Assembly: GCA_030656075.1 (NCBI GenBank) | Contig: JAUSOT010000047.1 | Location: 10 to 64,009 of the forward strand | Length of the DNA stretch: 64,000 nt | Origin: Candidatus Cloacimonadales bacterium | GTDB lineage: Bacteria > Cloacimonadota > Cloacimonadia > Cloacimonadales > TCS61 | Direction of reading: 5' to 3' | Shown: in pieces, positions 1 to 64,000 of the stretch | Layout of the letters: every line of letters begins with the position of its first letter | How positions within the stretch are numbered: the stretch's first letter is position 1 | Notes under the pieces: generated by a model | What the model was told of the DNA's origin: nothing | The model's database searches: none | Seen by the model: the letters and a program-made list of their open reading frames with translations, nothing else | Position numbers and translations under genes: made by a program

Positions 1-589
1 AGGGTGTCGGTTCGGTGATCAAGATCACGAAATCAGCTTCTTTGGTTGCTTCGATCACCGGGCAGGAAGTGCCTGGAGGTGAATCGAAGATTTTGATGTT
101 TTCATCATTAAATTGTGAATCAACATATTCCAGAGTTTGTGCTATCAGCGGAACAGCCTGTTCCTGACCGATATCCTGTTTGCTTTCGATGAAATCGAAA
201 GTTCCTGTTGAAAAATGTTTGAGTTCTCCCATTTTCTGCGGGATCATCGGAAGTGCTTTGGCTGGACAAAGTTCGCTGCAGGCGTAGCAACTGTGGCAGA
301 GTTCCGGAAAAACCATGATCTGATCTCCCAGCTTGAGCACGGCATGAAAATTACAAACTTTCTGGCAATGTCCGCAAAGCGTGCATTTATCTTTATCCCA
401 GTTGGGGATCATTTTGAATTTATCTTCCTGATGTTTCAATTCACCTTTTATGAAAAGCCCGGAGTTCGGTTCTTCCACATCCAGATCAGTTAAAACAATC
501 TGGTGTTCCCTGGCTAAAAAATGTGCCAGATTGGTGGAAAGGGTAGTTTTCCCAGTGCCGCCTTTACCGCTGGCGATAGCTATCTTCAT
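1..589 (-). CDS. MinD/Mrp-family P-loop ATPase with embedded 4Fe-4S ferredoxin-type Cys clusters (3' end runs off the window)
   Basis: Own translation of the minus strand from the ATG at complement 587-589: MKIAIASGKGGTGKTTLSTNLAHFLA. It has a Walker A KGGTGKT and Cys clusters CTLCGHCQKVC and CHSCYACSELCP. The frame stays open to position 1, so it is absent from the ORF track. Confidence 0.8.
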   Translation of the reverse strand, partial: MKIAIASGKGGTGKTTLSTNLAHFLAREHQIVLTDLDVEEPNSGLFIKGELKHQEDKFKMIPNWDKDKCTLCGHCQKVCNFHAVLKLGDQIMVFPELCHSCYACSELCPAKALPMIPQKMGELKHFSTGTFDFIESKQDIGQEQAVPLIAQTLEYVDSQFNDENIKIFDSPPGTSCPVIEATKEADFVILITEPTP

Positions 590-595
590 ACTTTA

Positions 596-934
596 TTAAT
601 GATCGCAGAGATTATCGCCGGATTCCAGATTTCCTTCGATATATTGATCCACCAGACCTTTCAAATTATCCGAGCGTAAACCAATGATAACATCGATATT
701 GTTCTGGGCAAAAAGCGTTTGAGCTCTGCTTCCCATTCCACCTGCAATGATTGCATCGCACCCCAACTCTCTAAGGAAAGCCGGATGGGAACCTGGTTCA
801 TGAGGCGGCGGAGTGACGAATTCTTCTTTCACAATTTTGTTATCTTGCACATCGTAAATGGCAAATTTCTCACAATGTCCGAAGTGGGCACAGAGCACTC
901 CGCTTTCTGTAGGAATAGCAATTTTTTTGTTCAT
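596..934 (-). CDS. NifB/NifX-like (dinitrogenase FeMo-cofactor biosynthesis domain) small protein
   Basis: 112 aa. Motifs AHFGHCEKFAIYDV and IIAGGMGSRAQTLF are typical of the NifX/NifB-C family. It lies 6 nt upstream of the MinD-like gene. Confidence 0.75.
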   Translation of the reverse strand: MNKKIAIPTESGVLCAHFGHCEKFAIYDVQDNKIVKEEFVTPPPHEPGSHPAFLRELGCDAIIAGGMGSRAQTLFAQNNIDVIIGLRSDNLKGLVDQYIEGNLESGDNLCDH

Positions 935-1221
935 TTTTTTTCTCCAATTTGTTCATTTGCTTTTATTTTTAATTGAGTCTTATCGTTGATCACGGAATAT
1001 TCAGCCTCAATAATTTTCTTTTCGGATGAAGCTTCCAATTTTTTTGATTTGAAGGCATGCTTGATAAATCCTTTGATCTTGCTGTTTTCACTTAGAACGT
1101 CCTTCATCACAACTCCGGCAATTCCGGTGATGATCGTTGTGATGATCGAGCTCTTGCCGGAAAAACTTCGATTTCGCTGGTTACGGTAGCGATAACCTTG
1201 CGGATTTGATTGTTTGTTCAT
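931..1221 (-). CDS. hypothetical small protein with one hydrophobic segment
   Basis: 96-aa ORF with a 4-nt overlap onto the NifX-like gene. It has a basic N-terminus and the segment SIITTIITGIAGVV. No family recognised. Confidence 0.4.
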   Translation of the reverse strand: MNKQSNPQGYRYRNQRNRSFSGKSSIITTIITGIAGVVMKDVLSENSKIKGFIKHAFKSKKLEASSEKKIIEAEYSVINDKTQLKIKANEQIGEKK

Positions 1222-1274
1222 AATACCTTAAAAATTTGGCAGGGGAGGAGAGATCAACCCCTGCCAAAGCAGAG

Positions 1275-1586
1275 TTATTCCTCTTTGGATAACTCAGACA
1301 ACCTGTTTTTCAATTCTTCTAATTGATCGCTGAGAATTTCAATGTCATTTTCCAGAAAAGCTTTCTGAGATTTTGCATCGTAATTTATTGGTGCATTGTT
1401 CCAACGCGGATTAGCGAAATTGCGATAACCTCGTCCATATCCGCCGCCGCGACCTCCAAAACTTCCACCCATTCCTCTGGGTGTAATTTTTCCATAACCG
1501 GGACTGGCAAAATTATTGCAGTACCCTATACCCCTTCCTGTCATATGTCCCATTCCATTAGGACCTGTTCTATCACCTCTTGGCAT
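1275..1586 (-). CDS. DUF5320 family protein (Gly/Arg-rich, C-terminal coiled coil)
   Basis: MPRGDRTGPNGMGHMTGRG N-terminus, GGRGGGYGRGYR tract and C-terminal LSDQLEELKNRLSELSKEE. I moved the start to the ATG preceded by AAGGAGGT (residue 7 of the track ORF 1275..1604). Confidence 0.7.
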   Translation of the reverse strand: MPRGDRTGPNGMGHMTGRGIGYCNNFASPGYGKITPRGMGGSFGGRGGGYGRGYRNFANPRWNNAPINYDAKSQKAFLENDIEILSDQLEELKNRLSELSKEE

Positions 1587-1611
1587 GATTACCTCCTTAG
1601 CCAATTAATTC

Positions 1612-1815
1612 TTAGTTATTCCGATTTTTGCCACGGCCGGTTCCCTGACCTGGTTTATTTTTATTATTTCTTGGATTCATTTCGGGATTTCTACCACCGG
1701 AAATTCCCCTGGGTTGTCCAATTCCGCTTCCCATTTTATTTCCGGCTGTTTTTCCTAATCCCCTGCCCGTTCTGGGACCTTTTCCGTCCGGACCTGTACC
1801 ATCGCCTCTTGGCAT
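1612..1815 (-). CDS. DUF5320-like short paralogue
   Basis: 67 aa sharing the MPRGDGTGPDGKGPRTGRG N-terminal motif with the adjacent gene. GGAGGT sits upstream of the ATG. Confidence 0.6.
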   Translation of the reverse strand: MPRGDGTGPDGKGPRTGRGLGKTAGNKMGSGIGQPRGISGGRNPEMNPRNNKNKPGQGTGRGKNRNN

Positions 1816-1817
1816 AA

Positions 1818-2273
1818 TTACCTCCCTGGATTGCGATTAAAACTACGACAGCATTTCCCATGTCCAAAACCACCAGCCAGATCCATTAAATCATTTGAAC
1901 CGCAAGCCGGACACACTTCAGTTGGTTTATCAAACCCGGTTTTGAACATATGACCACAATGTTGGCAGCGTAACACATTACCTCGAAAATGAACATCACC
2001 GCCTTCGATAAACAAGTGCTTTCCTTCGATCAAAAACCGGGCAACTTTGCGGCGTGCCTGTTCAACAAGACGTGTGAAAGTAGAGCGGGATATTTCCATT
2101 TCATCGGCTGCTTCGGAATGCTCTTTCCCCAGATAATCAGTAAGCCTGATGGCTTCCAGTTCATCCAGATTCAGAGAAATCTGCTCTAAAGCATTCACCC
2201 TTACTCCGATCGGTTTGAAAGAAGTGTAAAGCGGTGGTTGATGAACCAGTCGTTTCTTCTTCGGTCGTGGCAT
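1818..2273 (-). CDS. DUF134 (UPF0251) predicted DNA-binding protein with a C-terminal CxxC..CxxC zinc-ribbon extension
   Basis: MPRPKKKRLV...FKP.GV N-terminus, sigma-70 region-4-like HTH (ISRSTFTRLVEQARRKVA), then CQHCGH...CPACGS. Confidence 0.75.
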   Translation of the reverse strand: MPRPKKKRLVHQPPLYTSFKPIGVRVNALEQISLNLDELEAIRLTDYLGKEHSEAADEMEISRSTFTRLVEQARRKVARFLIEGKHLFIEGGDVHFRGNVLRCQHCGHMFKTGFDKPTEVCPACGSNDLMDLAGGFGHGKCCRSFNRNPGR

Positions 2274-2304
2274 AATCTATCCTTTTATTTTTTATTCTGA
2301 GGAC

Positions 2305-2333
2305 AAAGTAATGCACATAGGTGCATAAGTCAA
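2305..2333 (-). promoter_or_regulatory. putative sigma-70-type promoter of the DUF134 operon with an embedded palindromic operator
   Basis: The minus strand reads TTGACT (2328-2333), a 17-nt spacer, then TACTTT (2305-2310). The spacer is the palindrome ATGCAC-ATAG-GTGCAT (2311-2326). Confidence 0.4.
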
Positions 2334-2569
2334 ATTAAAAATTTATTTATTTTTGCAATAAACAAAAACGAACCAAGAAACTAATTCCGGTTGATTTGGG
2401 AAGTTGTATTGAAACCCTGCCATCGCTTCTTTCACAATTTCATTCAGTTAGCAATGCCAGGATTGGAAGATTAAGAAATATGAAAGAAACCTTGAAAGGG
2501 CTAAGCAAGAAGTTGCTTTGAATGAAGCCCTTGCAAGGTTAAGTAGAAAATACCGACTCGAGTAAAAAG

Positions 2570-3013
2570 CTAAATTTCCAGCGGCGGAATCACCAGTACC
2601 GGTACTTTGGATTGTTTAATCAGGGCATCGTGCGTGCTGCCGACCAGCAGATTGTAAAATTTACCGTGTTTGTGAGAACCGACAATGATCAGATCAGCTT
2701 TAAATTTTTCAGCTTCAGTTATGATGTTGGCAGCCGTGGGACCTTCCAGCAAAACACTCTTCACTTCCAATCCACCCTGTTTTAGATCAGCTTTCAAATC
2801 CTTCAATTTCTGTTTAACTACATTCATCCTGCTTTCCCGCAAATCCAATGTTTGCGGAAATTCATCAAATTCACTTGTGGAAATATAGTAGTCGATAGAT
2901 TCACAATGAACGATGCACAGTTTTGCCTTGAATTCTAAAGTCAATTGTCTGGCATAAGTAATAACCAGATCTGTTTCTTCCGAAAAATCGATCGCAGCTA
3001 AAATTCTTTTCAT
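2570..3013 (-). CDS. universal stress protein (UspA family)
   Basis: 147 aa. Has MKRILAAIDFSE and DLIIVGSHKHGKFYNLLVGSTHDALIKQSKVPVLVI, the typical Usp ATP-binding C-terminus. Confidence 0.8.
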   Translation of the reverse strand: MKRILAAIDFSEETDLVITYARQLTLEFKAKLCIVHCESIDYYISTSEFDEFPQTLDLRESRMNVVKQKLKDLKADLKQGGLEVKSVLLEGPTAANIITEAEKFKADLIIVGSHKHGKFYNLLVGSTHDALIKQSKVPVLVIPPLEI

Positions 3014-3045
3014 TCTTTACCTCCTGAAATTTATATATTTTCTTT

Positions 3046-4158
3046 TTAAAAAGTAAGTCTCTCCAAATAGCCATTTGCTTTGGCACGATAGAATATGCCA
3101 TTTTTCCACAAAAGGCCTTCTCCCTTATCACCGTATTTAATGCCTGTATCAACCGGAATTACTTTATCTTTAAAAAAAGGATTAATAAAATCCTGCGTGG
3201 TATGTCCAACTACAATTTGAGAAGCCTTAAAATGATCGAGAATATCCCAAAGTTCCTGCTGTTTGATTTGTGGTGAAGATTTCGTATCTTCAAAATAGCC
3301 GCGATACCAGAAAGGTCCGTCGTCTTTGAAGAGAAAATTCAGAAAATCGCTGAATTTGATACTGTTTTCCGGTGCATCGATATTCTCCCGCACGGCTTCG
3401 TTAATATCTGCAAATGTGTAATTCCGGGAAATTATTTTAGGATGCAATCCGGCATGAACAAAGAGAATTCCATTAATTTTTATTACAGTATTTTTGGAAC
3501 GAAACCAGCGACCAAATTCAGAATCTTCAGCAAAAAACTTATAATAACTCCTGCCAAGTTTGTCGGCAACTACTTGATATTTCTCGTGCATATAGCGGGT
3601 GTCGCCCCGCAGCAGCATTATCTCATGGTTTCCCAATAGAAAATGAACTTTTCCATTCCAAATCTCAGCCTGTGTTTCCAATTTATGGATCAGCCATAAA
3701 CATTCGGTCACCATCGGACCTCGATCTACTACATCGCCCAAAATAACCAAATGTCCGTCTTCCCAAATCCAGTTATTCTCGGCATCGATCACTTTATTAT
3801 TCTGCAGAATTTGCACGAATCTGTCATATTGTCCGTGAATATCACTGATCACGAAAATTTTATCGACGTTGGTATAGGTGTCGGGGTCAACCAAAGGCTG
3901 GTAGGTGGAAATTTCAAATTCCTGCTCAAAACCTTCCAGATTGAAGGAATATGCACCCGACTCTTTCAAGCGGATTTCCTGGAAAACTTTATGCCCGTTC
4001 ATCACATACTCTACAGTAGCCAAATTGTCTTTCCAAAAAACATAAGGCCCGTCGGTGACTCTGGAATAATCTTCTTCTGTGTTAAATTGGATTTCCTGAG
4101 CGCTGAGATTGGATATCACGAAAATTATCAGAAACACAAATTTCAAGTTTTTCGACAT
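3046..4158 (-). CDS. secreted calcineurin-like metallophosphoesterase
   Basis: Motifs VISDIHG, GDVVDRG and LLGNHE. Signal peptide MSKNLKFVFLIIFVISNLSAQE. I chose the start at the ATG with AAGGA upstream (residue 14 of the track ORF). Confidence 0.75.
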   Translation of the reverse strand: MSKNLKFVFLIIFVISNLSAQEIQFNTEEDYSRVTDGPYVFWKDNLATVEYVMNGHKVFQEIRLKESGAYSFNLEGFEQEFEISTYQPLVDPDTYTNVDKIFVISDIHGQYDRFVQILQNNKVIDAENNWIWEDGHLVILGDVVDRGPMVTECLWLIHKLETQAEIWNGKVHFLLGNHEIMLLRGDTRYMHEKYQVVADKLGRSYYKFFAEDSEFGRWFRSKNTVIKINGILFVHAGLHPKIISRNYTFADINEAVRENIDAPENSIKFSDFLNFLFKDDGPFWYRGYFEDTKSSPQIKQQELWDILDHFKASQIVVGHTTQDFINPFFKDKVIPVDTGIKYGDKGEGLLWKNGIFYRAKANGYLERLTF

Positions 4159-4448
4159 TCCAAATTCCTTTATTATCTTTCCTTCAGAGTTCTGCATAAT
4201 TCTGACTTTGTCTTTGCGAAGAATCTTACAGAGGGATTCTGCTGAAGCAATCTATACTGCTAACAAATTAATTATTAAAGAGATTGCTTCGTCAGCGCAG
4301 CAAGATCCGGCAACTGCCGGACGCAAAGACATATTTTTTTTCACTTTTGCATCAAAACACTCTATTATGCAGAATCCTTATCTTTCCTTAATAAACTTTA
4401 GGTGAATTTCTGAAATTATGAATTACAAGGCAATAATTATTTAAAAAT

Positions 4449-4988
4449 TTATTCGAGAGTTAACTTATTAAATTCGGTTTGATTGAATAACCGGTAATGC
4501 GGCTGATATGTTTTGCGATAAATTTCACTGTGAGAAATAATGAAATCGAGTTTTTCCAGTTTTGAGTTTAGTCTATCGCTGGCTTCCTCAAAATTAAAGA
4601 TTTTGAGAGAAGATTTTTTTAAGATCAATTCTATCTGCTGCCACTGGGTAGCCCATTCCGAATTACTGATTTTTGCTTGAAACTTGCTACTTTTCAAAAA
4701 GCCCTTAAAAAAATCTTCCGGGCTGACGAGTTTCAATTTGATGACCGCTAAATTCACCCGATAAAACGTAGTGCGATAATCTATTTTTTGGAAAAGATGT
4801 GGTTCGAAACTCGTCGCCGAAGCCAGCTCCTGTTGCAGGAAATTTTTCGCTTTTGCTTCATTTTCGATGAAATGCTCGGGACCAAAAGTACCTTGGAAAA
4901 AGAATTTGTAATAATCAATTAAACTGGATTTTGGATGAAGCTGTTCTTCTTGTTTTGCCAGTTCAATGATCTGCGTTTCAGAGAGCAC
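4449..4988 (-). CDS. hypothetical protein
   Basis: 179-aa ORF overlapping the upstream radical SAM gene by 11 nt. No family recognised. Confidence 0.4.
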   Translation of the reverse strand: MLSETQIIELAKQEEQLHPKSSLIDYYKFFFQGTFGPEHFIENEAKAKNFLQQELASATSFEPHLFQKIDYRTTFYRVNLAVIKLKLVSPEDFFKGFLKSSKFQAKISNSEWATQWQQIELILKKSSLKIFNFEEASDRLNSKLEKLDFIISHSEIYRKTYQPHYRLFNQTEFNKLTLE

Positions 4989-5952
4989 GGAAAAAAGTTC
5001 CTCTTTCCTGTACTTCGCTGGTTACCATTTTCAGCAGGATCAATTCCGAAAGATATTTATTGATCTCGTTCAAATGCAAACCCAGCATATCTGCCAGATC
5101 TTGCGTTGTGCAAGGTCGTCGCCGGATCGTTTCCAGAATCCTGCTTTCCACATCATCGCTATAGGAAGCTATGCCACGACGTGACTTGAATTTTGCAATT
5201 ATCTCTACCGGCAGCGGATGCAGTTTTTTGGCAATCCTCTTTAGGTTTTCCCGCGTGGATGGAACCACCCATTCTTTTGTACCGGGTCGATCCAGAGTGT
5301 TCAATTGAATTCGCTCCGGTCGGATTTGTTTCAGAACTTTTTTGAAAAGTTTCAGTTCTTCTTTGGTGTCATTCATTCCGGGAACTATGAAAATTTCCAG
5401 CCAGATTTCACCTTTGAAAATCTTTTTAAATTCGATTAAGCCGTCGATAATATCCTGACTTTTAAGAGATGTCACCGGATTATTGATTTTTCGGAAAACA
5501 TCGTCACTAACTGCATCCAAAGAAGGAAGAAGCAGATCGATATCTTTGATTTCTTCCCGAACTTTTTCATCAGAAAGCAAAGTCGAATTTGTGAGCAAAG
5601 CCAGTTTATATTGCGGATAATTTTCTTTGATATGAGAAATGATCTCCTCGATTCCGATATTCAAAGTCGGCTCACCGGCTCCGGAAAACGTGATGTAATC
5701 CAGTTCGGGATTTCCTGCCAAAAAGTGATCGAGTTCATCCAGAACTTCACTGACTGAAACATATTCTTTCCGTTCCAAGGTGTGAATTGTAGTTTCCCCG
5801 ACTTCACAATAAATGCAGTTTAAACTACAGACTTTATACGGCACCAGATCCACGCCCAGCGACATTCCCAGTCGGCGGGAAGGAACCGGTCCAAAGAGAT
5901 GTTTGTACTTCACTTTTTCACCAAATTTGGATTTCTGTAATTCTGGCTTCAT
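4978..5952 (-). CDS. radical SAM protein with a C-terminal winged-helix-like tail
   Basis: CSLNCIYCEVG (CxxxCxxC), a GAGEPTL glycine-rich SAM motif, and a tail ILETIRRRPCTTQDLADMLGL. Confidence 0.8.
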   Translation of the reverse strand: MKPELQKSKFGEKVKYKHLFGPVPSRRLGMSLGVDLVPYKVCSLNCIYCEVGETTIHTLERKEYVSVSEVLDELDHFLAGNPELDYITFSGAGEPTLNIGIEEIISHIKENYPQYKLALLTNSTLLSDEKVREEIKDIDLLLPSLDAVSDDVFRKINNPVTSLKSQDIIDGLIEFKKIFKGEIWLEIFIVPGMNDTKEELKLFKKVLKQIRPERIQLNTLDRPGTKEWVVPSTRENLKRIAKKLHPLPVEIIAKFKSRRGIASYSDDVESRILETIRRRPCTTQDLADMLGLHLNEINKYLSELILLKMVTSEVQERGTFFRAL

Positions 5953-6466
5953 TGTTGAATTCTTCCAACTTCAGAAATACCTGATCATAACGGTTAATAT
6001 CTGTCTTCCCAATATATGATTCAGAATCGATTATAAACCTGGTGTTGGGAAATTCTTTTGTCTCAAAAACGAATTCAGATAACACATAGGAATACCATAT
6101 TTTATATTCAGGATAAGAATGGCAGAATTCGGTTAATAGACTTCCTATGTGAAGAAGCTTTTCTGTAATATATTTTTCCGAAAACACATTTATTTGTCGA
6201 ATTATTCCAGTGTCGTTTGTTTCCAAAAGCAGAAGAGTTTTCGAATCGTCTGTAATCTGGCACATGCGGTAATCGATCTCTACTCCTTCTTCATCTCGGG
6301 TTTCTGTGAAAATCTCGTATGTCACTCCTTTTATCTTCGTCGGTAATTTGCTGCCAATCAGGAAATTTCCAACTCGATGCTCTCCAATCGTGTATCCTGG
6401 AACTTCCTGGTTTACACAGGAAAGTATCAGTAAAAGAAATGCCGAAAAAATGCAACCAAACTTCAT
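5918..6466 (-). CDS. hypothetical lipoprotein
   Basis: 182 aa. The N-terminus MKFGCIFSAFLLLILSC looks like a lipobox signal peptide. Confidence 0.5.
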   Translation of the reverse strand: MKFGCIFSAFLLLILSCVNQEVPGYTIGEHRVGNFLIGSKLPTKIKGVTYEIFTETRDEEGVEIDYRMCQITDDSKTLLLLETNDTGIIRQINVFSEKYITEKLLHIGSLLTEFCHSYPEYKIWYSYVLSEFVFETKEFPNTRFIIDSESYIGKTDINRYDQVFLKLEEFNNEARITEIQIW

Positions 6467-6900
6467 GATCTGTATTTTTCGACCTGGATGTCGAGCGCCT
6501 TCAAACTGATTGTGATATCAAATAGAAAAAAGATGATTGCGACAATCAAACCACAGATCGCCAGCACAAAAAAAGTGATGAATAGAAAGGAAACATCTAT
6601 TTGAGTGAAATAGCCGAGAAACAACAACAAAATCATCAAACTGGCAAATAAAATCGTCAGCGAAATGGATGTAATCGAAGCACGCAGGATTCTGCTACGT
6701 TTAAACAAAATCCCAATCTGAAGATGTTTATTATCATCTCCTTTTCCTGCTTCAATTTCCTGAACCAGAAATCTTGACCGATCAATTACACGGCCCAGCC
6801 GGTTTGTGAGAGAAAGCAGCAATAATCCAACACCTGAGATGAGAACGATCGGTGATATCGCCGACTGCATCAGTTGGATGAGATTTTGAATGTTTTCCAT
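6463..6900 (-). CDS. DUF2721-like membrane protein
   Basis: 145 aa. Has SPIVLISGVGLLLLSLTNRLGRVIDRSR followed by two C-terminal TM segments. Confidence 0.6.
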   Translation of the reverse strand: MENIQNLIQLMQSAISPIVLISGVGLLLLSLTNRLGRVIDRSRFLVQEIEAGKGDDNKHLQIGILFKRSRILRASITSISLTILFASLMILLLFLGYFTQIDVSFLFITFFVLAICGLIVAIIFFLFDITISLKALDIQVEKYRS

Positions 6901-7144
6901 TTTATTTACCTCTATATTTTATCAGCGAACCTGTCTTCATTGCACTACAACAAGGCAGGTAAGGACGAACAAGTCACCTTGAAAAGGTTTATAAGACTTC
7001 TCTCCCTGCTGAACCTTTTCAACGGTTTGGGCATCATCATCTTCAACCATTGAAAAAGTCGATGAGAAAGAATTCCTCCGGGGGTAACTTTTTCAAGGTT
7101 ATTACTAATTTCGGACTGCGTGAACATGTTGAAATCCATTCTAA

Positions 7145-8245
7145 TCAAAACAACTCCATCTGGCTTTCTACTCTCTCTTTCAGATAAAAATAATTCTGTT
7201 TATTTATCCGCTTCCTCTCGATAAAATCCAATCCTGATAATATTTTAGAAAAATTTTCCGATTCGATTTTTAACTTTAATTTTTCGATGATTTCCTCAAT
7301 CGTAAAAGATTGTGAGGAAAGCATATCTTTTAATCTTGTTTGAAGATAAGATGATTCTTCGATCAAAATATTTCCATCCGAATCGACCGGTTTTGCTCCT
7401 GCCAGGATTAGAAGTTCATTCGCATTTTTTTCATCGGAACCAGGTTTGCGAACATAAATCTCCCGTCCTTTTTTCAAACCATCGAGAACGCCCGACCAGG
7501 TTCCGCCTTTGGAATCGGATTCTGCCGCATAAATAGTTTTAGCCAGTCCGTAAATATAAACATTTCTGCTCATTGCCAAACCTGCCGACCAGGGAACTTT
7601 GGGATGGAAAGTGCTCAAAACCAGGACATCACCCTGCACGATTTGCGAATAATATTTCCTGAAACCGCTGCTGAAAGTCATTATTCCCTGCGGTAGAACG
7701 ATGATGCTGTGACCGACAACTGCGAGAGTTTCATCCAACGCTTTCTTATCTACACCTTTGGCAAATCCGCTGACCACAACTTTATATTCTTTGGCACATT
7801 TTTGAGCGACAGTTTTGGTGAATTGCAGAGAAATATCGGAAGCATTTCTGGAGCCGACTATTGCCACCGTGTCTTCTTGCAACAATTGTTTATTTCCTTT
7901 TATGTATATAACCGGTGGTGAAAATTTCAGTTTGAGATTTGCTTTCAAGGTTGGAGAATAATCTGCGGAATCGATAGGAACGATATTGTAGCCTTGATTG
8001 ATCAAACTTTCTGCCAGAAAGGAGTAGTTCGGCAATTCTTTTTTGGCGGTTTCCAGTTCAGCAATTTCATTGGAATTAAGCTCAAATTCATTTTGCCAAT
8101 TGTTCTTATCTAAGCTGAAGAATTCAGCATAAGTCATCTTCTTTTCCTGCAAAATATCAACTATCAAACGATTTATCCGCTCCGTTCTCCATCTCGGAAG
8201 ATGAGCCAGTGCCATCCAATATGAAGAATTTTCCAAATTTTCCAT
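7145..8245 (-). CDS. dprA: DNA-processing protein DprA/Smf
   Basis: 366 aa. Rossmann core VAIVGSRNASDISLQFTKTV...VVVSGFAKGVDKKALDETL...IIVLPQGI and a C-terminal wHTH-like tail. Its start codon abuts the stop of the upstream helicase gene. Confidence 0.8.
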   Translation of the reverse strand: MENLENSSYWMALAHLPRWRTERINRLIVDILQEKKMTYAEFFSLDKNNWQNEFELNSNEIAELETAKKELPNYSFLAESLINQGYNIVPIDSADYSPTLKANLKLKFSPPVIYIKGNKQLLQEDTVAIVGSRNASDISLQFTKTVAQKCAKEYKVVVSGFAKGVDKKALDETLAVVGHSIIVLPQGIMTFSSGFRKYYSQIVQGDVLVLSTFHPKVPWSAGLAMSRNVYIYGLAKTIYAAESDSKGGTWSGVLDGLKKGREIYVRKPGSDEKNANELLILAGAKPVDSDGNILIEESSYLQTRLKDMLSSQSFTIEEIIEKLKLKIESENFSKILSGLDFIERKRINKQNYFYLKERVESQMELF

Positions 8246-10257
8246 TATAAATCTCCACCTATGGTTTTTGCGATTACTAACGGAGCAATTATTTCCGCTC
8301 CAATTTTTGTAAACATTTTTGCTATTTCTTTTATTGTTGCTCCGCTGTCAAAGATGTCGTCGATCAATAAAATCTTCTTCCCAAAAATTTCCGCTTCATT
8401 TTCATAAGAAAAAACATCTTTCACATTATCCCGCTTCAAAACATAATTCTGAAAGATTTTCTGGGGTTTTGTATGATGCACTTTCTTTAATTTATCTGAA
8501 AACGGAAACCTCAAAGTGCGAGCAATTTTATAAGCAAAATTTTTCACGAGATCACCGGATTCCGTGGGCGGAACATACACGATTAGATCGAATTTTTCAT
8601 CTTCGAATTTATGTCTGAAAGCTCGCAAAGTCAGAATTAACAGATGATTGGGGAAATCTCCACCCTTCTCATATTTACAGCGATGAATGATCGCTCCCAC
8701 ATTGGAAAATCCATAATACGAAGCTGCGATTCCATTCACAATATTGGAACTTCCCGTTTCGACTTCCAGTTCGGGATAAAAATCTTGCTGGAATTTCCGT
8801 ATTCTTGCTTTCCAATAATTATCAGGAAAATACTGTGGATTTCGTTGCAGACAATTGTTACAATTATCACATTTCTTTACCGAATCATCTCCGAGATAAC
8901 TACAGAGAAAATCCATTCGGCACTCTGTAGATTCGCAATAATTTACCATTTGATCAAGTTCGTTCATCTTAAAATCGCGAAGTTTTTCAAAAGACTCGAT
9001 ATCCAGTTGGGAAGCACCAAATTGATACTCGTATTTTTTATCGCGGCCATACATCACTTCCCTGATAATGCCCTGATCGATCAAATCCGCTCTGATCACA
9101 CGAACTTGCGTCTGCGTCAGATTGGTTTTCCTCATCAAATTCCATTCACCGAGCGGTTCTTTCTTCAAGGCTTCGATAACTTTTTCATATTTTTTCAGCG
9201 AAGGACGGCTGTTCTTAATGAAATGCTCCGGCAATTCTTTATCTTCAGGATTATACAGCAGAATGATATTTGTAGGAAGTCCGTCGCGTCCGGCTCGTCC
9301 GATTTCCTGGTAATAATGGATGGGAGATTGCGGCATTTGCGTGTGAATGATGAAACGAACATCCGGCTTGTCGATGCCCATTCCGAGAGCATTTGTAGAA
9401 ACGATACATTTCCAGCGATTTTCCTGCAAACCATTCTCGATATCTTTGCGCGAATCGGAATCTAAACCTGCATTATAATTGGCAGCGCTGATATTTTCCG
9501 ATTGCAGCCAGGCAGCATACAAATCGGTATTCACTCTCGTTCCCGTGTAGATGAGACCGTTTCCTGCCTGTTTTTGCAGGAATTGTGCAATCCAGGCCAT
9601 TTTGGAAATTTCATCATCCACTTTCACGACGCTCAAATAAAAATTCTTGCGCAGTAAATTTCCCCTGATCAGAGAAACATTTCTACCTATTTGTTGAATA
9701 ATATCATCGGCAACTTTCTGTGTCGCAGTTGCTGTAGTTGCCAGCACCGGAAAGTTTTCGGGAAGCAGCCGAACCAAGCTGATTATACGCATGAAAGCGG
9801 GTCGGAAATCGTGTCCCCAAACCGAGATACAATGCGCTTCATCGACCACGACCATGGAAAGATTCATCATCCGTACCGCTTCCGTCCACTGCTGATTTTC
9901 CTGTCTTTCCGGTGCGATGTAGAGGATCTTTATTTTTCCATTTACAGCATTTTCCAGTATTTCTGTGTTTTCTTCCGCTTCCTGTCCGCTGTTTATACAT
10001 TCGCAGTTGATTCCAATGGATTTCAGATATTTCACCTGATCTCGCATTAAAGCGATCAAAGGTGAGAAGATGATCGTCATTCCTTCAAATTGGGTTGCCG
10101 GAAATTGATAGCATAACGATTTCCCGAAACCTGTTTTCTCGATTAAGAGTATTCTCTCACCATTCAGGATTCGTTCTATCGTTTTCCATTGATCGTCGTA
10201 GAAATGATCGAGGTTGAAGCTTTGTTTTAGTTTTTGTTCTGCTTCGGGTCTGGTCAT
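8245..10257 (-). CDS. RecQ-family DNA helicase fused to a C-terminal ComF-type phosphoribosyltransferase domain
   Basis: N-terminal motifs are TGFGKSLCYQ (motif I), VVDEAHCISVWGHDFRP (DEAH), TATAT and QEIGRAGRDG, plus a Zn-binding CxxxC..CDNCNNC. The C-terminal ~190 aa have IVYVPPTESGD and the PRTase loop KKILLIDDIFDSGATIKE. Confidence 0.8.
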   Translation of the reverse strand: MTRPEAEQKLKQSFNLDHFYDDQWKTIERILNGERILLIEKTGFGKSLCYQFPATQFEGMTIIFSPLIALMRDQVKYLKSIGINCECINSGQEAEENTEILENAVNGKIKILYIAPERQENQQWTEAVRMMNLSMVVVDEAHCISVWGHDFRPAFMRIISLVRLLPENFPVLATTATATQKVADDIIQQIGRNVSLIRGNLLRKNFYLSVVKVDDEISKMAWIAQFLQKQAGNGLIYTGTRVNTDLYAAWLQSENISAANYNAGLDSDSRKDIENGLQENRWKCIVSTNALGMGIDKPDVRFIIHTQMPQSPIHYYQEIGRAGRDGLPTNIILLYNPEDKELPEHFIKNSRPSLKKYEKVIEALKKEPLGEWNLMRKTNLTQTQVRVIRADLIDQGIIREVMYGRDKKYEYQFGASQLDIESFEKLRDFKMNELDQMVNYCESTECRMDFLCSYLGDDSVKKCDNCNNCLQRNPQYFPDNYWKARIRKFQQDFYPELEVETGSSNIVNGIAASYYGFSNVGAIIHRCKYEKGGDFPNHLLILTLRAFRHKFEDEKFDLIVYVPPTESGDLVKNFAYKIARTLRFPFSDKLKKVHHTKPQKIFQNYVLKRDNVKDVFSYENEAEIFGKKILLIDDIFDSGATIKEIAKMFTKIGAEIIAPLVIAKTIGGDL

Positions 10258-10551
10258 AGAATTATTTTTTTACAACGAACAATGACGAACTGTTTTAAGT
10301 CTTTGTTCATCTTATTCCCAAATTGCATTTGGGAATATAATTGAATTAGAATTTTCATTTCGGTTTTTTTTCAAAGATTATTTATATCTTTCACGCTAAT
10401 TCTATCAACATTTAATCCATATCCCAGTATAACTTTTCCCCAAAATTGCATTCCCACTCGTCCCGAAGGCTTTCGGGAGGAATGAGGAGAAATACTTATT
10501 TCTTGATAAGAATCCATTTTGCCACTCTCTATCAATATTATCCAAAAAAGA

Positions 10552-10956
10552 TTAGACTTTTTCCAGCCAACAATCTTTTTCATCTTTTATTAATTCTTTC
10601 ATCTCCGCCAAATCTATATCAGATAATTTCCCAATTTCATTCAGGAAAGTATAGAAATTAATAAAGCCGGCAATAAATTCTCGAATCGTAGATTTAGTAA
10701 CTAAACTTGCTTTTCTGATGAAGAAATCTCCCAAAAAATAGCCGATATGTTTGGCTCCGTTTTGAGCAGGAATTATTTCATTGCGGAGAAGAAAAGTGTT
10801 TATATATAACTCGATATTAGCCCGGTGATTTTTTATTATCTTTGATTTCAGTTTTTGGCTTTTTAACCTTTGTCCAAATTCCAGCAGCAAATCATGGTTG
10901 ATTTTCTTCTCAACTTCTACTTGATTTTCCCATTCGATATATTCTTTGTTTTCCAT
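10552..10956 (-). CDS. hypothetical protein (faint resemblance to integrase SAM-like N-terminal domain)
   Basis: 134-aa ORF starting immediately after the MNT stop codon with no gap. No catalytic motif recognised. Confidence 0.4.
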   Translation of the reverse strand: MENKEYIEWENQVEVEKKINHDLLLEFGQRLKSQKLKSKIIKNHRANIELYINTFLLRNEIIPAQNGAKHIGYFLGDFFIRKASLVTKSTIREFIAGFINFYTFLNEIGKLSDIDLAEMKELIKDEKDCWLEKV

Positions 10957-11277
10957 TTATTTTCCTTTCTTATTCATCACGAAAAAAATCTTTCCTTCTT
11001 CTTCGATGTGCTCGATCAAGTCACTATTTGAGATAGAGTTGAAATCCACAACATCAAAGAAATATGGCAGAGGAAGTTCTTCATTTAAAAGATCGGAAAA
11101 ACGTTTTATCGTTACATCAGTAACATCATTTCCAAAAACTGCTAAATCGACATCAGATCCATTTTTGAAATTTCCCATAGCTCTGGAACCAAAAATTACG
11201 ATTTTTTCTATTTCAGGAAATTCCCGAATTGCTTTGATAATATTATCAATATCCCTGATCTTTAATCCAAATTTCAT
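10957..11277 (-). CDS. minimal nucleotidyltransferase (MNT/MntA-type antitoxin)
   Basis: 106 aa with the motif IFGSRAMGNFKNGSDVDLAV (GSx10DxD). Confidence 0.8.
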   Translation of the reverse strand: MKFGLKIRDIDNIIKAIREFPEIEKIVIFGSRAMGNFKNGSDVDLAVFGNDVTDVTIKRFSDLLNEELPLPYFFDVVDFNSISNSDLIEHIEEEGKIFFVMNKKGK

Positions 11278-11672
11278 TTCTGAGATTCCATAAAATCGAA
11301 AAATTTCCTCATTTCAGGATAATATTTGGTTTTAATTATGTTCGTAATTTTTAGAGCCGTTTCTTCATCATAAGTGTGAGCTGTGAGGTTCCTGTCGTTC
11401 AAAGCATCGATCCAAATATGACCGTCTTGAATCAAATTAGATTGCATAGCTTGTTTTATTGAATCACGAGGACTTTGCAAAATGAATCCCTTAGCCTCTA
11501 GATAATCCTTCATCAGTTTCCAGGAAAGTTCAAACGCCATTTCAAAAAACTGAATTACTCCTGCCCGTTCAAGTTCGTTAGGTTCAGTAATATCGACGTA
11601 TTTTTCCAGTAGTGAAAAAGCTTTTTCGAAATTCTGAAATCTCTGTTTCCAGCGAATTTCTTTTCCGTTCAT
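11274..11672 (-). CDS. HEPN-domain protein, HI0074-type nucleotidyltransferase substrate-binding family (HepT-like toxin)
   Basis: 132 aa. Family-typical W.QRF.NF.KA..L and the R(x4-6)H-like motif RNLTAHTY. Overlaps the MNT gene by 4 nt. Confidence 0.8.
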   Translation of the reverse strand: MNGKEIRWKQRFQNFEKAFSLLEKYVDITEPNELERAGVIQFFEMAFELSWKLMKDYLEAKGFILQSPRDSIKQAMQSNLIQDGHIWIDALNDRNLTAHTYDEETALKITNIIKTKYYPEMRKFFDFMESQK

Positions 11673-11686
11673 GTAAACTCCTTATC

Positions 11687-13354
11687 TTACACTTTCCCTT
11701 GAACTTCCTTTTCCACCAGCAAAGCAATATTATTCACTTTTTCAAGGAGTGTGTCGGCTTTGGTCAGAATGTCAAACTTGAACCTTTCATCTTCGATGCT
11801 GCCCATATTTATCTTCACATTCAGGTAAGCTGACTTTGCCGCCGCATTAGCTGTGATCGCTGCTACTCCTGCATCGGAAAGCGCATTGGCATTGCCTATT
11901 TTAGCAACTTTAGCTGCAAGTTCAACCGCTTCCATTGCAATTCTCAGGGTTTCCAAAGGAACCAGGATGGCATTCTTGGTAGTTTCCTGAATTACTTTAT
12001 CGCGGATTTTCTTTTCTTCTTCGGTTGTTTTGGGAAGGCGCATTGCATCCATCATAGCATAAAATGCCTGTGTGTCGGTATCGATTGCCATCATAGATCG
12101 CTCTTTTATATTCTGCCCGATTTCTGCCAGTTCTCTGGCTTCATCCCAGACTTTTTCATAGCCTTTTTTACCGAAAGTTAGATTGGAAACCATGGCAGAA
12201 AGCGCTCCCGACATCGAAGAACAAAGAGCTGCCACACTTCCGCCGCCCGGAGCAGGTGAATCTGAGGAAAGTTCATCAGCGAATTCCGTCAAAGTCATAT
12301 TCACCAAATTATCTTTTTTGGCGATGGCGTATTCGATCACTTTTTCGTTTATGTCAAAATCGGATAGATCATCCAAGCCCATGGATTGAACAGCAGTTTC
12401 GATGATCATTTTCTCAGGAATGCCGGCACTCTCGCCCAGGCGGTTCAGGTAATATTTTCCGGCCATCAGGATCGCTTCTTTGGGAATGAGACCAACCAGT
12501 TCACTGCCGGTGATTTGAATGCCTTTTTCCTTGGCTAGTTCACGAACTTTTTCCAGTACCAGATGCGGAGGAGTAACTTTGTAATTGGTTAAATTGATGC
12601 TGATCTGAGCCCTGTTATATTCAGCGATATACCAGCCGACGGCTTTACAGTTTTTGAATAAACCCGGTTCCATCAATTTATTGCCGTCTTTATCCCTCAT
12701 GATCTTGTTATTTGCATCTCGTTTGACTTGCCCTTTTTCACGAATGGAAAGCGCCAGATCATGCGCTTTCTTCTGATCGCGGGAATTCAGATTGATGTTG
12801 TAAGCGATCAGGAATTCACGTGCGGAAACGGCAGTAGCTCCGGCTTTGGGATTAAATTTGTGCGGACCGTAATCCGGTTTCCATTCCGGTTTTCCTTCCC
12901 GGTCTTTCAAGCCTTCATACTCGCCTTTGCGCACTTCCGCCAGGTTTTTCCAAAGCGGTTTGGTGGCAGCATATTCATACATGTAAACCGGAATCCCCAG
13001 TTCTTCTCCCACTCGCTTTCCAACTTTGTGGGCAAATTCCACGCAGTCATCCATGGTTACGCCGCTCACAGGAACGAAAGGACAGACATCCGTTGCACCC
13101 ATGCGGGGATGAGCGCCGCTGTGTTTGGTCATGTCGATCAGTTCGGATGCTTTTTTGATAGCTTGAAAAGCCGCTTCCATCACCGGTTCCGGCTCGCCAA
13201 CTATAGTCACAACGGTTCTGTTTGTATCGGCACCCGGATCGACATCCAGCAGCGTTACGCCATCCACCGCTTTGATAGTTTCCGAAATGGCATCCAATAT
13301 TTTATGATCGCGTCCTTCACTGAAATTCGGTACGCATTCTACGATTCGCATCAC
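11687..13354 (-). CDS. ftcD: glutamate formiminotransferase-cyclodeaminase (bifunctional)
   Basis: 555 aa. N-terminus IVECVPNFSEGRD, with a C-terminal cyclodeaminase domain (SDSPAPGGGSVAAL). Confidence 0.85.
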   Translation of the reverse strand: MMRIVECVPNFSEGRDHKILDAISETIKAVDGVTLLDVDPGADTNRTVVTIVGEPEPVMEAAFQAIKKASELIDMTKHSGAHPRMGATDVCPFVPVSGVTMDDCVEFAHKVGKRVGEELGIPVYMYEYAATKPLWKNLAEVRKGEYEGLKDREGKPEWKPDYGPHKFNPKAGATAVSAREFLIAYNINLNSRDQKKAHDLALSIREKGQVKRDANNKIMRDKDGNKLMEPGLFKNCKAVGWYIAEYNRAQISINLTNYKVTPPHLVLEKVRELAKEKGIQITGSELVGLIPKEAILMAGKYYLNRLGESAGIPEKMIIETAVQSMGLDDLSDFDINEKVIEYAIAKKDNLVNMTLTEFADELSSDSPAPGGGSVAALCSSMSGALSAMVSNLTFGKKGYEKVWDEARELAEIGQNIKERSMMAIDTDTQAFYAMMDAMRLPKTTEEEKKIRDKVIQETTKNAILVPLETLRIAMEAVELAAKVAKIGNANALSDAGVAAITANAAAKSAYLNVKINMGSIEDERFKFDILTKADTLLEKVNNIALLVEKEVQGKV

Positions 13355-13390
13355 TTTCCTCCGAATATATTTTTTTTATTAATTCTTCTT

Positions 13391-13592
13391 ACCTTCCGAA
13401 CGGCTGAAACAAAGTTGAGAACCTTCGGAACGGTGAAAAGATCATCATCACCAACCGTTGCCAAGGTTCTCGTGAACTCGACCGTTTGCAAGGTTTTAAT
13501 TCACCTTCCGAACGGCTGGAAGACCTTCGGAACGGTGAAGCAAAAATCATCTCCAACCGTTCGCAAGGTTCTGCGATCGTTGCGAAGGTTTC
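13391..13592. repeat. two tandem ~100-nt REP-like composite units (hairpin CACCTTCCGAACGG..CCTTCGGAACGGTG plus two AACCGTTGCCAAGGTT-type boxes)
   Basis: Unit 1 is 13391-13495 and unit 2 is 13502-13592. Both are highly similar to 14165-14261. Unit 2 overlaps the RAYT stop codon. Confidence 0.8.
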
Positions 13593-14154
13593 ACATATCA
13601 TTATCAATTAAATAATCCTCAATTCCTTTTGCACTAAATTCATATTCTTTCATTAACTTTTCATATTCCTCAAAACTATCATAATTTTCATCAAAATAAT
13701 TCCAACTAAACAATTCAGATTTTCTTTTTCCAATGAATTCCAAATAATTTGAATAAGGCCAAGCTTCAAGTTTTTTTACTAAATTTGCTTTAACTGGATT
13801 GTAATGAATGTAATTAACAATTCTACTGAGATATGATTGATTATCAATAATTCTTGTTTTCGCTTTTCCCTCAAAAAGTGTACCATTTCTATTTTCTCTA
13901 TGATTGATAATTTGCACGTAAGGATTGAAAATGTATTTTATCCAGTTGGATGCCGGCTTATCTGTTAACTGCTTAACCAGCAGATGATAATGATTTGGCA
14001 TTAAACAAAATGCGATAATATCAATACCGCTTTTTTCTTTTGAATCTATCATTCTACTGATTAAAAGATTGTAGTCTTCTTCGTAAAAGAAAATTGGTTC
14101 TTTATTGCATCCTCTGTTATAAATATGGTAAAATCCAAATTGCTCAAAAATCAT
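13591..14154 (-). CDS. REP-associated tyrosine transposase (RAYT; IS200/IS605 Y1 HUH family)
   Basis: 187 aa. HUH motif in MPNHYHLLV and catalytic-Tyr region VNYIHYNPVKANLV. The coding sequence is more AT-rich than the flanks. Confidence 0.8.
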   Translation of the reverse strand: MIFEQFGFYHIYNRGCNKEPIFFYEEDYNLLISRMIDSKEKSGIDIIAFCLMPNHYHLLVKQLTDKPASNWIKYIFNPYVQIINHRENRNGTLFEGKAKTRIIDNQSYLSRIVNYIHYNPVKANLVKKLEAWPYSNYLEFIGKRKSELFSWNYFDENYDSFEEYEKLMKEYEFSAKGIEDYLIDNDM

Positions 14155-14164
14155 ATTGTATCCT

Positions 14165-14261
14165 CACCTTCCGAACGGCTGGAAGACCTTCGGAACGGTG
14201 AAAAGATCATCATCACCAACCGTTGCCAAGGTTCTCGTAAACTCGACCGTTTGCAAGGTTT
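14165..14261. repeat. REP-like composite unit upstream of the RAYT gene, in the same orientation as the downstream units
   Basis: CACCTTCCGAACGGCTGGAAGACCTTCGGAACGGTGAAAAGATCATCATCACCAACCGTTGCCAAGGTTCTCGTAAACTCGACCGTTTGCAAGGTTT. It is near-identical to parts of 13391-13592. Confidence 0.8.
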
Positions 14262-14289
14262 CAAGATATTTAATAAGTCTATCCATTCT

Positions 14290-15501
14290 TTAATCCGCTC
14301 CGGTTTCTACTTTTGCTTCACCTGCTTTGAAGAGAGCAACTTTTGCCAGCACCGGTCCGATCAGCATGATGATGAAAGTCGTGGCAGTCATCACTCCGAT
14401 GACCTGGGCAGCTTCCAAATGCATATTCATTTTTTCCAACGAATGAGTGGCAGCTAAAGCCAAACCAATAGCAACTCCGGCTTGAGAAAGCAGGGTAAAA
14501 CCAAGATATTTAATCGTATTTTCCGGAGCTTTGGAAATCTTGGCTCCGAGATAAGCTCCGCTCCATTTTCCGATAGAACGCGATAAAATATAAACTGCGA
14601 TCAGAATTGAATATGTCGTGATCAGAGTAAAATCCAACCTCGTGCCGATAAGCACAAAAAACCAGACGTAAATGGGAGGTGACCAGTCACCCAGAGAAGA
14701 GAATATTTTACCGGCAACCAGTTTGTTCTTGTTCACAGCCACAATACCTGCAGCCATGTTCAGCAGGATCGGGGAAATCTGCAATTTCCCGGAAATACCG
14801 CAATTCAAGAGAATTAGAGCCAGAGTAAAAATTAAAAGAGAGGTTCTGTCGTGCAGCTTTCTTCCCACTAACACCAGCACGAATCCTACAACCACTCCTA
14901 TCCCGATGGCCAAAGCCACTTCCAATCCGGCATGCAATAGAGAATGTCCAATGGAAACATCTGCTGCACCACCCAGAAAGATGATGGCGATCGGCAGGGA
15001 AACTGTGTAGATCAATAAGGCATAAATATCGTCCAATCCCATCACGGCATAAAGTGTTGTCGTCAGGTTGCCTTTAGCTTTGTATTGGCGGATCACATCG
15101 ACCGTACCGGCTGGAGCAGTTGCCGAGGCTAAAGCACCGTAGATGATTCCCAGAGGAATGTTTTTCAAGACAAGCGCTGTGGCAATTGCCACCAAAATGA
15201 AAGTCATTGTCGCTTCAAAAATAACAATTACAATGATCGATTTACCCAGTTTTTTTAATTCATTAAAGCGTAATTCTCCCCCGATCCCAAATCCCAGAAA
15301 AGAAAGCGTGAGAGTGTTGATAATGTCCATTGAGACGATCTGCTGGCTGCTGACAAGGTTCAAAACCGCTGGTCCTAAAATGGCGCCGGCGACAATATAT
15401 CCGACTATAAGAGGTGATTTTAGCAGGGTGGCACCTCGCGAAAACAGGAGGGCTGCCAGGGCGGAGATTCCCAGAAATATCATTAAATAATCACTACTCA
15501 T
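14290..15501 (-). CDS. cation:proton antiporter (CPA2 / Kef-type membrane domain)
   Basis: 403 aa and polytopic. N-terminus LLKSPLIVGYIVAGAILGP and a GGELRFNELKK loop are typical of the Na+/H+ exchanger family. Confidence 0.8.
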   Translation of the reverse strand: MSSDYLMIFLGISALAALLFSRGATLLKSPLIVGYIVAGAILGPAVLNLVSSQQIVSMDIINTLTLSFLGFGIGGELRFNELKKLGKSIIVIVIFEATMTFILVAIATALVLKNIPLGIIYGALASATAPAGTVDVIRQYKAKGNLTTTLYAVMGLDDIYALLIYTVSLPIAIIFLGGAADVSIGHSLLHAGLEVALAIGIGVVVGFVLVLVGRKLHDRTSLLIFTLALILLNCGISGKLQISPILLNMAAGIVAVNKNKLVAGKIFSSLGDWSPPIYVWFFVLIGTRLDFTLITTYSILIAVYILSRSIGKWSGAYLGAKISKAPENTIKYLGFTLLSQAGVAIGLALAATHSLEKMNMHLEAAQVIGVMTATTFIIMLIGPVLAKVALFKAGEAKVETGAD

Positions 15502-15506
15502 TTTTA

Positions 15507-15821
15507 TTAATATACCTTATGAATGGGAAGCAAGAATATATTCCCGATTTCATCTTTCACAAAATTTATGCCGGAATGTTTCAATTCTGCCAGCATAAAT
15601 TCAACTTCCTGCTCTTCCGCCACTGCCATGATGATCCTGCCGTAGCTTTTCTCAGAACCGTATGTATTACGGAAGCCGGCAAAGATTGGATTATCAAAAG
15701 TGAGTTTGTGTCCCAATGATTCCCCGGACAGCACGATGGGATTGGAAATTCCAGCTTCAGCAAGTGCCATTAATACATCATCGACATATTTTTCTTTATT
15801 TATCTGTAAAACCATGTACAT
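15507..15821 (-). CDS. small hypothetical protein, possibly with a PII-like beta-alpha-beta-beta-alpha-beta fold
   Basis: 104 aa, 5 nt upstream of the antiporter gene. The alternating pattern (VLQINKEK / VDDVLMALAEAG / RIIMAVAEE / EVEFMLAELKHSG) suggests a ferredoxin-like fold, but the fold assignment is a guess. Confidence 0.35.
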   Translation of the reverse strand: MYMVLQINKEKYVDDVLMALAEAGISNPIVLSGESLGHKLTFDNPIFAGFRNTYGSEKSYGRIIMAVAEEQEVEFMLAELKHSGINFVKDEIGNIFLLPIHKVY

Positions 15822-15961
15822 TTTCTGCTCCTTCGGGCACGGAACCCGATGTAATTTCTATTTTTCCGGTTGCTGTTTGAATTAGAAGATTGTCTCTGGT
15901 GTATTATGAATTTTTTCATTTTAATCTACTAAATGTGCGCTCTCCATCCTTCGGATAGATA

Positions 15962-16423
15962 TTATTTGGTTTCTACAATATTGCGATAGATTTCAGCAGG
16001 TGATTCGGCAGAGAGCAGTTTTTCCACGAATTCCTTATTTTTTAAACGCAGAACAAGGCGGGAAAGAAGCTTGATGTAATCTTTGTCCTGCTTGTCGGAT
16101 GCACCGATCATAAAGATGAGCTTCACCGGTTTATCATCGATGGAGGCATATTCCAAACCTTCCTTTTTGCGGCCCAGGGCGATCACGAAATCCTTCACTG
16201 TTTTATGCCTGGCATGTGGAATAGCAATCTCATAACCAATCCCCGTACTCATCAATTTTTCGCGTTTGAATATCTCTTTACGGAATCTTTTACAATCTGT
16301 GATGAGAGGACTCTCGCAGATCACATCCAGAAGTTCTTCCAGGACAGCTTCTTTGTCATCGCTTATTAGATCAATAATGAAATTTTCATTTATCATATCC
16401 GAAACTTTTAAGATATTTTCCAT
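15962..16423 (-). CDS. PTS EIIA type-2 domain protein (PtsN/fructose-mannitol family)
   Basis: 153 aa with GIGYEIAIPHARH (phosphorylatable His) and LIFMIGAS. Confidence 0.8.
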   Translation of the reverse strand: MENILKVSDMINENFIIDLISDDKEAVLEELLDVICESPLITDCKRFRKEIFKREKLMSTGIGYEIAIPHARHKTVKDFVIALGRKKEGLEYASIDDKPVKLIFMIGASDKQDKDYIKLLSRLVLRLKNKEFVEKLLSAESPAEIYRNIVETK

Positions 16424-16639
16424 AATTCAACTCCAATTTTCTTAAAGATAAAAACTTTAAAATCTTATTCACTAATTAATTGAGACTGGTTAAATCCGGC
16501 AGTTTTAAAGTCAATTTTTTTGTTGAGAAAATTAAAAGTAAACCGGAAAAAGGGAGTAAGGGAATAAGCAAAGACGAGGGAAATTGTCTTTCTGACGTTT
16601 CGTGCACGTTGTTCTCAGGAAGAATCTCAATGTTTCGAA

Positions 16640-16942
16640 TAATCTTCTCATTCCACAGCTTCTGCTTGGGAACGCAATATCATCTTGGGTTATCGTTACT
16701 GGTTCTTTGCAACTCGAAGCTTATTTTATCACCTTCCGAACGGTCTGAACATCTTGAAGAACCTTCCTCTTCTCATTCCTATGCTTCTACTTTGGAATGC
16801 TATAATCAATGATGAAGCTTCGGCTTCATTATCTAAGTAGCTGAAACTGTTCATGTTAGTGCATTACGAATTAGAAAATTCGTAATGAGAAAATTGCTTT
16901 CCAACCGTTGCCAAGGTTCAATGACCGTTGCGAAGGTTTCAT
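16640..16942. repeat. array of short hairpin 'words' downstream of the 978-aa gene
   Basis: Includes CATTACGAAT-TAGAAA-ATTCGTAATG (16862-16887), ATGAAGC-TTCG-GCTTCAT, a CACCTTCCGAACGG-type box (about 16727) and AACCGTTGCCAAGGTT / GACCGTTGCGAAGGTTT (16901-16940). Confidence 0.7.
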
Positions 16943-16943
16943 A

Positions 16944-19880
16944 TCACTTCAACAATAAACACTTCTTACTTACCTTCGTTTTTCCATCCACTTCCAATTT
17001 ATAAAGATACACTCCGCTGGAAACAGGTTTTGAGTTTTGGTCGGTGCCGTCCCAAACGATTTGGTGATTTGGTGATTGAGTGATTTGAAGATTGGAAAAG
17101 CTTTTCACTTTCTGGCCTTTCAAATTATAAATTTCGATCTCAATTGATTCAACTTCACTGAAATCTGAAATTTGAAATCTGATTTCTGTGGTTGGATTGA
17201 AAGGATTGGGGTAGTTGGAAAGATTGCATTTGGTAGTTTTCACGATCTCATCTTCTATTATTGGTACATCACTGACATTTACCAGGTATGAAACTAATCC
17301 GCTGGAAAAGAAAGTAGTTTCGGAACCGACATCATAACCCCTGTGAAACATGATCGCAGCGTCGTTATCGGTCATGGAGGTGAGTTGATATTCACTTCTA
17401 TCAGAATAAATCTCGAAATCTTCACTTGTTATATTTGATGTTATAGGATTTCCTTCAGCATCTATCATATGCATCATGTATGAATTCGTATATTCATTAG
17501 AATTTACGTACCAGGTAACCAGAAAGTTCTCACCCAATTTAGTGGAATTCAAGCTGTGAATATAATCATTGTTTTGGATGGTAGTACCACTCCAAATTTC
17601 ATTTCCCTGCAAATCATAGCGTTCCATAATGATATCGAATCCTGTTTCTGCTTCATGAAAAAGATTTATGCAGCCGTCGAACAGGTAGTCGTGATCATTG
17701 AAAGTTACATTTTCAGCAATTACAAATCCGCTACCGGGAAACACATAATCTCCTGACATATTTAAGATCTGAAAACCGTAATTCCTATGTCCTTGAGGTG
17801 TTTCTTTCCACATAAAAACCAGATCACCGTTGAATTCAGTCATAGTATTTATGTGCCATCTTGAAGTAGAAACCTCTACTCCAGGAAAAGGCCATTCAGC
17901 ATCAAGATTTCCATTTTCATCGATGCAATTGAAATAAAATTCTTCTAAATATTCAAAACAGATGTAATTGCCTATCAATGTAGTATATACGGTATCGCAG
18001 TTTTCAATCAGAAGTGAACCGTTGTTCCCCCAGACAGGTGAATAATTGTTAAGTTTTTGCGTCACAATCTTATCTTCTTCCACCCAGAGAATGATTATAT
18101 TCCCATCCACAATATCTATCTGAGGATTAGTTTGATCAACCATGACATCAACCGTAATATCATTTCCGTTGGGAGAAAGCACAGTCCCCTCTGGATTCAA
18201 TATTTGCCAGCGCACTCTTTTCAATTCTTCGTTTTCTTTCACTTCGCACCAGGTAACCGCAACTCCACCATCCGGCAGAGTTTTAGCTACAAAATTAAAT
18301 TGGTTACTGAAGGCCGTATCTGTGATAGCAATTCCGAATTCCGGAAAATAATTTTCACCTTCGGGTGATATCCGTTGGGCAAAAATTCTTCCAAAACCGA
18401 ATCTAGCATCTCCCCATAAAGAGTAGCTGGAATCGTCATTTCCGATCAACTGGTAATCTCCGAAACCTGATTGCATCCCGCTTTGGATGTCTATACCGTC
18501 TCCTGGCAGCAGGATATTTCCGGTTGAATCTAAACATTGATAGCGAAGATGTGATTTGCCGCCCTTGATCAATTGCCAGGTGCAGAAAATCTGATCATTC
18601 AATTCATTGATCTGAACTCCACCCTGTGTCCATCCGGAATCATAATCCGTTCCCAGCAGAATTCCGTCATTTCCCCAAAATTTATTACCGTTGGCATCGA
18701 TCTGTTGAGCATACAACTCTGAACCAAAAAGCCAGTCAATACAGCAACCTTCATCTTCCCGAGGAAGCAAATCGAAGAAATAAGCTGAGCTATAGAGACA
18801 CTCATCAAGAATAGCAGCATCAGCCCAGAGAGCAGTTCCGTTCAAATCAAATTTCTGTAATTTAAAATTGTACTCGTTCGGTTGAGGAGTAGATATTGAG
18901 TAAGCCATGAAGAAACTGTTTTCAGCGCCGGCAATTTCCACCCTGCCAAATTCGGAAACCGCTTCATTGTTAATTTCCATCCCTTCATCTCCCCAATATT
19001 GGTTTCCATTCAGATCAAAGCGTTGACCAATAACATTTTCATCCCAACGCCACCAAATAATGAAATTACTTGATCCAACTGCTGTAATTTTAGGATAATA
19101 ATAGCTGGGCAGCAAAATCGCTACTATCCCATTCCAGAGAATCTCCCGATTAAAATTAATACGGGCCGCCATCAGAATTTCTTCATCGGAAAGCTCAGTA
19201 TAGATTATTATTACACCGCCGTTATTATCAGAGATAATCTCCCTTAAGCTGATATCCACAAAAAGCGGATCGGGAATTGCTGACCAGAGATTGTTGGCAT
19301 TTGCATCCAGATTTATTCCGATGATGCCATTGTTCTCTGCATCAAGATAAAATACGAATGCTCCGTCGACTTCATTGGCGATAAGATTAGGATGACAAAT
19401 AAAGGTATTATCGACCAGCAATTCGTTATTTTGCGACCAGAGAAATTCTCCGGCACTATTAATTTTCTGTGAATACATTCTGAAGTTATTTCCACTTATC
19501 CTGTCCATCCACAAAAATATCACACAATTGTCGCTTGAAACTGTAGCATACATTGGTCCTGCAGAGGTGTCTACATTCTCATCTAACAGAACCGGTTGTC
19601 CATTATTCCAGAGTTTGTTTCCTGCAGCATCTACCTTTTGCACGTAGATATTCCAGATGCTGGTTTTGGTATCTGCCCAGATACTGACAACTCCGTCATC
19701 TATTGAAACAGAATTGCTTGCCCAGGCGAAATTGGTGTTTTGCCGGACAACGAGCGCATCTTCGGCGGTTAAAGATAAACAGGTAAATAAAACGGTGACA
19801 ATCAGAATACCATACTTCAGATTTTTTAACTGGTTGCGTCCGATCGATTTTGTGAATAATGAAAAAAGACTAACTAACAT
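16944..19880 (-). CDS. large secreted protein with a T9SS-type C-terminal sorting domain
   Basis: 978 aa with an N-terminal signal/anchor. The C-terminus is NYPNPFNPTTEIRFQI...IEIYNLKGQKV...WDGTDQNSKPVSSGVYLYKL...KKCLLLK. Confidence 0.7.
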   Translation of the reverse strand: MLVSLFSLFTKSIGRNQLKNLKYGILIVTVLFTCLSLTAEDALVVRQNTNFAWASNSVSIDDGVVSIWADTKTSIWNIYVQKVDAAGNKLWNNGQPVLLDENVDTSAGPMYATVSSDNCVIFLWMDRISGNNFRMYSQKINSAGEFLWSQNNELLVDNTFICHPNLIANEVDGAFVFYLDAENNGIIGINLDANANNLWSAIPDPLFVDISLREIISDNNGGVIIIYTELSDEEILMAARINFNREILWNGIVAILLPSYYYPKITAVGSSNFIIWWRWDENVIGQRFDLNGNQYWGDEGMEINNEAVSEFGRVEIAGAENSFFMAYSISTPQPNEYNFKLQKFDLNGTALWADAAILDECLYSSAYFFDLLPREDEGCCIDWLFGSELYAQQIDANGNKFWGNDGILLGTDYDSGWTQGGVQINELNDQIFCTWQLIKGGKSHLRYQCLDSTGNILLPGDGIDIQSGMQSGFGDYQLIGNDDSSYSLWGDARFGFGRIFAQRISPEGENYFPEFGIAITDTAFSNQFNFVAKTLPDGGVAVTWCEVKENEELKRVRWQILNPEGTVLSPNGNDITVDVMVDQTNPQIDIVDGNIIILWVEEDKIVTQKLNNYSPVWGNNGSLLIENCDTVYTTLIGNYICFEYLEEFYFNCIDENGNLDAEWPFPGVEVSTSRWHINTMTEFNGDLVFMWKETPQGHRNYGFQILNMSGDYVFPGSGFVIAENVTFNDHDYLFDGCINLFHEAETGFDIIMERYDLQGNEIWSGTTIQNNDYIHSLNSTKLGENFLVTWYVNSNEYTNSYMMHMIDAEGNPITSNITSEDFEIYSDRSEYQLTSMTDNDAAIMFHRGYDVGSETTFFSSGLVSYLVNVSDVPIIEDEIVKTTKCNLSNYPNPFNPTTEIRFQISDFSEVESIEIEIYNLKGQKVKSFSNLQITQSPNHQIVWDGTDQNSKPVSSGVYLYKLEVDGKTKVSKKCLLLK

Positions 19881-20002
19881 GAGTTCCTCCTCAAAAATAT
19901 CATTTACGTCCGGTTCATATTCCGGAAATTCAAGCTGTTACAAAGAAGCAAAAATGTTTTTTTTGTGTCAAAGAAAAATTGTAATCGTTCTGAAGAATTC
20001 AG

Positions 20003-20258
20003 ACTCATTCCAAAGCTTCCGCTTGGGAATGCGATAATATGAGAAGTTTCAACTTCATTTTTTCTGCCGCATAAGCTGCCAATGTTACTACATTACGAAC
20101 TGGAAAGTTCGTAATGAGAAATTGATTTTGCTTAACAACTGTTACGAAGGTTTTCCCAACTTCCGAATGTGCAAAGCTCTTTGGAATGTTGGTTTTTAAG
20201 TTTGATTATGTCTGTAAACATTCTGATGATCCCGAAAGTTTTCGGGAACAATCAGAAG
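20003..20258. repeat. array of short hairpin 'words' upstream of the 978-aa gene
   Basis: CATTCCAAAGC-TTCC-GCTTGGGAATG, CATTACGAAC-TGGAAA-GTTCGTAATG (20091-20116), AACTGTTACGAAGGTT (20135-20151) and TCCCGAAA-GT-TTTCGGGA. The order parallels 16640-16942. Confidence 0.7.
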
Positions 20259-20262
20259 TTTG

Positions 20263-21498
20263 CTAAAACACTTTCCTGCCGGCTACCAGAGTTTCCACTA
20301 TCTCCACATCTTCATGAGTGTAGATCATCCTGGAGAGAATATTTTCAGCTTCATCACGGCGGGTGGGAGGAATTTTCAGAAAAACCAGATCGGCAGCTTT
20401 TCCTGCTTCGATGAAACCGACAATATTTTCTTTTCCCAGCACTTTTGCTCCGCCCAGAGTAGCATAATAAAAAGCTTCCTGCGGAGGAATCACATACTCA
20501 TTCTGGCGGAAAGCAGCCATCTTCATCACGTTCAGCATGGAAAGCGAAGTGCCGCCGGCCACATCGGAACCCAGCGCAATATCAAGTCCGGCTTCTTTCA
20601 GTTTTTGGAGGGGGAACATGCCGCTTTTCAGGAAGAAATTGGAATCGGGACAGTGTGCAATCTTGCTTTCGGTTTCTTTCAAAATGGAAATTTCTTCATC
20701 ATCTACATGGATCACATGACCCAAAATTGTTTTCGGTCCCAGCAGTCCCATCCGATCATAGATCTCGGTGTAGCTGCCGTATTGCGGAAAGAGCTCCAAA
20801 GCTCGTTTTATCTCAACTTTATTTTCGGAAAGATGGGTCTGAATATAGGCATTTTCATTCCTGGCAAAATCACCCGTGATCTTCATGAGCAAAGCAGAAC
20901 AGGTAAGTGCAAAACGCGGTGTGAAAACATATTCCAACAGACCGGTCTTTCGGTTCCATTTATCGAAAAGATTTGCGCTGTCTTCAAAAGCTCGGGTGGA
21001 ATCCTGCTGCAGATAATCGGGGGAATTGGCATCCATCATCGTCATGCCGATGATAGCGCGTACGCCAAGTTCTTGTGCAACTTCAAAGGCAATATCACAA
21101 GCCTGTTTGTATGGGGCAGTGTAAATCACGGAAGTCGTGGTTCCTCTGCTCACGCTGTCGGCAAAGAAATCACGCGCAACTTTTTCGGCATATATTACAT
21201 CTTTAGATTTAAGTTCTTCCTGAAAAGTATAAGTCTTGAGCCAGTGCAGCAAACTGGGGCTGTGAGAGCCGCGGATATAAAACTGGGAAAGATGAACATG
21301 AGTATCGATGAGACCGGGAATGCAGATCAGATCGGTTCTATCCTCATAATCACCGTGATGAAGATTTGAAATAGAGCTTATTTTCCCATCTTTCAATGTG
21401 ATGAAGACTTTTTTGAGAAGTTGAGTTTCTGTGGGTGAAATCGGATTGAGGAGATTGCTTTTGAAGGTTTGCACTTTCTGTCCTCTAATTCCTGGCAA
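20263..21498 (-). CDS. guaD: guanine deaminase-like amidohydrolase
   Basis: 411 aa. Has PGLIDTHVHLSQF (metal-binding HxH), LLHWLKTYTFQEE (guanine-deaminase-like), and HCPDSN and GSDVAGG motifs. Confidence 0.65.
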   Translation of the reverse strand: MPGIRGQKVQTFKSNLLNPISPTETQLLKKVFITLKDGKISSISNLHHGDYEDRTDLICIPGLIDTHVHLSQFYIRGSHSPSLLHWLKTYTFQEELKSKDVIYAEKVARDFFADSVSRGTTTSVIYTAPYKQACDIAFEVAQELGVRAIIGMTMMDANSPDYLQQDSTRAFEDSANLFDKWNRKTGLLEYVFTPRFALTCSALLMKITGDFARNENAYIQTHLSENKVEIKRALELFPQYGSYTEIYDRMGLLGPKTILGHVIHVDDEEISILKETESKIAHCPDSNFFLKSGMFPLQKLKEAGLDIALGSDVAGGTSLSMLNVMKMAAFRQNEYVIPPQEAFYYATLGGAKVLGKENIVGFIEAGKAADLVFLKIPPTRRDEAENILSRMIYTHEDVEIVETLVAGRKVF

Positions 21499-22741
21499 GT
21501 ACTGTCTTGTTGCAATGAATCTCTACCCGAACAATTTTTTTAGCGGTTACCTGTACAACCTTAATCGTCCATGATCCGACTTTGATCTGAGTTCCCTGCT
21601 CGGGAATTTTTTCCAGTTTATCAATGATCAATCCGGCAATAGTTTCGTAATCACCTTCCGGCAGATCGATCTCAAATTCATCGTTCAGGGCATCGATTTC
21701 CATGAAACCGGGCAGCAGAAAAGTGTTGTCGTCCAACTTTTCCACTTCTTCGGAAGCTGTATCATATTCGTCTTCGATTTCACCGACGATCTCTTCCAGA
21801 ATATCTTCGATGGTAACCAAGCCGGCCGTTCCACCGAACGAATCGACAATGATTGCCATGCTTTTTTTGTTCGCCTGCATCTCTGTGAGCAGATGATCAA
21901 CATCGGTAGTTTCCGGAGAAACGAAAGCTTCCCGCAGGAAATCTCCGGCTACAGCCTGGCTGTCAGCTTCAATCTTGATCAGGTCATAGATAATCAGTAT
22001 GCCGATGATATTATCCAGGTCACCTTCATAAACCGGGAAGCGTGTATAACCATTTTCTTTGGCAATTTCAATCACTTCATTAATGGGTGTATCTTTTTCA
22101 AATGCAATAATATCCGTACGGTGCACCATTATATTATTGGCATCGAGTTCCGTGAATTCCAGAGCTTCTTCCAGCATTTCACGCTGTTCTTCGTGCAGCA
22201 CGCCATCATCCTGCGTCTCTGCCAGCATCAAGGACAGGTCTTCCCTGGTCAGTAAATGATAACCGCTGTTTTCCGGAAGTTTGAACAGTTTAGCGAGAAA
22301 GTTATTCAAAAGTGAGACGAAACGAACAAACGGCTGCAGAATAAAACTGAATATCCGCAAAACAGGAAATCCCTGCGTTACCAGTTTATTGGGATGATCT
22401 CGATAAATTGCTTTAGGAATGATCTCGGCAAAGATCAGCAGAAACCCTGCGATAATCAACGTCGCTATATGTTCCGAGAGATGGAAAACATTATGTTTCC
22501 TCAACAAAAATATAGCTAATGACGTGACGATGACGATCGAGATATTCGTTCCAAAAAGTGTTGTACCAAAAAGGCGGTTCGGATTTTCCAGGAAATGCTG
22601 GATCTGTTTTTTCTTTTTATCGGTTTTAGTGTCCTGTTCCATTTTCATCCGGTCAAGTGAAATCAAACCGGTTTCAATACCTGAAAAAAAACCAGCTAAA
22701 ATAAAAAATACGATAATAATGATCAGTGATATTATCCACAT
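21485..22741 (-). CDS. CNNM/HlyC-CorC family protein (DUF21 membrane domain + CBS pair + CorC_HlyC)
   Basis: 418 aa. N-terminal TM domain with FFSGIETGLISL, a CBS region, and a C-terminus GFMEIDALNDEF...GDYETIAGLI. Confidence 0.8.
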   Translation of the reverse strand: MWIISLIIIIVFFILAGFFSGIETGLISLDRMKMEQDTKTDKKKKQIQHFLENPNRLFGTTLFGTNISIVIVTSLAIFLLRKHNVFHLSEHIATLIIAGFLLIFAEIIPKAIYRDHPNKLVTQGFPVLRIFSFILQPFVRFVSLLNNFLAKLFKLPENSGYHLLTREDLSLMLAETQDDGVLHEEQREMLEEALEFTELDANNIMVHRTDIIAFEKDTPINEVIEIAKENGYTRFPVYEGDLDNIIGILIIYDLIKIEADSQAVAGDFLREAFVSPETTDVDHLLTEMQANKKSMAIIVDSFGGTAGLVTIEDILEEIVGEIEDEYDTASEEVEKLDDNTFLLPGFMEIDALNDEFEIDLPEGDYETIAGLIIDKLEKIPEQGTQIKVGSWTIKVVQVTAKKIVRVEIHCNKTVLARN

Positions 22742-22845
22742 AATTTTAGATTATAAAAAAATTAATAGAGTATTTTTGTTTTTCAATGAACTTTCCAGAA
22801 CCAAAGGTTCCGGAGGTTCGGAATTTTTCATTTCATCCACTTTTA

Positions 22846-23913
22846 TCAGCCATTCATCATCTCATTTTTATACGCGACCCCTAAGGCATCGATAAACTCA
22901 TCTAATTCGCCGAGCAATATGTTATTCAGCTTGAATGATGTCAAATTTATTCTGTGATCGGTGACTCTGGATTGAGGAAAATTGTAGGTTCTGATCTTGG
23001 CGCTGCGGTCTCCGGTGCCCACTTGAGACTTCCTGGAAGCAGAAATTTCAGCTTCCTGTTTGGAGATTTCCAGATCCAGCAGGCGAGAACGCAACACTTT
23101 CATTGCTTTGGATTTATTTTTAAGTTGAGATTTCTCATCCTGACAGGTGACGACCAGTCCGGTGGGAATGTGTGTGATGCGAACGGCCGAATCGGTGGTA
23201 TTCACACTTTGTCCGCCATGGCCGCTGGAACGATAGACATCTATTTTCAAATCATTTGAATCGATATCGATTTCCACTTCATCTGCTTCCGGCAGCACAG
23301 CCACCGAAATCGCTGAAGTGTGAATCCGGCCTTGAGATTCAGTGACAGGAACACGCTGAACACGATGCACTCCACTTTCATAACGCATAGCCCCGAAAAC
23401 ATTTTCCCCGGATAAGGAAAAAATTATTTCCTTAAAGCCGCCAACACCGGTTTCATTGGCAGAAATATACGTCTTTTTCCAGCCTTTTCTCTCTGCCAGA
23501 TAAGAATACATCCGATAAAGATCAGCCACGAAAAGAGCTGCTTCGTCTCCGCCGGTTCCGGCACGAATTTCCACGATAGCATTTTTATCATCATTGGGAT
23601 CTTTGGGAGCCAGTAGTTGTTTCAGAACTTCCACTTTTTCACTTCTGGCGAGTTCAGCTTCTTCGTTCTCTTCCCTGGCCATTTCCCGCAGTTCCGCCTC
23701 GGTTTCATTTTCGATCATTTCAGAATTCTCGGAAATCATTTTTCCCAGATCCTGGATTTCCTGCCAGCAATTCAGAATTTCTTCCAATTCTTTGAAACGA
23801 CGTGAGATTTTGCTATAATATTTTCGATCAGACATCTTAGCCGGATCGTAAATATCTGTTTTGATCAGATCGTATTCTTTCTGTAATTTGTTGATTTTAG
23901 CGACAGGCAGCAT
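22846..23913 (-). CDS. prfA: peptide chain release factor 1
   Basis: 355 aa with [23 protein letters not shown] (GGQ) and [17 protein letters not shown] (PxT tripeptide of RF1). Confidence 0.9.
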
Positions 23914-24891
23914 CTATTCCTCGATATATTGAATATTTGTATAATCTGATATATCCATTTCCAAAGCGGATTTCATGGCAACAATTGCCACTTCCACTTG
24001 TTCATCATTCGGCGGCTGAGTGGTGATACGCTGCAAAGCCAGCCCGGGCGCAGTCATCAATTTAACCAGAGGATGCTTGATGTTCTTGCCGGAAAGCTTC
24101 AGAACTTCATAGGAAATTCCCGATATAAGCGGGATCATCAGTAAGTGATAAGACAGGCGAACGGGAACGGACGGCACACCGAGATAACGAGCCACGATCG
24201 TATCCACGATGGAAAAGATCAGGATGGAAATGAGCAGCACAAAAAACATGAAACTCGTTCCGCAGCGGGGATGCAGAGTTTTGAATTCCTGCACTTTTGC
24301 CCCAGACAGATCGCTATCGTTTTCATAGGCAAAAACAGCTTTATGCTCAGCTCCGTGGTATTCGAATATTCTGTGTACGTCTTTCATCCGGCTGATCGCC
24401 CAGACGTAGATCACAAAAAAAACAATGCGGATGCTGCCGGCAAAAAGATTGAAATAGATATTTTCTTTAGCCAGGTTCATCCATTCTGCTATCTGGTAGG
24501 GCAGGAAGGCAAAAAGCAGAAATGCCAATCCAAAAGCAAAGATATAACTGAAGACCTCTTCGGTTTTCTGCCTGGATTTCGATTTTTCTTTTTTCGGTTT
24601 TTTGTCGTCATTTTTCTCTTCTTCTTTCCAATCCAACTCAGCACGAGAAGCAGAAAAATTCAACGTTCCAATTCCGATTTTCATCATTTCTACCAGCGAC
24701 ACAAAGCCTCTTATGATCGGTAAAGCCAGATATTTATTGGATTTTGTGATGCTTTCAAACTTCTGTTTTTTGATTTCAATGGTTTTATCTTTGCGACGAA
24801 TTGCAGTTGCCAGGTATTCCGGGCCGCGCATCATCACACCTTCGATGACAGCCTGGCCGCCAACCTGAATCTGCTTTTTTTCTTTATTCAT
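23914..24891 (-). CDS. DUF1385 family membrane protein
   Basis: Has VGGQAVIEGVMMRGP and EYHGAEHK motifs. I set the start at MNKEKKQ (residue 15 of the track ORF) because the longer N-terminus is read out of a hairpin repeat at 24933-24952. Confidence 0.75.
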   Translation of the reverse strand: MNKEKKQIQVGGQAVIEGVMMRGPEYLATAIRRKDKTIEIKKQKFESITKSNKYLALPIIRGFVSLVEMMKIGIGTLNFSASRAELDWKEEEKNDDKKPKKEKSKSRQKTEEVFSYIFAFGLAFLLFAFLPYQIAEWMNLAKENIYFNLFAGSIRIVFFVIYVWAISRMKDVHRIFEYHGAEHKAVFAYENDSDLSGAKVQEFKTLHPRCGTSFMFFVLLISILIFSIVDTIVARYLGVPSVPVRLSYHLLMIPLISGISYEVLKLSGKNIKHPLVKLMTAPGLALQRITTQPPNDEQVEVAIVAMKSALEMDISDYTNIQYIEE

Positions 24892-25067
24892 ATAAATACA
24901 ATTTCCTTTTTTAACCCCTCTGCCTAACGGCATCTCCCCTTGACAGGGGAGAAATTTGGAATCTTAAATTTCCCCAAAATTGAGGGACACAGGGAGTTAA
25001 CTTTATTTAATTATGCTCCTGTGTGCGTACAATCAACCATGGCTGTTTCATGTGCCTGTTTCCTGAT

Positions 25068-25113
25068 AAAAAAACGCACCACAACGATCCGATTTGAATT
25101 CAGTTGTGGTGCG
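25068..25113 (-). terminator. rho-independent terminator after rpmE
   Basis: The minus strand reads CGCACCACAAC, a 17-nt loop, GTTGTGGTGCG, then TTTTTTTA. Confidence 0.6.
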
Positions 25114-25128
25114 AAAAATTCTTGATAG

Positions 25129-25344
25129 CTATTCTTCTGTGTTAATGTTATATTTCTGGTTGAATTTTTCGATTCGACCTTCTTTAGCTATTGTTCTTTG
25201 TTTTCCTGTATAAAAAGGATGGCAGTTTGAACAGATCTCGATCTTTTCGACATTCTTGCTGGTTGACTTTGTTTCAAAAGTATTGCCGCAAATACAGGTT
25301 ACTGTAACCTTTTCATATTTCGGATGAATTCCTGATTTCATCAT
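25129..25344 (-). CDS. rpmE: 50S ribosomal protein L31
   Basis: 71 aa. Has [12 protein letters not shown], the C..CGN...[12 protein letters not shown] zinc motif, and a terminator downstream. Confidence 0.9.
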
Positions 25345-25428
25345 TTATCTCCTATAAAAATATCTTAACTCCATATTCAGATGTGCAATATTTTTTTGGC
25401 GGAATATGCTGTCAACAGTTTTGTGCTT

Positions 25429-25500
25429 AACCTTGTTAACCTTGTTAACCTTGTCAAAGTCTCTTTCATAAAACTCTTCATGCTTGACTTTGCCAAGGTT
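25429..25500. repeat. REP-like boxes: AACCTTGTT x3, then the inverted pair AACCTTGTCAAAGTC / GACTTTGCCAAGGTT
   Basis: Direct reading shows arms at 25447-25461 and 25486-25500 complementary at 14 of 15 positions. Confidence 0.65.
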
Positions 25501-25612
25501 TCTTTCACCTCTTTTCACATTTCAACCCTGACATTGCCAAATGAGAGATTTTGAGAAAGAGGCGATGGCAGGGTTTCAGCTTCTGGCTTATTCCTTCCAG
25601 GTTGAAATACAG

Positions 25613-26164
25613 TTATCTCAACAGCATTTCCTTGGCGAGCTGCTCAGCTTTTTCTCGATCAAACAATAATTCGATCAATTTAATGGAAAATTCCAACACG
25701 GTTCCGCGGGACTGGCTGGTAATGCAGTTTCCATCAACTACCACTCTTTCCTGCATTGATTCTTTGTTTTCCAGATGACTGGCAAAACCGGGATTGGCTG
25801 TGGCTTTCTTGCCTTTCAGCAGTCCATGATGCTGCAAAACCACTACCGGTGCAGCACAAATGGCAGCATAATATTTTCCTTCAGCAGCTTGATTTTTGAG
25901 AATTTTTGTAAGATCATTAGAATCACGCAGATGATTTGAACCCGGAATACCACCAGGTAAAACGATCATATCCCAATCTTCGTTCAAGCAATCAGCAATC
26001 AATTTATCGGCAATAATTCTGGTTTTACAGCTACCGATGATCATCAATTCCTGAACGGAAGCAACCGTGACTTCCGCCCCGCTGCGGCGCAAAGTATCGA
26101 TGATACCGACTGCTTCCAATTCTTCGGTACCGTTGGCAATTGGAACTAAAACTTTCTTACTCAT
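25613..26164 (-). CDS. DJ-1/PfpI (ThiJ) family protein
   Basis: MSKKVLVPIANGTEELE and the nucleophile elbow AAICAAP. The start is taken at residue 7 of the track ORF; the longer start is also possible. Confidence 0.8.
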   Translation of the reverse strand: MSKKVLVPIANGTEELEAVGIIDTLRRSGAEVTVASVQELMIIGSCKTRIIADKLIADCLNEDWDMIVLPGGIPGSNHLRDSNDLTKILKNQAAEGKYYAAICAAPVVVLQHHGLLKGKKATANPGFASHLENKESMQERVVVDGNCITSQSRGTVLEFSIKLIELLFDREKAEQLAKEMLLR

Positions 26165-26271
26165 GTTTATTTTCGACCTCATCCCAACCTTCTCCTATCG
26201 AGGAGAAGGAGCAAAATTGTTTTCTTACTGTAAATCCTGTAAAAAATTTAAAGATATATTAATATGAGATT

Positions 26272-26805
26272 TCAATCTTTATTCAAAGGTTTTTCAGAAT
26301 CTTTTTTATCTCTACCTTTGAAAATTCCAGTTGATTTTCCGATGATCCAGAGTCCAAGAATTATCAGGATTAACGGCCAGCCGATATGGAACAAATTTCT
26401 CATCCCGAAAGCTCCCTGCGAGAGAGCGGAAAGAACCATTATCCCGCCAGGAATAAGCGGCCACCAAGGCGATTTTCCTTTATGCAGAAGGTCTATTACA
26501 AAGACTGCTACGAAACCTAATCCAATTCCCAGTGTGCTGTTGTGAGGTGAATTCCAGAAATAATGACTGCCGAGCGAACTCAAGCCAAGCCCGGCTAAGA
26601 TGCAGCCGGGAATGAGCAGTCCGTAGGAATTGCTGTAAAAATACCAGGCGATAAATAATCCGCCCAGAAGCAGTAAAATTGTATTTTGTCCAAAACCCGC
26701 AAACAGATTTATACCGGATATAGAAAGTCCCAGCAAAATCAGCACAATTCCTGAAAAAATTTTACCTTTGTCTCTTTTCGTCATTTGTCCTCCTTTATAG
26801 TTCAC
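26272..26805 (-). CDS. hypothetical polytopic membrane protein
   Basis: 177 aa with about 5 hydrophobic segments. No family recognised with confidence. Confidence 0.5.
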   Translation of the reverse strand: MNYKGGQMTKRDKGKIFSGIVLILLGLSISGINLFAGFGQNTILLLLGGLFIAWYFYSNSYGLLIPGCILAGLGLSSLGSHYFWNSPHNSTLGIGLGFVAVFVIDLLHKGKSPWWPLIPGGIMVLSALSQGAFGMRNLFHIGWPLILIILGLWIIGKSTGIFKGRDKKDSEKPLNKD

Positions 26806-26844
26806 TGTTTTTCACAGTATTTTTGGGCGATTCATGAATCGCCC

Positions 26845-27087
26845 CTACAGTGACAAACTTCTGATCCCACGTTTTTTTAAATATTCGCCCACAACTTTTT
26901 CGCCTTCACCACCGTGATAAGGATAGGCTGTGTCGATGTAATTGACGCCGTGCTCGATGGCATAATCCAGCATCTCTTCTGTTTTTTCCACATCGATTTT
27001 CTTGGAATCTCCTTCCAGGATTGGCAGGCGCATGACGCCAAAACCCAGGATGGAAACCTCTTCTTCGCAAAATTTACGATATTGCAT
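26845..27087 (-). pseudogene. N-terminal fragment of an aldo/keto reductase (truncated after ~80 codons)
   Basis: MQYRKFCEEEVSILGFGVMRLP...AIEHGVNYIDTAYPYHGGEGEKVVGEYLKK is the typical first ~75 aa of an AKR, and the rest of the barrel is missing. The hairpin GGGCGATTCATGAATCGCCC follows. Confidence 0.6.
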
Positions 27088-27097
27088 TTTAACCTCA

Positions 27098-27970
27098 TTA
27101 TTTAGGAATTGAATTTGTAAAAGTTAATTCTATTATGAAATCAGCAGATGAATTAAATCTATTCTTTAAAATGATATTTGAATTTGAACTATAAAGACAC
27201 AATTTACCTGATGTATCATTATTCGAAAAATTCTGAGTTTTATTGATAATATTAATTTCACCGGTTGAATTGAAAATAAAGTGAACAAAATCTATTCCTG
27301 TAAAAATATCACCATATCCGTTAATTTGAGGTATTAAAATCAATTCTTCATTATTCTTTAGCTTGTGAGCATTATAATATTTATTAACTCCACCCAAATT
27401 TAAAAAATGACCTGTCACTTCAAAGGTATCAACAATAGCTTCAAAGAATGGTGAATCTACACCACCATTACCTGTTGATCTTGCAGTCCACTTTAAAATA
27501 CTCTTGCCACCTAACATTATAAAACCACCATGAACAGTACCATCTGGACTTTCATGTGTCACAGGATAATAACAAAAAAGTTGTACTCCTCCATTTTCTA
27601 CACATATTATACTACCTACATTTAATCCTTTTAAAGGTACAATACCTCCACTTTCATCTATTTTGAACATACTATCAAGTTTTTCGCTTAATAATGATAA
27701 TTCAAGTGTGTCCTTTTCAATTTTTGCTTTTAAACTATCAATGCTTGATAAAAACTCAAATGCTTTTTCTTCAGCTAATTCAATTGTACCAATTCCTTTA
27801 AAAACTAATTTAGTTACTCTTTCTTGGATAATTATAAAAATTCCAGTAAAAACCATTAACGAGCATAACGTAACGGCCAATCCTGGCTTTGGGAATTTTA
27901 ACATTAAATAGATTGCTGCAAAAATAAAAGCTATAATAATCAACGCATAACCGAAGTAAATATTCATCAT
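27098..27970 (-). CDS. hypothetical membrane-anchored protein (very AT-rich gene)
   Basis: 290 aa with two N-terminal TM segments, then a coiled segment and a Gly/Asn-rich region. No family recognised. Confidence 0.5.
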   Translation of the reverse strand: MMNIYFGYALIIIAFIFAAIYLMLKFPKPGLAVTLCSLMVFTGIFIIIQERVTKLVFKGIGTIELAEEKAFEFLSSIDSLKAKIEKDTLELSLLSEKLDSMFKIDESGGIVPLKGLNVGSIICVENGGVQLFCYYPVTHESPDGTVHGGFIMLGGKSILKWTARSTGNGGVDSPFFEAIVDTFEVTGHFLNLGGVNKYYNAHKLKNNEELILIPQINGYGDIFTGIDFVHFIFNSTGEINIINKTQNFSNNDTSGKLCLYSSNSNIILKNRFNSSADFIIELTFTNSIPK

Positions 27971-28212
27971 AATCCTCCTATTATTATTACCATCAAATCT
28001 TTTAATCTCATCACATAACTCCCGCTAAGTGACGCACCTTTGTGCAGCTCCCGCTACAATTTCACTCTACACTTCACAGTAGAGATTGCTTCGCCAGTTT
28101 CAGCAAGAAGACTCCTCGCAAAGACAAAATCAAACATCTGTTTCATTCCATTCGTGCAAATTCGTGCAATTCGCTTGTCGAGCGTAACTTTAATGAAGCC
28201 TGATGGTTACTA

Positions 28213-28809
28213 TTATTTCTTCCTCTCCTCCATAATCCCGCTGATCTTCTTCAGCTCAATCAGAATATTTTCCAGAGTTCCTTGCTCAGATTTTGGAGAT
28301 TTGGATAAATCGTTCTCAGATGATTTTGCTCCGCTCAAGTCTGATCTCAATTTTTCATGCAGCTCGTCCCAGTTTAGCAAGCCTGCAAGTTTGCCTTCAT
28401 AACCTGTGGCATTCTGGGTTTGCCCGGCAGTTTGTATTTTGATCGAACCAATTCCCAACCACCTGTCGTAAAGAGTTCTTTCCAGCATAAAATCGGTGAT
28501 CATTCTGAGAGGAATATTCTGTTTGACCTTGGTGAGTATTCCTTTCTTGATAACGATCTTATCATCTTCAATAAAGTAGGACAGGTTCTTGATCCATAAG
28601 ATCATGATTGGCGCTGAAATGATCCACATAAGTAGGATCACGATGATTACAACCCACCACAAATAAAAAGTAAACGGCGTAAAATCAACATCAGCGTCTA
28701 TGGCTGGAATTAAGTATAAAACAAAAGCGAAAAGCACAATTACAATTGATAACGTGATCAAGATTAACCACGATTTGGTGATCAATTTCTTGTCTGGTCT
28801 AATTTCCAT
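28213..28809 (-). CDS. bacterial PH (bPH_2 / YdbS-YdbT-like) domain membrane protein
   Basis: Two TM segments, then FIEDDKIVIKKGILTKVKQNIPLRMITDFMLERTLYDRWLGIGSIKIQTAG. The track ORF begins at a GTG; I prefer the ATG at 28809, which is preceded by AAGGA. Confidence 0.65.
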   Translation of the reverse strand: MEIRPDKKLITKSWLILITLSIVIVLFAFVLYLIPAIDADVDFTPFTFYLWWVVIIVILLMWIISAPIMILWIKNLSYFIEDDKIVIKKGILTKVKQNIPLRMITDFMLERTLYDRWLGIGSIKIQTAGQTQNATGYEGKLAGLLNWDELHEKLRSDLSGAKSSENDLSKSPKSEQGTLENILIELKKISGIMEERKK

Positions 28810-28972
28810 TTTTCTCATCCTTTTTATCCGGCATAGTCCCACGAAGCCGGATTATTGCTCACGGATAGTACTCATCATTAACTTTGCGAAACTTCATACA
28901 ACGTATTTTCAGGAAGATAAATTTCACAAAGTTATCGTTCGATTCAATCTAAAAGAATGAATCTGCAAAGAA

Positions 28973-29311
28973 TTATTCTTTGCTCCAGATGGAAAGCCGG
29001 TTGCCATTGGGATCGAGAAACGAAGCATAGAATCCCATATTTCCGCCGATCTCGGTTTTGGGTTTGGTTTGTTTTCCTCCGGCTGCTATTATCTCAGCCA
29101 TTTTAGTGGGAATATCTTCGCATTCGATCACCAGGTTTGGTCCGCCCTCACATACTTTCATATCAGGATCAAAACCGCCGCCAACTAATCCATCTTGGAA
29201 AAAGGCGTAACGATCCATTACTTCCACTTCCCAACCAAAGACTTCTGTATAGAATTTTACAGCTTTATCCAGATCGGGAGCCGGAATTTCAATATGACAA
29301 AATTTATTCAT
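28973..29311 (-). CDS. VOC (glyoxalase/bleomycin-resistance) family protein
   Basis: MNKFCHIEIPAPDLDKAVKFYTEVFGW. I moved the start to the ATG preceded by TTGGAGGT (residue 19 of the track ORF). Confidence 0.75.
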   Translation of the reverse strand: MNKFCHIEIPAPDLDKAVKFYTEVFGWEVEVMDRYAFFQDGLVGGGFDPDMKVCEGGPNLVIECEDIPTKMAEIIAAGGKQTKPKTEIGGNMGFYASFLDPNGNRLSIWSKE

Positions 29312-29363
29312 AATAACCTCCAAATTTTCTTTCGCAAAAGGAATAGATGGTTGTGGGCAGGTC

Positions 29364-29407
29364 AATAAAAAAGAAAACCTTCCATGAATTTGAAAACCTG
29401 GAAGGTT
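29364..29407 (-). terminator. rho-independent terminator after tldD
   Basis: The minus strand reads AACCTTCCA, a 14-nt loop, TGGAAGGTT, then TTCTTTTTTATT. Confidence 0.6.
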
Positions 29408-29607
29408 AGAATAAATGTTATTTGAAAATGAGACTCTTCGTCGTTTGCCTCTGTAAGTTCATCCTCAGAGAGACTCCCTATAGACTCAGCTCATGAACTT
29501 CGACAGAAACCAAGTCTTAATTGAAACTTGTCCTAAGTTCCGCAGGAATCTTGGGATAAGTTTTACATTTTCACTTACACTCTTATCCGCTTATTCGCTT
29601 CCACCAC

Positions 29608-31047
29608 CTACGCTTTCACATTGCAAACAATATTTTTAAATCTCGCCGGAGCAACTCCGTGAGATAGATGCATGGCTTGTCCCGGTTCACCTTTGCCGCA
29701 ATGGAAAGTGCCGTGAAATTCCCATTCTTCCGGTCCGCAAATACCATTGCAGGCTGCCCAGAATTCGGGAGTGATGCCATAATAAGTCGGTTCTTTCACG
29801 ATGTGTTTGATCTCACCGTTTTCGATTTTCCAGCCGATCTCGGTGGTGAATTGGAAATTATTGCGGTTATCATCAATACTCCAGGTTTTGGTGAAATTGA
29901 TGTAATAGCCATTTTCTGTGGATTTGATCAGATCGTCCAAGCTGCCTTTACCGGGAGCAAGACAGAAATTCGTCATGCGGATGAGCGGAATATCATCGGC
30001 GTAGGATGCCAGCATGTTGGAACTTGGTTTCACACCCAGCAGCGCTGCTGTTTCCTGCGATGTCTGCTGATCTAACAGAATACCATTTTTCACAATATCA
30101 ACAGTAGCTCCGGGAGTTCCTTCATCATCCACGACGTGATATCCCATACCACCTTGGTTGAGGCTGTCGCTGTAAATGTTCACCAGATCCGATCCATAAC
30201 GGAAATTTCCCAGCATTTGGGGTTTGATGAACGTCTTACCGGCATAAGAAATTTCTTTGCCGAATATCCTGTCAGCTTCTGTGGCATGTCCGACCGATTC
30301 ATGTAATTGCAACGCCAGATGTCCGCCGCCAATAATTATGTCAGCACGTTCTTCTTCGATGCGTGGTGCATCCAGAAGTTGGATTGCTTCTTCGATAATC
30401 TTGTCGGTGTTTTCTTCCATTTTCACATTGCGGATAACTTCAAATCCTCCGCGTTTGCCATTCATATCACCCGGCCAATTTCTGCACATTGATTCTCTTC
30501 CATTTGAAGCAAGAACATACATTTTGGGCATGGAATCGTAAACTAAAGAATCTACCATTGTTCCTTCAGTATTGGCATAGATTTTATATTGTCGATAGAA
30601 TTCGGTGTAAACATAAGAATAAACTATCTTTTCATTCCCCACCAATTTCTTAGCGATCTGTTCATGGAAATCGATCTTGAATTTATCATCCATCAGAAAT
30701 GGATCTTCAATTGGTTTGTAAAAATAGCTGTCCTGAACAGCTGGAAGCTTTTTAAATTCAACTGGCTCAACGCGGAAACGGCTTCCTAACTTGGCATTAG
30801 AAATTGCTTTCTTGATCGTTTTATCAATTGACTCATTGGTGAGGATAGTCGTTCCGGCAAAGCCCCAGCAACCATCTGCCAACACGCGGATTCCCAGAGC
30901 CAGCGAATCCAGATTGGAACCAAAATATTTCAGTACACCTTTCTCAAAGTAGATCGTCTGTTCATCAGTATTAGTGAAACGCACATCGGCGTAAGAAATA
31001 TCATTTCTATTCAGTTTGTTTATTATGTCATAAACTAATTTTTTCAT
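29608..31047 (-). CDS. tldD: TldD metalloprotease
   Basis: 479 aa with HESVGHATEADR (HExxxH) and a TldD/PmbA C-terminal fold signature (GxC...GxG). Confidence 0.85.
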   Translation of the reverse strand: MKKLVYDIINKLNRNDISYADVRFTNTDEQTIYFEKGVLKYFGSNLDSLALGIRVLADGCWGFAGTTILTNESIDKTIKKAISNAKLGSRFRVEPVEFKKLPAVQDSYFYKPIEDPFLMDDKFKIDFHEQIAKKLVGNEKIVYSYVYTEFYRQYKIYANTEGTMVDSLVYDSMPKMYVLASNGRESMCRNWPGDMNGKRGGFEVIRNVKMEENTDKIIEEAIQLLDAPRIEEERADIIIGGGHLALQLHESVGHATEADRIFGKEISYAGKTFIKPQMLGNFRYGSDLVNIYSDSLNQGGMGYHVVDDEGTPGATVDIVKNGILLDQQTSQETAALLGVKPSSNMLASYADDIPLIRMTNFCLAPGKGSLDDLIKSTENGYYINFTKTWSIDDNRNNFQFTTEIGWKIENGEIKHIVKEPTYYGITPEFWAACNGICGPEEWEFHGTFHCGKGEPGQAMHLSHGVAPARFKNIVCNVKA

Positions 31048-31099
31048 TTAAAATTTCTCCTTTATTAACCACTAATTGACACTAATTTTCACGAATTAT

Positions 31100-31516
31100 T
31101 CACAAAACAACTCTATGTTGTTCAAGTGAACTATTTTTGAAATTCAAGATAATTCCCAATCTTTTCCCGGTAGCTTTTAAGTAGTTCATAACTTGTGCTA
31201 CATGAACATCAGTTATTGAATCAACTGTTTTCAATTCGAGGATTATTTTGTCAGCGACAATAATATCTGCCACATAATTACCGACATTATTCCCGTCGAA
31301 AAAAACAGGAATTGGAAATTGCTGTTTTGCTGGAACATTATCTCTTTCAAAAACGACCATCATAGAATTTTCATAAACCTTTTCCAAAAAAGCAGGACCT
31401 AGTTTTCGATGAACTTCCATGGCTACACCAACAACTTTGTAGGATAATTCAGGATAAAGTAAATCTACTTCTGTATTAACTGAATTAGTGTCAATTCGTG
31501 TAATTCGTGGTTTCAT
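31100..31516 (-). CDS. GxxExxY protein (PD-(D/E)XK-like family)
   Basis: 138 aa with GPAFLEKVYENS (GxxExxY) and ADIIVADKIILELK. The N-terminal 14 aa are read out of ATTCGTG-type repeats. Confidence 0.8.
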   Translation of the reverse strand: MKPRITRIDTNSVNTEVDLLYPELSYKVVGVAMEVHRKLGPAFLEKVYENSMMVVFERDNVPAKQQFPIPVFFDGNNVGNYVADIIVADKIILELKTVDSITDVHVAQVMNYLKATGKRLGIILNFKNSSLEQHRVVL

Positions 31517-31520
31517 GATT

Positions 31521-32846
31521 TTACACAGTTCTCGTCGATGAACTGATCTTGAAACCTTTCACTTTTACATGCGGCATTTGTGCGCTGTAGATGCCAAACT
31601 CTCCATAATTATCCGAAAACGGGATCGTAACGGCTTCATTTTCGATGTCGGTAATGCCCTTGATAATGTCGGAAATTTTTTCGGTGAAACGCAGATTATT
31701 CACAACTTTGGTGATCTTGCCGTCTTTGATCAGGAAGGTTCCGTCACGCGTGAGTCCTGTGATGGAGGTTTCTTTGCGGTTGATGAAATTCATGTAATGC
31801 AGGCTGGAAATATACAATCCTTTTTGGATGGAGCCGATCATTTCTTTCAAAGTTTTACCGCCTGGTTTCATTACTAAAGCTGCGCCATCAGCTCCGTTGC
31901 GTTCCATCTTCAACTTGCGTCCGTAATAATTATCCACAATGAAATTCTTATAAACACCATTTTCGATTATAGGCATTTTCTGGTAAATTCTTCCATCTCC
32001 GTTGTAATCAAAATTAATGAGATCGGGATGGTGAGGATCATCGATAATTGTAACATTTTCGGGAAATACTTTCGTGTCGAGTTTGCCTTCAAAAAAACTC
32101 TGTTTTTGATCCAGACTGCCGGCTGTCATGCTGCTTTCCAGATTGAGGAAATATTCTCCGATACAACGCGGAGCCAGTATCACATCGTATTCACCAGCTT
32201 CCACATCTACCACTTCACCGGAAGCAGCTTTCACTTTGTTCACCAGGTTGGAAATGAATTTCTTTTCATGAAAAGTTCCAATATTTTCGCCGCCATACAC
32301 TTCCAGAACAGTGACTTCATTCTTCTGTGAAACAGCTTTACATTCCAAGTAGATGGGTGTGCTTATTTCCCGCTTGTTGAGTCCGTTGCTGTTGATGATG
32401 TAAAGTGTGCTGTAGTTACAGATGAACGTTCCGTAAATTTTGAAATCAAATGGTCTCACGGCATCGGCAACTTTTTGCAGAATGTCGATTTTAGTATCCA
32501 GGTTCACTTTTTCGATGTTGTTGGCTTTTTCCTTTTCGCTGCTTCTGGTTTTATCATCTTCCAAATCGACAAAATCGGGGTCTTCCGGCAGATGATCGAT
32601 GATGGGAAGCACCTCTTCGATCTTTTCCAGCAATTTTTCGCGGGTAGGATCTTTCAAAGAAAAGCTGTAAGATTTTTTGCCCTGGTAAATCGTCGTGGAA
32701 AGTGAGACGGAAGTTTTGGAGATGTTGTAATTGATCTGACTCTGGTAAAATCTGAGGAAATCCGTTTCCCAGAAACTGTAGTGAAAATTCAGTTTCAGAT
32801 CGGGATAGAGATCGCAGATTTCGACAAGTTGTTCTCGCAAGTTCAT
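31521..32846 (-). CDS. pmbA: PmbA/TldE (TldD partner) protein
   Basis: 441 aa of the TldD/PmbA family lacking HExxxH. Has GDGRIYQKMPIIENGV, and its position next to tldD supports the call. Confidence 0.8.
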   Translation of the reverse strand: MNLREQLVEICDLYPDLKLNFHYSFWETDFLRFYQSQINYNISKTSVSLSTTIYQGKKSYSFSLKDPTREKLLEKIEEVLPIIDHLPEDPDFVDLEDDKTRSSEKEKANNIEKVNLDTKIDILQKVADAVRPFDFKIYGTFICNYSTLYIINSNGLNKREISTPIYLECKAVSQKNEVTVLEVYGGENIGTFHEKKFISNLVNKVKAASGEVVDVEAGEYDVILAPRCIGEYFLNLESSMTAGSLDQKQSFFEGKLDTKVFPENVTIIDDPHHPDLINFDYNGDGRIYQKMPIIENGVYKNFIVDNYYGRKLKMERNGADGAALVMKPGGKTLKEMIGSIQKGLYISSLHYMNFINRKETSITGLTRDGTFLIKDGKITKVVNNLRFTEKISDIIKGITDIENEAVTIPFSDNYGEFGIYSAQMPHVKVKGFKISSSTRTV

Positions 32847-33225
32847 GTAAACTCCTTATGTTATTATTTTTTCATAATCATTCTATACTTTGCCCCACCC
32901 TGCCCTCCCCAAAGGAGAGGGTAATAAAAATCATAGAATATAATAAACACTTTTCCTTCTCCGGTGGAGAAGGTGTCTGACCACATAAATGAACCTACAC
33001 GTTTATGTGGTCAGACGGATGAGACAGAATGCATCAAAACACTCTATCATTAAATTTTATCTGATGTTCAAAAGGCTTTTATGCAGCAAATCTGTAAACA
33101 AAATTCTAACTTTTTTAATTTTTAGAGATTTTTTATTTGACTGAAAATCAAAAAAATCAAATCTTTGCGCCAGTGAACTAAACGGAGAGTTCGGGAACTT
33201 GTTTGAACATTGGAAAACAGGAGGA

Positions 33226-34284
33226 ATGATGAAGCAATTTTTTATTATTTTGTTTTTAATTAGCTGTGTTTCAATTTTTGCCAATCCGATCGCACCACAT
33301 ATAAACATTACTGAATTCATTTTTACCGAGACCGGCTGGCAAATGGAATTGTACAGTGATTATCTGGAAACGAATTGTTTGGATAGTTGCCAGGTAGTGT
33401 GTTCCGAGGGAAGTTCCTATTTTCAACCGGGGATTGAATATTATGAAGGAACATTATTGGTTGTAACGGAAGAAGACTTAGTGACGCCATTATTTATAAA
33501 CGAACAAACGGATAGCGTCAGCATTTTATATTCTCTGGGAGATGGTTCTTCTTTCAACTTTGGAACTTTGAACAGCATGGTCTTGGCTCCTTCAGCAGGA
33601 CAATCTCTTCGAGCAGTTGGTTTATCTTTAAATGCTGCTGATACCTATTACGTGTTTGCCAAAGACAACACACCCTCGATGGGAACATGGGATGATGGAA
33701 TTGGTTTTAGGGGAATTTTTTGCGGTTATGTGTTTGATTCACTCATGAATCCTGTCGAAAATGTGGAAATCGAACATACACCGGATTGTATCAGTATTCC
33801 TGACATCAATACTGACGAAAATGGGTATTTCGAAGTAGAACTTTATGCCTTTAATTACAATTGTGATATTCATCTTGGAGCGCTTGCTTCAATGGATTCG
33901 ATAATATCTATTGAACCGGATGCACAAAATTATTATGAATTTGTTTTCGAAAATTATGTTCATTCCGATGATTATGAAATTGAGCTACCATCTTCGTTCT
34001 ATAAGCTTTTCAACTTTCCGAATCCATTCAATCCCAACACAGAGATTAGTTTTCAGATTTCAGACTTCAGTGATCAGAATTTAGAAATTCAGATATTTAA
34101 TTCCAAAGGACAGAAGATAAACGTGATTGATACGTTCCCAAACGGGAGTTTAGGAACGAGAGTAGTTGTTGAATGGGATGGAACAAATTCTTCTGGCAAA
34201 ACCTGTCCCTCCGGCGTTTATCTCTACAAACTTGTTTCAGGAGATAAAGAACTTGCAGCGAACAAAATGCTGCTTTTAAAATAA
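33226..34284 (+). CDS. secreted protein with a T9SS-type C-terminal sorting domain (paralogue 1 of 3)
   Basis: Signal peptide MMKQFFIILFLISCVSIFA. C-terminus FPNPFNPNTEISFQISDFS...IQIFNSKGQK...WDGTNSSGKTCPSGVYLYKLVSGDKELAANKMLLLK. The track start is a TTG; the ATG at 33226/33229 follows AGGAGG. Confidence 0.65.
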   Translation: MMKQFFIILFLISCVSIFANPIAPHINITEFIFTETGWQMELYSDYLETNCLDSCQVVCSEGSSYFQPGIEYYEGTLLVVTEEDLVTPLFINEQTDSVSILYSLGDGSSFNFGTLNSMVLAPSAGQSLRAVGLSLNAADTYYVFAKDNTPSMGTWDDGIGFRGIFCGYVFDSLMNPVENVEIEHTPDCISIPDINTDENGYFEVELYAFNYNCDIHLGALASMDSIISIEPDAQNYYEFVFENYVHSDDYEIELPSSFYKLFNFPNPFNPNTEISFQISDFSDQNLEIQIFNSKGQKINVIDTFPNGSLGTRVVVEWDGTNSSGKTCPSGVYLYKLVSGDKELAANKMLLLK

Positions 34285-34328
34285 GGTTACGAAGATAGAC
34301 TTCTCAACCAGATTTCATGGAGGTAAAG

Positions 34329-35378
34329 ATGCGAACGATTTTTTTAATTATTGTTTTTCTTTTGATCTGTTTTGCAGGTCTTTCTGCTAATCCGATTTCA
34401 CCCTTATTTTTAAGCGAATTCCAATTTAATAATTACTGGTGGTTTTTGGAAATATCTGACTTTTACGAATTTGGATTAGAAAATCTGGATGGTTGCAGTT
34501 TAGCGTCCAACAATTGTACCTCATATTTTGAAAATGGAATAACATGTAATGAAAATGGTGTATTCTTAGTTTATCATACTGATGTTCAACCACCTTTTGC
34601 ATTTAATCATTTAGGTGACACAATTACTTTTGAGAGCCCAATGGGCATGGACGAAATCTCATTTGGTATAGATGTAAATCCACCATATGGAGATCAAACA
34701 TTGGCAAGATTTACATATTGGTATGGTATACCGCCGGATGAAGATTTGGGCAGTGGCTTAGCGAAAAATAGTTACTCTACAATGGGTTCTTATCCATTTT
34801 GTGTAAATTCGAGTGGTGTAATAAATGGCTTCGTTTATGATTCCATGATGAATCCGGTTCCAAGTGTTCATTTGGAGTATAATTATTATACAAGCGAAGA
34901 GGATGAGATTTATACAGACGGTACAGGATATTTTTCGGCTTATTTGCTTGGTAGAAATTACAATTTAAATATTCATCTTGATGAATTAGCTTCGCTAAAT
35001 ACTACTATTACTGTTGAACCCGACAGTATATATTTTTTTGAATTCATCTTCGAAAATTATGTCCATTCCGATGATTATGAAATCTCTCTTCCAGCATTCT
35101 ATTACAAACTTTCCAACCACCCCAATCCTTTCAATCCCAGTACAGAAATTAGTTTTGAAACCACTAATTTGCACGAAGATGCACGAATTGAAATCTATAA
35201 TTCCAAAGGACAGAAAGTTACAAATCTCCCAATCACTCAATCACCAAATCACCAAATTTCTGTAGAATGGGACGGCACCAACTCAATCGGCAAATCCTGT
35301 CCATCGGGAGTTTATTTGTATAAACTTGTTTCGGGAGAAAAAGAACTGGCAGCGAATAAAATGCTGCTGCTTAAATGA
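34329..35378 (+). CDS. secreted protein with a T9SS-type C-terminal sorting domain (paralogue 2 of 3)
   Basis: MRTIFLIIVFLLICFAGLSA signal peptide after GGAGGT. It shares the N-terminal ANPI(A/S)P..EF module, a central GFVYDSMMNPV module and the C-terminal sorting domain with paralogue 1. Confidence 0.65.
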   Translation: MRTIFLIIVFLLICFAGLSANPISPLFLSEFQFNNYWWFLEISDFYEFGLENLDGCSLASNNCTSYFENGITCNENGVFLVYHTDVQPPFAFNHLGDTITFESPMGMDEISFGIDVNPPYGDQTLARFTYWYGIPPDEDLGSGLAKNSYSTMGSYPFCVNSSGVINGFVYDSMMNPVPSVHLEYNYYTSEEDEIYTDGTGYFSAYLLGRNYNLNIHLDELASLNTTITVEPDSIYFFEFIFENYVHSDDYEISLPAFYYKLSNHPNPFNPSTEISFETTNLHEDARIEIYNSKGQKVTNLPITQSPNHQISVEWDGTNSIGKSCPSGVYLYKLVSGEKELAANKMLLLK

Positions 35379-35490
35379 TGTCAAACTTCTGATTGTCCGT
35401 AGGTCATCAGAATGTTGGAAGGTTTATTCCAACACTCGGAAGAACACCTGTGGTGTACATTCCGAGTTTACAAGATTTTTGGAGGTTAAA

Positions 35491-36711
35491 ATGAAATATT
35501 TACTTTGTATTTTACTAACGTTCTCCCTGCTTTATGCTTATGAATGGACTCCTATCTGTGAGGAGGATTACTCGATAAATGGTTTTGCCCAGAATTTTGA
35601 AGGTAATTATCCTTTTGTGTTGGCCTGTGACGAAGGACTTCTTCTAAAGAATGGCGAGGAATGGATTCTGGAAAGTTATGGAGGGCTTCCGGTTTGGGAT
35701 GTTTTGCTGATCGGAAATGGTGAATTTCTATTAATTCAAGGTAACGGAAGTTATTCTGACGGTGTTTACAAATTTAATGAATTCACTTTAGAATTTGAAG
35801 TAATGGAATGGATTTTTGAACCTAATTTTCTGGTTTATAATGAAGATCAGCAGGAATATTTTATCGGAGCTTATGACGGTTTATTTAAATCTACCGATGG
35901 GGAGTCTTGGGAAGTATTTAACTTTTATGTGGAAATGAACTGCGTCGATATGGTATTCTGGCAAAATCATTATGTCGTTTCAGTCTCAGGCGATCTCAGC
36001 GGTGTTTATTATTCCGATGATTATGGCATTACATGGAATGCATCAACAAATTCTCCCTTGATCACCGACATGTCATTCAGAAATGATTCCACATTGTTTG
36101 GCATTTTTCCAGGTCCTTCAAATTCTTCCGGATTATGGAGTTCCACCGATTTTGGTGCTACCTGGCAGGTTGAGTTCTGGAGTGATTTTCTATCTTGCGT
36201 AGAAATTGATATGGCAGACAATATTTTTGTAGGCTGGGAAGCAGATGATGGTGTGGCAAAATGGTTGGGAAATGATCTCATTTTCATGAATGTTGGTCTA
36301 CCCAATCTTTCGATAAATAAACTGTATGTAAACCCGGCATTGAGCAGTATCCACATCATGGCGCTTACAAATGGTGGAGCTTATATTTTAACAAATTACA
36401 CAGAAGCGGAACACGTTCTTCCAAAGCCTGAGATCAAACTTTCCAACCACCCCAATCCCTTCAATCCATCTACAGAGATCAGTTTTCAGATTTCAGACTT
36501 CAGTAATCAGGATTTAGAAATTCAAATCTTTAATTCCAAAGGTCAGAAGTTAAAAAATCTCCCAATCACTCAATCACAAAATCACCAAATTTCTATTGAA
36601 TGGAACGGCACAAATTCAATTGGTAAACCTTGTCCATCTGGAGTTTATCTTTACAAATTGGTTTCGGGAGAAAAAGAACTGGCAGCGAATAAAATGCTGC
36701 TGCTTAAATAA
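35491..36711 (+). CDS. secreted protein with a T9SS-type C-terminal sorting domain (paralogue 3; different N-terminal body)
   Basis: MKYLLCILLTFSLLYA signal peptide after GGAGGT. The body has WD/GxW-rich beta-propeller-like repeats. The sorting domain is near-identical to that of paralogue 2. The track ORF start at 35326 overlaps the previous gene and is rejected. Confidence 0.65.
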   Translation: MKYLLCILLTFSLLYAYEWTPICEEDYSINGFAQNFEGNYPFVLACDEGLLLKNGEEWILESYGGLPVWDVLLIGNGEFLLIQGNGSYSDGVYKFNEFTLEFEVMEWIFEPNFLVYNEDQQEYFIGAYDGLFKSTDGESWEVFNFYVEMNCVDMVFWQNHYVVSVSGDLSGVYYSDDYGITWNASTNSPLITDMSFRNDSTLFGIFPGPSNSSGLWSSTDFGATWQVEFWSDFLSCVEIDMADNIFVGWEADDGVAKWLGNDLIFMNVGLPNLSINKLYVNPALSSIHIMALTNGGAYILTNYTEAEHVLPKPEIKLSNHPNPFNPSTEISFQISDFSNQDLEIQIFNSKGQKLKNLPITQSQNHQISIEWNGTNSIGKPCPSGVYLYKLVSGEKELAANKMLLLK

Positions 36712-36828
36712 ATGCTGTAAACTCACACCAGTAAATGTTTTCCTGCTTCGAACTATACATTTCGATTGACAAATAACCCCTATTCAAATTTGAACAACGT
36801 AGAGAAAAATTAAATTAGAAAGGAATTT

Positions 36829-37650
36829 ATGAAGAAAATTGACCTGCATGTTCACACGAACTTTTCGGATGGGATATATTCGCCTGAAGAAGTTTTGGAA
36901 TTAGCCAAAGACCGAGAATACGATGTCATTGCCATCACAGATCATGATAATATCGACGGTTATTTACAAGTTAAAGATTATGCGGAATTTCTGGGAATCG
37001 AACTTATCCCGGGGGTGGAGATCAGCACTTTGCATCGAGAGCGCGATACTCATATTCTGGCTTATAATTTCGATCTGAAGAATGAAGCGCTGACCAAACA
37101 GCTGAAGAATATCTACAATAGCCGTTTCGGCAGAGCAAAAGCGATCATCGAGAAATTGAATGCCCGCGGTATCAATATCGACCTGGAACAAGTTCAATCC
37201 TACGCTGGAAAAAATAATTATCTGGGACGACCACACATTGCTCGTGCTCTCATCGAATCCGGTTATTGTGCCGATAAATATGAAGCTTTTGATCTGCATA
37301 TTGGTGACCGCTGTTATGCCTATGTTCCCAAATTCGCTCCTTCTTCGCAAGAAGCAATTGAAACGATCCACGCAGCCGGCGGCATTGCCGTGTTGGCTCA
37401 TCCCTACACGATGGGAGACGATGCCCTGATTTATGAACTGGTTACCCACGGCATCGACGGCATGGAAGTTTTTTATGCCAAATGCAATGATGAAACGATT
37501 TATCATTACAATGAAATCGCCAAAGAAAACGGACTTATTCGTACCGGTGGCAGCGATTTTCACGGCGATGGATTTGACCTGGAAATCTTTGGTAATTACA
37601 GCGCTCCCGAAAAAGTTCTGCTGGAAATGCAGCGTGGCAGACTTTCTTAA
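36829..37650 (+). CDS. PHP-domain phosphoesterase (TrpH/YciV-like)
   Basis: 273 aa with IDLHVHTNFSDG, AITDHDN, VLAHP and GGSDFHG motifs. Confidence 0.8.
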   Translation: MKKIDLHVHTNFSDGIYSPEEVLELAKDREYDVIAITDHDNIDGYLQVKDYAEFLGIELIPGVEISTLHRERDTHILAYNFDLKNEALTKQLKNIYNSRFGRAKAIIEKLNARGINIDLEQVQSYAGKNNYLGRPHIARALIESGYCADKYEAFDLHIGDRCYAYVPKFAPSSQEAIETIHAAGGIAVLAHPYTMGDDALIYELVTHGIDGMEVFYAKCNDETIYHYNEIAKENGLIRTGGSDFHGDGFDLEIFGNYSAPEKVLLEMQRGRLS

Positions 37651-37662
37651 AATTGAGGAATT

Positions 37663-38235
37663 ATGAATAATATCGACAATCTAATCGAGATCAATCAAAA
37701 AAAAGGACTTCCCCGCAAATACATTTTCAATCAATTCATTCGCTGGTTTACACTTATCTTTGGGATGTTGGCTGTGGTTTATTCCGGCTGGCTCATCTTT
37801 GCTAAAATTTCCACCGATTCTTCCACTTTTCAGAAATTCGTTCCATTTGCCATTCTTTTTCTGGCTTTGAATTCAGTTATGAAAAACCTCTTTTCCCTGA
37901 ATAAAATTGTCTTCCGACAGGAAAATATTTCTTTCCGCTACCTGGGGAGAAATTCTTTCACTGTTGCCTGGAATGATTTGCGTAAAATCGAGTTTGCGGA
38001 TGACAAACGCAAATTGATCCGCTTGAAATATCAATCTGAAGATTTGGAAAAAATGTTCGATTTTCCCATGAGCTTTCCCAATATGCTGGAGATAATCAAC
38101 AGCATCGCCGAGATGTGCCCCGACCTGGAATATGACGAATTTATCGGTAACGTGGTGGTCACGCCCAAAGAGAAAGCGCAATATTACAAACGTCGGGAAA
38201 GTGAGAAACAAGAGCAAGCTGCCCAAAATGATTAA
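37663..38235 (+). CDS. hypothetical membrane protein
   Basis: 190 aa with two TM segments followed by a soluble domain. No family recognised. Confidence 0.45.
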   Translation: MNNIDNLIEINQKKGLPRKYIFNQFIRWFTLIFGMLAVVYSGWLIFAKISTDSSTFQKFVPFAILFLALNSVMKNLFSLNKIVFRQENISFRYLGRNSFTVAWNDLRKIEFADDKRKLIRLKYQSEDLEKMFDFPMSFPNMLEIINSIAEMCPDLEYDEFIGNVVVTPKEKAQYYKRRESEKQEQAAQND

Positions 38236-38364
38236 TAAAAATCTATTACAACCCCCTGTATCCCCCTTGACAGGGGGAGAGAATGGATTCCGAATTTCTC
38301 CCTTGTTAAGGGGAGATGTCCGGCATTCGATGGACAGAGGGGTTAAAAAGAATGGTAATTTAAT

Positions 38365-39435
38365 TTGATGCAAATAAGGAATAATTGCTGTCATTTTCGG
38401 GGAGATATTCCCTGCCGTCCGCACAAAGAACATGGCGCTCACTGCGAAAACTGCGAGTATTTTATTCCCCTGGAAAAACGTATTCTGATCATCAAATTAG
38501 GAGCTGCCGGAGATGTGATCCGCACTACTCCAATTTTGCGGAAACTGCGTTCAGAATTTCCCAAAGCAGAAATAACCTGGCTCACCGAATCTCCCATTTT
38601 TGTTCCGAAAAAATTCGTACACAATGTTTTGGAATGGAATGAAAAAAATGTGTTCTGGCTGCAAAATCAGAAATTCGATCTTTTAGTAAATTTGGATAAA
38701 GACAAGCATGCTCTGGTTTTAGCGGAAAGCATCAAAGCTGGAGCGAAAAAGGGATACCTGCCCGATGAATTCGGCAAATGCCGTCCGGCCGATAGTGATG
38801 CAGAACACAAATGGCAAACCGGGCTCTGGGATGATCTCTGCCTGCAAAATCGCAAAAGCTATCCGCAGGAAATCTTCGAAATGTTCGGTTATGACTTTAA
38901 CGGAGAAAAATATATTCTCGATCTGCCAAAATCTGATCTGAAATTCGATCTTCCGGTTGGAAAAAAGATCATCGGCTTAAATACCGGCTGCGGAACTCGC
39001 TGGCTCACCCGGCTTTGGGGAGAAAAAAACTGGATCGAACTTTCTGATAAATTGCAAGAAAAAGGATTCATTCCGCTTTTGTTGGGCGGTCCTACCGAGC
39101 ATGAAATGAACTCCGAAATTGCAGCGAATTCCAAAGCAATCTATCTAGGATTCTTTGAACTGAAAGATTTTTTAAATTTGATGAATCAGTGCGACCTAGT
39201 CGTTACTTCCGTGACAATGGCCATGCACATTGCCATCGGTTTCGAGAAGAAAATTGTACTTTTCAACAATATCTTCAATAAACATGAATTCGAACTTTAT
39301 GGTTTGGGAACGATCCTGGAACCGGAAAATAAAGACTGCCTGGGCTGCTATAAAAACACCTGTGAAATTGAATGCATAAGCACGATCCAACCTGACAGAG
39401 TTTTACAGGAAATCGAAAATTTGCTGAAATTATGA
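38365..39435 (+). CDS. glycosyltransferase family 9 (heptosyltransferase-like) with a Cys/His-rich N-terminal extension
   Basis: ILIIKLGAAGDVIRTTPILRKLRSEFPKAEITWLTE is the typical GT9 N-terminus. It is preceded by CCHFRGDIPCRPHKEHGAHCENCEY. Confidence 0.7.
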   Translation: MMQIRNNCCHFRGDIPCRPHKEHGAHCENCEYFIPLEKRILIIKLGAAGDVIRTTPILRKLRSEFPKAEITWLTESPIFVPKKFVHNVLEWNEKNVFWLQNQKFDLLVNLDKDKHALVLAESIKAGAKKGYLPDEFGKCRPADSDAEHKWQTGLWDDLCLQNRKSYPQEIFEMFGYDFNGEKYILDLPKSDLKFDLPVGKKIIGLNTGCGTRWLTRLWGEKNWIELSDKLQEKGFIPLLLGGPTEHEMNSEIAANSKAIYLGFFELKDFLNLMNQCDLVVTSVTMAMHIAIGFEKKIVLFNNIFNKHEFELYGLGTILEPENKDCLGCYKNTCEIECISTIQPDRVLQEIENLLKL

Positions 39436-39541
39436 AAAAGCCATGATTGATTGGAAAACATAAAAGCATGATTAAATTGGAAAACCCCCTGTATTCTCCC
39501 TTGTCAGGGGTAGAATAAGAAAAAAGGATATTTTTTATTAT

Positions 39542-40729
39542 ATGAAAATAGCATTTCAACCCCCTCAATCCCCCTATTCAGGGGGAGGAGAAAGTCCCCT
39601 GGATAGGGGATTTAGGGGTCAAAAAAAAATTGCTTTTCTGGGACCGGCTTATCCGCTCCGGGGCGGCATTGCACAATTCATAACACTGCTGGCTCTGGAA
39701 CTGAAAAAAAAACACGAAGTTAAAATTTTTTCATTTTCAAAACAATATCCCACTATCCTTTTCCCCGGCAAAGATCAGATCGACCGCAGCGAAGCAAAAC
39801 CTGACATGGAGATCGAACCGGTCGTAACTCCCTACAATCCAATAACCTGGCTTGCAGCAGTAAAAAAAATAAATCAGTGGCAGCCCGACGTTCTCATCCT
39901 GAAATATTGGATTCCTTTTTTTGCTCCCTGTTTTGGCTGGATTATCAGAAAGCTGAAAGACAGGCAAAAAATTAAAGTTGTTTATGCTATTGATAATATT
40001 GTTTTCCACGAAAAATGGCCGCTGGCAGATAAGCTGTCAAAATACGCTCTGGGTAGAGCAGATGCACTCATCACGATGTCGGATGTTGTTTTTGAAGATA
40101 CCAGGAAGTTGCTGCCGAATGCCAATATTGTTAAAGGATTTCATCCAACTTACAATTGCTATAATTTAGGGAAATTCAGCAAAGAATCAGCCAGGAAAAA
40201 ACTGCAGGTTGAAGATAAAAAAGTGATTCTGTTTTTCGGCTACATCAAACCATACAAAGGTTTGGAATTACTGATCAATTCCTTTCCTGCCATCCTGGAA
40301 AAACTGCCCGATGCGCATCTGATGATCGTGGGTGAAGTTTATGGTGATGATCTGGTTTACTTCAAATTGATCGAAAGTTTGAATCTGCAGAAACAGGTAA
40401 CCTTCCTGAACAGATTTGCCACCAACGAAGAAGTCGAGCTTTATTACAAGGTGGCTGATGTGCTGGCTTTGCCTTATCTCAGCGCCACTCAAAGCGGCGT
40501 GGTGCAGATCGCCTACGATTTTGGTTTGGGTGCTGTTTGCACCCCCGTCGGTGGATTGCCGGAACTGGTGATCGATGGCAAAACCGGCACAGTAGCGAAA
40601 GATGTTTCGGAAGAAGCTTTTACTGATGCAATTGTAGAGTTTTTTGAACTTGATAAAGTAGAAATTGCCACAAATATTTTAGTAGAAAAATCTAAATATT
40701 CCTGGGAAAAGTTTGCAGAATTGCTGTAG
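39542..40729 (+). CDS. glycosyltransferase family 4 (GT-B), with a hairpin-repeat insertion after codon 5
   Basis: KKIAFLGPAYPLRGGIAQF and a C-terminal ...SATQSGVVQIAYDFGLGAVCTPVGGLPELV (E-x7-E region). The only in-frame ATG is at 39542, upstream of the repeat-derived QPPQSPYSGGGESPLDRGFRGQ. Confidence 0.75.
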   Translation: MKIAFQPPQSPYSGGGESPLDRGFRGQKKIAFLGPAYPLRGGIAQFITLLALELKKKHEVKIFSFSKQYPTILFPGKDQIDRSEAKPDMEIEPVVTPYNPITWLAAVKKINQWQPDVLILKYWIPFFAPCFGWIIRKLKDRQKIKVVYAIDNIVFHEKWPLADKLSKYALGRADALITMSDVVFEDTRKLLPNANIVKGFHPTYNCYNLGKFSKESARKKLQVEDKKVILFFGYIKPYKGLELLINSFPAILEKLPDAHLMIVGEVYGDDLVYFKLIESLNLQKQVTFLNRFATNEEVELYYKVADVLALPYLSATQSGVVQIAYDFGLGAVCTPVGGLPELVIDGKTGTVAKDVSEEAFTDAIVEFFELDKVEIATNILVEKSKYSWEKFAELL

Positions 40730-41014
40730 CGCAAGCTGACAGCTTGCTAAAATAAGTTATAATCCGGAATCATTTTCTCAACCTGGCAGGTTGATGTACG
40801 ACATCGATGTGTACTTTCCCCCATTTCATAAAAAAAATTCTGTGTAAGAAAATGAGGTAAAATAATCATAAAACATCGATAAACAAAATTTCTTTCAGCG
40901 GCTACTATTGTTTCTTTTTTCCAAGCGAAGCAAGAAGAGAAGGACGAGCTTTCGCCAAGCTTCGGCGACGCAGGCAGCAGGATGAGTTCTCGCAAACAAG
41001 CTATATGCAATATG

Positions 41015-41704
41015 TCACCTCACCACAAACTCAGCAAAATTTCCCTGCATTTTGCTGACAAGCAGATTCAATGAATCCTGGGAGAAATTGGAAAGATTTT
41101 CCAGACCTTTATCGAGAGTTTTGGAAGGTACGAATTTCTGCAGGAAATACCTTTTGGCTGATCCCAGCATCATTCCCATATTCAAAACATCATCAGGTGT
41201 GAGCAGGTGTTTCACGAGAGTGCTGCGAAATTCATAATCGATGCCGGAATTTTCAATCAGAGAAATGCTGCGCAGAATTGTGGATTCATCAACTTCTGAT
41301 CCTGTTAGAATCGAATATTTCTGCAGCGGAGCTTTAATATCCATCGCCATATAATCCACCAAATCTTCTTGGATAATTTGGCTCAACATTTCGGGATTGG
41401 TTCCATTTGTGTCCAGCTTCACAAGAAATCCCATTTCTTTGATCCGGCGAATGAAATCGGGTAGATCATGATGCAGAGTTGGTTCCCCTCCGGTGATGGA
41501 AACAGCATCCAATTGTCCTCTTCTGGTTTGCAGGAAAGCAAAGATTTTATTTTCAGGAATCAATTGAGTATATTTTTGAGGATCAACCAACTCGGGATTG
41601 TGACAATATGGACAGCGGAAATTGCAACCCTGTGTGAAAACAATAGCGCTTATCTTGCCTGGAAAATCGATTAAAGAGAATTTTTGGAAACCGCCGATCT
41701 GCAT
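41015..41704 (-). CDS. nrdG: anaerobic ribonucleoside-triphosphate reductase activating protein
   Basis: 229 aa with GCNFRCPYCHNPEL, a radical SAM cluster of the NrdG/PflA type. It lies immediately downstream of nrdD. Confidence 0.85.
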   Translation of the reverse strand: MQIGGFQKFSLIDFPGKISAIVFTQGCNFRCPYCHNPELVDPQKYTQLIPENKIFAFLQTRRGQLDAVSITGGEPTLHHDLPDFIRRIKEMGFLVKLDTNGTNPEMLSQIIQEDLVDYMAMDIKAPLQKYSILTGSEVDESTILRSISLIENSGIDYEFRSTLVKHLLTPDDVLNMGMMLGSAKRYFLQKFVPSKTLDKGLENLSNFSQDSLNLLVSKMQGNFAEFVVR

Positions 41705-41741
41705 TAACTCAACCTTTTTTCAAAACACAACTGAGCTGCAT

Positions 41742-43838
41742 CTATTCAGCCATCTTGAAGTTTTTTCTAATATCGAATTCTGCTCTTTTACCGTCATTCC
41801 ACTGCTGCACCGGACGTAAATATCCCACCACGCGGGAATATACTTCGCAGGCTTCGTTGCAGTGCGGACATTTGAAATGTTCGCCATCAATATAGCCGTG
41901 TTTTATGCAAATACTGAAAGTGGGTGAAAAAGTGAAATAAGGTAATTTATAATTATTACAAATCTTGTTTACGAGATTTTTCAAGCCGCTGATATCTTGG
42001 ATGCGTTCCCCTGCAAACAGGTGCAGAACCGTTCCGCCGGTGTATTTGGTCTGGATTTCATCCTGCAGATCGAGAGTTTCAAAAATATCATCTGTGAAAT
42101 TGACCGGAAGCTGGGTTGAATTTGTATAGAAAGGAGCACTTCCCGCGGCGTTTTCTTTTTCATTTGCCACAATGATTTCCGGATAGCGTTCTTTATCCAG
42201 CTTAGCCAGTCGATACGTGGTTCCTTCCGCCGGTGTTGCTTCCAGATTATAATTATTGCAGGTTGCTTCCTGGTATTCAATCAGTTTTTCCCGCATAAAA
42301 TCCATCACCTCAATGGTAAATGAATGACCTTCCTGAGTGCCGATGTTTTTACCCAAAAGATTCAAGCTCGCTTCATTCATCCCGATGATGCCAATTGTGG
42401 AAAAATGATTTTTCCAATATTGGCCAAACCTTTCCTGAATATCCCTGAGATAATATCTCGTGTAAGGATATAAATTATTGTCGGTCAGTTTTTCCAGGAT
42501 TTTTCTTTTGATCTCCAGGCTGTTTTTTGCCACGTTCATCATTTCTTCCAAACGCTGGTAAAATTCTTCTTTGTTCGAAGAATTATAGGCAATTCTAGGG
42601 AGATTGATAGTGACCACTCCGATCGAACCTGTCAGAGGATTTGCACCGAAAAGACCTCCACCGCGTGCTTCTAATTTTCGGGTATCCAACCGCAAACGGC
42701 AGCACATGGAACGGGCATCTTCCGGTTTCAGGTCGGAATTCACAAAATTAGAGAAATAGGGAATTCCATACTTGGCGGTGGCTTCCCATAAATACTCCAG
42801 AACGGGATTATCCCAGTCAAAATCTGTGGTTATATTGTAGGTCGGAATTGGAAAAGTGAAAACCCGGCCTTTGGCGTCGCCTTCGCTCATCACATCCAGA
42901 AAGGCTTTGTTGATGATATCCATTTCTGCCTGGAAATCGCTGTAGGTCACATCCTGCAGTTCGCCGCCGATGATGACCGGATGATCGGCATACATGGCAG
43001 GAATTACCAGATCCATCGTGATGTTGGTGAAAGGTGTTTGAAAGCCAACCCGGGTGGGAACATTTACATTGAAAACAAATTCTTGGAGTGCTTGTTTTAC
43101 TTCTTTATAACTAAGTTTGTCGTAGCGTATGAAAGGTGCCAATAGAGTATCGAAATTTGAAAAAGCCTGTGCACCGGCAGCCTCCCCCTGCAGAGTATAA
43201 AAGAAATTTACGATCTGCCCAAGGGCGCTGCGGAAATGTTTGGCAGGACTGCTTTCTATTTTGCCGACCGCTCCTTTAAAACCGATCAGGAGAAGATCTT
43301 TCAAATCCCAGCCAACGCAATAAACCGAGATTTGACCGAGATCGTGGATGTGATAATCTCCATTGATGTGCAATTCTTTGATCTCGGGAGGATAGATTTT
43401 ATTCAACCAGTATATTTTACTCACCTCGGAAGCAATATAATTATTCAAACCTTGCAGAGAATAAGCCATATTGCTGTTCTCTTTTACCTGCCAGTCCAGC
43501 TTTTCTAAATATTTATCGATCAGGGAAATCTCGGCATTGGAAATAATTTCTCGGATCTTGGCATGTTGATCACGATAAATGATGTAAGCTTTGGCTGATT
43601 TCTTATATGGCGATGAAAGAAGAATTTCTTCAACAATATCCTGAATTTCTTCTACCGAAGGAACTTCCGAGTCGATAGTTTGCTGAGCAAGATTGACGAC
43701 GTGCAGACAAAGTTTGCGAGCATTTATTTCATCAATTTCCCCCGTAACTTTTCCTGCTTTGTGAATGGCATAGGTAATTTTATCTGCTTCAAATTTTACT
43801 ATCTGGTTGTCTCTTTTTTTAATGAACTTGAACATTCC
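41742..43838 (-). CDS. nrdD: anaerobic (class III) ribonucleoside-triphosphate reductase
   Basis: ATP-cone N-terminus MFKFIKKRDNQIVKF. C-terminal Zn site CPHCNEAC and glycyl-radical motif SRVVGYLRPV. I set the start at the ATG after GGGAG (residue 11 of the track ORF). Confidence 0.9.
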   Translation of the reverse strand, partial: GMFKFIKKRDNQIVKFEADKITYAIHKAGKVTGEIDEINARKLCLHVVNLAQQTIDSEVPSVEEIQDIVEEILLSSPYKKSAKAYIIYRDQHAKIREIISNAEISLIDKYLEKLDWQVKENSNMAYSLQGLNNYIASEVSKIYWLNKIYPPEIKELHINGDYHIHDLGQISVYCVGWDLKDLLLIGFKGAVGKIESSPAKHFRSALGQIVNFFYTLQGEAAGAQAFSNFDTLLAPFIRYDKLSYKEVKQALQEFVFNVNVPTRVGFQTPFTNITMDLVIPAMYADHPVIIGGELQDVTYSDFQAEMDIINKAFLDVMSEGDAKGRVFTFPIPTYNITTDFDWDNPVLEYLWEATAKYGIPYFSNFVNSDLKPEDARSMCCRLRLDTRKLEARGGGLFGANPLTGSIGVVTINLPRIAYNSSNKEEFYQRLEEMMNVAKNSLEIKRKILEKLTDNNLYPYTRYYLRDIQERFGQYWKNHFSTIGIIGMNEASLNLLGKNIGTQEGHSFTIEVMDFMREKLIEYQEATCNNYNLEATPAEGTTYRLAKLDKERYPEIIVANEKENAAGSAPFYTNSTQLPVNFTDDIFETLDLQDEIQTKYTGGTVLHLFAGERIQDISGLKNLVNKICNNYKLPYFTFSPTFSICIKHGYIDGEHFKCPHCNEACEVYSRVVGYLRPVQQWNDGKRAEFDIRKNFKMAE

Positions 43839-43940
43839 CAAACTCCCCGGTTCGATTTTCATCAGCAACTTCCTGATTTACAATGAATTACATCACTATA
43901 CCCAAAATCTGCATTTTTGGATTCTGCTTCTTAGTCACAT

Positions 43941-43969
43941 TTAATATAAGGACTTACTGATGGTGTCAA
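43941..43969 (-). promoter_or_regulatory. putative sigma-70-type promoter of nrdDG
   Basis: The minus strand reads TTGACA (43964-43969), a 17-nt spacer, then TATTAA (43941-43946), about 100 nt upstream of the start codon. Confidence 0.5.
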
Positions 43970-44141
43970 GTTGTTAATTTTTCAACTGGACTTTTTAAGA
44001 ATGGAAAATGGCTTCCGTTATTTAGTTACGAGCTTGAAAAAAAATATTTTCAGCTAACTAAAAACTGTATTCCACCCACTTGTTTGCTATTCAAAAAGCT
44101 GGAAATTGATTATTAAAATAATTTTTCGTAAAAAATATCAA

Positions 44142-46394
44142 TTAACACTTCGACCAGCCGCAGGAATTACAGATCAAACAGCCTTCCGAATGTTCGATGC
44201 TGCTGCCGCAATCCGGGCAGATAGCAATCAGGCCTTGAGAGCTTTTGGTAACTGAGCCGGTTGTGTTTTTATTCAATTCCTTAATATTGCTGATTGCTTT
44301 CTGATCGAGCTGGAGAAATTTTTCCAAAGATTTTGCCACGCTGTCCGCACAGGATGTGATCATTGTGCCGTTATTCCACATGGGAGATGGACAACGAATT
44401 CCCTTCAGTTGTCTCGCTATCGAACTCACTTTTACGTTGGATCGCAGACAGAGAGAAGTGAGTCGGGCAATTGCTTCCAATTGAGCTGAAGCGCAGCCGC
44501 CGACTTTTCCCATTTGAGTGAATATTTCGCAGGCTCCTTTTTCATCGGAATTGATCGTGACATACATGTTGCCGCAGCCTGTTTCCAATTTCTGAGTGAT
44601 TCCGGTCGTCACTTCCGGTCTCTCCCGCGGTGCAATGCGGTGACCGTTTGTTTTGGTTTCTTTAATCTCTTTGCCAAGATTCAAAACCTGGTTTTCGCGG
44701 CTGCCGTCCCGATAGACCGTAACGCCCTTGCAACCCAGTTCATAAGCCATTTCATAGGCCATCTGGATGTCTTCTTTCTTGGCTTCACGATTGAAATTTA
44801 TTGTTTTGGAAACGGCATTATCAGTGTATTTTTGGAAAGCAGCCTGCATCTTGATGTGCCATTGGGGAGAAATATCATGAGATGTAACAAAGATTTTTTT
44901 CAGGTTTTTCGGAATTTCAGGAAGGTGAACAATGCTGCCTGTTTCCGACACTTTTTCCATCAATTCCTTGGAATAAATTCCGGTATCTTTCATGGCTTGT
45001 TCAAAAATCGGATTCACAAAAAGCAGCTTTTCACCATCCATCACATTTTTCACATAGACTAATGAAAACTGGGGTTCGATGCCACCGGAAGTATTACAGA
45101 TCATACTGATCGTGCCGGTGGGGGCGATCGTGGTGGTAGTGGCATTCCTGATTCCGTTCTTAGCAATTTCTGCTATTAAAGCTTCCCAGTTCAGTTTATT
45201 CTTTTTCCTGAGTAATTTTCCGTTTTCGTAAATGCTGCCGGTAAAATTGGGAAATGAGCCAAATTTTTTGCTTAGCTCAATCGACTTTTGTTTGGAATGA
45301 AAATCGATGAATTCCATAATATCTTCGGCAAGCTGCAAAGCTGCATTACTGTTGTAAGGAATCTGCAGGCGGAACAACAGATCTGCCCAGCCCATCACAC
45401 CCAGTCCGATCTTGCGGTTCGCTTTCACCATGGCATCGATAGCAGGAAGAGGAAATTGAGATCGATTGATCACATCATCCAGAAATTCCACACTTTCGCG
45501 AACAGAATTTTTTAAAATTTCCCAGGAAAACTTTCCATTTTCGATCATTTCCGCCAGATTGAGTGAACCCAGATTACAGGCTTCGTTAGGCAGCAGAGGC
45601 TGTTCACCGCAGGGATTACTCGATTCGATCCTGCCGATATGCGGAGTGGGATTGTATTTATTGATCCGGTCGATAAAAATTATGCCCGGTTCGCCATTTT
45701 GATGCGCCATTTTTACGATCAGATTGAAAACATCCCGGGCATTCACTTTCTCGGTTACTTCACCGGTATGGGGAGCAATCAACTCAAAATCTTCATTCTC
45801 GTTTACCGCTTTCATGAATTTATCGGTGATGCCGACACTGATATTGAAATTGGTGAGTTGGCTGGTATTTTCTTTGCAGGTAATGAATTCCAAAATCTCG
45901 GGATGATCGACATTCAGGATGGCCATATTGGCTCCGCGCCTGGTTCCGCCCTGTTTGACAGCATCTGTGGCTGCATTGAATACTTTCAGAAAAGAAATCG
46001 GACCGCTGGAAACGCCGTTTGTACTGCGGACTCTGGCATTTGACTGGCGCAATTTGCTGAAACTGAAACCGGTTCCGCCGCCGCTTTTATGGATGAGAGC
46101 TGCATTTTTCACAGATTCAAAAATGCTTTCCATGCTGTCTTCCAATGGCAGGACAAAACAGGCTGAAAGCTGTTGGAGATCATTCCCGGCATTCATCAAA
46201 GTCGGAGAATTCGGCAGAAAATATCCTGAATCCAAAAGCTTGTAATAGCGTTCTTTTTTAGCGGGATCATTCCCGCTGATATTAGTAGCCACCCGATCTA
46301 TCATCTTAGGCCAATCTTCGATTAATTTGCCATTTTCATCACGTTTAAAATAACGTTTTTTCAGCACTGTTAAAGCGTTTTCTGTTAACTGCAT
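44142..46394 (-). CDS. nrdJ: adenosylcobalamin-dependent (class II) ribonucleotide reductase
   Basis: MQLTENALTVLKKRYF start, SNPCGEQPL active-site Cys loop, TIAPTGTIS, and a C-terminal CxxC..CxxC tail. I set the start at residue 17 of the track ORF, after AAAGGGGAAGG. Confidence 0.85.
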   Translation of the reverse strand: MQLTENALTVLKKRYFKRDENGKLIEDWPKMIDRVATNISGNDPAKKERYYKLLDSGYFLPNSPTLMNAGNDLQQLSACFVLPLEDSMESIFESVKNAALIHKSGGGTGFSFSKLRQSNARVRSTNGVSSGPISFLKVFNAATDAVKQGGTRRGANMAILNVDHPEILEFITCKENTSQLTNFNISVGITDKFMKAVNENEDFELIAPHTGEVTEKVNARDVFNLIVKMAHQNGEPGIIFIDRINKYNPTPHIGRIESSNPCGEQPLLPNEACNLGSLNLAEMIENGKFSWEILKNSVRESVEFLDDVINRSQFPLPAIDAMVKANRKIGLGVMGWADLLFRLQIPYNSNAALQLAEDIMEFIDFHSKQKSIELSKKFGSFPNFTGSIYENGKLLRKKNKLNWEALIAEIAKNGIRNATTTTIAPTGTISMICNTSGGIEPQFSLVYVKNVMDGEKLLFVNPIFEQAMKDTGIYSKELMEKVSETGSIVHLPEIPKNLKKIFVTSHDISPQWHIKMQAAFQKYTDNAVSKTINFNREAKKEDIQMAYEMAYELGCKGVTVYRDGSRENQVLNLGKEIKETKTNGHRIAPRERPEVTTGITQKLETGCGNMYVTINSDEKGACEIFTQMGKVGGCASAQLEAIARLTSLCLRSNVKVSSIARQLKGIRCPSPMWNNGTMITSCADSVAKSLEKFLQLDQKAISNIKELNKNTTGSVTKSSQGLIAICPDCGSSIEHSEGCLICNSCGWSKC

Positions 46395-46698
46395 CCTTCC
46401 CCTTTTCATGCTTGGAGCCCGAATTTTTAAAGTAATCCGCAACTCTTTGCCATATATTGAGATATGATTCTCAATTACATAATCCCAACACTAAAATTAA
46501 CTTAATTTAATTGTTAAATTTCAGTCTGTTAGCGCAGGTGTCAAGACAGAAAAAAAACTAAAAATCTAAATTATTTGTAAAAGCCTTTGTAATCTACATT
46601 GGCGAAGTTAAAAAAAAATCAGGGAAAAAATGAATGAATATTTTCGCTGGAATGGTCTTATTTTTGCCTTCCAAACCTGCCGGAAAAGTATATTTTTT

Positions 46699-48123
46699 TT
46701 ATCTGTTTTGCCAGTAATTATATAGCTTATCGAGAGAGCAGAGCCAGGCGTTTTGCGAACGGCCGCGCTTCAAAATCTGCCAGTAAAGTTTCGACCAGCC
46801 GGGATAATCGATCGGATCGGAAAGGTGGGTGTGCCAGCAGACAGAAAAGTGTGATCGGTGTTTCTTCGATTTATCTAAAAGTTGAGCAAATTTTCGTTTA
46901 GCTTTTCTGTAGTTGAAATCGACTTGTTTTTGCATTGCCAAATCCATGGCGATGAGTGGAATTTCTAAAATATTAAAGGGACGATCCTCTTTGAGGTTGT
47001 ACGGTTGAAAAGGATAAGAAATTCCTGCCCGAAAGCCGATCTTCTCATCGAAGCCGACGCTGGAATCATATTTGATGGCACCTTGTTCCAAAACTGAAAA
47101 TAAATTCTGGTAGTTAAAGTTCAGGTAGCGCACCCGAAAACCATTGGCCGAAAAACCTTCCAGTTTCTGCAGTTCTTCCGGCAGGAAATGATATTGGAAG
47201 CCGGCTTCTTTGCTGCCCTGTAAATTTACGCTGCCGTCTTTCAGCAGCTGAACGATCTGCTTGAAATACTGCTCGTTCTTAAAATAATTTCTTCTTTCAT
47301 CCGGAAAATCTGATTTGGTGAGCAAAAAGAAAGAGGAAGATGCTTTCAGAATCTTTTCACGCCGGATGATAAGTTTTATTAGTTTGGCTGGATCTTTGAA
47401 GATTTTTCGGCTGTATTTGTGGATGATCGCTTTCCAGAAAACCTGCCAGTAGCTTTCATGGAAGGGATTATTTTTTTCCTGGGTGATTTTTGCGATAAAA
47501 TTCTCTGTCCAGACATTCCAAAATTCCACATTATGAGAAAGTGAGATGGCATATTTCTTTCCTTCCGGCCAGATGCTGCTGAAAACAAATTCGGGAAAAG
47601 CTTTCTTCAGCATATTTGCCAGTATTTCGCAATAACGGTCCACCGGCGGAATGTCGGTGAAACCAAAACTGTATTGAAAAGATTTGTAGTAGTCATATTG
47701 ACTTTGGGGAGAGATTTCGGCAGAAGAAGCATATTCCTGCCAGCAGGACAAGAAATAAAAAGCTGAAGAAATGATGTCTTTGCGCAACCGGATCGAATTG
47801 CTGGTGTAACGTATCAACTCACCCTGTTTGGAAAAAAGTACCGGCACATATTCATCCTGATACTTCATCAGACTCACTTGTTCGATCGGGTAGATTTCTT
47901 TTTTTTCAAAAAAATCTGCTGCACCCGGATCGTGATAGATATGAACGGGATATATGTCTTCGGTTCGTTTGCCGTAATATAAATGAATTACTTCAGAGGT
48001 GAGGCCGGTGAAAAACCTGGGCTTCAAACCCAGAACTCGACAAAGAGTGTTGAAAACATATTTCGTTTTTCCGGAATATCTCTCATCTACATTCAAAAAA
48101 ATATTTAATTGTTTTTGTTCCAT
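46699..48123 (-). CDS. hypothetical protein, possibly of the polysaccharide-deacetylase family
   Basis: 474 aa. The N-terminal pattern (KYVFNTLCRVLGLKPRF...IHLYYG) and later histidine-containing segments weakly recall carbohydrate deacetylases. This is a low-certainty call. Confidence 0.4.
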   Translation of the reverse strand: MEQKQLNIFLNVDERYSGKTKYVFNTLCRVLGLKPRFFTGLTSEVIHLYYGKRTEDIYPVHIYHDPGAADFFEKKEIYPIEQVSLMKYQDEYVPVLFSKQGELIRYTSNSIRLRKDIISSAFYFLSCWQEYASSAEISPQSQYDYYKSFQYSFGFTDIPPVDRYCEILANMLKKAFPEFVFSSIWPEGKKYAISLSHNVEFWNVWTENFIAKITQEKNNPFHESYWQVFWKAIIHKYSRKIFKDPAKLIKLIIRREKILKASSSFFLLTKSDFPDERRNYFKNEQYFKQIVQLLKDGSVNLQGSKEAGFQYHFLPEELQKLEGFSANGFRVRYLNFNYQNLFSVLEQGAIKYDSSVGFDEKIGFRAGISYPFQPYNLKEDRPFNILEIPLIAMDLAMQKQVDFNYRKAKRKFAQLLDKSKKHRSHFSVCWHTHLSDPIDYPGWSKLYWQILKRGRSQNAWLCSLDKLYNYWQNR

Positions 48124-48351
48124 TTAGCTATCCTGTTACTTTCTCAAATTTTCTGTCACTATTAAATTTCCTAGCCCCTCTTCAAATCAAGAGGGGAGCG
48201 GATTGATTTCTTTAAACACATTTCCTCGTTCTTATATAAAGTTGGACTTCTCGTCCCGGGGAGTCCACACTGTTTTTTGCTTTCGTCCCGAAAGCCATCA
48301 ATCAATAATTCCGGATCAGGATGATCCGGCAAAAACATCCGGCAACAGAAT

Positions 48352-48612
48352 CAACCCCCTCGCTCCCCCTATTGAGGGGGAAGAAAACTATCATTACATA
48401 CATCTCGTTCCAATGCTCCAGCGTTGGAATGCTGCATCTCCGCTCCGGCGGACTTTAAATTAAAACTTTGCCGCATTTCATTCTCCCAACCCCCTCGATC
48501 CCCCTTGACAGGGGGAAGTAAACGATCATTACTTACATCTCGTTCCAATGCTCCGGCGTTGGAATGCTGCATCTCCGCTCCGGCGGACGTTAAATCCAAA
48601 CTTTGGCACATC
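48352..48612. repeat. tandem duplication (period ~135 nt) of a three-hairpin composite unit
   Basis: Unit 1 starts at 48352 and unit 2 at 48487. Each contains CAACCCCCTCG.TCCCCCT...AGGGGGAAG, CGTTCCAATGCTCC.GCGTTGGAATG and CTCCGCTCCGGCGGAC. The units are roughly 90% identical by eye. Confidence 0.8.
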
Positions 48613-48653
48613 TCCTCCAAGAAATCTTTGAAAGAAGATGTGGCAAAGTGCAT

Positions 48654-49871
48654 TTACTCATTTCGAATGATCTTGATCGGATCGATCTTCACTGTGCGCC
48701 GGGCAGGATGAAGCGTTGTCAGGAAACTGATGATGATGGCAACCAATGGTCCCAAAATGAAATCTGTCGTGCGCATTTCCACCGGCAGCCATTGCAGCGG
48801 AAAACCGGGAACCGGGATCAGGATAAAATGCCATTTCAATTGAGCGTAAAGCAGTCCCGAAGCCAGAACCAGCGCGATCAAAGCACCCATCACTCCGATG
48901 ATCACACCGATGTTCAGAAAAATTTTTATAATATCTTTTTCGGAAGCTCCCAAAGCTTTCAGTACTCCGATTTCAGTTTTTTTTTCCGCCACCAGTTTGA
49001 TGAAATTTCCGGTCATGTTGAAGGAAGCGATGATGATCATCAACGCCAACACCAGGAACATGATGACTTTCTCCATCTTGATGGCATTGAACAGATTGGC
49101 ATCAAACACGCTCCAATCTTCCACCAGAAATTCCGACCCTAACAATTCCTGGATTTTACGAGCATATTTTTTCGAGTTTTCGGAATTGACCGACTTAATT
49201 TCGATCTGGCTGACTTCGTTTTGGTAGCCGAGAAAATACTGAGCATTCTGCAGTGAAATGTAGGTGTAAACCTGGTCGTATTCCGGCATACCGGAGACAA
49301 AAATTCCCACCACCTTCAACTTTTTGCTTTTGGGCAGCAGACCAAATGGCGTCGGCTCCGTGCCAAGCGGCGACATCAACTGAACATATTCGCCCACCGT
49401 GGCATTGATCGTGAGGGAAAGATCGAGACCGATGATGATGCCGTCATTTTGCAGGCTTTCGACGGTGGGAACTCCCACTACCATTTTTTGGACGAGACCG
49501 GTGATGCGTGTCTGAGAATCAAAATCGATGCCAAAACATAAGTTAGAACCAAGATTGTTGCCTTTTTGGATCATCAATTCCATTTCACACACCGGCGCTG
49601 CGGCAACCACTTCCGGTAATTCCGTTATCTGCTTTGTAATTTCATTATAATCGGAGATTGGATTATATTCTTTTTGATGAACTTTAATCTCAGCTTTGGA
49701 ACCCACCACCCTATTTCTCATATCACTGTCGAAGCCGTTCATCACCGAAGAAACGACCAACAGTGAAAAAACTCCGATGATGATGCCGCCCATGGATAGC
49801 AGGTTGGAGAAAGTGAAAAATATCTTCTTCCTGCCTTTCAGATATTTGAGTGCGAGTTTTAAGTGGAACAT
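48654..49871 (-). CDS. LolC/LolE-like lipoprotein-releasing ABC transporter permease (MacB-FtsX family)
   Basis: 405 aa with MFHLKLALKYLKGRKK, a periplasmic domain, and a C-terminal FtsX TM bundle ending PARRTVKIDPIKIIRNE. Confidence 0.8.
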   Translation of the reverse strand: MFHLKLALKYLKGRKKIFFTFSNLLSMGGIIIGVFSLLVVSSVMNGFDSDMRNRVVGSKAEIKVHQKEYNPISDYNEITKQITELPEVVAAAPVCEMELMIQKGNNLGSNLCFGIDFDSQTRITGLVQKMVVGVPTVESLQNDGIIIGLDLSLTINATVGEYVQLMSPLGTEPTPFGLLPKSKKLKVVGIFVSGMPEYDQVYTYISLQNAQYFLGYQNEVSQIEIKSVNSENSKKYARKIQELLGSEFLVEDWSVFDANLFNAIKMEKVIMFLVLALMIIIASFNMTGNFIKLVAEKKTEIGVLKALGASEKDIIKIFLNIGVIIGVMGALIALVLASGLLYAQLKWHFILIPVPGFPLQWLPVEMRTTDFILGPLVAIIISFLTTLHPARRTVKIDPIKIIRNE

Positions 49872-49899
49872 TATTTATCCAAGCCTATCTTCATTTTAT
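49838..49899. repeat. direct repeat copy A (lolC first 34 nt plus 28 nt upstream)
   Basis: 62 of 62 nt identical to 51023-51084. Similarity continues with mismatches to about 49917 / 51102. Confidence 0.9.
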
Positions 49900-51012
49900 G
49901 AAATTCCCTTTTTCATCATTTTCCTCTATTAATTCTTTCAGTTGTTGTTTATCTGGCAGGATTGTTTTGTATTTGCTGGCAAAGATTTGCTCATTATCTT
50001 CTGGCAAGGTCATTCTCACCAAAGCGTTTTCTTTCTGTTTACAAAGAATAATTCCTATGGTTTTATTTTCATCAGCCATTTTTATTTCTCGGTCATAGTA
50101 GTTTACATACATTTGCATTTGACCCAAATCCTGGTGCCTCAATTCACCAATTTTTAAATCGATGATTACAAAACATCTTAATAGCCGATTGTAAAAAACC
50201 AGATCAATAAAGAAATGCTTCTCTTTAAAAGTCATCCGTTTCTGTCGGGCTACAAAAGTGAAACCTTTTCCTAATTCCAATAGAAAATGTTCCAATTTAT
50301 CGATCAATCTGCTTTCTAAATCTGATTCGGAATATTTTGCATGCTCCGGCAATCCTAAAAATTCCAAAATATACGGTTCTTTAACTGCATCGGCTGGTTT
50401 TGAAATGATTTGCCCTTTTTGTGAGAGTTCTTTGATAGCCTCTTTATCTTTACTCAATACTAAACGTTCGTACAGAGCAGAATCAAATTGTCTCTTCAGT
50501 TCTCTTAAACTCCAATTATTTGTATGAGCTTCAATTTCATAAAATTTTCTCTCTTCGAAATTCTCTATGCGCATTAAGAAAACGTAATGTGACCAACTCA
50601 AAATAAATTCCGCAGACGATGTCTGCGTTTTTCCTACTTCAAATTCCCCAGACACTGTCTGCTGTTTTTGTAATTCCCTCGACAGCATTGAAGATTTCTT
50701 CTTTTCTAATTCCGCAGACATTGTCTGCGGAATTGAGTAAGTTAGATAAAAGAACTTCATTTGCTCAAGATTACGCACAGAAAATCCCCTGCCAAATTCT
50801 TTTATAAGTTTTTCAGACAGGTCTTCTAATATTTGCTCCCCATATTCTGCACGTTTTTCTCCGCCCTGTAAATGCTCTACGATTATTCGTCCAATCTCAA
50901 AATAGGTACAAACCATTGTGGAATTGATGGAACGAATAACCTGGGAGCGAGCGGTTATTATCAGTTCCTTTACTTCGTGAAAAATGTTTTTTTCTATGTT
51001 GTTCGAATTCAT
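49891..51012 (-). CDS. DUF1016 / YhcG-family PD-(D/E)XK nuclease (copy 1)
   Basis: 373 aa. N-terminal domain ITARSQVIRSINSTMVCTYFEIGRIIVE...GFSVRNLEQMKFFY, and a C-terminal nuclease core FIDLVFYNRLLRCFVIIDLKIGELRHQDLGQMQMYVNYY (D..(D/E)xK). Confidence 0.8.
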   Translation of the reverse strand: MNSNNIEKNIFHEVKELIITARSQVIRSINSTMVCTYFEIGRIIVEHLQGGEKRAEYGEQILEDLSEKLIKEFGRGFSVRNLEQMKFFYLTYSIPQTMSAELEKKKSSMLSRELQKQQTVSGEFEVGKTQTSSAEFILSWSHYVFLMRIENFEERKFYEIEAHTNNWSLRELKRQFDSALYERLVLSKDKEAIKELSQKGQIISKPADAVKEPYILEFLGLPEHAKYSESDLESRLIDKLEHFLLELGKGFTFVARQKRMTFKEKHFFIDLVFYNRLLRCFVIIDLKIGELRHQDLGQMQMYVNYYDREIKMADENKTIGIILCKQKENALVRMTLPEDNEQIFASKYKTILPDKQQLKELIEENDEKGNFIK

Positions 51013-51022
51013 TTGTTTCCTC

Positions 51023-51084
51023 TCAGATATTTGAGTGCGAGTTTTAAGTGGAACATTATTTATCCAAGCCTATCTTCATTTTAT
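51023..51084. repeat. direct repeat copy B (pseudo-start of lolC fused to the DUF1016 gene)
   Basis: Identical to 49838-49899. It encodes a 15-codon leader MFHLKLALKYLRGNK whose TGA overlaps the DUF1016 ATG. Confidence 0.9.
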
Positions 51085-51250
51085 AAAACTTCCTTTTTCA
51101 TTTTTAAGCCAACTTATTGATTCCTTTTTTTTTAACAATCAATTCTAGCAATGTTCAAGCACGCTGCGGAATCAGCATGATTCCACCAAAGCGAACCAAC
51201 TAACGTTTGAATCGGCACGATTCAAACAAAACAGACGGATAACTCTACCG

Positions 51251-53170
51251 GTAGAGTAGAAACAGGTTAACCAGTAGGAAAACCTGTAACCCTCATCAAA
51301 CCGTACGTGCGGTTTTCCCGCATACGGCTTTCCAACAAGATTCGTCTCAGGCATTCACAAGTGTCAAACAAAAGTATATCTCGCCGGATCTATCAATCCA
51401 TAATGACTGACTAAATAGGCGAATGCACTACGGCGATAGAGCTTACACTTTCGCTGACTTTTACGCTGAAAAAATCGATAAAAACTTTCATCAAGATACC
51501 AATGAAGTTTACCTTTCGCTGTACTGGGATAACTAATTCCTCTTATCGAGAAATAGTTCAACCAACCCCGGATGATTGGATTTAGTGTTCGGGTAATTGC
51601 TTCCGAACTGAAATGGCGACAATACCGAAAAACTTTCCTAATCTTCTCTCGAATTTTAAGCTCGCTCTTCTTGCTTGGAACAACATTCCAATACTTACCA
51701 TTATTGCCATAAATCCCTCTATCATATCGGAAAGTAAATCCCAGAAAATCAAATGATTCTTTTCTGGCGTCAATTTGTTTTGTCTTATCTGTATTTACAT
51801 CTAACTCCATCTTCTCCAACATCTTGTTAAGATATTCCAACGATGCTTCAGGTAGTTTTCTACCCATCAGAATGAAATCATCTGCATAGCGGATCATTGA
51901 AATTCCATACTTGTAAAAGTAACCATCTTTTCGTGCCACGGCTTTATCCAATAAATTCAGATAAATATTCGCCAGCAGTGGAGATATTACACCTCCCTGT
52001 GGAACACCTTTTCTACTTTTATGAAGTTTGTTATCTTCAAAAACTGTACATTTGAGCCATTTCTTGATGAGATTTATAACCCGCTTGTCTGAGATTCGTT
52101 TCTCAAGCAAAATGAGTAATTTATCATGTGGGATATTATCGAAAAATCCCGATAGATCGGCATCATACACATTAGTATTCCCACGCTTAAGATTAGATTT
52201 GATTTCAGTGATTGCTCCTTTGGCTGAACGCTTGGGTCGAAATCCGTATGAACAGTCTTCAAAATCGGCTTCGAATACAGGCTCTATAACCATTTTACAA
52301 CTCATCTGAACTATTCTGTCTCTTATTGTTGGAATCCCGAGAGGCCGCATTTTTCCATTTGCTTTAGGTACGTAAACTCTCAATATCGGCTGAGGTTTGT
52401 AGGTCTCTGCTTTTAGCTCTTCTGCCAGTTCCCTGAGATAGCTTTCGACTCCGTATTCCTCAATTTCTAAAAAGGTTACTTTGTCGTATCCAGGTACTCC
52501 TTGGTTGGCTTTTACACGTTTCCATGCTTCGAATAAGAAATGTTGGAGGGATATTTTGTCATGCATTACATAAAAACAAAACTCCTTCTCTTGCTTGGCT
52601 TTGAGATATATTTTACGTTGAAATGATCGCACTTTTCCGGTTCCGCTTAACGCTTTACCAGGTTTATCTTTTAGATTTTCATCAATCACAAAATGCTCCT
52701 TTTCTTGTAAAATCTCTTGAAGCAATGCCCCTTCGCTCCTTCTGAGTTATGTTGTCTCAAATATCAACACTACTATGGGCATCTCCGACTGCCTATATGC
52801 CTGATTTTCATTTCGGATTTCCTTATAGAAAACCATTTAAGATTGCCATTCTTTAGCATAAAGGCTCTCTCACGTTTATGATGTTATCATTCTTAAACAC
52901 GCCATCAGTTACAACTCCGGCAGCCCTCAACAGTGCTCTTTTCCGTTGCTTCCTGTTGAGTTGCAGACTTCGTCTCACCTGAGGAACTCGTCGGCTGCAA
53001 ATTACATTTAACGAAGCTAATCTGTTCGCTTTCGCTACGGCTTATTTAATGCTAAAAAGAGCTTTGACCGATCCGTTACCGGATCAAGCCATCTTCCTTG
53101 CTTCCATCTGAACGGAAAATTAGATGGGTTGGATTTGAACCAACTGACAATATCACACTTCGTGACGCAC
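51251..53170 (-). mobile_element. bacterial group II intron (about 1.9 kb, RT/maturase ORF in domain IV)
   Basis: The 5' end is GTGCG (complement of 53166-53170). Domain V is AGCCGTATGCGGGAAAACCGCACGTACGGTTT (complement of about 51299-51330). Domain VI and the 3' end read ...CTACTCTAC, with the 3' boundary good to about +/-10 nt. The intron sequence CAGGTG (complement of 52976-52981) is complementary to the last 6 nt of the 5' exon, CACCTG. Confidence 0.8.
51364..52725 (-). CDS. group II intron reverse transcriptase/maturase (no endonuclease domain)
   Basis: 453 aa. Has RT motifs incl. RPLGIPTIRDRIVQ and YADDFILMG, and a maturase X region RGWLNYF. It ends without HNH/En motifs. Confidence 0.9.
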   Translation of the reverse strand: MLQEILQEKEHFVIDENLKDKPGKALSGTGKVRSFQRKIYLKAKQEKEFCFYVMHDKISLQHFLFEAWKRVKANQGVPGYDKVTFLEIEEYGVESYLRELAEELKAETYKPQPILRVYVPKANGKMRPLGIPTIRDRIVQMSCKMVIEPVFEADFEDCSYGFRPKRSAKGAITEIKSNLKRGNTNVYDADLSGFFDNIPHDKLLILLEKRISDKRVINLIKKWLKCTVFEDNKLHKSRKGVPQGGVISPLLANIYLNLLDKAVARKDGYFYKYGISMIRYADDFILMGRKLPEASLEYLNKMLEKMELDVNTDKTKQIDARKESFDFLGFTFRYDRGIYGNNGKYWNVVPSKKSELKIREKIRKVFRYCRHFSSEAITRTLNPIIRGWLNYFSIRGISYPSTAKGKLHWYLDESFYRFFQRKSQRKCKLYRRSAFAYLVSHYGLIDPARYTFV

Positions 53171-53193
53171 CAGGTGCGATGTTAGACGACCGT
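53171..53193. repeat. left terminal inverted repeat of the ORF328 cassette
   Basis: GATGTTAGACGACCGT (53178-53193) is the perfect reverse complement of 54191-54206. The outer CAGGTGC matches GCACCACCTG at 54214-54223. Confidence 0.8.
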
Positions 53194-54168
53194 TTTTCGT
53201 TTATACTCATTAATACCTGTATTAAACAAATCTTGAGCAGAAATATTTTTATTCACTGAAAAAAGCAAATTATAAATCTCAAAAAAACTGTTTTCATCAT
53301 AATTTCTCATTTTGTAATTATGCTCTAAACCAGCTTCTCTTAGGACAAAACGATTATAAAAACTACAAAGATTCTCGTAGGCTTTGTAAATAATGTTAAA
53401 ATCATTTGAAGAAATATCCGACTCATTATTTAACATTTTATTTTTAAACAAATCAATTAAAATGTGAGTTCCCGTTTCGTGACAAATAAATTGGATAAAC
53501 CACTCAGTGTCTGAATTATAATAAAACCAATTCTTTTCGTAACCGAGAGAATTTGCTGACGGTCCGTTTTTTATTCCAGTACTCAAAACAATATCGTAAT
53601 AAGCGTATTTAAAATTAAGTTTTGTTACATCTTCCCACAGCTTTATAAAATTAAATTCTGATAACCGATTGCTGAGAGTATTAATTTTTTCTCGAATTTT
53701 TTCTTTTTCTATTGGCCAAACATCATTTAGAAAATTATCAAAATTTTTTATGTAAATTTCAGAGATTCGCTTAATTTCATTGTTAAAACTGTATAGGTGT
53801 GAATCAAAATTTGGTTTAAACCAGTCTTTAAGATTAGAAATGTAAGATTGATATTTATTTTTAAAATTATTGAAAGAATGCATCTCAATAGATTTGTTTA
53901 GTAGATTAAAGTATGTTTCGATTTCATTTATATTTTTAAGATTAATATAATTTGGGAAAAAGATAATTAATTCTGTTAGCTTACTCATTTGGCCGTCTCC
54001 CCATTTAAGAAGATTCTTGTTCTCTTGTAGGAATTTTAAATCTATCGAATCAATACTATCAAAATAAGTCTTTGAATAATCACTATCGAATCCGATTTTT
54101 GCTACACTCAAAAGATGAGCATTATAATTTGAAAATATCTCGTATTTTAATCGAATTATCTTATTCAT
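53182..54168 (-). CDS. hypothetical protein (very AT-rich; contains CHETGTH, an HExxxH-type motif)
   Basis: 328-aa uninterrupted ORF, Asn/Lys/Phe-rich. No family recognised and the metalloprotease idea rests on one motif only. Confidence 0.5.
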   Translation of the reverse strand: MNKIIRLKYEIFSNYNAHLLSVAKIGFDSDYSKTYFDSIDSIDLKFLQENKNLLKWGDGQMSKLTELIIFFPNYINLKNINEIETYFNLLNKSIEMHSFNNFKNKYQSYISNLKDWFKPNFDSHLYSFNNEIKRISEIYIKNFDNFLNDVWPIEKEKIREKINTLSNRLSEFNFIKLWEDVTKLNFKYAYYDIVLSTGIKNGPSANSLGYEKNWFYYNSDTEWFIQFICHETGTHILIDLFKNKMLNNESDISSNDFNIIYKAYENLCSFYNRFVLREAGLEHNYKMRNYDENSFFEIYNLLFSVNKNISAQDLFNTGINEYKRKTVV

Positions 54169-54190
54169 TATAGATATCCATATTCTGCTT

Positions 54191-54223
54191 ACGGTCGTCT
54201 AACATCCATACTTGCACCACCTG
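54191..54223. repeat. right terminal inverted repeat of the ORF328 cassette
   Basis: ACGGTCGTCTAACATC, a 7-nt insertion, then GCACCACCTG. Confidence 0.8.
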
Positions 54224-54292
54224 TTTTGTTGCACCTAACTAACCTATAGTTAGGGTAATTTGTTGTACATTACCTTTTCCCTATTTACTTCT

Positions 54293-54369
54293 TCGCCAGA
54301 TATTTCTCGATTACTTTTTCATAAAAGCCCGGCAATTTATTTGTGATGAAATTAGTAATGTTTTTCAGA
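54293..54369 (-). pseudogene. relic 3' end of a GT4 glycosyltransferase gene
   Basis: My translation is ...NFITNKLPGFYEKVIEKYLAKK*. Compare the C-terminus of the intact GT4 gene at 55510: ...QIIAEKILDFYQRVIEKYRVG*. Confidence 0.45.
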
Positions 54370-55395
54370 TCAACCCTCATTTATGATGATTTCTTCAATT
54401 TGATGAATTAATTGTTCTTCTTTAGGTAATATGTAAGTGTATCTTGAAGCAAAAACTTTATTTGATAAACTGCCAAGAATATATTCGGCTGCGATTTCAT
54501 CTTTTTCTGCACAAATAATAATTCCTATTGGTGGATTGTCATTCTCTTCATTTACTTCGGTTTTGTAATAATTCAAATATGTATTCATTTGTCCACCGTC
54601 AGTTATTTGTAATTTTCTTGTTTTCAATTCGATTAAAACATAAGATTTCAGGATTTTATTATAGAACACCATATCTACAAAATAATGTGTGTTGTTTATT
54701 GTAATTATTTGCTGTGAGCCGAGAAACATAAATCCTTTCCCCAACTCAAGCAGGAAATCTTCTATATGTCTTATCAATTTTCTTTCCAAGTCTTTCTCTA
54801 AAATCGGTTTGTTTTCAGGAATACCCAAGAATTCAAAAACATACGGATCTTTTGTTATATCATCCGGTTCTCTGATTATATTACCTTCTTGCGCTAATTT
54901 AATGATTTTATCTTTATTATTCTTTCCTTGTGATAATAATAGTCTTTCAAATAAGGAACTGTCTATTTGTCGTTTAAGTTCTCGAACAGACCAATTTGCG
55001 TTTTGGCATTCTTTTTCGTAAAATGCTCTTTTATTAGAATCCGAGATCATTAATAATTCACAGTATTTTGACCAACTAAGATGTCCAGACAGCGTCTGGA
55101 CACGTGAATAATGTAAATACAACTTTCTCATATTAAACAGGTTAGCTCGCGAAAATCCTTTACCCAATCTTTCTGTTAGAATTTTAGAAATCTGTAAAAT
55201 TATTTTTCGACTTGTCTGATCATCGACATTAGAATTTGTTTCTTTTTCTATAATAACTTTTCCAATATTCCAATAAGTAACAAGTAGTTCAGTATTTATA
55301 TTGGCTTTAATTCTGTTGCGTGAATTCTTAACCAGATTATGGATTTCTTCTATTAACTCAGTTACATCTAATCCTGCTATCGTGTTAATTTCCAT
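54370..55395 (-). CDS. DUF1016 / YhcG-family PD-(D/E)XK nuclease (copy 2)
   Basis: 341 aa. Has GFSRANLFNMRKLY, LSWSKY, WSVRELKRQIDSSLFERL and the nuclease core FVDMVFYNKILKSYVLIELKTRKL...GQMNTYLNYY. Confidence 0.8.
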   Translation of the reverse strand: MEINTIAGLDVTELIEEIHNLVKNSRNRIKANINTELLVTYWNIGKVIIEKETNSNVDDQTSRKIILQISKILTERLGKGFSRANLFNMRKLYLHYSRVQTLSGHLSWSKYCELLMISDSNKRAFYEKECQNANWSVRELKRQIDSSLFERLLLSQGKNNKDKIIKLAQEGNIIREPDDITKDPYVFEFLGIPENKPILEKDLERKLIRHIEDFLLELGKGFMFLGSQQIITINNTHYFVDMVFYNKILKSYVLIELKTRKLQITDGGQMNTYLNYYKTEVNEENDNPPIGIIICAEKDEIAAEYILGSLSNKVFASRYTYILPKEEQLIHQIEEIIINEG

Positions 55396-55509
55396 TTATG
55401 TCTCCAGATAAATTTCTTCTAAAAAAACCAGCCTCTATTTACATAAAATCGCCGCATAATAACATTTCCAGGTTGAAAATCATCCAACTCTTCAACCAGT
55501 TATTTCTGT

Positions 55510-56760
55510 TTATCCCACCCGATACTTCTCTATCACTCTTTGATAAAAATCCAATATTTTCTCCGCGATGATCTGGCAGCAATAATTTCCGCACACTTCC
55601 TCATAAGCGTTGTGGATCAGCTTCACGCGCAGATCGGGATGATCTTTCAATAAATAGTACTTTGCTGCTAAATCTTCCAATGAATCATTTTGATAGAAGA
55701 GCCCGTTGTGTTTTTCAGTGATCAAATTCTGTAGTCCGCCCACTTTATGAGCAATCACCGGCAGACGGCTGGCCCAGGCTTCCAGGGCAACAATGCCGAA
55801 CGGTTCCTTTATAGACGGCAAGATGAAGAAATCTGCGGCGTGATAGGCTTTCACCAGTTCGGGGTCATCAGCATTCAAACCCGGAATGATCGTAATCCTG
55901 TCTTCCATGTGCAACTCCTGGATTCGATGCTGGATTTTTTGATAATACGATTCGGAAGCGATCTGCCCGATCAGCAGCAGATGAGTGCTTTTGTGTTTTT
56001 GGTTCAGAAGATTCACCAGTTCAACCAGTTTTAATTGATTTTTCTGCGGATCGATTCTACCGGCACACAAGATGATATCCGCATCGTTATTGATATTGTA
56101 TCGTTCTCGAAAATGCCGGCTCGGTCCGATTTTAAATTTATCTATATCCACTCCGTTGGGAATGTACTCCACGATTTTATCGGGATATCGCTGCTGCAAT
56201 ATCCGGCACTCATCCTTTCCCAGGCAGAGAATGCCGTCCGCATCCTGCAAAGCATTCCTGGTTTTCAGCAGGCTGTCGAGCAGTTTTCCATAATGCAGAG
56301 TTCCTTCCAGGAGCATTTCCATCTTCTCATTGCCGGTTTCGGGAGTTTTGTTTTGGGCTTCAAACAGCGAGATCACATAAGGAATTTTCTGCTTTCGGGC
56401 TGCCAGCCGCACCAGGTTCGAAAGCCTCTGAGGAGCGTGGCTGTGCAGGATGTCAACTCCCGGTGACCTTTGCAGATAACGATACATTTGCCAGGAATAG
56501 GGATTGCCGTCTTTCTGGTCGAAAGCTGCTTTGGCTTCATCCGAAAGATTGAAATAGGGATAGAAATATTCAAAGCGTTTGATGGGAACATCTTCGATAA
56601 ATTCGCCAGCCATTTCAGATTGAACTTTCGTTGACAGAATCTCAGTTTGAAAACCTTTCTTCCGGAAGCTGCGGCTCATATTCCAGACGAGACTCTCACT
56701 TGCACCCAAATCATCAAAAGCAAGTTTTCCAATTATTTGAATGGAGCGTATATTATTCAT
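55510..56760 (-). CDS. glycosyltransferase family 4
   Basis: 416 aa. The C-terminal half has FILPSIKEPFGIVALEAWASRLPVIAHKVGGLQNLI, an EX7E-type GT-B motif. Confidence 0.8.
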   Translation of the reverse strand: MNNIRSIQIIGKLAFDDLGASESLVWNMSRSFRKKGFQTEILSTKVQSEMAGEFIEDVPIKRFEYFYPYFNLSDEAKAAFDQKDGNPYSWQMYRYLQRSPGVDILHSHAPQRLSNLVRLAARKQKIPYVISLFEAQNKTPETGNEKMEMLLEGTLHYGKLLDSLLKTRNALQDADGILCLGKDECRILQQRYPDKIVEYIPNGVDIDKFKIGPSRHFRERYNINNDADIILCAGRIDPQKNQLKLVELVNLLNQKHKSTHLLLIGQIASESYYQKIQHRIQELHMEDRITIIPGLNADDPELVKAYHAADFFILPSIKEPFGIVALEAWASRLPVIAHKVGGLQNLITEKHNGLFYQNDSLEDLAAKYYLLKDHPDLRVKLIHNAYEEVCGNYCCQIIAEKILDFYQRVIEKYRVG

Positions 56761-59291
56761 TTTTTATCCTTCATTTTAGCAGGATCCATAACGATCACCG
56801 TTTCATTTATTTCATCGAATCTCTGTTTATCCACTTTGGTAACCAACGAGTGGATGATCTGCATTCCCATGCCGCGGAATTTACCTGGAGCAGCAATATT
56901 ATCCTGCGTCTTTTCCGGGATTTCCCAATCTACTCCACTATCCCAGAAAGTCATTTTGATTTTATCGGTAATTTCCAATTGCAATGCAGCGATCGTATCT
57001 TTTTTAAATTCTAATCCATGTTCGATTATATTGTTCAAAAACTCATTCAAAACAAGTTCCGTTTTGATCGCCAGATCATTGTCTTTCAAATGCGTCATTA
57101 CAGCTTCAAAGCATTCTTTCCCGATCGGAATCGTATCTTGCAGCAGAGAATTAACCACAAATAATTTTTTGTAAGCACCGGTTTTATTAGGTGCAATTTT
57201 TTGAAATTCAACCATGGTGAAATCGTCTGTATTAATATTATAATTCAGGTCAGTTAATTTTTGTTTAAATTTATGCGGCAGCATCAAACCACAGTTGAAA
57301 TCGGAAAATTCGTCCAGGAATCGGGTGAATCCTTCCAAACCCAATTGGCTGCCTTCCTGGTTTTCGCATTCAAAAATTCCGTCAGTGTACATCAAATAAG
57401 CTTTATTTTCGGAAAAAGTAGCCACATCTTCATCTTCGAGCGTATATTCATGCTCTGCCTGCCAACCGACTGGAATGGAGCCATTTTTTCCCAGAAGTTT
57501 TGTTTTTCCGTTTACCAGGTCATATTCCAAAAGAGAGGGATGCCCGGCGCTCAAATAGCGGATTTCATTCCTTTCCAGATCGATTATCCCCAGCGTTAAT
57601 GTCATGTAGTCGTCAAAAAAAAGTTCTTTGCAGAGGATTTTATTCAGCCGCGTGATGATGTAGTGCGGATTCAGATTATTCTTTTCATCCTCGATCAACA
57701 TGCTGATGATGGATTTCACGGCTGTCATCATGAGCGCTGCTTTCACACCATGCCCGGAAATATCGCCGACATAAACCACATGTTTAGTATCGGAAATTTT
57801 CAGGATATCGAACAGATCACCGCCGATAGAGCTGGAAGGTTTATAAATCGAAGAAAACAGGATTCCGTCTTCATAACGCAGCCACTGCGGGATCAGATAG
57901 GTTTGCACGGAAGAAGCCAATTCCACTTCCTGTTTCAGAGAATTGTAAAGATTTTCGATCTTCTCCGCCGACATTCTTCTTTGCAGAGCATTCACGATTA
58001 TCTCTACCAGGATTCTGAGCAGTTTGATCGTATCGATGTCCCAGAATTTTTCACTTGTCACATTATCCAGCCACAGCATTCCCATCAATTTTTGCTCATA
58101 CACCATCGGTAAAACCAGGATCGACTTCACATCTGCTTCTTCCAGAAAAGCTCTATCTGCTGCCGCTGTTTTCGGCAAACTGAACAAGCTGGGTAAAAAA
58201 AGCATCTCTTCATCGGCGAATCTGCTTATCATCCAGGGAATCCGATCCGGCAAAATTTCATCGGGAAGCGGGTTAGATTCTTTTATGTCGGGAACCAGCC
58301 AATGGTGAGTCATCATTAGTTTTTCTTTCTTGAGATCGTATTGATACACATAAGATCTGTCGATATGAATAAATCTGCCGATCTTACCCAGGCTGTTGCT
58401 GACTTCTTCATTGATCTTATTTGCTGTCAGATTGATAAAATTTGTTGAGATCGCATTGATCAGTTCTTCAAACTGGACTCTGAATTCCAGGGCTTGTTTG
58501 ATCCTTTTCTGTTCCGTTACATCTTCTTTCACGGCAATCAGATTGGTCAGCACGGTTTCTTCATTAAACACCGGAGAGATAGTTGCCATTTCCCAAAATG
58601 TTAAGCCGTTCTTCTTTTGGTTCAGAAATTCGCCCGTCCAGGTTTTACCCGATTTAATTGTATCCCAAAGCTCTTTGTAAAAATCCACGTCATGATAATC
58701 CGTTTTTAGAATGCGGGGATTCTGACCGATTACTTCATTGGAAGAATAGCCGCTCACTTCCTCAAACTTGGGATTTACATATTCAATGCTGCCGTCAGGA
58801 TCGGTGATGACCACCGAGGCAGAGCTTTGTTCGACGGCTCTAAACAGCATATTGATCTTGTTTTGGGATTTCGCCTGGGTTTTTTCCAGTTCCCAGTGCT
58901 TTAGTGTTTGCTTAACTGTGACCGGAAGCAACTGCAGATAAGTTCGCTCATTATCCTTCACCAGATATTCCTTCACACCCATTTTCATCGCATCCACAGC
59001 AGTTGCTTCATCGCCGCTGCCGGTTACTAGAACGAAGGGAGTATCATTTACTTCTTTGAAGACATCGAAGGCATTTCCATCACCCAAATTGAAATCAGCC
59101 AGAATGATATCAAAATCATTTTCTTCAAGGAGTTCCAGCGCCTTGTGCACACAATCTGCAACCTGATAATCATAGGGAAGATCAAAATTTGCTACCATTC
59201 TTTTAAAAGCCATTTGATCAATCAGATCATCTTCAATTAATAAAACTTTAATTCTTTTCTCTTTCATATTATACGCTTTCCAAATTTCCAT
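56757..59291 (-). CDS. multidomain signalling protein: REC - PAS - GAF - PP2C/SpoIIE phosphatase - RsbW-like HATPase
   Basis: REC domain KVLLIEDDLIDQ...ILADFNLGDG. PAS domain ITDPDGSIEYVNPKFEEVSGY. PP2C domain GGDLFDI...VGDISGHGVKAALMM. C-terminal N-box/G-box LNEFLNNIIEHG...FWDSGVDW...GMGMQII. Confidence 0.75.
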   Translation of the reverse strand: MEIWKAYNMKEKRIKVLLIEDDLIDQMAFKRMVANFDLPYDYQVADCVHKALELLEENDFDIILADFNLGDGNAFDVFKEVNDTPFVLVTGSGDEATAVDAMKMGVKEYLVKDNERTYLQLLPVTVKQTLKHWELEKTQAKSQNKINMLFRAVEQSSASVVITDPDGSIEYVNPKFEEVSGYSSNEVIGQNPRILKTDYHDVDFYKELWDTIKSGKTWTGEFLNQKKNGLTFWEMATISPVFNEETVLTNLIAVKEDVTEQKRIKQALEFRVQFEELINAISTNFINLTANKINEEVSNSLGKIGRFIHIDRSYVYQYDLKKEKLMMTHHWLVPDIKESNPLPDEILPDRIPWMISRFADEEMLFLPSLFSLPKTAAADRAFLEEADVKSILVLPMVYEQKLMGMLWLDNVTSEKFWDIDTIKLLRILVEIIVNALQRRMSAEKIENLYNSLKQEVELASSVQTYLIPQWLRYEDGILFSSIYKPSSSIGGDLFDILKISDTKHVVYVGDISGHGVKAALMMTAVKSIISMLIEDEKNNLNPHYIITRLNKILCKELFFDDYMTLTLGIIDLERNEIRYLSAGHPSLLEYDLVNGKTKLLGKNGSIPVGWQAEHEYTLEDEDVATFSENKAYLMYTDGIFECENQEGSQLGLEGFTRFLDEFSDFNCGLMLPHKFKQKLTDLNYNINTDDFTMVEFQKIAPNKTGAYKKLFVVNSLLQDTIPIGKECFEAVMTHLKDNDLAIKTELVLNEFLNNIIEHGLEFKKDTIAALQLEITDKIKMTFWDSGVDWEIPEKTQDNIAAPGKFRGMGMQIIHSLVTKVDKQRFDEINETVIVMDPAKMKDKK

Positions 59292-61233
59292 TTTTAGGAA
59301 TTATGAAGGATACTGCTAAACCTTTACCAGGTTCGGATTTCAACCAGATTTTTCCACCATATTTCGTGATGATCTTCCTCACAATCGCCAATCCGATACC
59401 TACGCCTTCCACCTCATCGCGGGGCTTCAGAGTTTGGAAGATCTGGAAAACTTTGTCGAAATATTTCGGATCGATACCAGGACCGTTGTCAGTGACTGAA
59501 AACTCATATTCTTTTGGCCTTTCCGCCCATTCGATGACAATAAGCCCTTTGTCTTTATCCATAAATTTGATACTGTTATCGATCAGGTTTTCAAAAACTT
59601 GCTCGATTCTGCTTTTTTCAAAATAAAGACTCGGTATGTTTTCTTGTACCTTGATGGAAATATTGTTTGGTATCTGCATTCTGTTCTGCAAACCGGCGAG
59701 CATTTTATTCATCTCAACATTGCTCTTTTCACCCTCGAAACTGACGATATTTGTATAATCAAAAATAGCGTCGATCAGGTTGTGCATTCTTTCCGTGCGG
59801 TTAATGAGAAGCTGCATCTGTCCTTTTGCTTCTTCGCTCATTTTGTTTTCTTCGTCCATCATCACCCAGTTTGCCAGAGTATTGATCGCTCGCAGCGGAG
59901 ATTTAAGGTCATGAGAAGTGATGTAGGCAAAATCCAGCAGATCTTTATTTACAATTTTTAAGTCTTCTATCGCTTTGTTGGAAATCTCTTCAACTTTATT
60001 TCTTTGGGAAATTTTTCGGATGGAACCCACGATCGAGGAAGGCATTTTATCATCATCAAGAAGCAGCCTGGCTGTGATTGTACAAGGCACAACACTTCCG
60101 TTTTTCCCTTTCAGGCTTATTTCATAATCGTTGAGATCCTGTTCCTTTTTCAAAGCAGCCACAAAATTTTTCCGCTGCTCATCATTAGCGTATAAAATCT
60201 TCATTTCTTTGCCGATCAGTTCTTCTCTTGGAATATCAGAGATTTTTGAAATCGAATGACTTATTTCTTTTATATAACCGTTAATACTTACTTCATAATA
60301 AACATCCTGAATATTTTCGAAGATCTTCAGCTTCTCTTTGCAGGTTTTTTCGTATTCTACAGTTGATTCGTCCTGGCTGACTTCCGGGATCGCATCAAAG
60401 GTCGTCAGAATGGAAGAAGGCTTATTATCTGCATCGAGCAATAAAGCTGATTTGCAGTAGAGATTGTTTTCTGTTCCGTTTTTATGCCTGGTAACGACCT
60501 TGAGAACTTTGTTTTCCCAGTCTTGCCGGTTATCTATCGTATTCATAATTTTGGCGCCTTCTGGGAAAACTGTCGATATTTTCTTTCCCAGGAAATCACT
60601 GGCTTTATGTCCGTGCATTTCGGCAAATTCCAGGTTGCAGAAAATGATAATTCCATGGAGATTGGTGAGTACGACCGGGTATTTTAGGGCGATAATGGCT
60701 TTTTGCAGAAGTTCGGATTTTTTCACTTTTTCTTTAAGTTGTTCCTGGGTAGCCTGCATTGAGCGATAGTTGCTTTCTATATTGCGCAATCTCAGTAAAT
60801 CTTGTTTTTGTGTTTCGATCGATTTGAGAAGCGTGCGTGTTTTATGCTGACTTTTCTTTTCTTCGATCATTTGAATGGTCTTTAATCTTTTCCGCAGACT
60901 AAATTGGATAATCAACAGGACAATTACCAGTATGAAGGCAATTATCAACAGGATTAAGAAAGGCCAGGTTTTTTGCATTGATTCACCGGAGCGGTACATG
61001 TTATTATAATTAACGCGGCTTTGAGTATTCGTGTTCGGGTCGAAAATATTATCGGGAGACGTTTGGCTCAGAATTATTGAATCATGCTTCGTTTTTTCTT
61101 GCATTAATGCGTCGAAATCATTTGAGTTGCTGGTTTCCTGGGCCTGCAAAAAAATGGAGATGAGAGCAAACAATATAAAAAAAAGGGATAATTTTTGCTT
61201 CATTGGCCTATCCTTTTGATTCGGGGAATTCAC
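59269..61233 (-). CDS. membrane-anchored PAS-domain sensor histidine kinase
   Basis: 654 aa with a signal/TM segment, a coiled coil and two PAS-like regions. HisKA is ITSHDLKSPLRAINTLANW. HATPase is DNGPGIDPKY...GVGIGLAIVRKI. Confidence 0.8.
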   Translation of the reverse strand: MNSPNQKDRPMKQKLSLFFILFALISIFLQAQETSNSNDFDALMQEKTKHDSIILSQTSPDNIFDPNTNTQSRVNYNNMYRSGESMQKTWPFLILLIIAFILVIVLLIIQFSLRKRLKTIQMIEEKKSQHKTRTLLKSIETQKQDLLRLRNIESNYRSMQATQEQLKEKVKKSELLQKAIIALKYPVVLTNLHGIIIFCNLEFAEMHGHKASDFLGKKISTVFPEGAKIMNTIDNRQDWENKVLKVVTRHKNGTENNLYCKSALLLDADNKPSSILTTFDAIPEVSQDESTVEYEKTCKEKLKIFENIQDVYYEVSINGYIKEISHSISKISDIPREELIGKEMKILYANDEQRKNFVAALKKEQDLNDYEISLKGKNGSVVPCTITARLLLDDDKMPSSIVGSIRKISQRNKVEEISNKAIEDLKIVNKDLLDFAYITSHDLKSPLRAINTLANWVMMDEENKMSEEAKGQMQLLINRTERMHNLIDAIFDYTNIVSFEGEKSNVEMNKMLAGLQNRMQIPNNISIKVQENIPSLYFEKSRIEQVFENLIDNSIKFMDKDKGLIVIEWAERPKEYEFSVTDNGPGIDPKYFDKVFQIFQTLKPRDEVEGVGIGLAIVRKIITKYGGKIWLKSEPGKGLAVSFIIPKNGNLESV

Positions 61234-61630
61234 TGATTTCCCAATAATTTTTGATAGTTTTAATGATCTTTACGAATTCTTGATAGTTAACAGATTTTAT
61301 CATGTAGCCGGCAATCCCCAGCTTGAAAGTATCTATTTTGTCCTGTTCCGAGCGCGAAGTTGTGAGCACTACAACCGGGATGGTCAACAATCTTTCATCA
61401 CTTCTAATTATTTTTAGAAATTCTACTCCATTCATTCTGGGCATATTCAAGTCGAGTAAAATGATGGCTGGTCGTTCATTGGATTCATCCTGCAGATATT
61501 GCAGAGCATCCTCTCCATCTTTCTTAATGATGACGTCGTTGAATATCTCATTTTCTTTCAACGCTCTGCGGACAGTCATTGCGTCCACAATATCATCTTC
61601 CAACACAAGAATTGGTTTGCTATTTTTCAT
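61208..61630 (-). CDS. stand-alone response regulator receiver protein
   Basis: 140 aa with ILVLEDDIVD, LLDLNMPRMNG (phospho-Asp) and AGYMIKS. Confidence 0.85.
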   Translation of the reverse strand: MKNSKPILVLEDDIVDAMTVRRALKENEIFNDVIIKKDGEDALQYLQDESNERPAIILLDLNMPRMNGVEFLKIIRSDERLLTIPVVVLTTSRSEQDKIDTFKLGIAGYMIKSVNYQEFVKIIKTIKNYWEISEFPESKG

Positions 61631-61664
61631 TTTTTTTCTCCATTAACGATATAAGCTAACTCGT

Positions 61665-62978
61665 TCAGTTCGATTCACTTTTGGGCAGCGTAAAAAAGAA
61701 AGTGCTGCCTTTTCCAACTTGCGATTCCACCCAAATTTGCCCACCATACATTTCCACGATCTTCTTGATGACCGTGAGGCCTATTCCAGTACTTTCATAT
61801 TGATCGCGGGATTGCAAAGTGTGGAATATTTTGAATATTTTCTCGAAATTTATTTCTTCGATTCCGGGGCCATTGTCTTTTACGTAGAATCTCCAGAAAT
61901 TTCCATCATCTTTACAGCCAATTTCAATTTTGCCTTCCGGTTTATCCATGTATTTCACAGCATTGCTCAGAAAATTCTGGAAGACTTGTTCGATACGGGT
62001 TTTTTCAAATTTCACGACCGGAAGTTTATCGACGATTTTTATCTCGATGCTGCTATCCACTGCCAAAAGATCGATTACCAGTGGGACTTCTTCCGCCAGA
62101 TTTATCTCGACTTTTTCTTCTTCGACTCGGCCGATCCGGGAATATTGCAGCACTCCGTCTATCAAGTTATCCATTCGGACCACACGATTGATCATCAAAT
62201 CCAATTGTGCCTTTCCATCTTCATCAAATTTTTCCGAATAATCTGAAATCAACCAGGTGGCAAGCGAACGAATTCCCCTTAACGGCGCTTTCAGATCATG
62301 AGATACAATATGAGCAAAATCTTTCAGTTCCCGGTTGATACTGTCGATCTTCTGCATTGCTTTTTCCAGCACTTTTTCATGTTTGGTGGAAAGCATATAC
62401 AATTTTTGAAAACTTCTCATACTCCGAATGCGGAGATAATTCGCTATCATAGACACATAAAATGAAAGCGAGATTAACGTTACGATCATTTTCCAGTCAG
62501 CCTGGAATTCTTTTAAAACCAGTTCAAAAACAACTGCCAGTAAAATAAAAACTACAGAAATAAAATACCAGGTAAATGATAGAAAAAAGATCCCGCAGCC
62601 AATGATGATCAGTAAAATATAAACAATATAGATGATATCATTGCTCATCTTGATATATGTTATGCTGTTTATAAGAACCACCAGCACGATAAGAGTACCG
62701 GCGGGATGGCTGAATTTATGAGGAAATTTAATTGCAGTTAGAAGGTTCAGGATGGCAAAAAGAATAAGAAATGACATGATAGTCAGACGTACCATGTTTA
62801 TATTTGCCCTGAAGAGAGTTAGATGGCCGATCGAAAAAATTAGAAACAAGAGAGTAAAAGCAAAGGCAAGCGCTTTGACATTCGTATAGAAAATATCGTT
62901 AATTCTCTGGTTTAGTTCTTGGTCTTTTATGTTTACTTTATACGTGTCCAGAAGTTTGGGATTTTCTTCCGAATTCAT
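61665..62978 (-). CDS. membrane sensor histidine kinase (multi-TM input domain)
   Basis: 437 aa with about 6 TM segments. Has HIVSHDLKAPLRGIRSLATW (H-box), DNGPGIEEINF and GIGLTVIKKIVE. Confidence 0.8.
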   Translation of the reverse strand: MNSEENPKLLDTYKVNIKDQELNQRINDIFYTNVKALAFAFTLLFLIFSIGHLTLFRANINMVRLTIMSFLILFAILNLLTAIKFPHKFSHPAGTLIVLVVLINSITYIKMSNDIIYIVYILLIIIGCGIFFLSFTWYFISVVFILLAVVFELVLKEFQADWKMIVTLISLSFYVSMIANYLRIRSMRSFQKLYMLSTKHEKVLEKAMQKIDSINRELKDFAHIVSHDLKAPLRGIRSLATWLISDYSEKFDEDGKAQLDLMINRVVRMDNLIDGVLQYSRIGRVEEEKVEINLAEEVPLVIDLLAVDSSIEIKIVDKLPVVKFEKTRIEQVFQNFLSNAVKYMDKPEGKIEIGCKDDGNFWRFYVKDNGPGIEEINFEKIFKIFHTLQSRDQYESTGIGLTVIKKIVEMYGGQIWVESQVGKGSTFFFTLPKSESN

Positions 62979-63130
62979 GAGATCCTCACTTAAATCTTCA
63001 ACAACTTTTCCATTTCAATTTTATCTATGAATACTTTATTATTCATAATATATTTTAATGAATTAGGTCGATTTTAAGTCAAGACTTTGTAAATATTTTT
63101 TTCATTTTAGGAAAAAATAATTTGAAATAA

Positions 63131-63163
63131 TGCAAAAAAGCAGCACAAGAAAAGTGCTGCTTT
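63131..63163 (-). terminator. rho-independent terminator after lysS
   Basis: The minus strand reads AAAGCAGCAC-TTTTCTT-GTGCTGCTTT running into a T tract (GTGCTGCTTTTTTGCA). Confidence 0.55.
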
Positions 63164-63169
63164 CAGAAT

Positions 63170-64000
63170 TTATTCTTCCGGTTTCATCTGGGGAAACAGG
63201 ATTACCTCTTTGATGGAAGTATTGCCGGTGAACAGCATCACCAGTCGATCTATGCCGATTCCCAGGCCGCCGGTAGGAGGCATACCGTATTCCAGGGCTT
63301 CCAGGAAATCTTCATCCACCACATTCGCTTCCGCATCCCCCATTTCACGCAGTTTGGATTGCGCTTCCAGTCTCTGCCGCTGATCGAGCGGATCGTTCAA
63401 TTCGGTAAAAGCGTTGCCGTATTCGTTGCCGTTGATGAAAAGTTCGAATCTTTCCGTCAACAGCGGATTACCCGGTTTTTCTTTGGCCAGCGGAGAAACC
63501 TCTTTCGGGAAATCGATCACGAAAGTCGGCTGGATCAATTTTGGTTCCACGAACACACCGAAAATCTCTTCGATCAGTTTTCCCGGTCCGGCCGTCGGTT
63601 CTATTTCGATTTCATGTTCAGTGCAGAAAGCTTTGATCTTTACGAAATCAAAATCGGCAGCATCGAAGCCGGTTTCTTCTTTGATCAGATCGAGCATGGC
63701 AGCCCGGCACCAGGGTTTTTTCAGTTGAATTTCTGTGCCGAGAAAATCTATTACTTCCGTTCCCAAAACTTCCTTTGCTATGTGCAGAACCATATCTTCG
63801 GTCAGTTCCATCATGTCGTTGATATCGGCGTAGGATTGATATAGTTCAATCATGGAAAATTCGGGATTATGGGTGCGATCCATTCCTTCATTGCGGAAGT
63901 TTTTACCGATTTCATAAACGCGTTCGATACCGCCCACGATCAGTCTTTTCAAATATAATTCCAGGGCAATTCGCAGATAAAGATCCACGTCCAGCGTATT
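63170..64000 (-). CDS. lysS: lysyl-tRNA synthetase, class II (C-terminal catalytic part; 5' end beyond window)
   Basis: Has RIALELYLKRLIVGG..RVYEIGKNFRNEGMDRTHNPEF (motif 2) and GGLGIGIDRLVMLFT (motif 3). The reading frame stays open to position 64000. Confidence 0.9.
   Translation of the reverse strand, partial: NTLDVDLYLRIALELYLKRLIVGGIERVYEIGKNFRNEGMDRTHNPEFSMIELYQSYADINDMMELTEDMVLHIAKEVLGTEVIDFLGTEIQLKKPWCRAAMLDLIKEETGFDAADFDFVKIKAFCTEHEIEIEPTAGPGKLIEEIFGVFVEPKLIQPTFVIDFPKEVSPLAKEKPGNPLLTERFELFINGNEYGNAFTELNDPLDQRQRLEAQSKLREMGDAEANVVDEDFLEALEYGMPPTGGLGIGIDRLVMLFTGNTSIKEVILFPQMKPEE

What the first reader, a model, noticed from the sequence alone, without database searches (positions are those of the whole stretch)
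7145..10257. dprA coupled to a RecQ helicase::ComF-type phosphoribosyltransferase fusion
The 670-aa protein has a complete RecQ core (motif I TGFGKS, DEAH, QEIGRAGRDG, Zn-binding Cys cluster). Where HRDC would be expected, it has about 190 aa with the hallmarks of ComFC-type PRTases (IVYVPPTESGD, KKILLIDDIFDSGATIKE). Its stop codon abuts the start of a canonical dprA at 8245. In Bacillus-type competence systems, ComFA (a helicase), ComFC (a PRTase-like ssDNA binder) and DprA act successively on incoming ssDNA. Here a RecQ-family motor appears to replace ComFA and is covalently fused to the ComFC module. An alternative reading is a nucleotide-centred conflict system, since a DprA/SLOG-type Rossmann domain, a helicase and a PRTase are all parts used in defence systems. 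An HEPN/MNT module lies 300 nt away.
Basis: partly seen in the sequence, partly recalled or inferred. Interest (0 to 1): 0.65.

Follow-up and report, generated by a model that had tools for sequence, protein, structure and literature searches.

The report
Known PsyrTA (RqlHI) toxin–antitoxin defence pair
The RecQ-helicase/phosphoribosyltransferase fusion and the DprA-like gene that follows it are a typical copy of the already described PsyrTA (RqlHI) toxin–antitoxin/anti-phage system, inserted in a variable spot of a Cloacimonadales chromosome, and not a new DNA-uptake machine.

Summary
A 670-aa RecQ-core + C-terminal PRTase protein (8245..10257, minus strand) overlaps by one base (TAATG) a 366-aa DprA-fold protein (7145..8245). 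All quoted motifs are present.

The pair is not new. The helicase fusion matches the PADLOC PsyrT profile end to end (933 bits, E 2e-281), and the partner matches PsyrA (264 bits). The pair aligns with an E. coli homologue with the same architecture, and the residues mutated in published RqlH work are conserved (K46, D139, DIFD 634-637).

PsyrTA/RqlHI was described as a toxin–antitoxin pair by Sberro 2013 and by Russell & Mulvey 2015. It was validated as phage defence by Millman 2022.

In 80 reference-genome loci, 77 have the fusion. About half have a DprA-like gene directly downstream, including every close relative whose contig extends far enough downstream to show it.

The pair is accessory. 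One relative has it at the same site without the HEPN/MNT genes, and a closer relative has an empty site.

The DprA-like protein and the PRTase domain both score far below the curated dprA and ComF cut-offs. The competence reading is therefore not supported, and Russell & Mulvey had already floated it. Interest is low.

The parts
8245..10257 (-). psyrT (rqlH-like) toxin gene, 670 aa: RecQ-family helicase fused to a C-terminal phosphoribosyltransferase domain
   Evidence: ORF. PADLOC PsyrT 933 bits, E 2e-281, profile positions 5-688 of 689. Pfam DEAD, Helicase_C, RecQ_Zn_bind and Pribosyltran. 31% identity over the full length to an E. coli PsyrT-like protein, E 4e-108.
9250..10257 (-). PsyrT aa 1-336: two RecA-like helicase lobes (motif I K46, DEAH 139-142, QEIGRAGRDG 317-326)
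   Evidence: Pfam. TIGR00614 recQ_fam 351 bits, above its 220 cut-off. E. coli RecQ 1oyw 281 bits over aa 6-340. Foldseek match to RecQ catalytic cores, E 3e-29.
8761..9249 (-). PsyrT aa 337-499: winged-helix-like module (aa 354-411), RecQ Zn-binding Cys cluster (aa 441-469) and linker; no HRDC
   Evidence: Pfam RecQ_Zn_bind at aa 424-470. AF2 secondary structure. Cys positions.
8248..8760 (-). PsyrT aa 500-670: PRTase domain with PRPP-loop LLIDDIFDSGAT; D634-I-F-D637 aligns with the E. coli DIVD motif
   Evidence: Pfam Pribosyltran 31.7 bits. Alignment with the E. coli homologue. D633 and D634 invariant, D637/S638/G639 at least 90% conserved in 49 homologues. The toxicity role of this motif is from PMC4670107.
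8243..8247 (-). TAATG junction: psyrT stop codon overlaps the psyrA start codon by one base, which suggests translational coupling and one operon
   Evidence: Sequence. The same T-then-A order, overlapping or adjacent, occurs in 35 related loci and is reported in PMC4670107.
7145..8245 (-). psyrA (rqlI-like) antitoxin gene, 366 aa: DprA fold with an N-terminal helical domain (aa 1-83), Rossmann domain (aa 87-287) and C-terminal winged helix (aa 300-355)
   Evidence: PADLOC PsyrA 264 bits, E 4e-79. Pfam DNA_processg_A 130 bits. AF2 pLDDT 91. Foldseek best matches: DprA 3maj, ShosA 8zva, DprA 3uqz.
10258..10551 (-). Upstream intergenic region, presumably holding the promoter. It contains two palindromes (10315-10335 and 10461-10478). 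No strong sigma-70-type promoter was called.
   Evidence: The function of this region is inferred only.

Best explanation
This is a two-gene PsyrTA (RqlHI) toxin–antitoxin / anti-phage defence operon.

PsyrT is a RecQ-like helicase whose C-terminal PRTase domain is the toxic effector. In E. coli, unrestrained RqlH causes SOS induction, filamentation and growth arrest, and this requires the PRPP-binding aspartates. PsyrA is a DprA-fold protein translated from the overlapping downstream gene. It binds and restrains PsyrT.

By analogy with the sister system ShosTA, phage infection is expected to lift that restraint, so that the PRTase poisons nucleotide or DNA metabolism and aborts the infection. 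The trigger could be phage ssDNA or replication intermediates, or loss of the antitoxin.

Shown here: family membership, intact catalytic motifs, operon structure, conserved neighbourhood, and accessory status at this site. Inferred from homologues: toxicity, neutralisation, phage defence and the trigger. The PRTase substrate is unknown for the whole family.
For: - Profile matches: PsyrT 933 bits over the full length and PsyrA 264 bits. E. coli and Providencia homologues used as controls score 1019-1026 bits.
- Full-length alignment to an E. coli PsyrT-like protein in which K46, D139 and D634-I-F-D637 line up with K49, D148 and the DIVD motif. These are the residues studied in PMC4670107.
- The motifs are conserved in 49 homologues.
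- Gene order is T then A, with a 1-nt overlap, as reported for rqlHI.
- 77 of 80 reference-genome loci carry the fused PRTase. 35 of the 72 loci with enough downstream sequence have a DprA-like gene immediately downstream, including all six relatives with at least 56% identity whose loci extend past the helicase gene. Loci without one are mostly Actinomycetota, matching PMC4670107.
- Accessory status: the site is empty in L088, holds the pair alone in L082, and holds the pair plus HEPN/MNT in the window. In E. coli ST131 the pair sits inside a type I R-M operon.
- The PsyrA model is closest to DprA and to the ShosA antitoxin.
- Literature: PsyrTA/RqlHI is a TA pair and was reported as involved in phage resistance, and a ΔpsyrA mutant could not be obtained.
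Against: - There are no experimental data for this locus or this phylum.
- The window's PsyrT is only 31% identical to the E. coli homologue retrieved here.
- The window's PsyrA matches only positions 9-297 of the 398-position PsyrA profile, so its C-terminal winged helix differs from that of E. coli RqlI.
- Many Gram-positive bacteria carry RqlH without any RqlI, so the helicase-PRTase is not always toxic.
- A native-host study of an E. coli PsyrTA found no protection against the phages it tested.
- The biochemical activity of the PRTase domain and the role of the helicase are unknown.
Confidence: 0.88

Rival explanations
1. Competence machinery. A RecQ-type motor replaces ComFA, is fused to a ComFC-type ssDNA-binding PRTase module, and passes incoming ssDNA to a canonical DprA for RecA loading.
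For: ComF (TIGR00201) and GntX are the best-matching named PRTase families: for the window protein and for 13 and 10 of 19 diverse family members. PsyrA has the complete three-domain DprA fold. The analogy was also noted in PMC4670107.
Against: - ComF and GntX scores are about 41 bits against cut-offs of 233 and 304, and the first 46 positions of the ComF profile are not matched.
- dprA TIGR00732 scores 109 bits, below its 191 cut-off, while PsyrA scores 264 bits.
- The pair is absent from the same site in a close relative and is present in only some E. coli genomes. That pattern is atypical of core competence genes.
- No other com genes were found among the window genes examined.
- Homologues behave as toxin and antitoxin, and no transformation was detected in strains that carry them.
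Confidence: 0.04
2. A dedicated DNA-repair or genome-maintenance module. The RecQ-like helicase and a DprA-like recombination mediator cooperate in a beneficial DNA transaction, and toxicity is only a by-product of imbalance. This is the model favoured in the 2015 paper.
For: According to PMC4670107, M. smegmatis RqlH is an active helicase of the RecQ family. RqlH occurs alone in many Actinomycetota. The helicase motifs are intact and conserved. ShosA works through RecA and ssDNA.
Against: - The pair shows a presence/absence polymorphism at one chromosomal site among close relatives.
- It sits next to other conflict modules: HEPN/MNT here and a type I R-M system in E. coli.
- It is included in defence-system catalogues after experimental phage assays.
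- It scores below the housekeeping recQ equivalog cut-off (402 < 640) and lacks HRDC.
Confidence: 0.06
3. A DpdF-type helicase from a Dpd (7-deazaguanine DNA modification) defence island.
For: Several PADLOC DpdF profiles match the helicase half, up to 391 bits. NCBIfam DpdF scores 173 bits. A radical-SAM gene lies 2 kb away.
Against: - The DpdF matches cover only the helicase half and are far weaker than the PsyrT match (933 bits, full length).
- NCBIfam DpdF scores 173 bits, below its 550 cut-off.
- No other dpd genes were seen among the neighbouring genes scanned.
- The radical-SAM gene is part of the conserved backbone and is also present at the empty site in L088.
Confidence: 0.01

Closest known systems
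PsyrTA / RqlHI (P. syringae psyrTA, Sberro et al. 2013; E. coli F11 RqlH-RqlI, Russell & Mulvey 2015, PMC4670107; phage defence, Millman et al. 2022, bioRxiv 10.1101/2022.05.11.491447)
   Same: Same two-gene architecture, order and overlap. Full-length match to the PsyrT profile. DprA-like partner. Conserved Walker A lysine, DEAH and PRPP-loop aspartates. Accessory, island-like location.
   Different: Only about 31-33% identical to the E. coli proteins. PsyrA is shorter (366 aa against 400-462 aa) and has a different C-terminal winged helix. The host is an anaerobic Cloacimonadales MAG. Nothing has been tested experimentally.
ShosTA (PMC11961720; PMC12961424)
   Same: DprA-like antitoxin combined with a PRTase-domain toxin. 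The PsyrA model matches the ShosA structure 8zva at E 4e-15, and the PADLOC ShosA profile scores 105 bits.
   Different: ShosT has a pyrophosphatase-like N-terminal domain and no RecQ helicase. ShosA does not bind ShosT and acts through RecA and ssDNA, whereas RqlI binds RqlH directly. The ShosT profile scores only 24 bits here.
Mycobacterium smegmatis RqlH (stand-alone RecQ-like helicase with a PRTase domain; cited in PMC4670107)
   Same: Same fused helicase-PRTase architecture. According to PMC4670107, the helicase and ATPase activities do not depend on the PRTase domain.
   Different: Actinobacterial RqlH genes have no DprA-like partner. The window gene does.
ComFA / ComFC / DprA competence proteins
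   Same: The same three kinds of parts: an SF2 helicase, a ComF-like PRTase fold and a DprA fold. ComF is the nearest named PRTase family.
   Different: The helicase belongs to the RecQ family, not ComFA. The PRTase and DprA-like proteins fall far below the family cut-offs. The pair is an accessory toxin–antitoxin module, not part of a com regulon.
Housekeeping RecQ
   Same: The catalytic core (helicase lobes and Zn-binding motif) superposes on E. coli and C. sakazakii RecQ.
   Different: No HRDC. A PRTase domain takes its place. The protein scores below the recQ equivalog cut-off (402 < 640).

Membership tests
PsyrTA / RqlHI | Toxin with an N-terminal RecQ-family helicase core including the Zn-binding motif | tested here: met
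   Pfam DEAD, Helicase_C and RecQ_Zn_bind. recQ_fam TIGR00614 351 bits, above its 220 cut-off. Foldseek match to RecQ cores, E 3e-29.
PsyrTA / RqlHI | PRTase domain fused at the C-terminus with an intact acidic PRPP-binding loop | tested here: met
   Pfam Pribosyltran 31.7 bits, above its 26.3 cut-off. LLIDDIFDSGAT aligns with E. coli LLVDDIVDSGWT. The aspartates are conserved in 49 homologues.
PsyrTA / RqlHI | Full-length match to the PsyrT family profile | tested here: met
   PADLOC PDLC03928: 933 bits, E 2e-281, profile positions 5-688 of 689. The E. coli control scores 1019 bits.
PsyrTA / RqlHI | DprA-like partner matching the PsyrA profile | tested here: met
   PADLOC PDLC03927: 264 bits, E 4e-79, but only profile positions 9-297 of 398. 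The region equivalent to RqlI 1-320, which is sufficient in E. coli, is largely covered. The C-terminal domain differs.
PsyrTA / RqlHI | Helicase gene upstream of the DprA-like gene, same strand, adjacent or overlapping | tested here: met
   1-nt TAATG overlap. The same arrangement occurs in 35 related loci and is reported in PMC4670107.
PsyrTA / RqlHI | Toxin is growth-inhibitory alone, and the partner neutralises it by direct binding | not testable with these tools
   Known for E. coli RqlH/RqlI. Here it is only inferred.
PsyrTA / RqlHI | Protects against phage infection | not testable with these tools
   Reported for a homologue. No protection was detected in one native-host study.
Canonical DprA (TIGR00732 / PRK10736 equivalogs) | Score at or above the curated equivalog cut-off | tested here: not met
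   TIGR00732 109 bits, below 191.15. NF008007 81 bits, below 495.
Canonical DprA (TIGR00732 / PRK10736 equivalogs) | Three-domain DprA fold (helical N-terminal domain, Rossmann domain, C-terminal winged helix) | tested here: met
   AF2 model with pLDDT 91. Best Foldseek hit is 3maj DprA, E 4e-16 over 374 columns. The ShosA antitoxin shares this fold, so it does not discriminate.
ComF / ComFC (TIGR00201; GntX PRK11595) | Score at or above the curated cut-off, with coverage of the whole profile including its N-terminal part | tested here: not met
   comF 41.6 bits, below 233.55, with only profile positions 47-189 matched. GntX 40.7 bits, below 304. ComF is nevertheless the most frequent best hit in the family, 13 of 19 members. 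No ComFC entry appeared among the PDB sequence matches.
Housekeeping RecQ (TIGR01389 / PRK11057) | Equivalog cut-off reached, and RQC plus HRDC domains present | tested here: not met
   402 bits, below 640. 328 bits, below 1015. No PF09382 or PF00570 hit.
Dpd system (DpdF) | DpdF equivalog score and neighbouring dpd genes | tested here: not met
   NF041063 173 bits, below 550. No Dpd-type domain was found in the neighbouring genes scanned.
ShosTA | ShosT-type toxin (pyrophosphatase-like N-terminal domain plus PRTase, no helicase) with a ShosA antitoxin | tested here: not met
   ShosT profile 24 bits, on the PRTase part only. ShosA 105 bits, below PsyrA's 264 bits. This is a sister system, not the same family.

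The most novel reading that the evidence does not exclude
The resemblance to ComFA/ComFC/DprA may be more than shared folds. PsyrTA could be an exapted ssDNA-handling triad that inspects invading or replicating single-stranded DNA. In this reading the RecQ-like motor and the DprA-like subunit engage ssDNA, and perhaps RecA, as ShosA does. That engagement would release a ComF-like PRTase, which then modifies DNA or nucleotides. The FCB-group clade found here, with a short PsyrA carrying a distinct C-terminal winged helix, might use a different trigger or regulation from E. coli RqlHI.
Probability: 0.15. Interest if true: 0.5.

Novelty: already known. Interest (0 to 1): 0.12.

Why it matters
It matters little as a discovery. 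The architecture, its linkage to a DprA-like gene, its toxin–antitoxin behaviour and its defence role are all published, and standard defence finders (PADLOC, DefenseFinder) would label this locus automatically.

It has three modest uses:
- It shows that general annotation ('RecQ family helicase' plus 'DNA-processing protein DprA', as PGAP names both this MAG's protein and the E. coli copies) invites a wrong competence or repair reading.
- It documents a PsyrTA copy in Cloacimonadota, with a clean set of empty, single-cargo and double-cargo states at one hotspot.
- It is a reminder that the biochemical target of the PsyrT PRTase domain is still unknown.

Tried and rejected
- Competence reading: rejected on the family cut-offs, the accessory distribution and the literature.
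- DpdF/Dpd system: rejected, because the matches are partial and weaker and no dpd neighbours were found.
- HEPN/MNT as part of the system: rejected, because L082 has psyrTA without it.
- Second recQ, dprA or comF gene in the window: none found with phmmer against all six-frame ORFs. The rest of the genome could not be examined.
- Ranking the PRTase fold against ComFC, ShosT and PurF by structure: this failed. The full-length model's Foldseek list was filled by RecQ-family helicases, and models cannot be cropped. The sequence-profile search of the PDB gave PRPP synthetase and PurF as best hits and no ComFC.
- Target-site duplications or att-like repeats flanking psyrTA: none convincing.
- Promoter and terminator scan: nothing above the shuffled background.
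- Sberro 2013 full text: not held in the library, so it is cited only through other papers.
- Pfam on the PsyrA termini, the PsyrT linker and the 134-aa ORF: no significant new hits.
Full report
**Observation**

Every quoted motif is present:
- TGFGKS at aa 42-47
- DEAH at aa 139-142
- QEIGRAGRDG at aa 317-326
- six cysteines between aa 441 and 469
- IVYVPPTESGD at aa 559-569
- KKILLIDDIFDSGATIKE at aa 627-644

Pfam reports DEAD, Helicase_C, RecQ_Zn_bind and a C-terminal Pribosyltran domain (31.7 bits, above its gathering score). It reports no HRDC or RQC. The second protein is DNA_processg_A at 130 bits. The genes overlap by one base, TAATG.

Three details need correcting:
- The DprA-like protein does not reach the curated dprA cut-offs: TIGR00732 gives 109 bits against 191, and PRK10736 gives 81 against 495.
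- The HEPN/MNT pair starts 699 nt upstream, with a 134-aa ORF in between.
- 'ComF-type' is only a nearest-family resemblance (see below).

**What it is**

Against PADLOC-DB the 670-aa protein matches the PsyrT profile from end to end: 933 bits, E 2e-281, profile positions 5-688 of 689. The 366-aa protein matches PsyrA at 264 bits, E 4e-79. As controls, homologues from E. coli ST131 and Providencia score 1019-1026 bits on PsyrT, and the E. coli partner scores 577 bits on PsyrA.

The window protein aligns over its full length with the E. coli protein (31% identity, E 4e-108). K46, D139 and D634-I-F-D637 align with K49, D148 and the DIVD motif. These are the helicase and PRPP-loop residues that Russell & Mulvey mutated. 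They are invariant or nearly invariant in 49 homologues.

The literature on PsyrTA (also called RqlHI):
- It was described as a toxin–antitoxin pair by Sberro 2013 and characterised in ExPEC by Russell & Mulvey 2015 (PMC4670107).
- RqlH alone triggers SOS, filamentation and growth arrest through its PRTase domain. RqlI binds RqlH and counters this. rqlH always lies upstream of rqlI, and the genes often overlap.
- Millman et al. 2022 list it among systems involved in phage resistance. They note the DprA-like antitoxin and the PRTase toxin, and they could not obtain a ΔpsyrA mutant.

**Structure**

The AF2 model of PsyrT has pLDDT 81 and pTM 0.76. About 500 residues superpose on RecQ catalytic cores (4tmu and 1oyw, E 3e-29). 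A confidently modelled α/β domain follows, covering roughly aa 505-665.

The PsyrA model (pLDDT 91) has three parts: an N-terminal helical domain, a Rossmann domain and a C-terminal winged helix. Its best structural matches are R. palustris DprA 3maj, the ShosA antitoxin 8zva and S. pneumoniae DprA 3uqz, all at about 1e-15. Molybdenum-cofactor carrier and LOG/SLOG proteins follow. The PDB holds no PsyrT or RqlH structure.

**Is the PRTase 'ComF-type'?**

Among NCBIfam models, ComF (TIGR00201, 41.6 bits) and GntX (40.7 bits) are the best matches for the C-terminal 198 aa. Both lie far below their cut-offs of 233 and 304. The first 46 positions of the ComF profile are not matched.

The same two families are the commonest matches across 19 diverse family members, 13 and 10 of 19 respectively. 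A profile of the domain finds PRPP synthetase and PurF as the best PDB sequences, and no ComFC.

So the domain resembles ComF-clade PRTases but is not a ComF family member.

**Conservation of the pair**

More than 8000 database proteins match the fusion at E ≤ 1e-20, and the best 120 almost all share its Pfam architecture. A scan of species-representative genomes returned 80 loci from many phyla.

In these loci:
- 77 of 80 have the PRTase fused to the helicase.
- 72 fused loci have at least 900 nt of downstream sequence. Of these, 31 have a DprA-like ORF within −250 to +400 nt of the helicase ORF's end. Four more (L017, L025, L027, L075) overlap further only because ORFs were taken stop-to-stop. 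The total is 35.
- One locus has the DprA-like gene upstream, and one has it 2.2 kb downstream.
- All six relatives with at least 56% identity whose loci extend past the helicase gene have the partner.
- Loci without a partner are mostly Actinomycetota. This reproduces the published Gram-negative versus Gram-positive split.

DNA matching the Providencia pair is found in 1678 of 5426 complete E. coli genomes. PGAP annotates it 'RecQ family ATP-dependent DNA helicase' and 'DNA-processing protein DprA'. In one ST131 chromosome the pair sits between hsdS and hsdR of a type I R-M system. Full-length homologues occur on 7 plasmids, including haloarchaeal, cyanobacterial and E. coli plasmids, and on no phage record.

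**Genomic context**

The window comes from a Candidatus Cloacimonadales MAG. NrdD and PsyrA are 100% identical to NCBI proteins from a 64,911-bp contig. The surrounding genes are ordinary chromosomal genes.

The ftcD–DUF2721 interval exists in three states:
- L088 (ftcD 87% identical at the protein level) is empty. ftcD is followed after about 55 nt by the DUF2721 gene.
- L082 (ftcD 81%, PsyrT 91%, PsyrA 87%) has psyrTA alone, 93 nt after ftcD.
- The window has HEPN, MNT, a 134-aa ORF and a 48-aa ORF, and then psyrTA.

The pair is therefore accessory cargo in a variable hotspot, and the HEPN/MNT cassette is an independent insertion. No other RecQ or DprA gene is present in the window.

**Mechanism**

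Shown here: family membership, intact helicase and PRPP-loop motifs, a translationally coupled operon, a conserved neighbourhood, and accessory status.

Inferred from E. coli RqlHI: PsyrT is toxic through its PRTase domain, and PsyrA binds and restrains it.

Inferred from the sister system ShosTA: PRPP binding is essential for ShosT toxicity. ShosA binds ssDNA and RecA and responds to phage ssDNA. Infection would thus release the toxin and abort phage replication.

The substrate of the PRTase and the role of the helicase are unknown for the whole family.

**Rivals**

- The competence reading fails on the family cut-offs, the accessory distribution and the behaviour of homologues. It was already raised, and not supported, in 2015.
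- A genome-maintenance role cannot be fully excluded, because RqlH occurs alone in Actinomycetota, but it fits the hotspot polymorphism poorly.
- DpdF is excluded by its scores and by the neighbouring genes.

**Verdict**

This is an ordinary, uncharacterised member of the known PsyrTA/RqlHI system. Interest is low.

Noticed in passing
window 10552-11672 (-): HEPN (NTase_sub_bind, 11274-11672), MNT (Polbeta, 10957-11277) and an unannotated 134-aa ORF (10552-10956) form a tightly packed three-gene cassette. The whole cassette is missing from L082, which has psyrTA directly after ftcD. The 134-aa ORF has no significant family hit (a weak Phage_int_SAM_4 hint, E 0.04) and may be a third component.
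   Followed up: partly
window 7140-10244 vs L082 8014-11118; window 11684-13346 vs L082 6249-7911: psyrTA DNA is 87.0% identical between the window and L082. The adjacent housekeeping gene ftcD is only 75.1% identical, and other flanks are 64-70%. L088, whose ftcD is closer to the window's (87% aa), lacks psyrTA altogether. This suggests recent exchange or loss of the pair at this site.
   Followed up: partly
window 13386-14264, 16726-16959, 7011-7029: An IS200-like Y1 transposase ORF (13591-14154, Pfam Y1_Tnp 33 bits) is flanked by 79-nt direct repeats that are 97% identical (13421-13499 and 14186-14264). The core motif CCAACCGTTGCCAAGGTTC recurs at 13451, 13553, 14216 and 16901, and a degenerate copy lies at 7011-7029 just downstream of psyrA. 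This looks like a RAYT with REP-like elements.
   Followed up: partly
window 51251-53146 (-): A group II intron. Rfam matches Intron_gpII (51251-51332) and group-II-D1D4-4 (53030-53146). They flank an ORF with reverse transcriptase and maturase domains (51364-52725; RVT_1 and GIIM).
   Followed up: partly
window 10315-10335, 10461-10478, 20230-20247; L082 11130-11225: Perfect or near-perfect palindromes lie upstream of psyrT: TTCCCAAATTGCATTTGGGAA and TCCCGAAAGCCTTCGGGA. A 68-nt stretch (10389-10456) is 78% identical to sequence downstream of psyrA in L082, and a similar palindrome occurs at 20230-20247. These may be dispersed intergenic elements at cargo junctions.
   Followed up: partly
L123 (E. 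coli ST131 NZ_CP051609.1) 2664-12743: In E. coli ST131 the PsyrT-like and PsyrA-like genes lie inside a type I restriction-modification operon, between hsdM/hsdS and hsdR. An IS3 element and an integrase gene lie downstream.
   Followed up: no
proteins P0027, P0050, P0064, P0080, P0087, P0098 etc.: Some close relatives of PsyrT (64-73% identity) are 840-950 aa long. They carry RQC and/or HRDC Pfam domains in addition to the PRTase domain, so some family members retain the classical RecQ accessory domains.
   Followed up: no
window 8995-9198 (PsyrT aa 354-411): In the AF2 model a winged-helix-like module (three helices and a β-hairpin) lies before the Zn-binding Cys cluster (aa 441-469). In Pfam, only the later part of the RecQ_Zn_bind profile (positions 18-66) matches, at aa 424-470. 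The domain order therefore appears to differ from classical RecQ, where Zn-binding precedes the winged helix.
   Followed up: no
window 5918-6466 (-); L088 10145-10174: The 182-aa ORF between the DUF2721 and radical-SAM genes has no family hit. It is absent from L088, where those two genes are 29 nt apart. This is a second small indel in the same neighbourhood.
   Followed up: no
L014 5025-5993 and L046 10315-11640: Two atypical arrangements. In a Chloroflexota MAG (L014) the DprA-like ORF lies upstream of the helicase-PRTase gene. In Pseudoclavibacter (L046) a weaker DprA-like ORF lies 2.2 kb downstream.
   Followed up: no
window 33853-36709 and 48352-48614: There are large imperfect direct repeats, 119-201 nt at 72-88% identity, among 33853-34121, 34956-35376 and 36436-36709. 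They probably reflect paralogous adjacent genes. A 128-nt tandem pair lies at 48352-48614.
   Followed up: no

Follow-up and report, generated by a model that had tools for sequence, protein, structure and literature searches.

A DUF1016/YhcG nuclease gene enclosed by two copies of the lolC translation start: footprint of a possible single-crossover entry into an operon

The window, that is, the whole 64,000-nt stretch of DNA analyzed in this study, belongs to a single metagenome-assembled contig (64,911 nt) of a Candidatus Cloacimonadales bacterium. At the locus of interest, an intact lolC gene is preceded by a gene of the DUF1016/YhcG family (DUF1016a), which is enclosed by two direct copies of the lolC start region, termed copy A (upstream) and copy B (downstream). 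The features are summarized in Table 1. The length and synteny of lolC are kept in relatives at 95%, 89%, and 86% identity. The nuclease gene with its repeats, referred to as the cassette, occupies the lolC-proximal edge of a variable island which otherwise contains a second DUF1016 gene (DUF1016b), orf328, a group II intron, and a spacer of 149 nt.

Table 1. Features of the lolC locus and the adjoining island (positions of the window).
Feature	Position	Strand	Basis
lolC/lolE-type permease gene, intact, 405 aa; target gene	48654..49871	-	Pfam MacB_PCD, FtsX; relatives
Downstream repeat copy (B): nuclease C-terminal tail, mini-ORF, and true lolC start	49834..49916	-	repeat search, in-register comparison
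5.6-kb variable island between the GT4 gene and lolC	49872..55509	-	comparison with relatives
DUF1016a, DUF1016/YhcG-family PD-(D/E)XK nuclease gene, 373 aa; only cargo	49891..51012	-	Pfam, PADLOC
Three copies of a 22-nt palindromic unit in the nuclease gene linker; best AATTCCGCAGACAATGTCTGCGGAATT, 13-bp arms	50606..50734		sequence analysis
Decoy leader ORF MFHLKLALKYLRGNK, 15 codons: lolC codons 1-13 plus two codons	51009..51056	-	sequence
Upstream repeat copy (A): lolC -45 to +39, separated from the lolC body	51019..51101	-	repeat search, in-register comparison
Mini-ORF MKIGLDK of copy A; TAA overlaps leader ATG (TAATG)	51056..51079	-	sequence
Group II intron; 5' GTGCG at 53170, RT/maturase ORF 52725-51364, domains 5/6 at 51332-51251	51251..53170	-	Rfam, Pfam
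DUF1016b, second DUF1016/YhcG gene, 341 aa, 38% identical to DUF1016a	54370..55395	-	Pfam, PADLOC

A repeat search revealed that the copies form a direct repeat of 83 nt at 95% identity with a spacing of 1185 nt, corresponding to lolC -45 to +39 (83–84 nt). The perfect 62-nt duplication with diverged outer nucleotides, described in a preceding reading of the letters alone (the sequence-only reading), was confirmed by in-register comparison as the core of this longer repeat (49838-49899 and 51023-51084). The 62-mer occurs twice in the 64-kb window, and a perfect match of this length cannot be chance. In the outer 17 nt of the repeat, 14 positions are identical and the other three differ by transitions; at the inner end, a single mismatch (51022 G versus 49837 A) is followed by three matches. 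All four differences between the copies thus fall within the outer 21 of the 83 nt, for which a probability of ~0.004 was calculated under random placement. Copy A matches the lolC genes of three relatives (L092, L086, and L093) as far as 51018, and at codon 12 it shares AGA (R) with relatives, whereas lolC itself has AAA (K). The lolC-derived part of copy A, previously given as 34 nt, is actually 39 nt and extends through codon 13. The repeat search detected neither an internal dyad in the repeat nor inverted repeats at the ends of the insert, and no transposase was present. A third, degenerate lolC 5' end, as a mark of serial integration, was searched for in the island and in the 64-kb window, and none was found.

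DUF1016a is the sole ORF between the repeat copies, in agreement with the earlier claim of exactly one enclosed gene (one ORF, Pfam). The 15-codon leader was also found as described, with its TGA overlapping the nuclease ATG as ATGA. Judging from these overlaps, the upstream copy with the native lolC start signals would lead ribosomes through the decoy leader into the nuclease. At the other end, DUF1016a runs 7–8 codons into copy B; its homologues end in LIEETE. Its stop codon (49893-49891) lies inside copy B, as the sequence-only reading had it for the last codons of the nuclease, and shares bases with the start codon of a mini-ORF of seven codons (MKIGLDK), the TAA of which in turn overlaps the ATG of the restored lolC. 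From this chain of overlaps, lolC is therefore predicted to be intact and translationally coupled. In the relative at 95% identity (L086), the upstream ORF is closed by a related 3' end (IMIGLDK). The lolC promoter proposed earlier is an ordinary consensus match: 22 promoter-like sites were found in the scan versus a chance expectation of 24. Promoter and terminator scans were uninformative.

The DUF1016 family was defined by Pfam PF06250 and PF17761 and by PADLOC PDC-S02. DUF1016a matches YhcG_C (2.9e-58; 196.6 bits, cut-off 32.5) and DUF1016_N (1.8e-38; 132.2 bits, cut-off 32.8), both above Pfam gathering, as well as PDC-S02 (E 1.2e-140). PDC-S02 is a candidate defence system and DUF1016a, by this assignment, a candidate anti-phage gene. 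The catalytic E...D...(D/E)xK residues are present, and E246, D270, and K287 do not vary in alignment A1; DUF1016a has D at position 285 (IIDLK), and DUF1016b has E (LIELK). The GC3 of DUF1016a is 0.34, compared to 0.56 for lolC and 0.48–0.56 for neighbouring core genes, and its nearest homologue, the source contig aside, is 69% identical. For both reasons we regard DUF1016a as foreign and horizontally acquired. The intragenic palindrome in its linker is conserved across the DUF1016 family, with covarying arms.

The statement of the sequence-only reading that no integrase or transposase is present held between the repeats. Moreover, no integrase was found between 41 and 64 kb of the window; among enzymes of mobile elements, the intron RT lies closest. 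That reading had, however, overlooked a complete group II intron with an RT ORF (Rfam RF02003, 50.1 bits, and RF00029, 53.9 bits; Pfam RVT_1 and GIIM), and it had also missed DUF1016b, which shows no flanking repeat. The intron is inserted 12 nt past the stop of orf328 and ends ~150 nt upstream of the repeat, the 149-nt spacer between intron and cassette being unrelated sequence. The intron is probably a bystander to the cassette.

The empty sites anticipated in the sequence-only reading were found in relatives. In each of the 47 related lolC loci, the 5' end of the gene is present once and is not preceded by a DUF1016 gene; the empty-site relatives (L086-L094 and L001-L045) are other species or strains, not identical sequence. 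Because of these single 5' ends, the cassette is considered an insertion and not the ancestral gene order. In L092 (89% lolC identity), the GT4 gene is followed by 48 nt and then lolC, the 5.6-kb block being absent, and L086 carries different cargo (Eco57I-like, small ORFs) at the same place. The presence/absence polymorphism of the cassette was seen between species. In the initial 34 nt of lolC, there is no difference between copies A and B, whereas the relative at 95% differs at six positions; therefore, the duplication, or the last conversion between the copies, is younger than the split. A donor-type arrangement, with DUF1016a directly upstream of lolC and no duplication, was seen in none of the 47 relatives. 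Mosaic divergence delimited no recombination tract: lolC is uniformly similar to the 95% relative (82–94% per 90-nt window).

The best explanation for this structure, to which we assign roughly an even chance, is that a circularized fragment made up of the nuclease gene and a short lolC-like segment entered the chromosome by a single crossover. In the donor DNA, from a related lineage, lolC would have been immediately preceded by the nuclease gene. A fragment that started 5 nt ahead of the nuclease ATG and extended to lolC +39 would have been circularized at the joint GAGAGGA/AACAA and integrated via one homologous crossover over the ~84-nt lolC-like segment. A promoterless, horizontally acquired gene would thereby have been inserted 39 nt into lolC, duplicating the translation-start region from -45 to +39. 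At the joint, 3–7 nt of microhomology are possible; the hexamer AGAGGA forms codons 12-13 of lolC in relatives and also resembles a Shine-Dalgarno sequence, placed 5 nt ahead of the nuclease start codon. For such Campbell-type integration, host recombination would suffice and an element-encoded recombinase would be unnecessary. In E. coli, DNA that offered one segment of homology was integrated mostly by a single crossover of the re-circularized molecule, leaving duplications of 109–950 bp (PMC3240628). The circle integration put forward in the sequence-only reading stands in so far as the geometry matches a single crossover exactly and a precedent exists; what did not turn up was a circle, a second copy, or a close relative of DUF1016a, as judged by exact protein look-ups, protein comparison, and two metagenome scans. 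Recombination over the 62-nt core would remove the nuclease gene precisely. The nuclease gene itself is best explained as cargo of a variable defence-type island and not as the agent of insertion. The clustering of mismatches in the outer 21 nt is not predicted by a plain crossover; to account for it, one has to invoke repair of a heteroduplex, gene conversion at a later time, or selection acting on the start region.

At ~50 of 55 non-redundant DUF1016 loci, no flanking repeat was found. According to the sequence-only reading, a lack of flanking duplications at other DUF1016 loci would speak for a one-off event; two independent and unrelated loci share the lolC-type design at other target genes, namely radC (L102) and gmrSD (L150). 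At L102, the radC promoter/5' region is present in three copies (R1, R2, and R3), which bracket a DUF1016 gene and, likewise, a non-DUF1016 gene (AAA_14/DUF4143). The two inserts lie at radC +30 and +33, with the DUF1016 gene after radC codon 11 and stacked behind the second cassette. At L150, gmrSD codons 1-7 (~12 with divergence) are duplicated upstream of DUF1016, and 20 contigs, stemming from many samples, were each assembled with this arrangement independently. In the verified empty operons L160 and L162-167, the order is methylase-ATGA-gmrSD. A perfect core with decayed edges is seen at L150 and L102 as well.

The insertion depth across the four events is similar (+30, +33, ~+36, and +39), while the duplications measure 83 nt at lolC and 22–36, 34, and ~110 nt at the other loci. 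No sequence motif common to the three insertion points was visible. Among 1395 ORF starts scanned, only lolC of the window and radC of L102 had their own 5' end duplicated upstream. Next to DUF1016 genes the footprint was found at 3 of ~55 loci, compared to 0 of ~1350 other gene starts, and this enrichment hints at a gene-specific factor. The similar depths are not predicted by random fragment ends, unless longer truncated products or longer, unstable repeats are selected against. The recurrence of the lolC architecture at two other DUF1016 loci suggests a recurrent entry route into operons, and the way in which such genes slip into operons looks like one that is so far undescribed.

Four other explanations were weighed against the single crossover. 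It is unlikely, in our judgement, that DUF1016 genes, or perhaps PD-(D/E)XK genes generally, are minimal selfish cassettes which target the first 10–13 codons of a gene, by themselves or through a recombinase acting in trans, with the duplicated translation start regenerating the target in an att-like manner. Three independent DUF1016 loci with unrelated targets and similar depth (+33, ~+36, and +39) would fit such dedicated mobility, as would the enrichment of the footprint beside DUF1016 genes and the stacking of the radC cassettes at +30/+33, which resembles tandem accretion at an att site. Both radC cassettes encode PD-(D/E)XK-clan domains, DUF1016 and DUF4143, the latter belonging to this Pfam clan. 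Internally deleted DUF1016 mini-copies in L101 and L125 retain the palindrome segment and the 3' end, the conserved palindrome is a possible cis site, and integrase-DUF1016 pairs with ATGA overlap exist on conjugative plasmids. Nevertheless, the great majority of DUF1016 loci are free of flanking repeats, the cassettes have no recombinase, the range of duplication lengths is unlike that of a fixed-stagger enzyme, and the insertion points share no visible motif. Furthermore, an identical DUF1016 gene at two sites was not found by protein comparison, and the family otherwise appears as cargo of RM, BREX, and ICE loci (PMC9881135, PMC4316617). It is more doubtful still that DUF1016/YhcG genes are recombinase-free minimal cassettes which would use the palindrome as a cis site, cut or recombine within the first 10–13 codons, capture the start, and rebuild the host gene, so that seamless members in RM and defence operons would be old insertions with a decayed leader. 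DUF1016 as an autonomous or nuclease-driven cassette, an idea touched upon in the sequence-only reading, gained no support, given the repeat-free loci and the non-DUF1016 gene bracketed at radC. For a free-standing homing endonuclease gene, a presence/absence polymorphism would be expected, as seen here between species, and a duplication of the target is not predicted.

A one-off local rearrangement seems unlikely as well. It would consist of a tandem duplication of the nuclease gene plus the lolC start with subsequent loss of the first copy, or of a microhomology-primed break repair, the core having been converted later. The structure does amount to 1.07 tandem units of 1185 nt, but the second copy or remnant of the whole unit expected from a simple tandem duplication was not found: upstream of copy A there is no trace of a first nuclease copy (flank versus nuclease 3' end, p = 0.5–0.7), and the flank consists of the unrelated spacer and the group II intron. 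The combination of a perfect core and decayed edges, at L150 and L102 alike, is the classic signature of converting repeats. DUF1016 genes appear duplication-prone, with internal tandem duplications in P0002 and P0054 and a varying number of linker units, and the 27–31-bp perfect palindrome in the nuclease gene could cause breaks. The rearrangement demands, however, that the nuclease gene already adjoined lolC, which no relative shows. Two short matches were taken as chance: one of 14/15 nt, 80 nt further out (p ~0.01), considered as a remnant of an older nuclease, and one of 18 nt that pairs nuclease codons 7-12 with lolC codons 15-20 at an offset of 21 nt.

Very improbable is an assembly artefact, in which a loop (a 1.185-kb circle or a strain variant) was threaded through the 62-nt core. 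The window does rely on one metagenome-assembled contig, an exact repeat of 62 nt exceeds some assembler k-mers, and two metagenome scans for the core, as a 30-mer and a 23-mer, gave nothing independent. A collapsed or threaded repeat would, however, not produce the four differences between the copies, and the 20 independently assembled contigs of L150 show an analogous structure. In addition, both novel junctions (lolC codon 13-nuclease start and nuclease tail-lolC leader) must exist in reads; some molecule therefore has the lolC-like core on either side of the gene. Finally, it is scarcely credible that the intron RT copied nuclease mRNA into the lolC start by target-primed reverse transcription: the RT ORF lies 350 nt upstream, the insert is a promoterless ORF only, and the duplication lengths vary as that process would give, but 149 nt of unrelated spacer separate the cassette from an intron that sits 12 nt after the orf328 stop, we know of no retro-insertion of mRNA by such a process in bacteria, and the RT is rejected as agent because the analogous L150 and L102 loci have none nearby.

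The lolC structure was compared to known systems. As in Campbell-type integration of circular DNA, for example of a suicide plasmid (PMC3240628), the insert is flanked by a direct duplication of the homologous segment, one copy staying on the native upstream region and the other rebuilding the gene; recombination between the repeats can reverse the event, and an element-encoded enzyme is unnecessary. In contrast to that system, the homologous segment is only 84 nt long (22–36 and 34 nt at other loci), the lolC insert comprises one ORF without a promoter, cut back so that no more than 5 nt remain ahead of the start codon, and the event recurs beside DUF1016 genes at similar target depth. Elements whose attP supplies a substitute gene end (phages, ICEs, and CIMEs, at the ends of tRNA or protein genes) likewise have direct repeats that are identical on one side of the crossover only, restore their target gene, and can be stacked as the two elements at L102 are. 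The lolC cassette differs from them in having no integrase, whether inside or adjacent to it, in consisting of one gene of 1.1 kb, and in having a 5' end as target where 3' ends are usual; moreover, the repeat length varies between events. Among the features of integrative elements, flanking repeats and empty sites were found at lolC, but neither a recombinase gene nor a second occurrence or circle. The transposase, terminal inverted repeats, and short fixed duplication of a transposon or IS were all absent.

Integron cassettes are likewise promoterless single-ORF units at a fixed site with external expression, and the L102 stack is array-like. Here, however, the repeat is the target's own start region, there is no attC-type imperfect palindrome between units, the repeat lacks an internal dyad, and no IntI was found between 41 and 64 kb of the window. 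Homology-facilitated illegitimate recombination and displacement arrays (V. cholerae T6SS effector-immunity loci and Rhs orphans; PMC5361080) also use a conserved neighbour as one-sided anchor, leave anchor stubs upon successive insertions, and concern conflict or defence loci. In such arrays, 3' toxin ends are displaced and immunity genes remain as orphans, whereas the lolC insertion duplicated the 5' start of the gene behind it and displaced nothing. DUF1016/YhcG genes sit in type I RM, BREX, and DISARM-like operons and in ICEs (PMC9881135, PMC4316617). The lolC case shares with them the family and the tight operon-internal placement with start/stop overlaps, but its host is a housekeeping lipoprotein-release permease gene and the footprint is still visible.

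How single defence genes enter unrelated operons seamlessly and without a recombinase is an open question in defence-island biology. The lolC, radC, and gmrSD loci appear to preserve a fresh footprint of such entry, in which the duplicated start would express the newcomer and repair the host gene. If the footprint results from ordinary host recombination of a re-circularized fragment, it represents a simple route of operon invasion combined with a precise and reversible loss switch over the 62-nt repeats; if the nuclease or the internal palindrome participates, it would represent a new kind of minimal mobile element. Whichever mechanism holds, a decoy leader that repeats, without change, the opening codons of the downstream gene provides a searchable signature.

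Bracketing repeats were also recorded as background for 481 ORFs. The non-DUF1016 positives were set aside as tandem paralogues (window 33199-36711) or repeated intergenic regions; the latter surround an Exo_endo_phos gene in L033 and L009 and represent a different phenomenon. At L101, a complex locus with DUF1016 mini-remnants and a toxin-antitoxin pair, a bracket of ~105 nt surrounds DUF1016; its repeat is intergenic, and the locus is a possible fourth case of the design. The 16 DUF1016 loci on complete plasmids offered no strong example of the footprint; Iodobacter pl1 carries one weak 20-nt duplicate of the hsdM-end/ATGA junction.

The perfect 62-nt duplication proposed in the sequence-only reading was confirmed by in-register comparison, and a repeat search extended it to 83 nt (95% identity, spacing 1185 nt), covering positions -45 to +39 of the permease gene lolC. 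The four mismatches between the upstream copy A and the downstream copy B were all transitions and all lay within the outer 21 nt. No further copy of the core, even degenerate, was found elsewhere within the window. All genes discussed at this locus are on the minus strand. As also claimed, a single gene, the DUF1016/YhcG nuclease gene DUF1016a, lies between the copies, and the leader encoded by copy A, MFHLKLALKYLRGNK, ends in a TGA overlapping the nuclease ATG. The nuclease gene is linked to lolC in the same way through a 7-codon mini-ORF (MKIGLDK): the mini-ORF ATG is overlapped by the TGA of the nuclease gene, and its TAA overlaps with the ATG of lolC. Judged by these overlaps, leader, nuclease, mini-ORF, and lolC would form one chain of translationally coupled frames. 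Coordinates are summarized in the table.

Features of the lolC locus and of comparison loci (window coordinates unless a locus is named)
Feature	Position	Strand	Remarks
Repeat core, copies B and A	49838-49899; 51023-51084
Extended repeat, copies B and A	49834-49916; 51019-51101
DUF1016a nuclease ORF	51012-49891	-	373 aa; only ORF between the repeat copies
Group II intron, complete	~53170-51251	-	Rfam domains 1-4 and 5/6; RT/maturase ORF 52725-51364
orf328	53182-54168	-	328 aa; follows DUF1016b in gene order
DUF1016b	54370-55395	-	38% identical to DUF1016a; also PDC-S02
Palindrome sites	50606-50734 (DUF1016a); 55082-55102 region (DUF1016b)		also L150, L173, L168, L177, L181, L126, others
L102 stack (IMGVR_UViG_GVMAG-S-1041346-124_000001)	652-3476		three radC promoter/5' copies bracket AAA_14/DUF4143 and DUF1016 genes
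DUF1016 mini-copies	L101 504-663; L125 4728-4859 and 6050-6184
128-nt tandem units	48352-48479; 48487-48614
Three tandem paralogous genes	33199-36711	+	361/353/461 aa
Ribonucleotide reductase gene	44142-46442		uninterrupted
Ribonucleotide reductase interruption	L001 4399-5522; L008 3969-5089; L031 9990-11110
Exo_endo_phos-flanking repeats	L033 1904-2252 and 3214-3483; L009 3157-3202 and 4294-4339

The predicted DUF1016a protein is a clear member of the DUF1016/YhcG family: it contains the two Pfam domains and an intact E...D...(D/E)xK motif, and it very strongly matches PDC-S02, a candidate single-gene defence system in PADLOC. Homologues end in ..LIEETE; DUF1016a continues for 7-8 codons more, into copy B. 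Among the homologues, P0002 (447 aa) has an internal tandem duplication of ~115 aa and P0054 (381 aa) one of ~43 aa; these could be real or strain-collapse assembly artefacts.

The cassette and its island neighbours are of foreign composition for this Candidatus Cloacimonadota bacterium: GC3 was 0.34 for the cassette and very low (0.24 each) for the second DUF1016/YhcG gene, DUF1016b, and orf328, compared to 0.48-0.56 in core genes. DUF1016b and orf328, the latter with no Pfam or PADLOC match, may be a two-gene unit within the same island. The statement that integrases and transposases are missing holds for the insertion itself, but a neighbouring group II intron with an RT/maturase ORF had been overlooked. 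The intron was inserted 12 nt past the orf328 stop and its 3' end lies 150 nt upstream of the repeat; the 149-nt spacer contains two small hairpins, TTGAATCGtgcCGATTCAA and GGAATCAtgcTGATTCC.

The gene order in the closest relatives is lysS, signalling genes, a GT4 gene, and lolC, and lysS directly adjoins lolC in many relatives. In L092 (lolC 89% identical), GT4 and lolC are separated by only 48 nt, which marks the 5.6 kb between them in the window as an insertion. At the equivalent spot, the 95% relative carries other cargo (an Eco57I-like enzyme and small ORFs) and the 86% relative a mannose-6-phosphate isomerase gene. The site is a variable, defence-flavoured hotspot with the cassette as its lolC-proximal member. 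Empty sites, which the sequence-only reading had proposed to look for, were the rule: neither a second copy of the own lolC start nor an upstream DUF1016 gene was present at any of 47 related lolC loci. The locus is an insertion with a regenerating duplication of the lolC start. Copies A and B do not differ within the first 34 nt of lolC, a stretch with six differences in the 95% relative; the duplication, or else the most recent gene conversion between A and B, is therefore recent.

Approximately 55 non-redundant DUF1016 loci from IMG/VR contigs, closest-homologue contexts, and complete plasmids were surveyed. Usually, the gene sits seamlessly within RM/defence operons (hsdM-DUF1016-hsdS, DUF1156-DUF1016-PLD/SNF2, methylase-DUF1016-GmrSD), in agreement with published descriptions (PMC9881135, PMC4316617). 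Most of the surveyed loci had no flanking repeat, but two independent ones, L102 (radC) and L150 (gmrSD), share the design. In L102, the first 11 radC codons were copied upstream of the DUF1016 gene, where they open a 41-aa decoy ORF, and intact radC lies downstream. Further upstream, the AAA_14/DUF4143 gene is preceded by another, older copy of the radC promoter and 5' end, the third in total. The locus thus holds a stack of two single-gene cassettes, at radC +30 and +33 (codons 10-11). As the contig ends 650 nt upstream of the stack, the array may be longer. For L150, the locus is present in 20 independently assembled contigs from many samples. Codons 1-7 of gmrSD (~12 including diverged positions) are duplicated upstream of DUF1016, with the leader MKIELKEKTV and ATGA overlaps on both sides. 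The empty state is seen in homologous operons (85-88% identity), where the methylase stop overlaps the gmrSD start. Among 1395 ORF starts in all fetched DNA, only lolC and radC had their own 5' end duplicated, at a threshold that excluded the 22-nt L150 repeat. Other repeat-bracketed genes were rejected as tandem paralogues or repeated intergenic regions.

L101 and L125 contain internally deleted DUF1016 mini-copies on either side of a SocA/Panacea-PemK toxin-antitoxin pair; all that is left of the gene in them is aa 89-128 plus the final 11-19 aa. The full-length DUF1016 gene of L101 is bracketed by a ~105-nt intergenic repeat (91%). On the conjugative plasmids L173 (P. putida pTTS12), L182 (Citrobacter IncC/IncP), and L183 (Ilyobacter pILYOP02), DUF1016 genes are coupled by a 4-nt overlap to an upstream site-specific integrase. 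In pILYOP02, the 3' end of DUF1016 is overlapped by a serine recombinase gene, and radC lies downstream on the Pseudomonas plasmids.

The geometry is what one reciprocal crossover of a circular molecule with the chromosome would produce. Homology limits are variable upstream; downstream, they lie 30-39 nt inside the target gene, with immediate divergence past that point. The circle would have carried the cargo gene and a short copy of the target-gene start, on a fragment from a lineage with the nuclease gene beside lolC, imported by host recombination; no such donor arrangement was found among the 47 relatives. The circularisation joint would be GAGAGGA/AACAA. Its AGAGGA corresponds to lolC codons 12-13 in relatives and could plausibly serve the nuclease gene as a ribosome-binding site. 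E. coli experiments set up to detect homology-facilitated illegitimate recombination yielded mostly single crossovers of re-circularised molecules, and the integrants carried a duplication of the homologous segment (PMC3240628), which supports this route. Together, geometry and precedent favour host-recombination import of a lolC-adjacent nuclease fragment, and the Campbell-type integration suggested earlier is the best-supported mechanism.

The clustering of mismatches at repeat edges, also seen in L102 and L150, and the similar insertion depth in four events go beyond the simplest version of such a crossover. Together with the enrichment of the pattern beside DUF1016 genes, they would suit a dedicated mechanism, linked to the nuclease or relying on a recombinase in trans. 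The edge mismatches can be accounted for by heteroduplex repair or subsequent gene conversion, and the similar depth by selection against long truncated products and long unstable repeats; we regard a dedicated mechanism as rather improbable. A decayed tandem duplication as origin of the repeat is at odds with the upstream flank of copy A, where no nuclease-gene remnant was found. An assembly artefact is unlikely, as reads must contain both novel junctions and the repeat copies differ from each other.

A transposon (no transposase, no inverted ends, a long and length-variable duplication), an integron cassette (no attC, no IntI), and a self-sufficient integrative element (no integrase) were rejected. 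The lolC insertion functions in the manner of a Campbell-type integrant and is similar to att-site accretion and to T6SS/Rhs sequential-displacement arrays (PMC5361080), but the 5' start of the downstream gene is duplicated and the cargo is one promoterless ORF.

A long palindrome occupies a fixed place in DUF1016 genes (~nt 260-350), directly before the LSWSHY codons; we know of no earlier description. It was found in Cloacimonadota, Pseudomonas, Citrobacter, Clostridium, Cetobacterium, Hymenobacter, Francisella, and many uncultured sources. The arms comprise 6-15 bp around a CA(C/G)TG centre; their sequences and the encoded peptide vary between genes, and arm complementarity is kept. For a 12-pair helix in 23 genes, 88% were paired (66% shuffled) and the covariation score was 0.546 (0.127 shuffled; reached in 0 of 500 shuffles), the windows being preselected as the best local palindrome per gene. 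G-T pairs are rare among the pairing exceptions, which would make a DNA-level role as likely as an RNA one. The three palindrome units of DUF1016a constitute a 36-aa insertion relative to DUF1016b. The segment is retained in the mini-remnants, and other family members have internal tandem duplications; it may promote these rearrangements, act as an operator, or be a nuclease site. With its recurrent architecture and this family-wide palindrome, the locus merits further study.

In the window, a 128-nt unit occurs twice in tandem (88%) between lolC and the DUF7033 gene; this spacer measures 20-250 nt in relatives. The 3' ends of the three tandem paralogous genes are 79-88% identical over 120-190 nt. 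The class II ribonucleotide reductase genes of three relatives contain an interruption of ~1.1 kb, the size of an intein or intron, after residue 278; it is absent from the window gene. In other Cloacimonadota (L033 and L009), an Exo_endo_phos gene located upstream of lysS is flanked by two copies of an intergenic region (250-345 nt, 97-99% identical), each ending at the RBS of the next gene.

Follow-up and report, generated by a model that had tools for sequence, protein, structure and literature searches.

Genes of the YhcG/DUF1016 family carry an ancient, family-wide coding palindrome at one site, the arms of which are probably kept symmetric through concerted evolution. The site is constrained at the nucleic-acid level, and we consider it virtually certain that neither the encoded peptide nor chance accounts for the symmetry. 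Judged from the substitution patterns, the constraint would quite probably act on DNA rather than on RNA, and template switching is the probable means by which the arms would be homogenised. The window (the 64-kb stretch of DNA analysed) contains two genes of this family, both on the reverse strand. Copy 1 (49891..51012) encodes a 373-aa protein with a DUF1016_N domain and a YhcG_C nuclease domain of the PD-(D/E)XK type, and copy 2 (54370..55395) encodes a 341-aa protein having 41% identity to copy 1. Both exceeded the Pfam gathering cut-offs for these domains (about 32.5-32.8 bits), copy 1 scoring 132.2 bits for DUF1016_N (PF17761) and 196.6 bits for YhcG_C (PF06250) and copy 2 scoring 133.6 and 187.4 bits, respectively. 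In profile HMM searches the PADLOC profile PDLC04807 of PDC-S02, a phage-defence candidate, matched copy 1 at E = 1e-140 and copy 2 at E = 2e-122, and hence both are candidate single-gene defence nucleases. The copy 1 protein matches one from a Candidatus Cloacimonadales MAG at 100% identity.

Copy 1 contains three palindromic units, all on the reverse strand. Unit 1 (50708..50734) is a 27-nt perfect palindrome, AATTCCGCAGACA-T-TGTCTGCGGAATT, which is read ATT CCG CAG ACA ATG TCT GCG GAA TT and encodes IPQTMSAEL. Unit 2 (50649..50661), CAGACA-C-TGTCTG, encodes QQTVSGEF, and its stem ends at 6 bp owing to a G/G mismatch at position 7. Unit 3 (50611..50627), CGCAGAC-GAT-GTCTGCG, encodes TQTSSAEF and is the proximal unit, lying directly 5' of the LSWSHY motif. 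The linker array that holds all three (50602..50737, reverse strand, residues about 93-137) has unit spacings of 36 and 66 nt and contains the direct-repeat families D2/D3/D7. Copy 2 has a single unit on the reverse strand (55082..55102), TGTCCAGAC-AGC-GTCTGGACA, that encodes (R)VQTLSGH directly 5' of LSWSKY. An initial annotation of this DNA had listed these four palindromes together with their peptides (VQTLSGH for copy 2), and all of them are present as described. It had also assigned the copy 1 units to the linker between the N-terminal and nuclease domains, which proved incorrect: the units lie in a loop inside DUF1016_N, as an insertion that separates helix 79-92 from the LSWSHY helix. 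Residues 96-133 of copy 1 have pLDDT values below 50 in the structure model, and the array is thus predicted to encode a low-confidence loop. Relative to copy 2, copy 1 has ~34 additional residues built of units having inverted and direct repeat character (I2/I3).

The motif CAGAC-N3-GTCTG (CAGACNNNGTCTG) has four matches in the 64 kb versus 0.02 expected, and none of 100 shuffles reached four. As the initial annotation had claimed, both genes keep this palindrome, and within the window the matches are confined to the two YhcG/DUF1016 genes; neither the motif nor the unit position weight matrix (PWM) had a match elsewhere in the window. In synonymous shuffles that preserved the protein sequence and the codon usage of the gene in question, copy 1 never obtained three motifs of this kind or a 13-bp stem (0/5000), whereas the 9-bp stem of copy 2 was reached in 10/5000. 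Three unbiased sets of homologs were then scored for perfect stems of at least 8 bp in the 60 codons preceding LSWSHY. The 65 homologs from genomes had 47 such stems versus 2.7 ± 1.6 in synonymous shuffles, the 75 from metagenomes had 51 versus 3.1 ± 1.5, and the nine of the copy 2 clade had six versus 0.3. Synonymous-codon shuffling, which had been put forward as a check, therefore failed to reproduce the palindromes, the excess being more than 10-fold in all three sets. The remaining parts of the genes showed no stem excess over shuffles (8 versus 11.6 and 13 versus 12.6).

Other family members, the second check put forward, also have the palindrome at the homologous site. It is found in plasmid or viral homologs of 27-50% identity from Nostoc, Pseudomonas, Legionella, Burkholderia, Shewanella, Deinococcus, Meiothermus, and Clostridium, in which the arm spellings are unrelated, as are the cores of distant clades. 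A paralog of 32% identity has it as well. E. coli K-12 yhcG has three units at the homologous site, encoding IHQTMSGEL, IPQTPSAEF, and IWQTLSAKS, plus a fourth unit located 16-40 nt past the stop codon; yhcG was counted in 4,468 E. coli genomes. Overall, the palindrome is kept at one homologous codon in at least seven phyla, directly 5' of the conserved LSWSHY motif, with its centre at codon position 1 in 129/131 cases. A typical unit is spelled (A)AWT-NNN-[C/G]AGACA-n-TGTCT[G/C]-NNN'-AWT(T) and is about 19-37 bp long with arms of 7-18 bp; the inner core [C/G]AGACA-n-TGTCT[G/C] and the AATT flanks are broadly conserved, and complementarity reaches a 1-nt centre in 91 of the 138 perfect stems. 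Genes have from zero to three perfect units in tandem (about five in one upstream array), and unit number differs among close relatives. Perfect stems of at least 7 bp are absent from 57/165 genes and the palindrome was not found in two high-GC actinobacterial homologs, indicating that loss of the palindrome need not entail any obvious loss of the gene. A scan of these genes plus 662 kb of flanking DNA with the unit PWM gave 216 matches in DUF1016 coding sequences, 13 adjoining such genes, with 10 within 300 nt, and two at truly remote positions; of the extragenic units adjoining DUF1016 genes, 9/13 lie upstream of the start codon. A literature search for DUF1016 or yhcG together with palindrome, inverted repeat, or hairpin found no prior description.

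Arm covariation was scored in 150 units picked solely by the peptide motif [QE]T.S. The score was 0.302 versus 0.116 ± 0.007, with none of 500 shuffles as high. Cells changed on both sides numbered 291 versus 139, and 76% of cells were paired versus 21-43% in slid registers. The pairs at stem position 7 were CG (49), GC (45), UA (24), and AU (8). The same coupling is visible from protein alone: among 120 independent homologs, QT.S was followed by a G-initial residue in 76 and by R/Q/H/P/L in none, whereas ET.S was followed by a G-initial residue in four and by R/Q/H/P/L in 25 (p = 2e-20). Pairing is kept in peptide variants as different as PQT.SAE, SET.SRK, SAT.LR, SSS.MT, QS.T, VQQ.VGQ, and IDALRQQ. 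At third-codon positions the Watson-Crick choice was made 953 times versus 381 expected, a 2.5-fold excess. In E. coli, positions 7-9 differ among the units (CAC/GCG, CCG/CAG, TGG/CCA, and CTG/CAG) with complementarity kept, and between alleles that are 92% identical the orthologous unit 1 differs at all three variable pairs in both arms. Exchange with a diverged allele by recombination, rather than a single templated event, could also account for this three-pair swap. In one homolog (GTEN_24) a single His-to-Arg change completes a perfect stem, and in three others (L108, L066, and L049) and in E. coli unit 4 the palindromes are perfect although the reading frame is decayed or absent. As arm covariation alters the peptide, the palindrome rather than the peptide is the conserved entity. 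The peptide itself looks dispensable, given the loop of low pLDDT and the perfect units that lack a frame. The earlier proposal of a nucleic-acid constraint beyond the peptide is thereby borne out.

We propose that the units act in DNA as inverted repeats that may form hairpins or cruciforms. Intramolecular template switching (quasipalindrome correction) would most likely keep the arms identical, such that a mutation in one arm would be either erased or copied onto the opposite arm, and the flexible protein loop would absorb the resulting amino-acid changes. In proteobacteria, conservation of perfect inverted repeats by template switching is documented (Lavi et al. 2018, PMC5941160). The initial annotation had argued for selection at the DNA or RNA level. 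The constraint stands, but selection is inseparable from arm homogenisation by template switching, which predicts equal complementarity. That the palindrome has persisted across phyla at one homologous codon may nonetheless reflect retention for a cis-acting role tied to the YhcG gene, and we tentatively suggest an adaptive one, either as a recombination site or as the nuclease's own substrate. The likeliest such role would be that of a fragile or recombinogenic site that promotes the amplification of units, mosaicism of the gene, scars left by fragments, and the turnover of cassettes of this defence-island nuclease. By profile analysis the YhcG nuclease domain is nearest to archaeal Holliday-junction resolvases and YraN (Kosinski 2005, PMC1189080), and as a relative of such resolvases the enzyme may act on an extruded four-way structure. 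A more speculative form of the proposal, which we think rather doubtful, is that the array serves in cis as a substrate or recognition structure (a hairpin or four-way junction) for the nuclease encoded around it, so that the gene of a defence-island nuclease would itself contain the DNA or RNA structure on which the enzyme acts. Such a substrate would either regulate the enzyme through autoregulation or self-immunity, or drive diversification and mobility of the gene. In the latter case it would account for the gene fragments anchored at units, the tandem paralogs, and the insertions that resemble cassettes and have flanking duplications of 23-98 nt. The best Foldseek match of the YhcG model was EndoMS/NucS (E = 5e-4), with a mean model pLDDT of only 63; as Foldseek returned generic PD-(D/E)XK folds for a mediocre model, its matches reveal little of the substrate. 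A search of PDB sequences using the family profile gave zero matches.

Several rearrangement junctions fall at units. One E. coli allele is interrupted precisely where unit 3 ends on its 3' side, and in the spread sample four of the listed strains carry it; other E. coli breakpoints, at nt 235 and nt 641, are away from the units. The L108 fragments each comprise a unit with a few codons attached and come from two subfamilies, and a single mosaic patch extending from about -300 to -60 nt has its right edge in the proximal unit. Of the functions suggested in the initial annotation (recognition, recombination, and self-cleavage), recombination is the only one to gain circumstantial backing, which comes from these junctions. 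The evidence for a hot spot consists of a handful of junctions, the units taking up 9% of the gene, and at palindromes misassembly could have produced some of the scars seen in metagenomes. Swapping of N- and C-terminal modules at the palindrome was considered and rejected, as the N-terminal part just evolves faster (mean identity 15 points lower), and one clear mosaic event is too little for a general claim of module swapping. Insertions suspected in two loci (L032 and L064) turned out to be adjacent partial paralogs.

A competing explanation is that the palindrome is selfish and functionless: a chance quasipalindrome of the ancestral gene that perpetuates itself via template-switch correction and slippage in a loop that tolerates it, the junctions and scars being the known fragility of palindromes. 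This is a less probable reading, although much of the evidence suits it. The pairing is strictly Watson-Crick with no wobble, the arms evolve fast yet jointly, noncoding copies stay perfect, unit number varies with none in about a third of the genes and in the two actinobacterial members, and template switching can conserve inverted repeats (PMC5941160). However, it leaves unexplained the retention at a single codon in at least seven phyla, the multi-unit amplification in many lineages, and the near-exclusivity to one family (two remote PWM matches in 662 kb). Comparable palindromes are not enriched in other regions of the genes. Mutational drive alone does not account for either family or codon specificity.

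An element acting at the RNA level, in which hairpins in the mRNA or in a UTR transcript would stabilise or process RNA, pause ribosomes between subdomains, serve as a YhcG autoregulatory site in the manner of type III toxin-antitoxin repeat arrays, or terminate antisense transcription, seems unlikely. The copy 1 linker does fold well as RNA (-52.9 kcal/mol, z = -6.4, the z score as DNA being -5.4), the extragenic units sit at UTR-like places (upstream of start codons or, for E. coli unit 4, past the stop), and the short tandem arrays lie beside or inside a candidate defence nuclease. Moreover, two copy 1 units resemble terminators: in a permissive scan units 2 and 3 passed on the antisense strand, unit 3 also passed weakly on the sense strand, and T-runs follow two of the copy 1 units on the antisense strand. 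Against this reading, T-runs are absent at unit 1, the copy 2 unit, and the E. coli units, which led us to reject a general terminator role, and U-tracts are missing at most sense-strand units. An Rfam search of 49500-55800 gave no match to the linker, the only matches at E <= 1 being group II intron families. Pairing that continues up to a 1-nt centre is also unusable by an RNA hairpin. In codon-aware counts the observed/expected ratios were 0.21 for sense G.U, 0.36 for antisense G.U, and 0.35 for other mismatches, an about equal depletion that is unusual for conserved RNA helices. This lack of wobble tolerance on either strand favours DNA over RNA, and on the question of DNA or RNA level that had been left undivided in the initial annotation, the former is the preferred answer. 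Note that the absence of wobble is compatible with RNA function, as homogenisation of the DNA would erase G.T pairs anyway. An apparent antisense-RNA bias in a naive count of G.T versus A.C mismatches (9 versus 57) was discarded because it is confounded by codon position.

Repeated insertion into a permissive loop of a mobile in-frame palindromic element, similar to the Rickettsia palindromic elements (RPE) or to MITEs, is very unlikely. Such insertion would fit the repeat-built additional residues of copy 1, the differences in unit number among close relatives, and the occurrence of some extragenic units. However, units are nearly absent away from DUF1016 genes in the 662 kb of flanking DNA and are always at the homologous site, with their centres nearly always at codon position 1, whereas insertions would use all phases and many genes. 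The arms also differ within a single gene and covary, unlike copies derived from one master element. Equally improbable is a symmetric duplex site that binds a dimeric protein (an operator, a restriction-type site, or a recombinase core) with no hairpin involved. The broad conservation of the core and AATT flanks and the complementarity to the centre are consistent with such a site, as is the finding that DUF1016 genes adjoin inversion-targeted R-M/BREX genes and invertases (Milman 2023, PMC9881135). However, positions 7-9 vary yet stay complementary; a protein that ignored these positions would not enforce complementarity and a protein that read them could not accept all of the versions, and distant clades have unrelated cores. 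A restriction-site role based on GACNNNGTC and CTGCAG in the core of some units was dropped, since other units lack these sites. Finally, an origin of the palindromes by chance, or as a side effect of codon usage and a conserved QT.S peptide, has a negligible probability despite the conservation of the motif T and S in many members and the position of the proximal unit next to the conserved LSWSHY helix; it is refuted by the shuffle and covariation tests, in that shuffles fall far short of the observed counts, the peptide itself shifts with pairing kept, and palindromes survive out of frame.

If a family-wide coding palindrome with homogenised arms is correct, nucleic-acid symmetry rather than protein function would, for very long evolutionary times, determine a portion of a protein, in a family that spans thousands of bacterial genomes, plasmids, ICEs, and defence islands. 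The conserved QT.S motif would be largely the translation of a DNA element and its covarying residues would reflect base pairing, not contacts, which calls for caution in annotation and in protein-family models that contain such a DNA-driven motif. The units would provide a clean natural system for palindrome persistence, arm homogenisation, amplification, and rearrangement, and E. coli K-12 yhcG, with three units plus one extragenic unit, makes these questions accessible to standard genetics. The palindrome may also be the first concrete lead on the substrate and biology of YhcG/DUF1016 (PDC-S02).

Several known systems share features with the YhcG units. RPE, which Ogata et al. reportedly described in 2000 as inserted in frame in protein genes, likewise consist of in-frame palindromic DNA tolerated in surface or loop regions of functional proteins. 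RPE are mobile, about 100-150 bp long, and scattered over many unrelated genes of one genus, whereas the YhcG units keep to one gene family, in which both their site and their codon phase are fixed. REP/BIME sequences and intrinsic terminators are also short GC-containing stem-loops with A/T-rich flanks that are sometimes present in arrays. These are extragenic by definition and REPs are imperfect and RAYT-dependent, whereas the YhcG units are mostly intra-ORF and perfect to a 1-nt centre. In type III toxin-antitoxin systems, the ToxI repeats function as RNAs that fold into pseudoknots, and they are located upstream of the toxin gene. They too are tandem short structured repeats linked to a nuclease in a defence context, and the 36-nt spacing in copy 1 recalls that of ToxI, but the YhcG units are mostly translated simple palindromes with no RNA-type tolerance of wobble. 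Quasipalindrome correction by template switching, which Ripley is said to have described in 1982, matches the YhcG units in its perfectly complementary arms, lack of wobble, and concerted multi-nucleotide changes. The proteobacterial repeats of Lavi et al. (2018, PMC5941160) are noncoding, and that work reported no gene-family-specific, in-frame, phylum-spanning case in which amino acids covary. A coding parallel is given by the perfect inverted repeats found in frame in functional mitochondrial genes with both arms translated (2019, PMC6649704), where, as in the YhcG units, the protein sequence is reconciled with a stringent secondary-structure element. Those repeats reach 284 bp and occur in conserved protein regions encoded by many mitochondrial genes of one animal lineage, whereas the YhcG units have short arms, occupy one codon position in one bacterial family across phyla, are amplified in tandem, and encode a low-confidence loop in which the peptide follows the DNA.

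The two DUF1016 genes of the window lie on the minus strand, copy 1 at 49891-51012 (373 aa) and copy 2 at 54370-55395 (341 aa). Both proteins carry the Pfam DUF1016_N domain and the YhcG_C PD-(D/E)XK nuclease domain and are 41% identical. The copy 1 protein matches an NCBI protein of a Candidatus Cloacimonadales MAG at 100% identity. The four palindromes reported in the initial annotation were all confirmed. On the sense strand the copy 1 units read ATT CCG CAG ACA ATG TCT GCG GAA TT (unit 1, 50708-50734), CAG CAG ACA GTG TCT GGG GAA TTT (unit 2, 50649-50661) and ACG CAG ACA TCG TCT GCG GAA TTT (unit 3, 50611-50627), in tandem with spacings of 36 and 66 nt; the single copy 2 unit (55082-55102) reads GTC CAG ACG CTG TCT GGA CAT. 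Their supposed location at the boundary of the N-terminal and nuclease domains was not borne out, as they lie inside the Pfam DUF1016_N match. In copy 1 they are inserted after helix 79-92 and before the LSWSHY helix, and in the AlphaFold model (mean pLDDT 63) residues 96-133, which include all three units, have pLDDT <50. The motif CAGAC-N3-GTCTG occurs four times in the 64 kb versus 0.02 expected and is absent from the rest of the window. The argument that the encoded peptide does not account for the palindromes held under permutation of synonymous codons that preserved the protein and the codon usage of the gene concerned: three such motifs or a 13-bp stem arose in 0 of 5000 shuffles of copy 1, and the 9-bp stem of copy 2 in 10 of 5000.

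Nearly all of the best 120 protein homologs (62-69% identity; Bacteroidota, Cloacimonadota, and Ignavibacteriota) have one to four tandem units directly before LSWSHY. Homologous loci (denoted by L-numbers) were collected with search patterns distant from the motif and hence are unbiased as to its presence: 80 from species-representative genomes and 80 from metagenomes, plus 16 resembling copy 2 from viral contigs. In the 60-codon stretch preceding LSWSHY (the linker), perfect hairpins were counted and compared with within-gene synonymous-codon shuffles. In the genomes 47 stems of at least 8 bp were observed versus a shuffle mean of 2.7 ± 1.6, and 31 of at least 9 bp versus 0.9. The metagenomes gave 51 of at least 8 bp versus 3.1 ± 1.5, and 28 of at least 10 bp versus 0.2. 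The copy-2 clade gave 6 of at least 8 bp versus 0.3. Outside the linker stems of at least 8 bp showed no excess in either the genomes (8 versus 11.6 shuffled) or the metagenomes (13 versus 12.6), and thus the excess is restricted to the linker. The palindrome first seen at this motif in the two window genes is therefore present family-wide, above the level of synonymous shuffling. A perfect linker stem of at least 7 bp is found in 108 of 165 non-redundant genes (one in 83, two in 20, and three in 5), the longest being 18 bp.

In remote homologs from plasmids and viruses (27-50% identity) the equivalent site is also palindromic, with unrelated spellings: TGCCAAACA-c-TGTCTGGCA in Nostoc (peptide CQTLSGK), TCCGAGACA-c-TGTCTCGGA in Pseudomonas (SETLSRK), GTGCCGACA-a-TGTCGGCAC in Legionella (VPTMSAQ), GTGCAGACA-c-TGTCTGCAC in Burkholderia (VQTLSAQ), TGTCGTGAC-gct-GTCACGACA on a Shewanella IncP plasmid (IVVTLSRQ), GTCCAACAG-c-TTGTTGGAC in Deinococcus (VQQLVGQ), TTGCGGCAC-agccc-GTGTCGCAA in Meiothermus (FAAQPVSQ), and ATTGACGCA-c-TGCGTCAAC in Clostridium (IDALRQQ). 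The palindrome in a paralog of 32% identity is TCTCGCACCA-c-TGGTGAGAGA (ILAPLVREI), and two high-GC actinobacterial homologs gave no palindrome at the threshold applied. The palindrome centre falls on codon position 1 in 129 of 131 odd-loop cases, which favours one ancient homologous element over repeated insertions.

The arms have many spellings, both arms being altered together and the peptide altered to match. Arms CCGCAGACA/TGTCTGCGG encode PQT.SAE, TCCGAGACA/TGTCTCGGA SET.SRK, TCCGCAACA/TGTTGCGGA SAT.LR, TCGTCATCA/TGATGACGA SSS.MT, CAGTCA/TGACTG QS.T, GGGACA/TGTCCC GT.S and, in Firmicutes, AATTGGnGAAACA/TGTTTAnCCAATT QIGETVFSQF. Covariation was measured on 150 units picked solely by the a priori peptide motif [QE]T.S. 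Paired cells made up 76.3% versus 21-43% with the partner column slid, the covariation score was 0.302 versus 0.116 ± 0.007 (attained by 0 of 500 shuffles), and cells changed on both sides numbered 291 versus 139 shuffled. All pair types are used at stem position 7 (CG 49, GC 45, UA 24, AU 8) and position 8 (CG 80, GC 25, AU 18, UA 7), with CG 89 and GC 39 at position 6. Pairing frequency was 0.75 at position 4 and 0.81 at position 7 versus 0.21 and 0.27 upon synonymous resampling. The 120 homologs, an independent set, reveal the base pairing even in their protein sequences: following QT.S (Q = CAG) the residue four later has a G-initial codon in 76 cases and is R/Q/H/P/L in 0, whereas following ET.S (E = GAG) the counts are 4 and 25 (Fisher p = 2e-20). 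The palindrome is the conserved entity and the peptide follows it.

E. coli K-12 yhcG has three units (IHQTMSGEL, IPQTPSAEF, and IWQTLSAKS) with 12-13 of 14 positions Watson-Crick; in the third the innermost position additionally forms a G.T wobble. A non-coding fourth unit, AATTCTGCAGACAgTGTCTGCAGAAT, lies 16-40 nt past the stop codon (8971-8996 of the K-12 locus L081, NC_000913). Between 92%-identical E. coli alleles all three variable pairs of the orthologous unit 1 differ in both arms, TTCACCAGACA..TGTCTGGCGAA of K-12 (one mismatch, IHQTMSGE) versus TTGTGCAGACA..TGTCTGCACAA of TK3887 (perfect, IVQTLSAQ). Pairs 7 and 8 of unit 2 are likewise swapped, and in GTEN_24 unit 1 is perfected by a single His-to-Arg change (CAC to CGC). 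Hence, the arms change fast but together. The questions that the palindrome raises are directly testable in K-12.

Mismatch tolerance bears on whether the constraint acts at the RNA or the DNA level. In raw counts A.C mismatches outnumbered G.T, a codon-position artefact that was dropped. As raw mismatch counts are confounded by codon position, a codon-aware test was used, in which third-codon synonymous choice given the partner base was compared with the same gene's usage outside the linker. Watson-Crick choices were observed 953 times versus 381 expected (ratio 2.5), sense-strand G.U 17 versus 81 (0.21), antisense-strand G.U 97 versus 268 (0.36) and other mismatches 181 versus 518 (0.35), indicating that wobble is tolerated no better than other mismatches on either strand. 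This is unusual for a conserved RNA helix and is the prediction of a DNA palindrome or cruciform, or of DNA-level homogenisation. Complementarity runs up to a 1-nt centre in 91 of 138 perfect stems, a stretch of pairing unavailable to a hairpin; centres of 3 nt (17 cases) and 5 nt (21 cases) that lack complementarity are also accepted. The Rfam search gave nothing matching at the linker. The linker folds much more stably than its shuffled versions, with z = -5.4 for DNA and z = -6.4 for RNA, and two copy 1 units are terminator-like on the antisense strand, a feature not general among units. Since DNA-level homogenisation would erase G.T pairs anyway, an RNA role is also compatible with the absent wobble. 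On balance we consider a DNA-level constraint the likelier of the two, with fair confidence.

The units are not confined to reading frames. A 27-nt PWM built from units matched 216 times in DUF1016 coding sequences (1.11 per kb), 10 times within 300 nt of these genes (0.099 per kb) and 5 times in the remaining 662 kb of flanks (0.008 per kb), three of these 5 being mere extensions of the arrays upstream of the genes of L066 and L108. Extragenic units are still palindromic despite the broken frame. Tandem units of one gene can share idiosyncratic defects (for example, L020). L049 has an identical unit on each side of the gene within a 58-nt direct repeat, L066 has two upstream of the gene, and L032 has one between tandem paralogs. 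In L108 about five units (1039-1412) precede the DUF1016 gene with no ORF across the array, which holds fragments of two DUF1016 subfamilies, IAQTMFAQFKLSWSH (copy-1 type) and ICQSLSGKLTWTHY (copy-2 type). Each fragment breaks off after a unit and a handful of codons, the pattern seen also in L066 and L049, so that the fragments look like scars of successive rearrangements, or possibly an assembly artefact. DUF1016 loci of Lachnospiraceae/Eubacteriales (L064, L068, L071, L078, and L153) have a clade-specific hairpin some 50 nt ahead of the start codon, AATTGGGTAGA-cnnct-TCTACCCAATT or AAATTGGCTAAACA-c-TGTTTAGCCAATTT, together with the in-frame QIGETVFSQF unit, which keeps a G.A mismatch at position 6 and has a C:G to G:C swap at position 7.

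Breakpoints also occur at units. yhcG was found in 4468 of 5426 complete E. coli genomes, with at least 80% of the gene in only 3538. A recurrent allele (four strains among those listed from a spread sample) matches only nt 1-406 and breaks precisely at the 3' edge of unit 3, ATTTGGCAGACGCTGTCTGCCAAAT|, followed by 470 nt of unrelated DNA before the K-12 match resumes about 20 nt past unit 4. A 101-aa ORF annotated as a transposase follows this truncated allele. A second allele has an IS1-associated breakpoint at nt 385, within unit 3, and further breakpoints at nt 235 and nt 641 are away from units. Compared with near-identical relatives L061 diverges over a single mosaic patch, about -300 to -60 nt from LSWSHY, whose right edge falls within the proximal unit. 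Units sometimes lie at rearrangement junctions, although the cases are few and the metagenomic ones could include assembly artefacts. The pre-linker part of the protein evolves much faster than the nuclease part, with mean identity 15 points lower (L040, L061, L100, and L107 gene-wide; all loci). This and the L061 patch could stem from gene conversion, or from diversifying selection, acting on what might be a specificity module.

An 85-nt direct repeat (~95% identical; 49832-49916 and 51017-51101) brackets copy 1 exactly. It duplicates the 5' end of the minus-strand LolC-like permease gene (48654-49871), comprising the start and the sequence before it, which gives copy 1 the appearance of a single-gene cassette of 1.2 kb that inserted with a long duplication of its target. 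Bracketing repeats of 23-98 identical nt, all of different sequence, flank 8 of 82 DUF1016 genes versus 0.3% of control pairs, which suggests that these genes insert as single-gene cassettes. Nearby or tandem paralogs occur in 4 of 81 sequences examined (the window, L032, L045, and L064). The two window copies are separated by a minus-strand group II intron (51251-53137; Rfam D1-D4 at 52907-53137 and domain V/VI at 51251-51332) with an RT/maturase ORF (51364-52725). The palindrome CGCACC-t-GGTGCG lies about 25 nt upstream of its 5' splice site, and immediately 3' of the intron is a hairpin with 10-bp arms, GTTTGAATCG-gca-CGATTCAAAC (51205-51227). Copy 2 and the intron flank a minus-strand ORF of 328 aa (53182-54168) that has no Pfam or PADLOC match and might encode a partner or cargo of the DUF1016 pair. 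Note that an intergenic 135-nt tandem repeat upstream of the LolC-like gene (48352-48605; 1.9 copies, 89% matches) is crossed by spurious ORFs on both strands.

What the data show is a DNA palindrome, ancient, in frame and fixed in position, whose symmetry is kept at the peptide's cost; it multiplies in tandem and is near-exclusive to the YhcG/DUF1016 family. Its location in a loop would explain why the protein tolerates it. Concerted evolution would uphold arm complementarity, the most plausible mechanism being intramolecular template switching at quasipalindromes, a process documented as conserving perfect inverted repeats in proteobacteria (PMC5941160) and one that would account for strict Watson-Crick complementarity, for rapid changes in pairs and for the survival of non-coding copies. 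Mutational drive alone leaves unexplained the retention, and in many lineages the amplification, at this codon of this family across at least seven phyla, and thus a cis-acting role seems likely. The most plausible such role would be that of a fragile or recombinogenic site driving diversification and turnover of this gene of defence islands. DUF1016 genes are enriched beside inversion-targeted R-M/BREX genes (PMC9881135), and profile analysis placed the YhcG nuclease domain closest to archaeal Holliday-junction resolvases/YraN (PMC1189080). The gene is the PADLOC phage-defence candidate PDC-S02 and occurs on ICEs and plasmids, and in our fold search its nuclease domain was closest to EndoMS/NucS. 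More speculatively, given these similarities of the nuclease domain and because an extruded palindrome is a four-way junction, the YhcG enzyme may act on a structure extruded from its own gene.

A full-text literature search, of incomplete journal coverage, gave no prior description of the YhcG/DUF1016 palindrome. Rickettsia palindromic elements sit in frame. Coding palindromes are also known in hairworm mitochondrial genes (PMC6649704). The closest known phenomena are these two, the inverted repeats conserved by template switching, REP elements and terminators, and ToxI-type arrays. Unlike each of these, the YhcG element is short, occupies one homologous codon and phase of one bacterial gene family, is conserved across phyla, is tandemly amplified and dictates amino-acid covariation.
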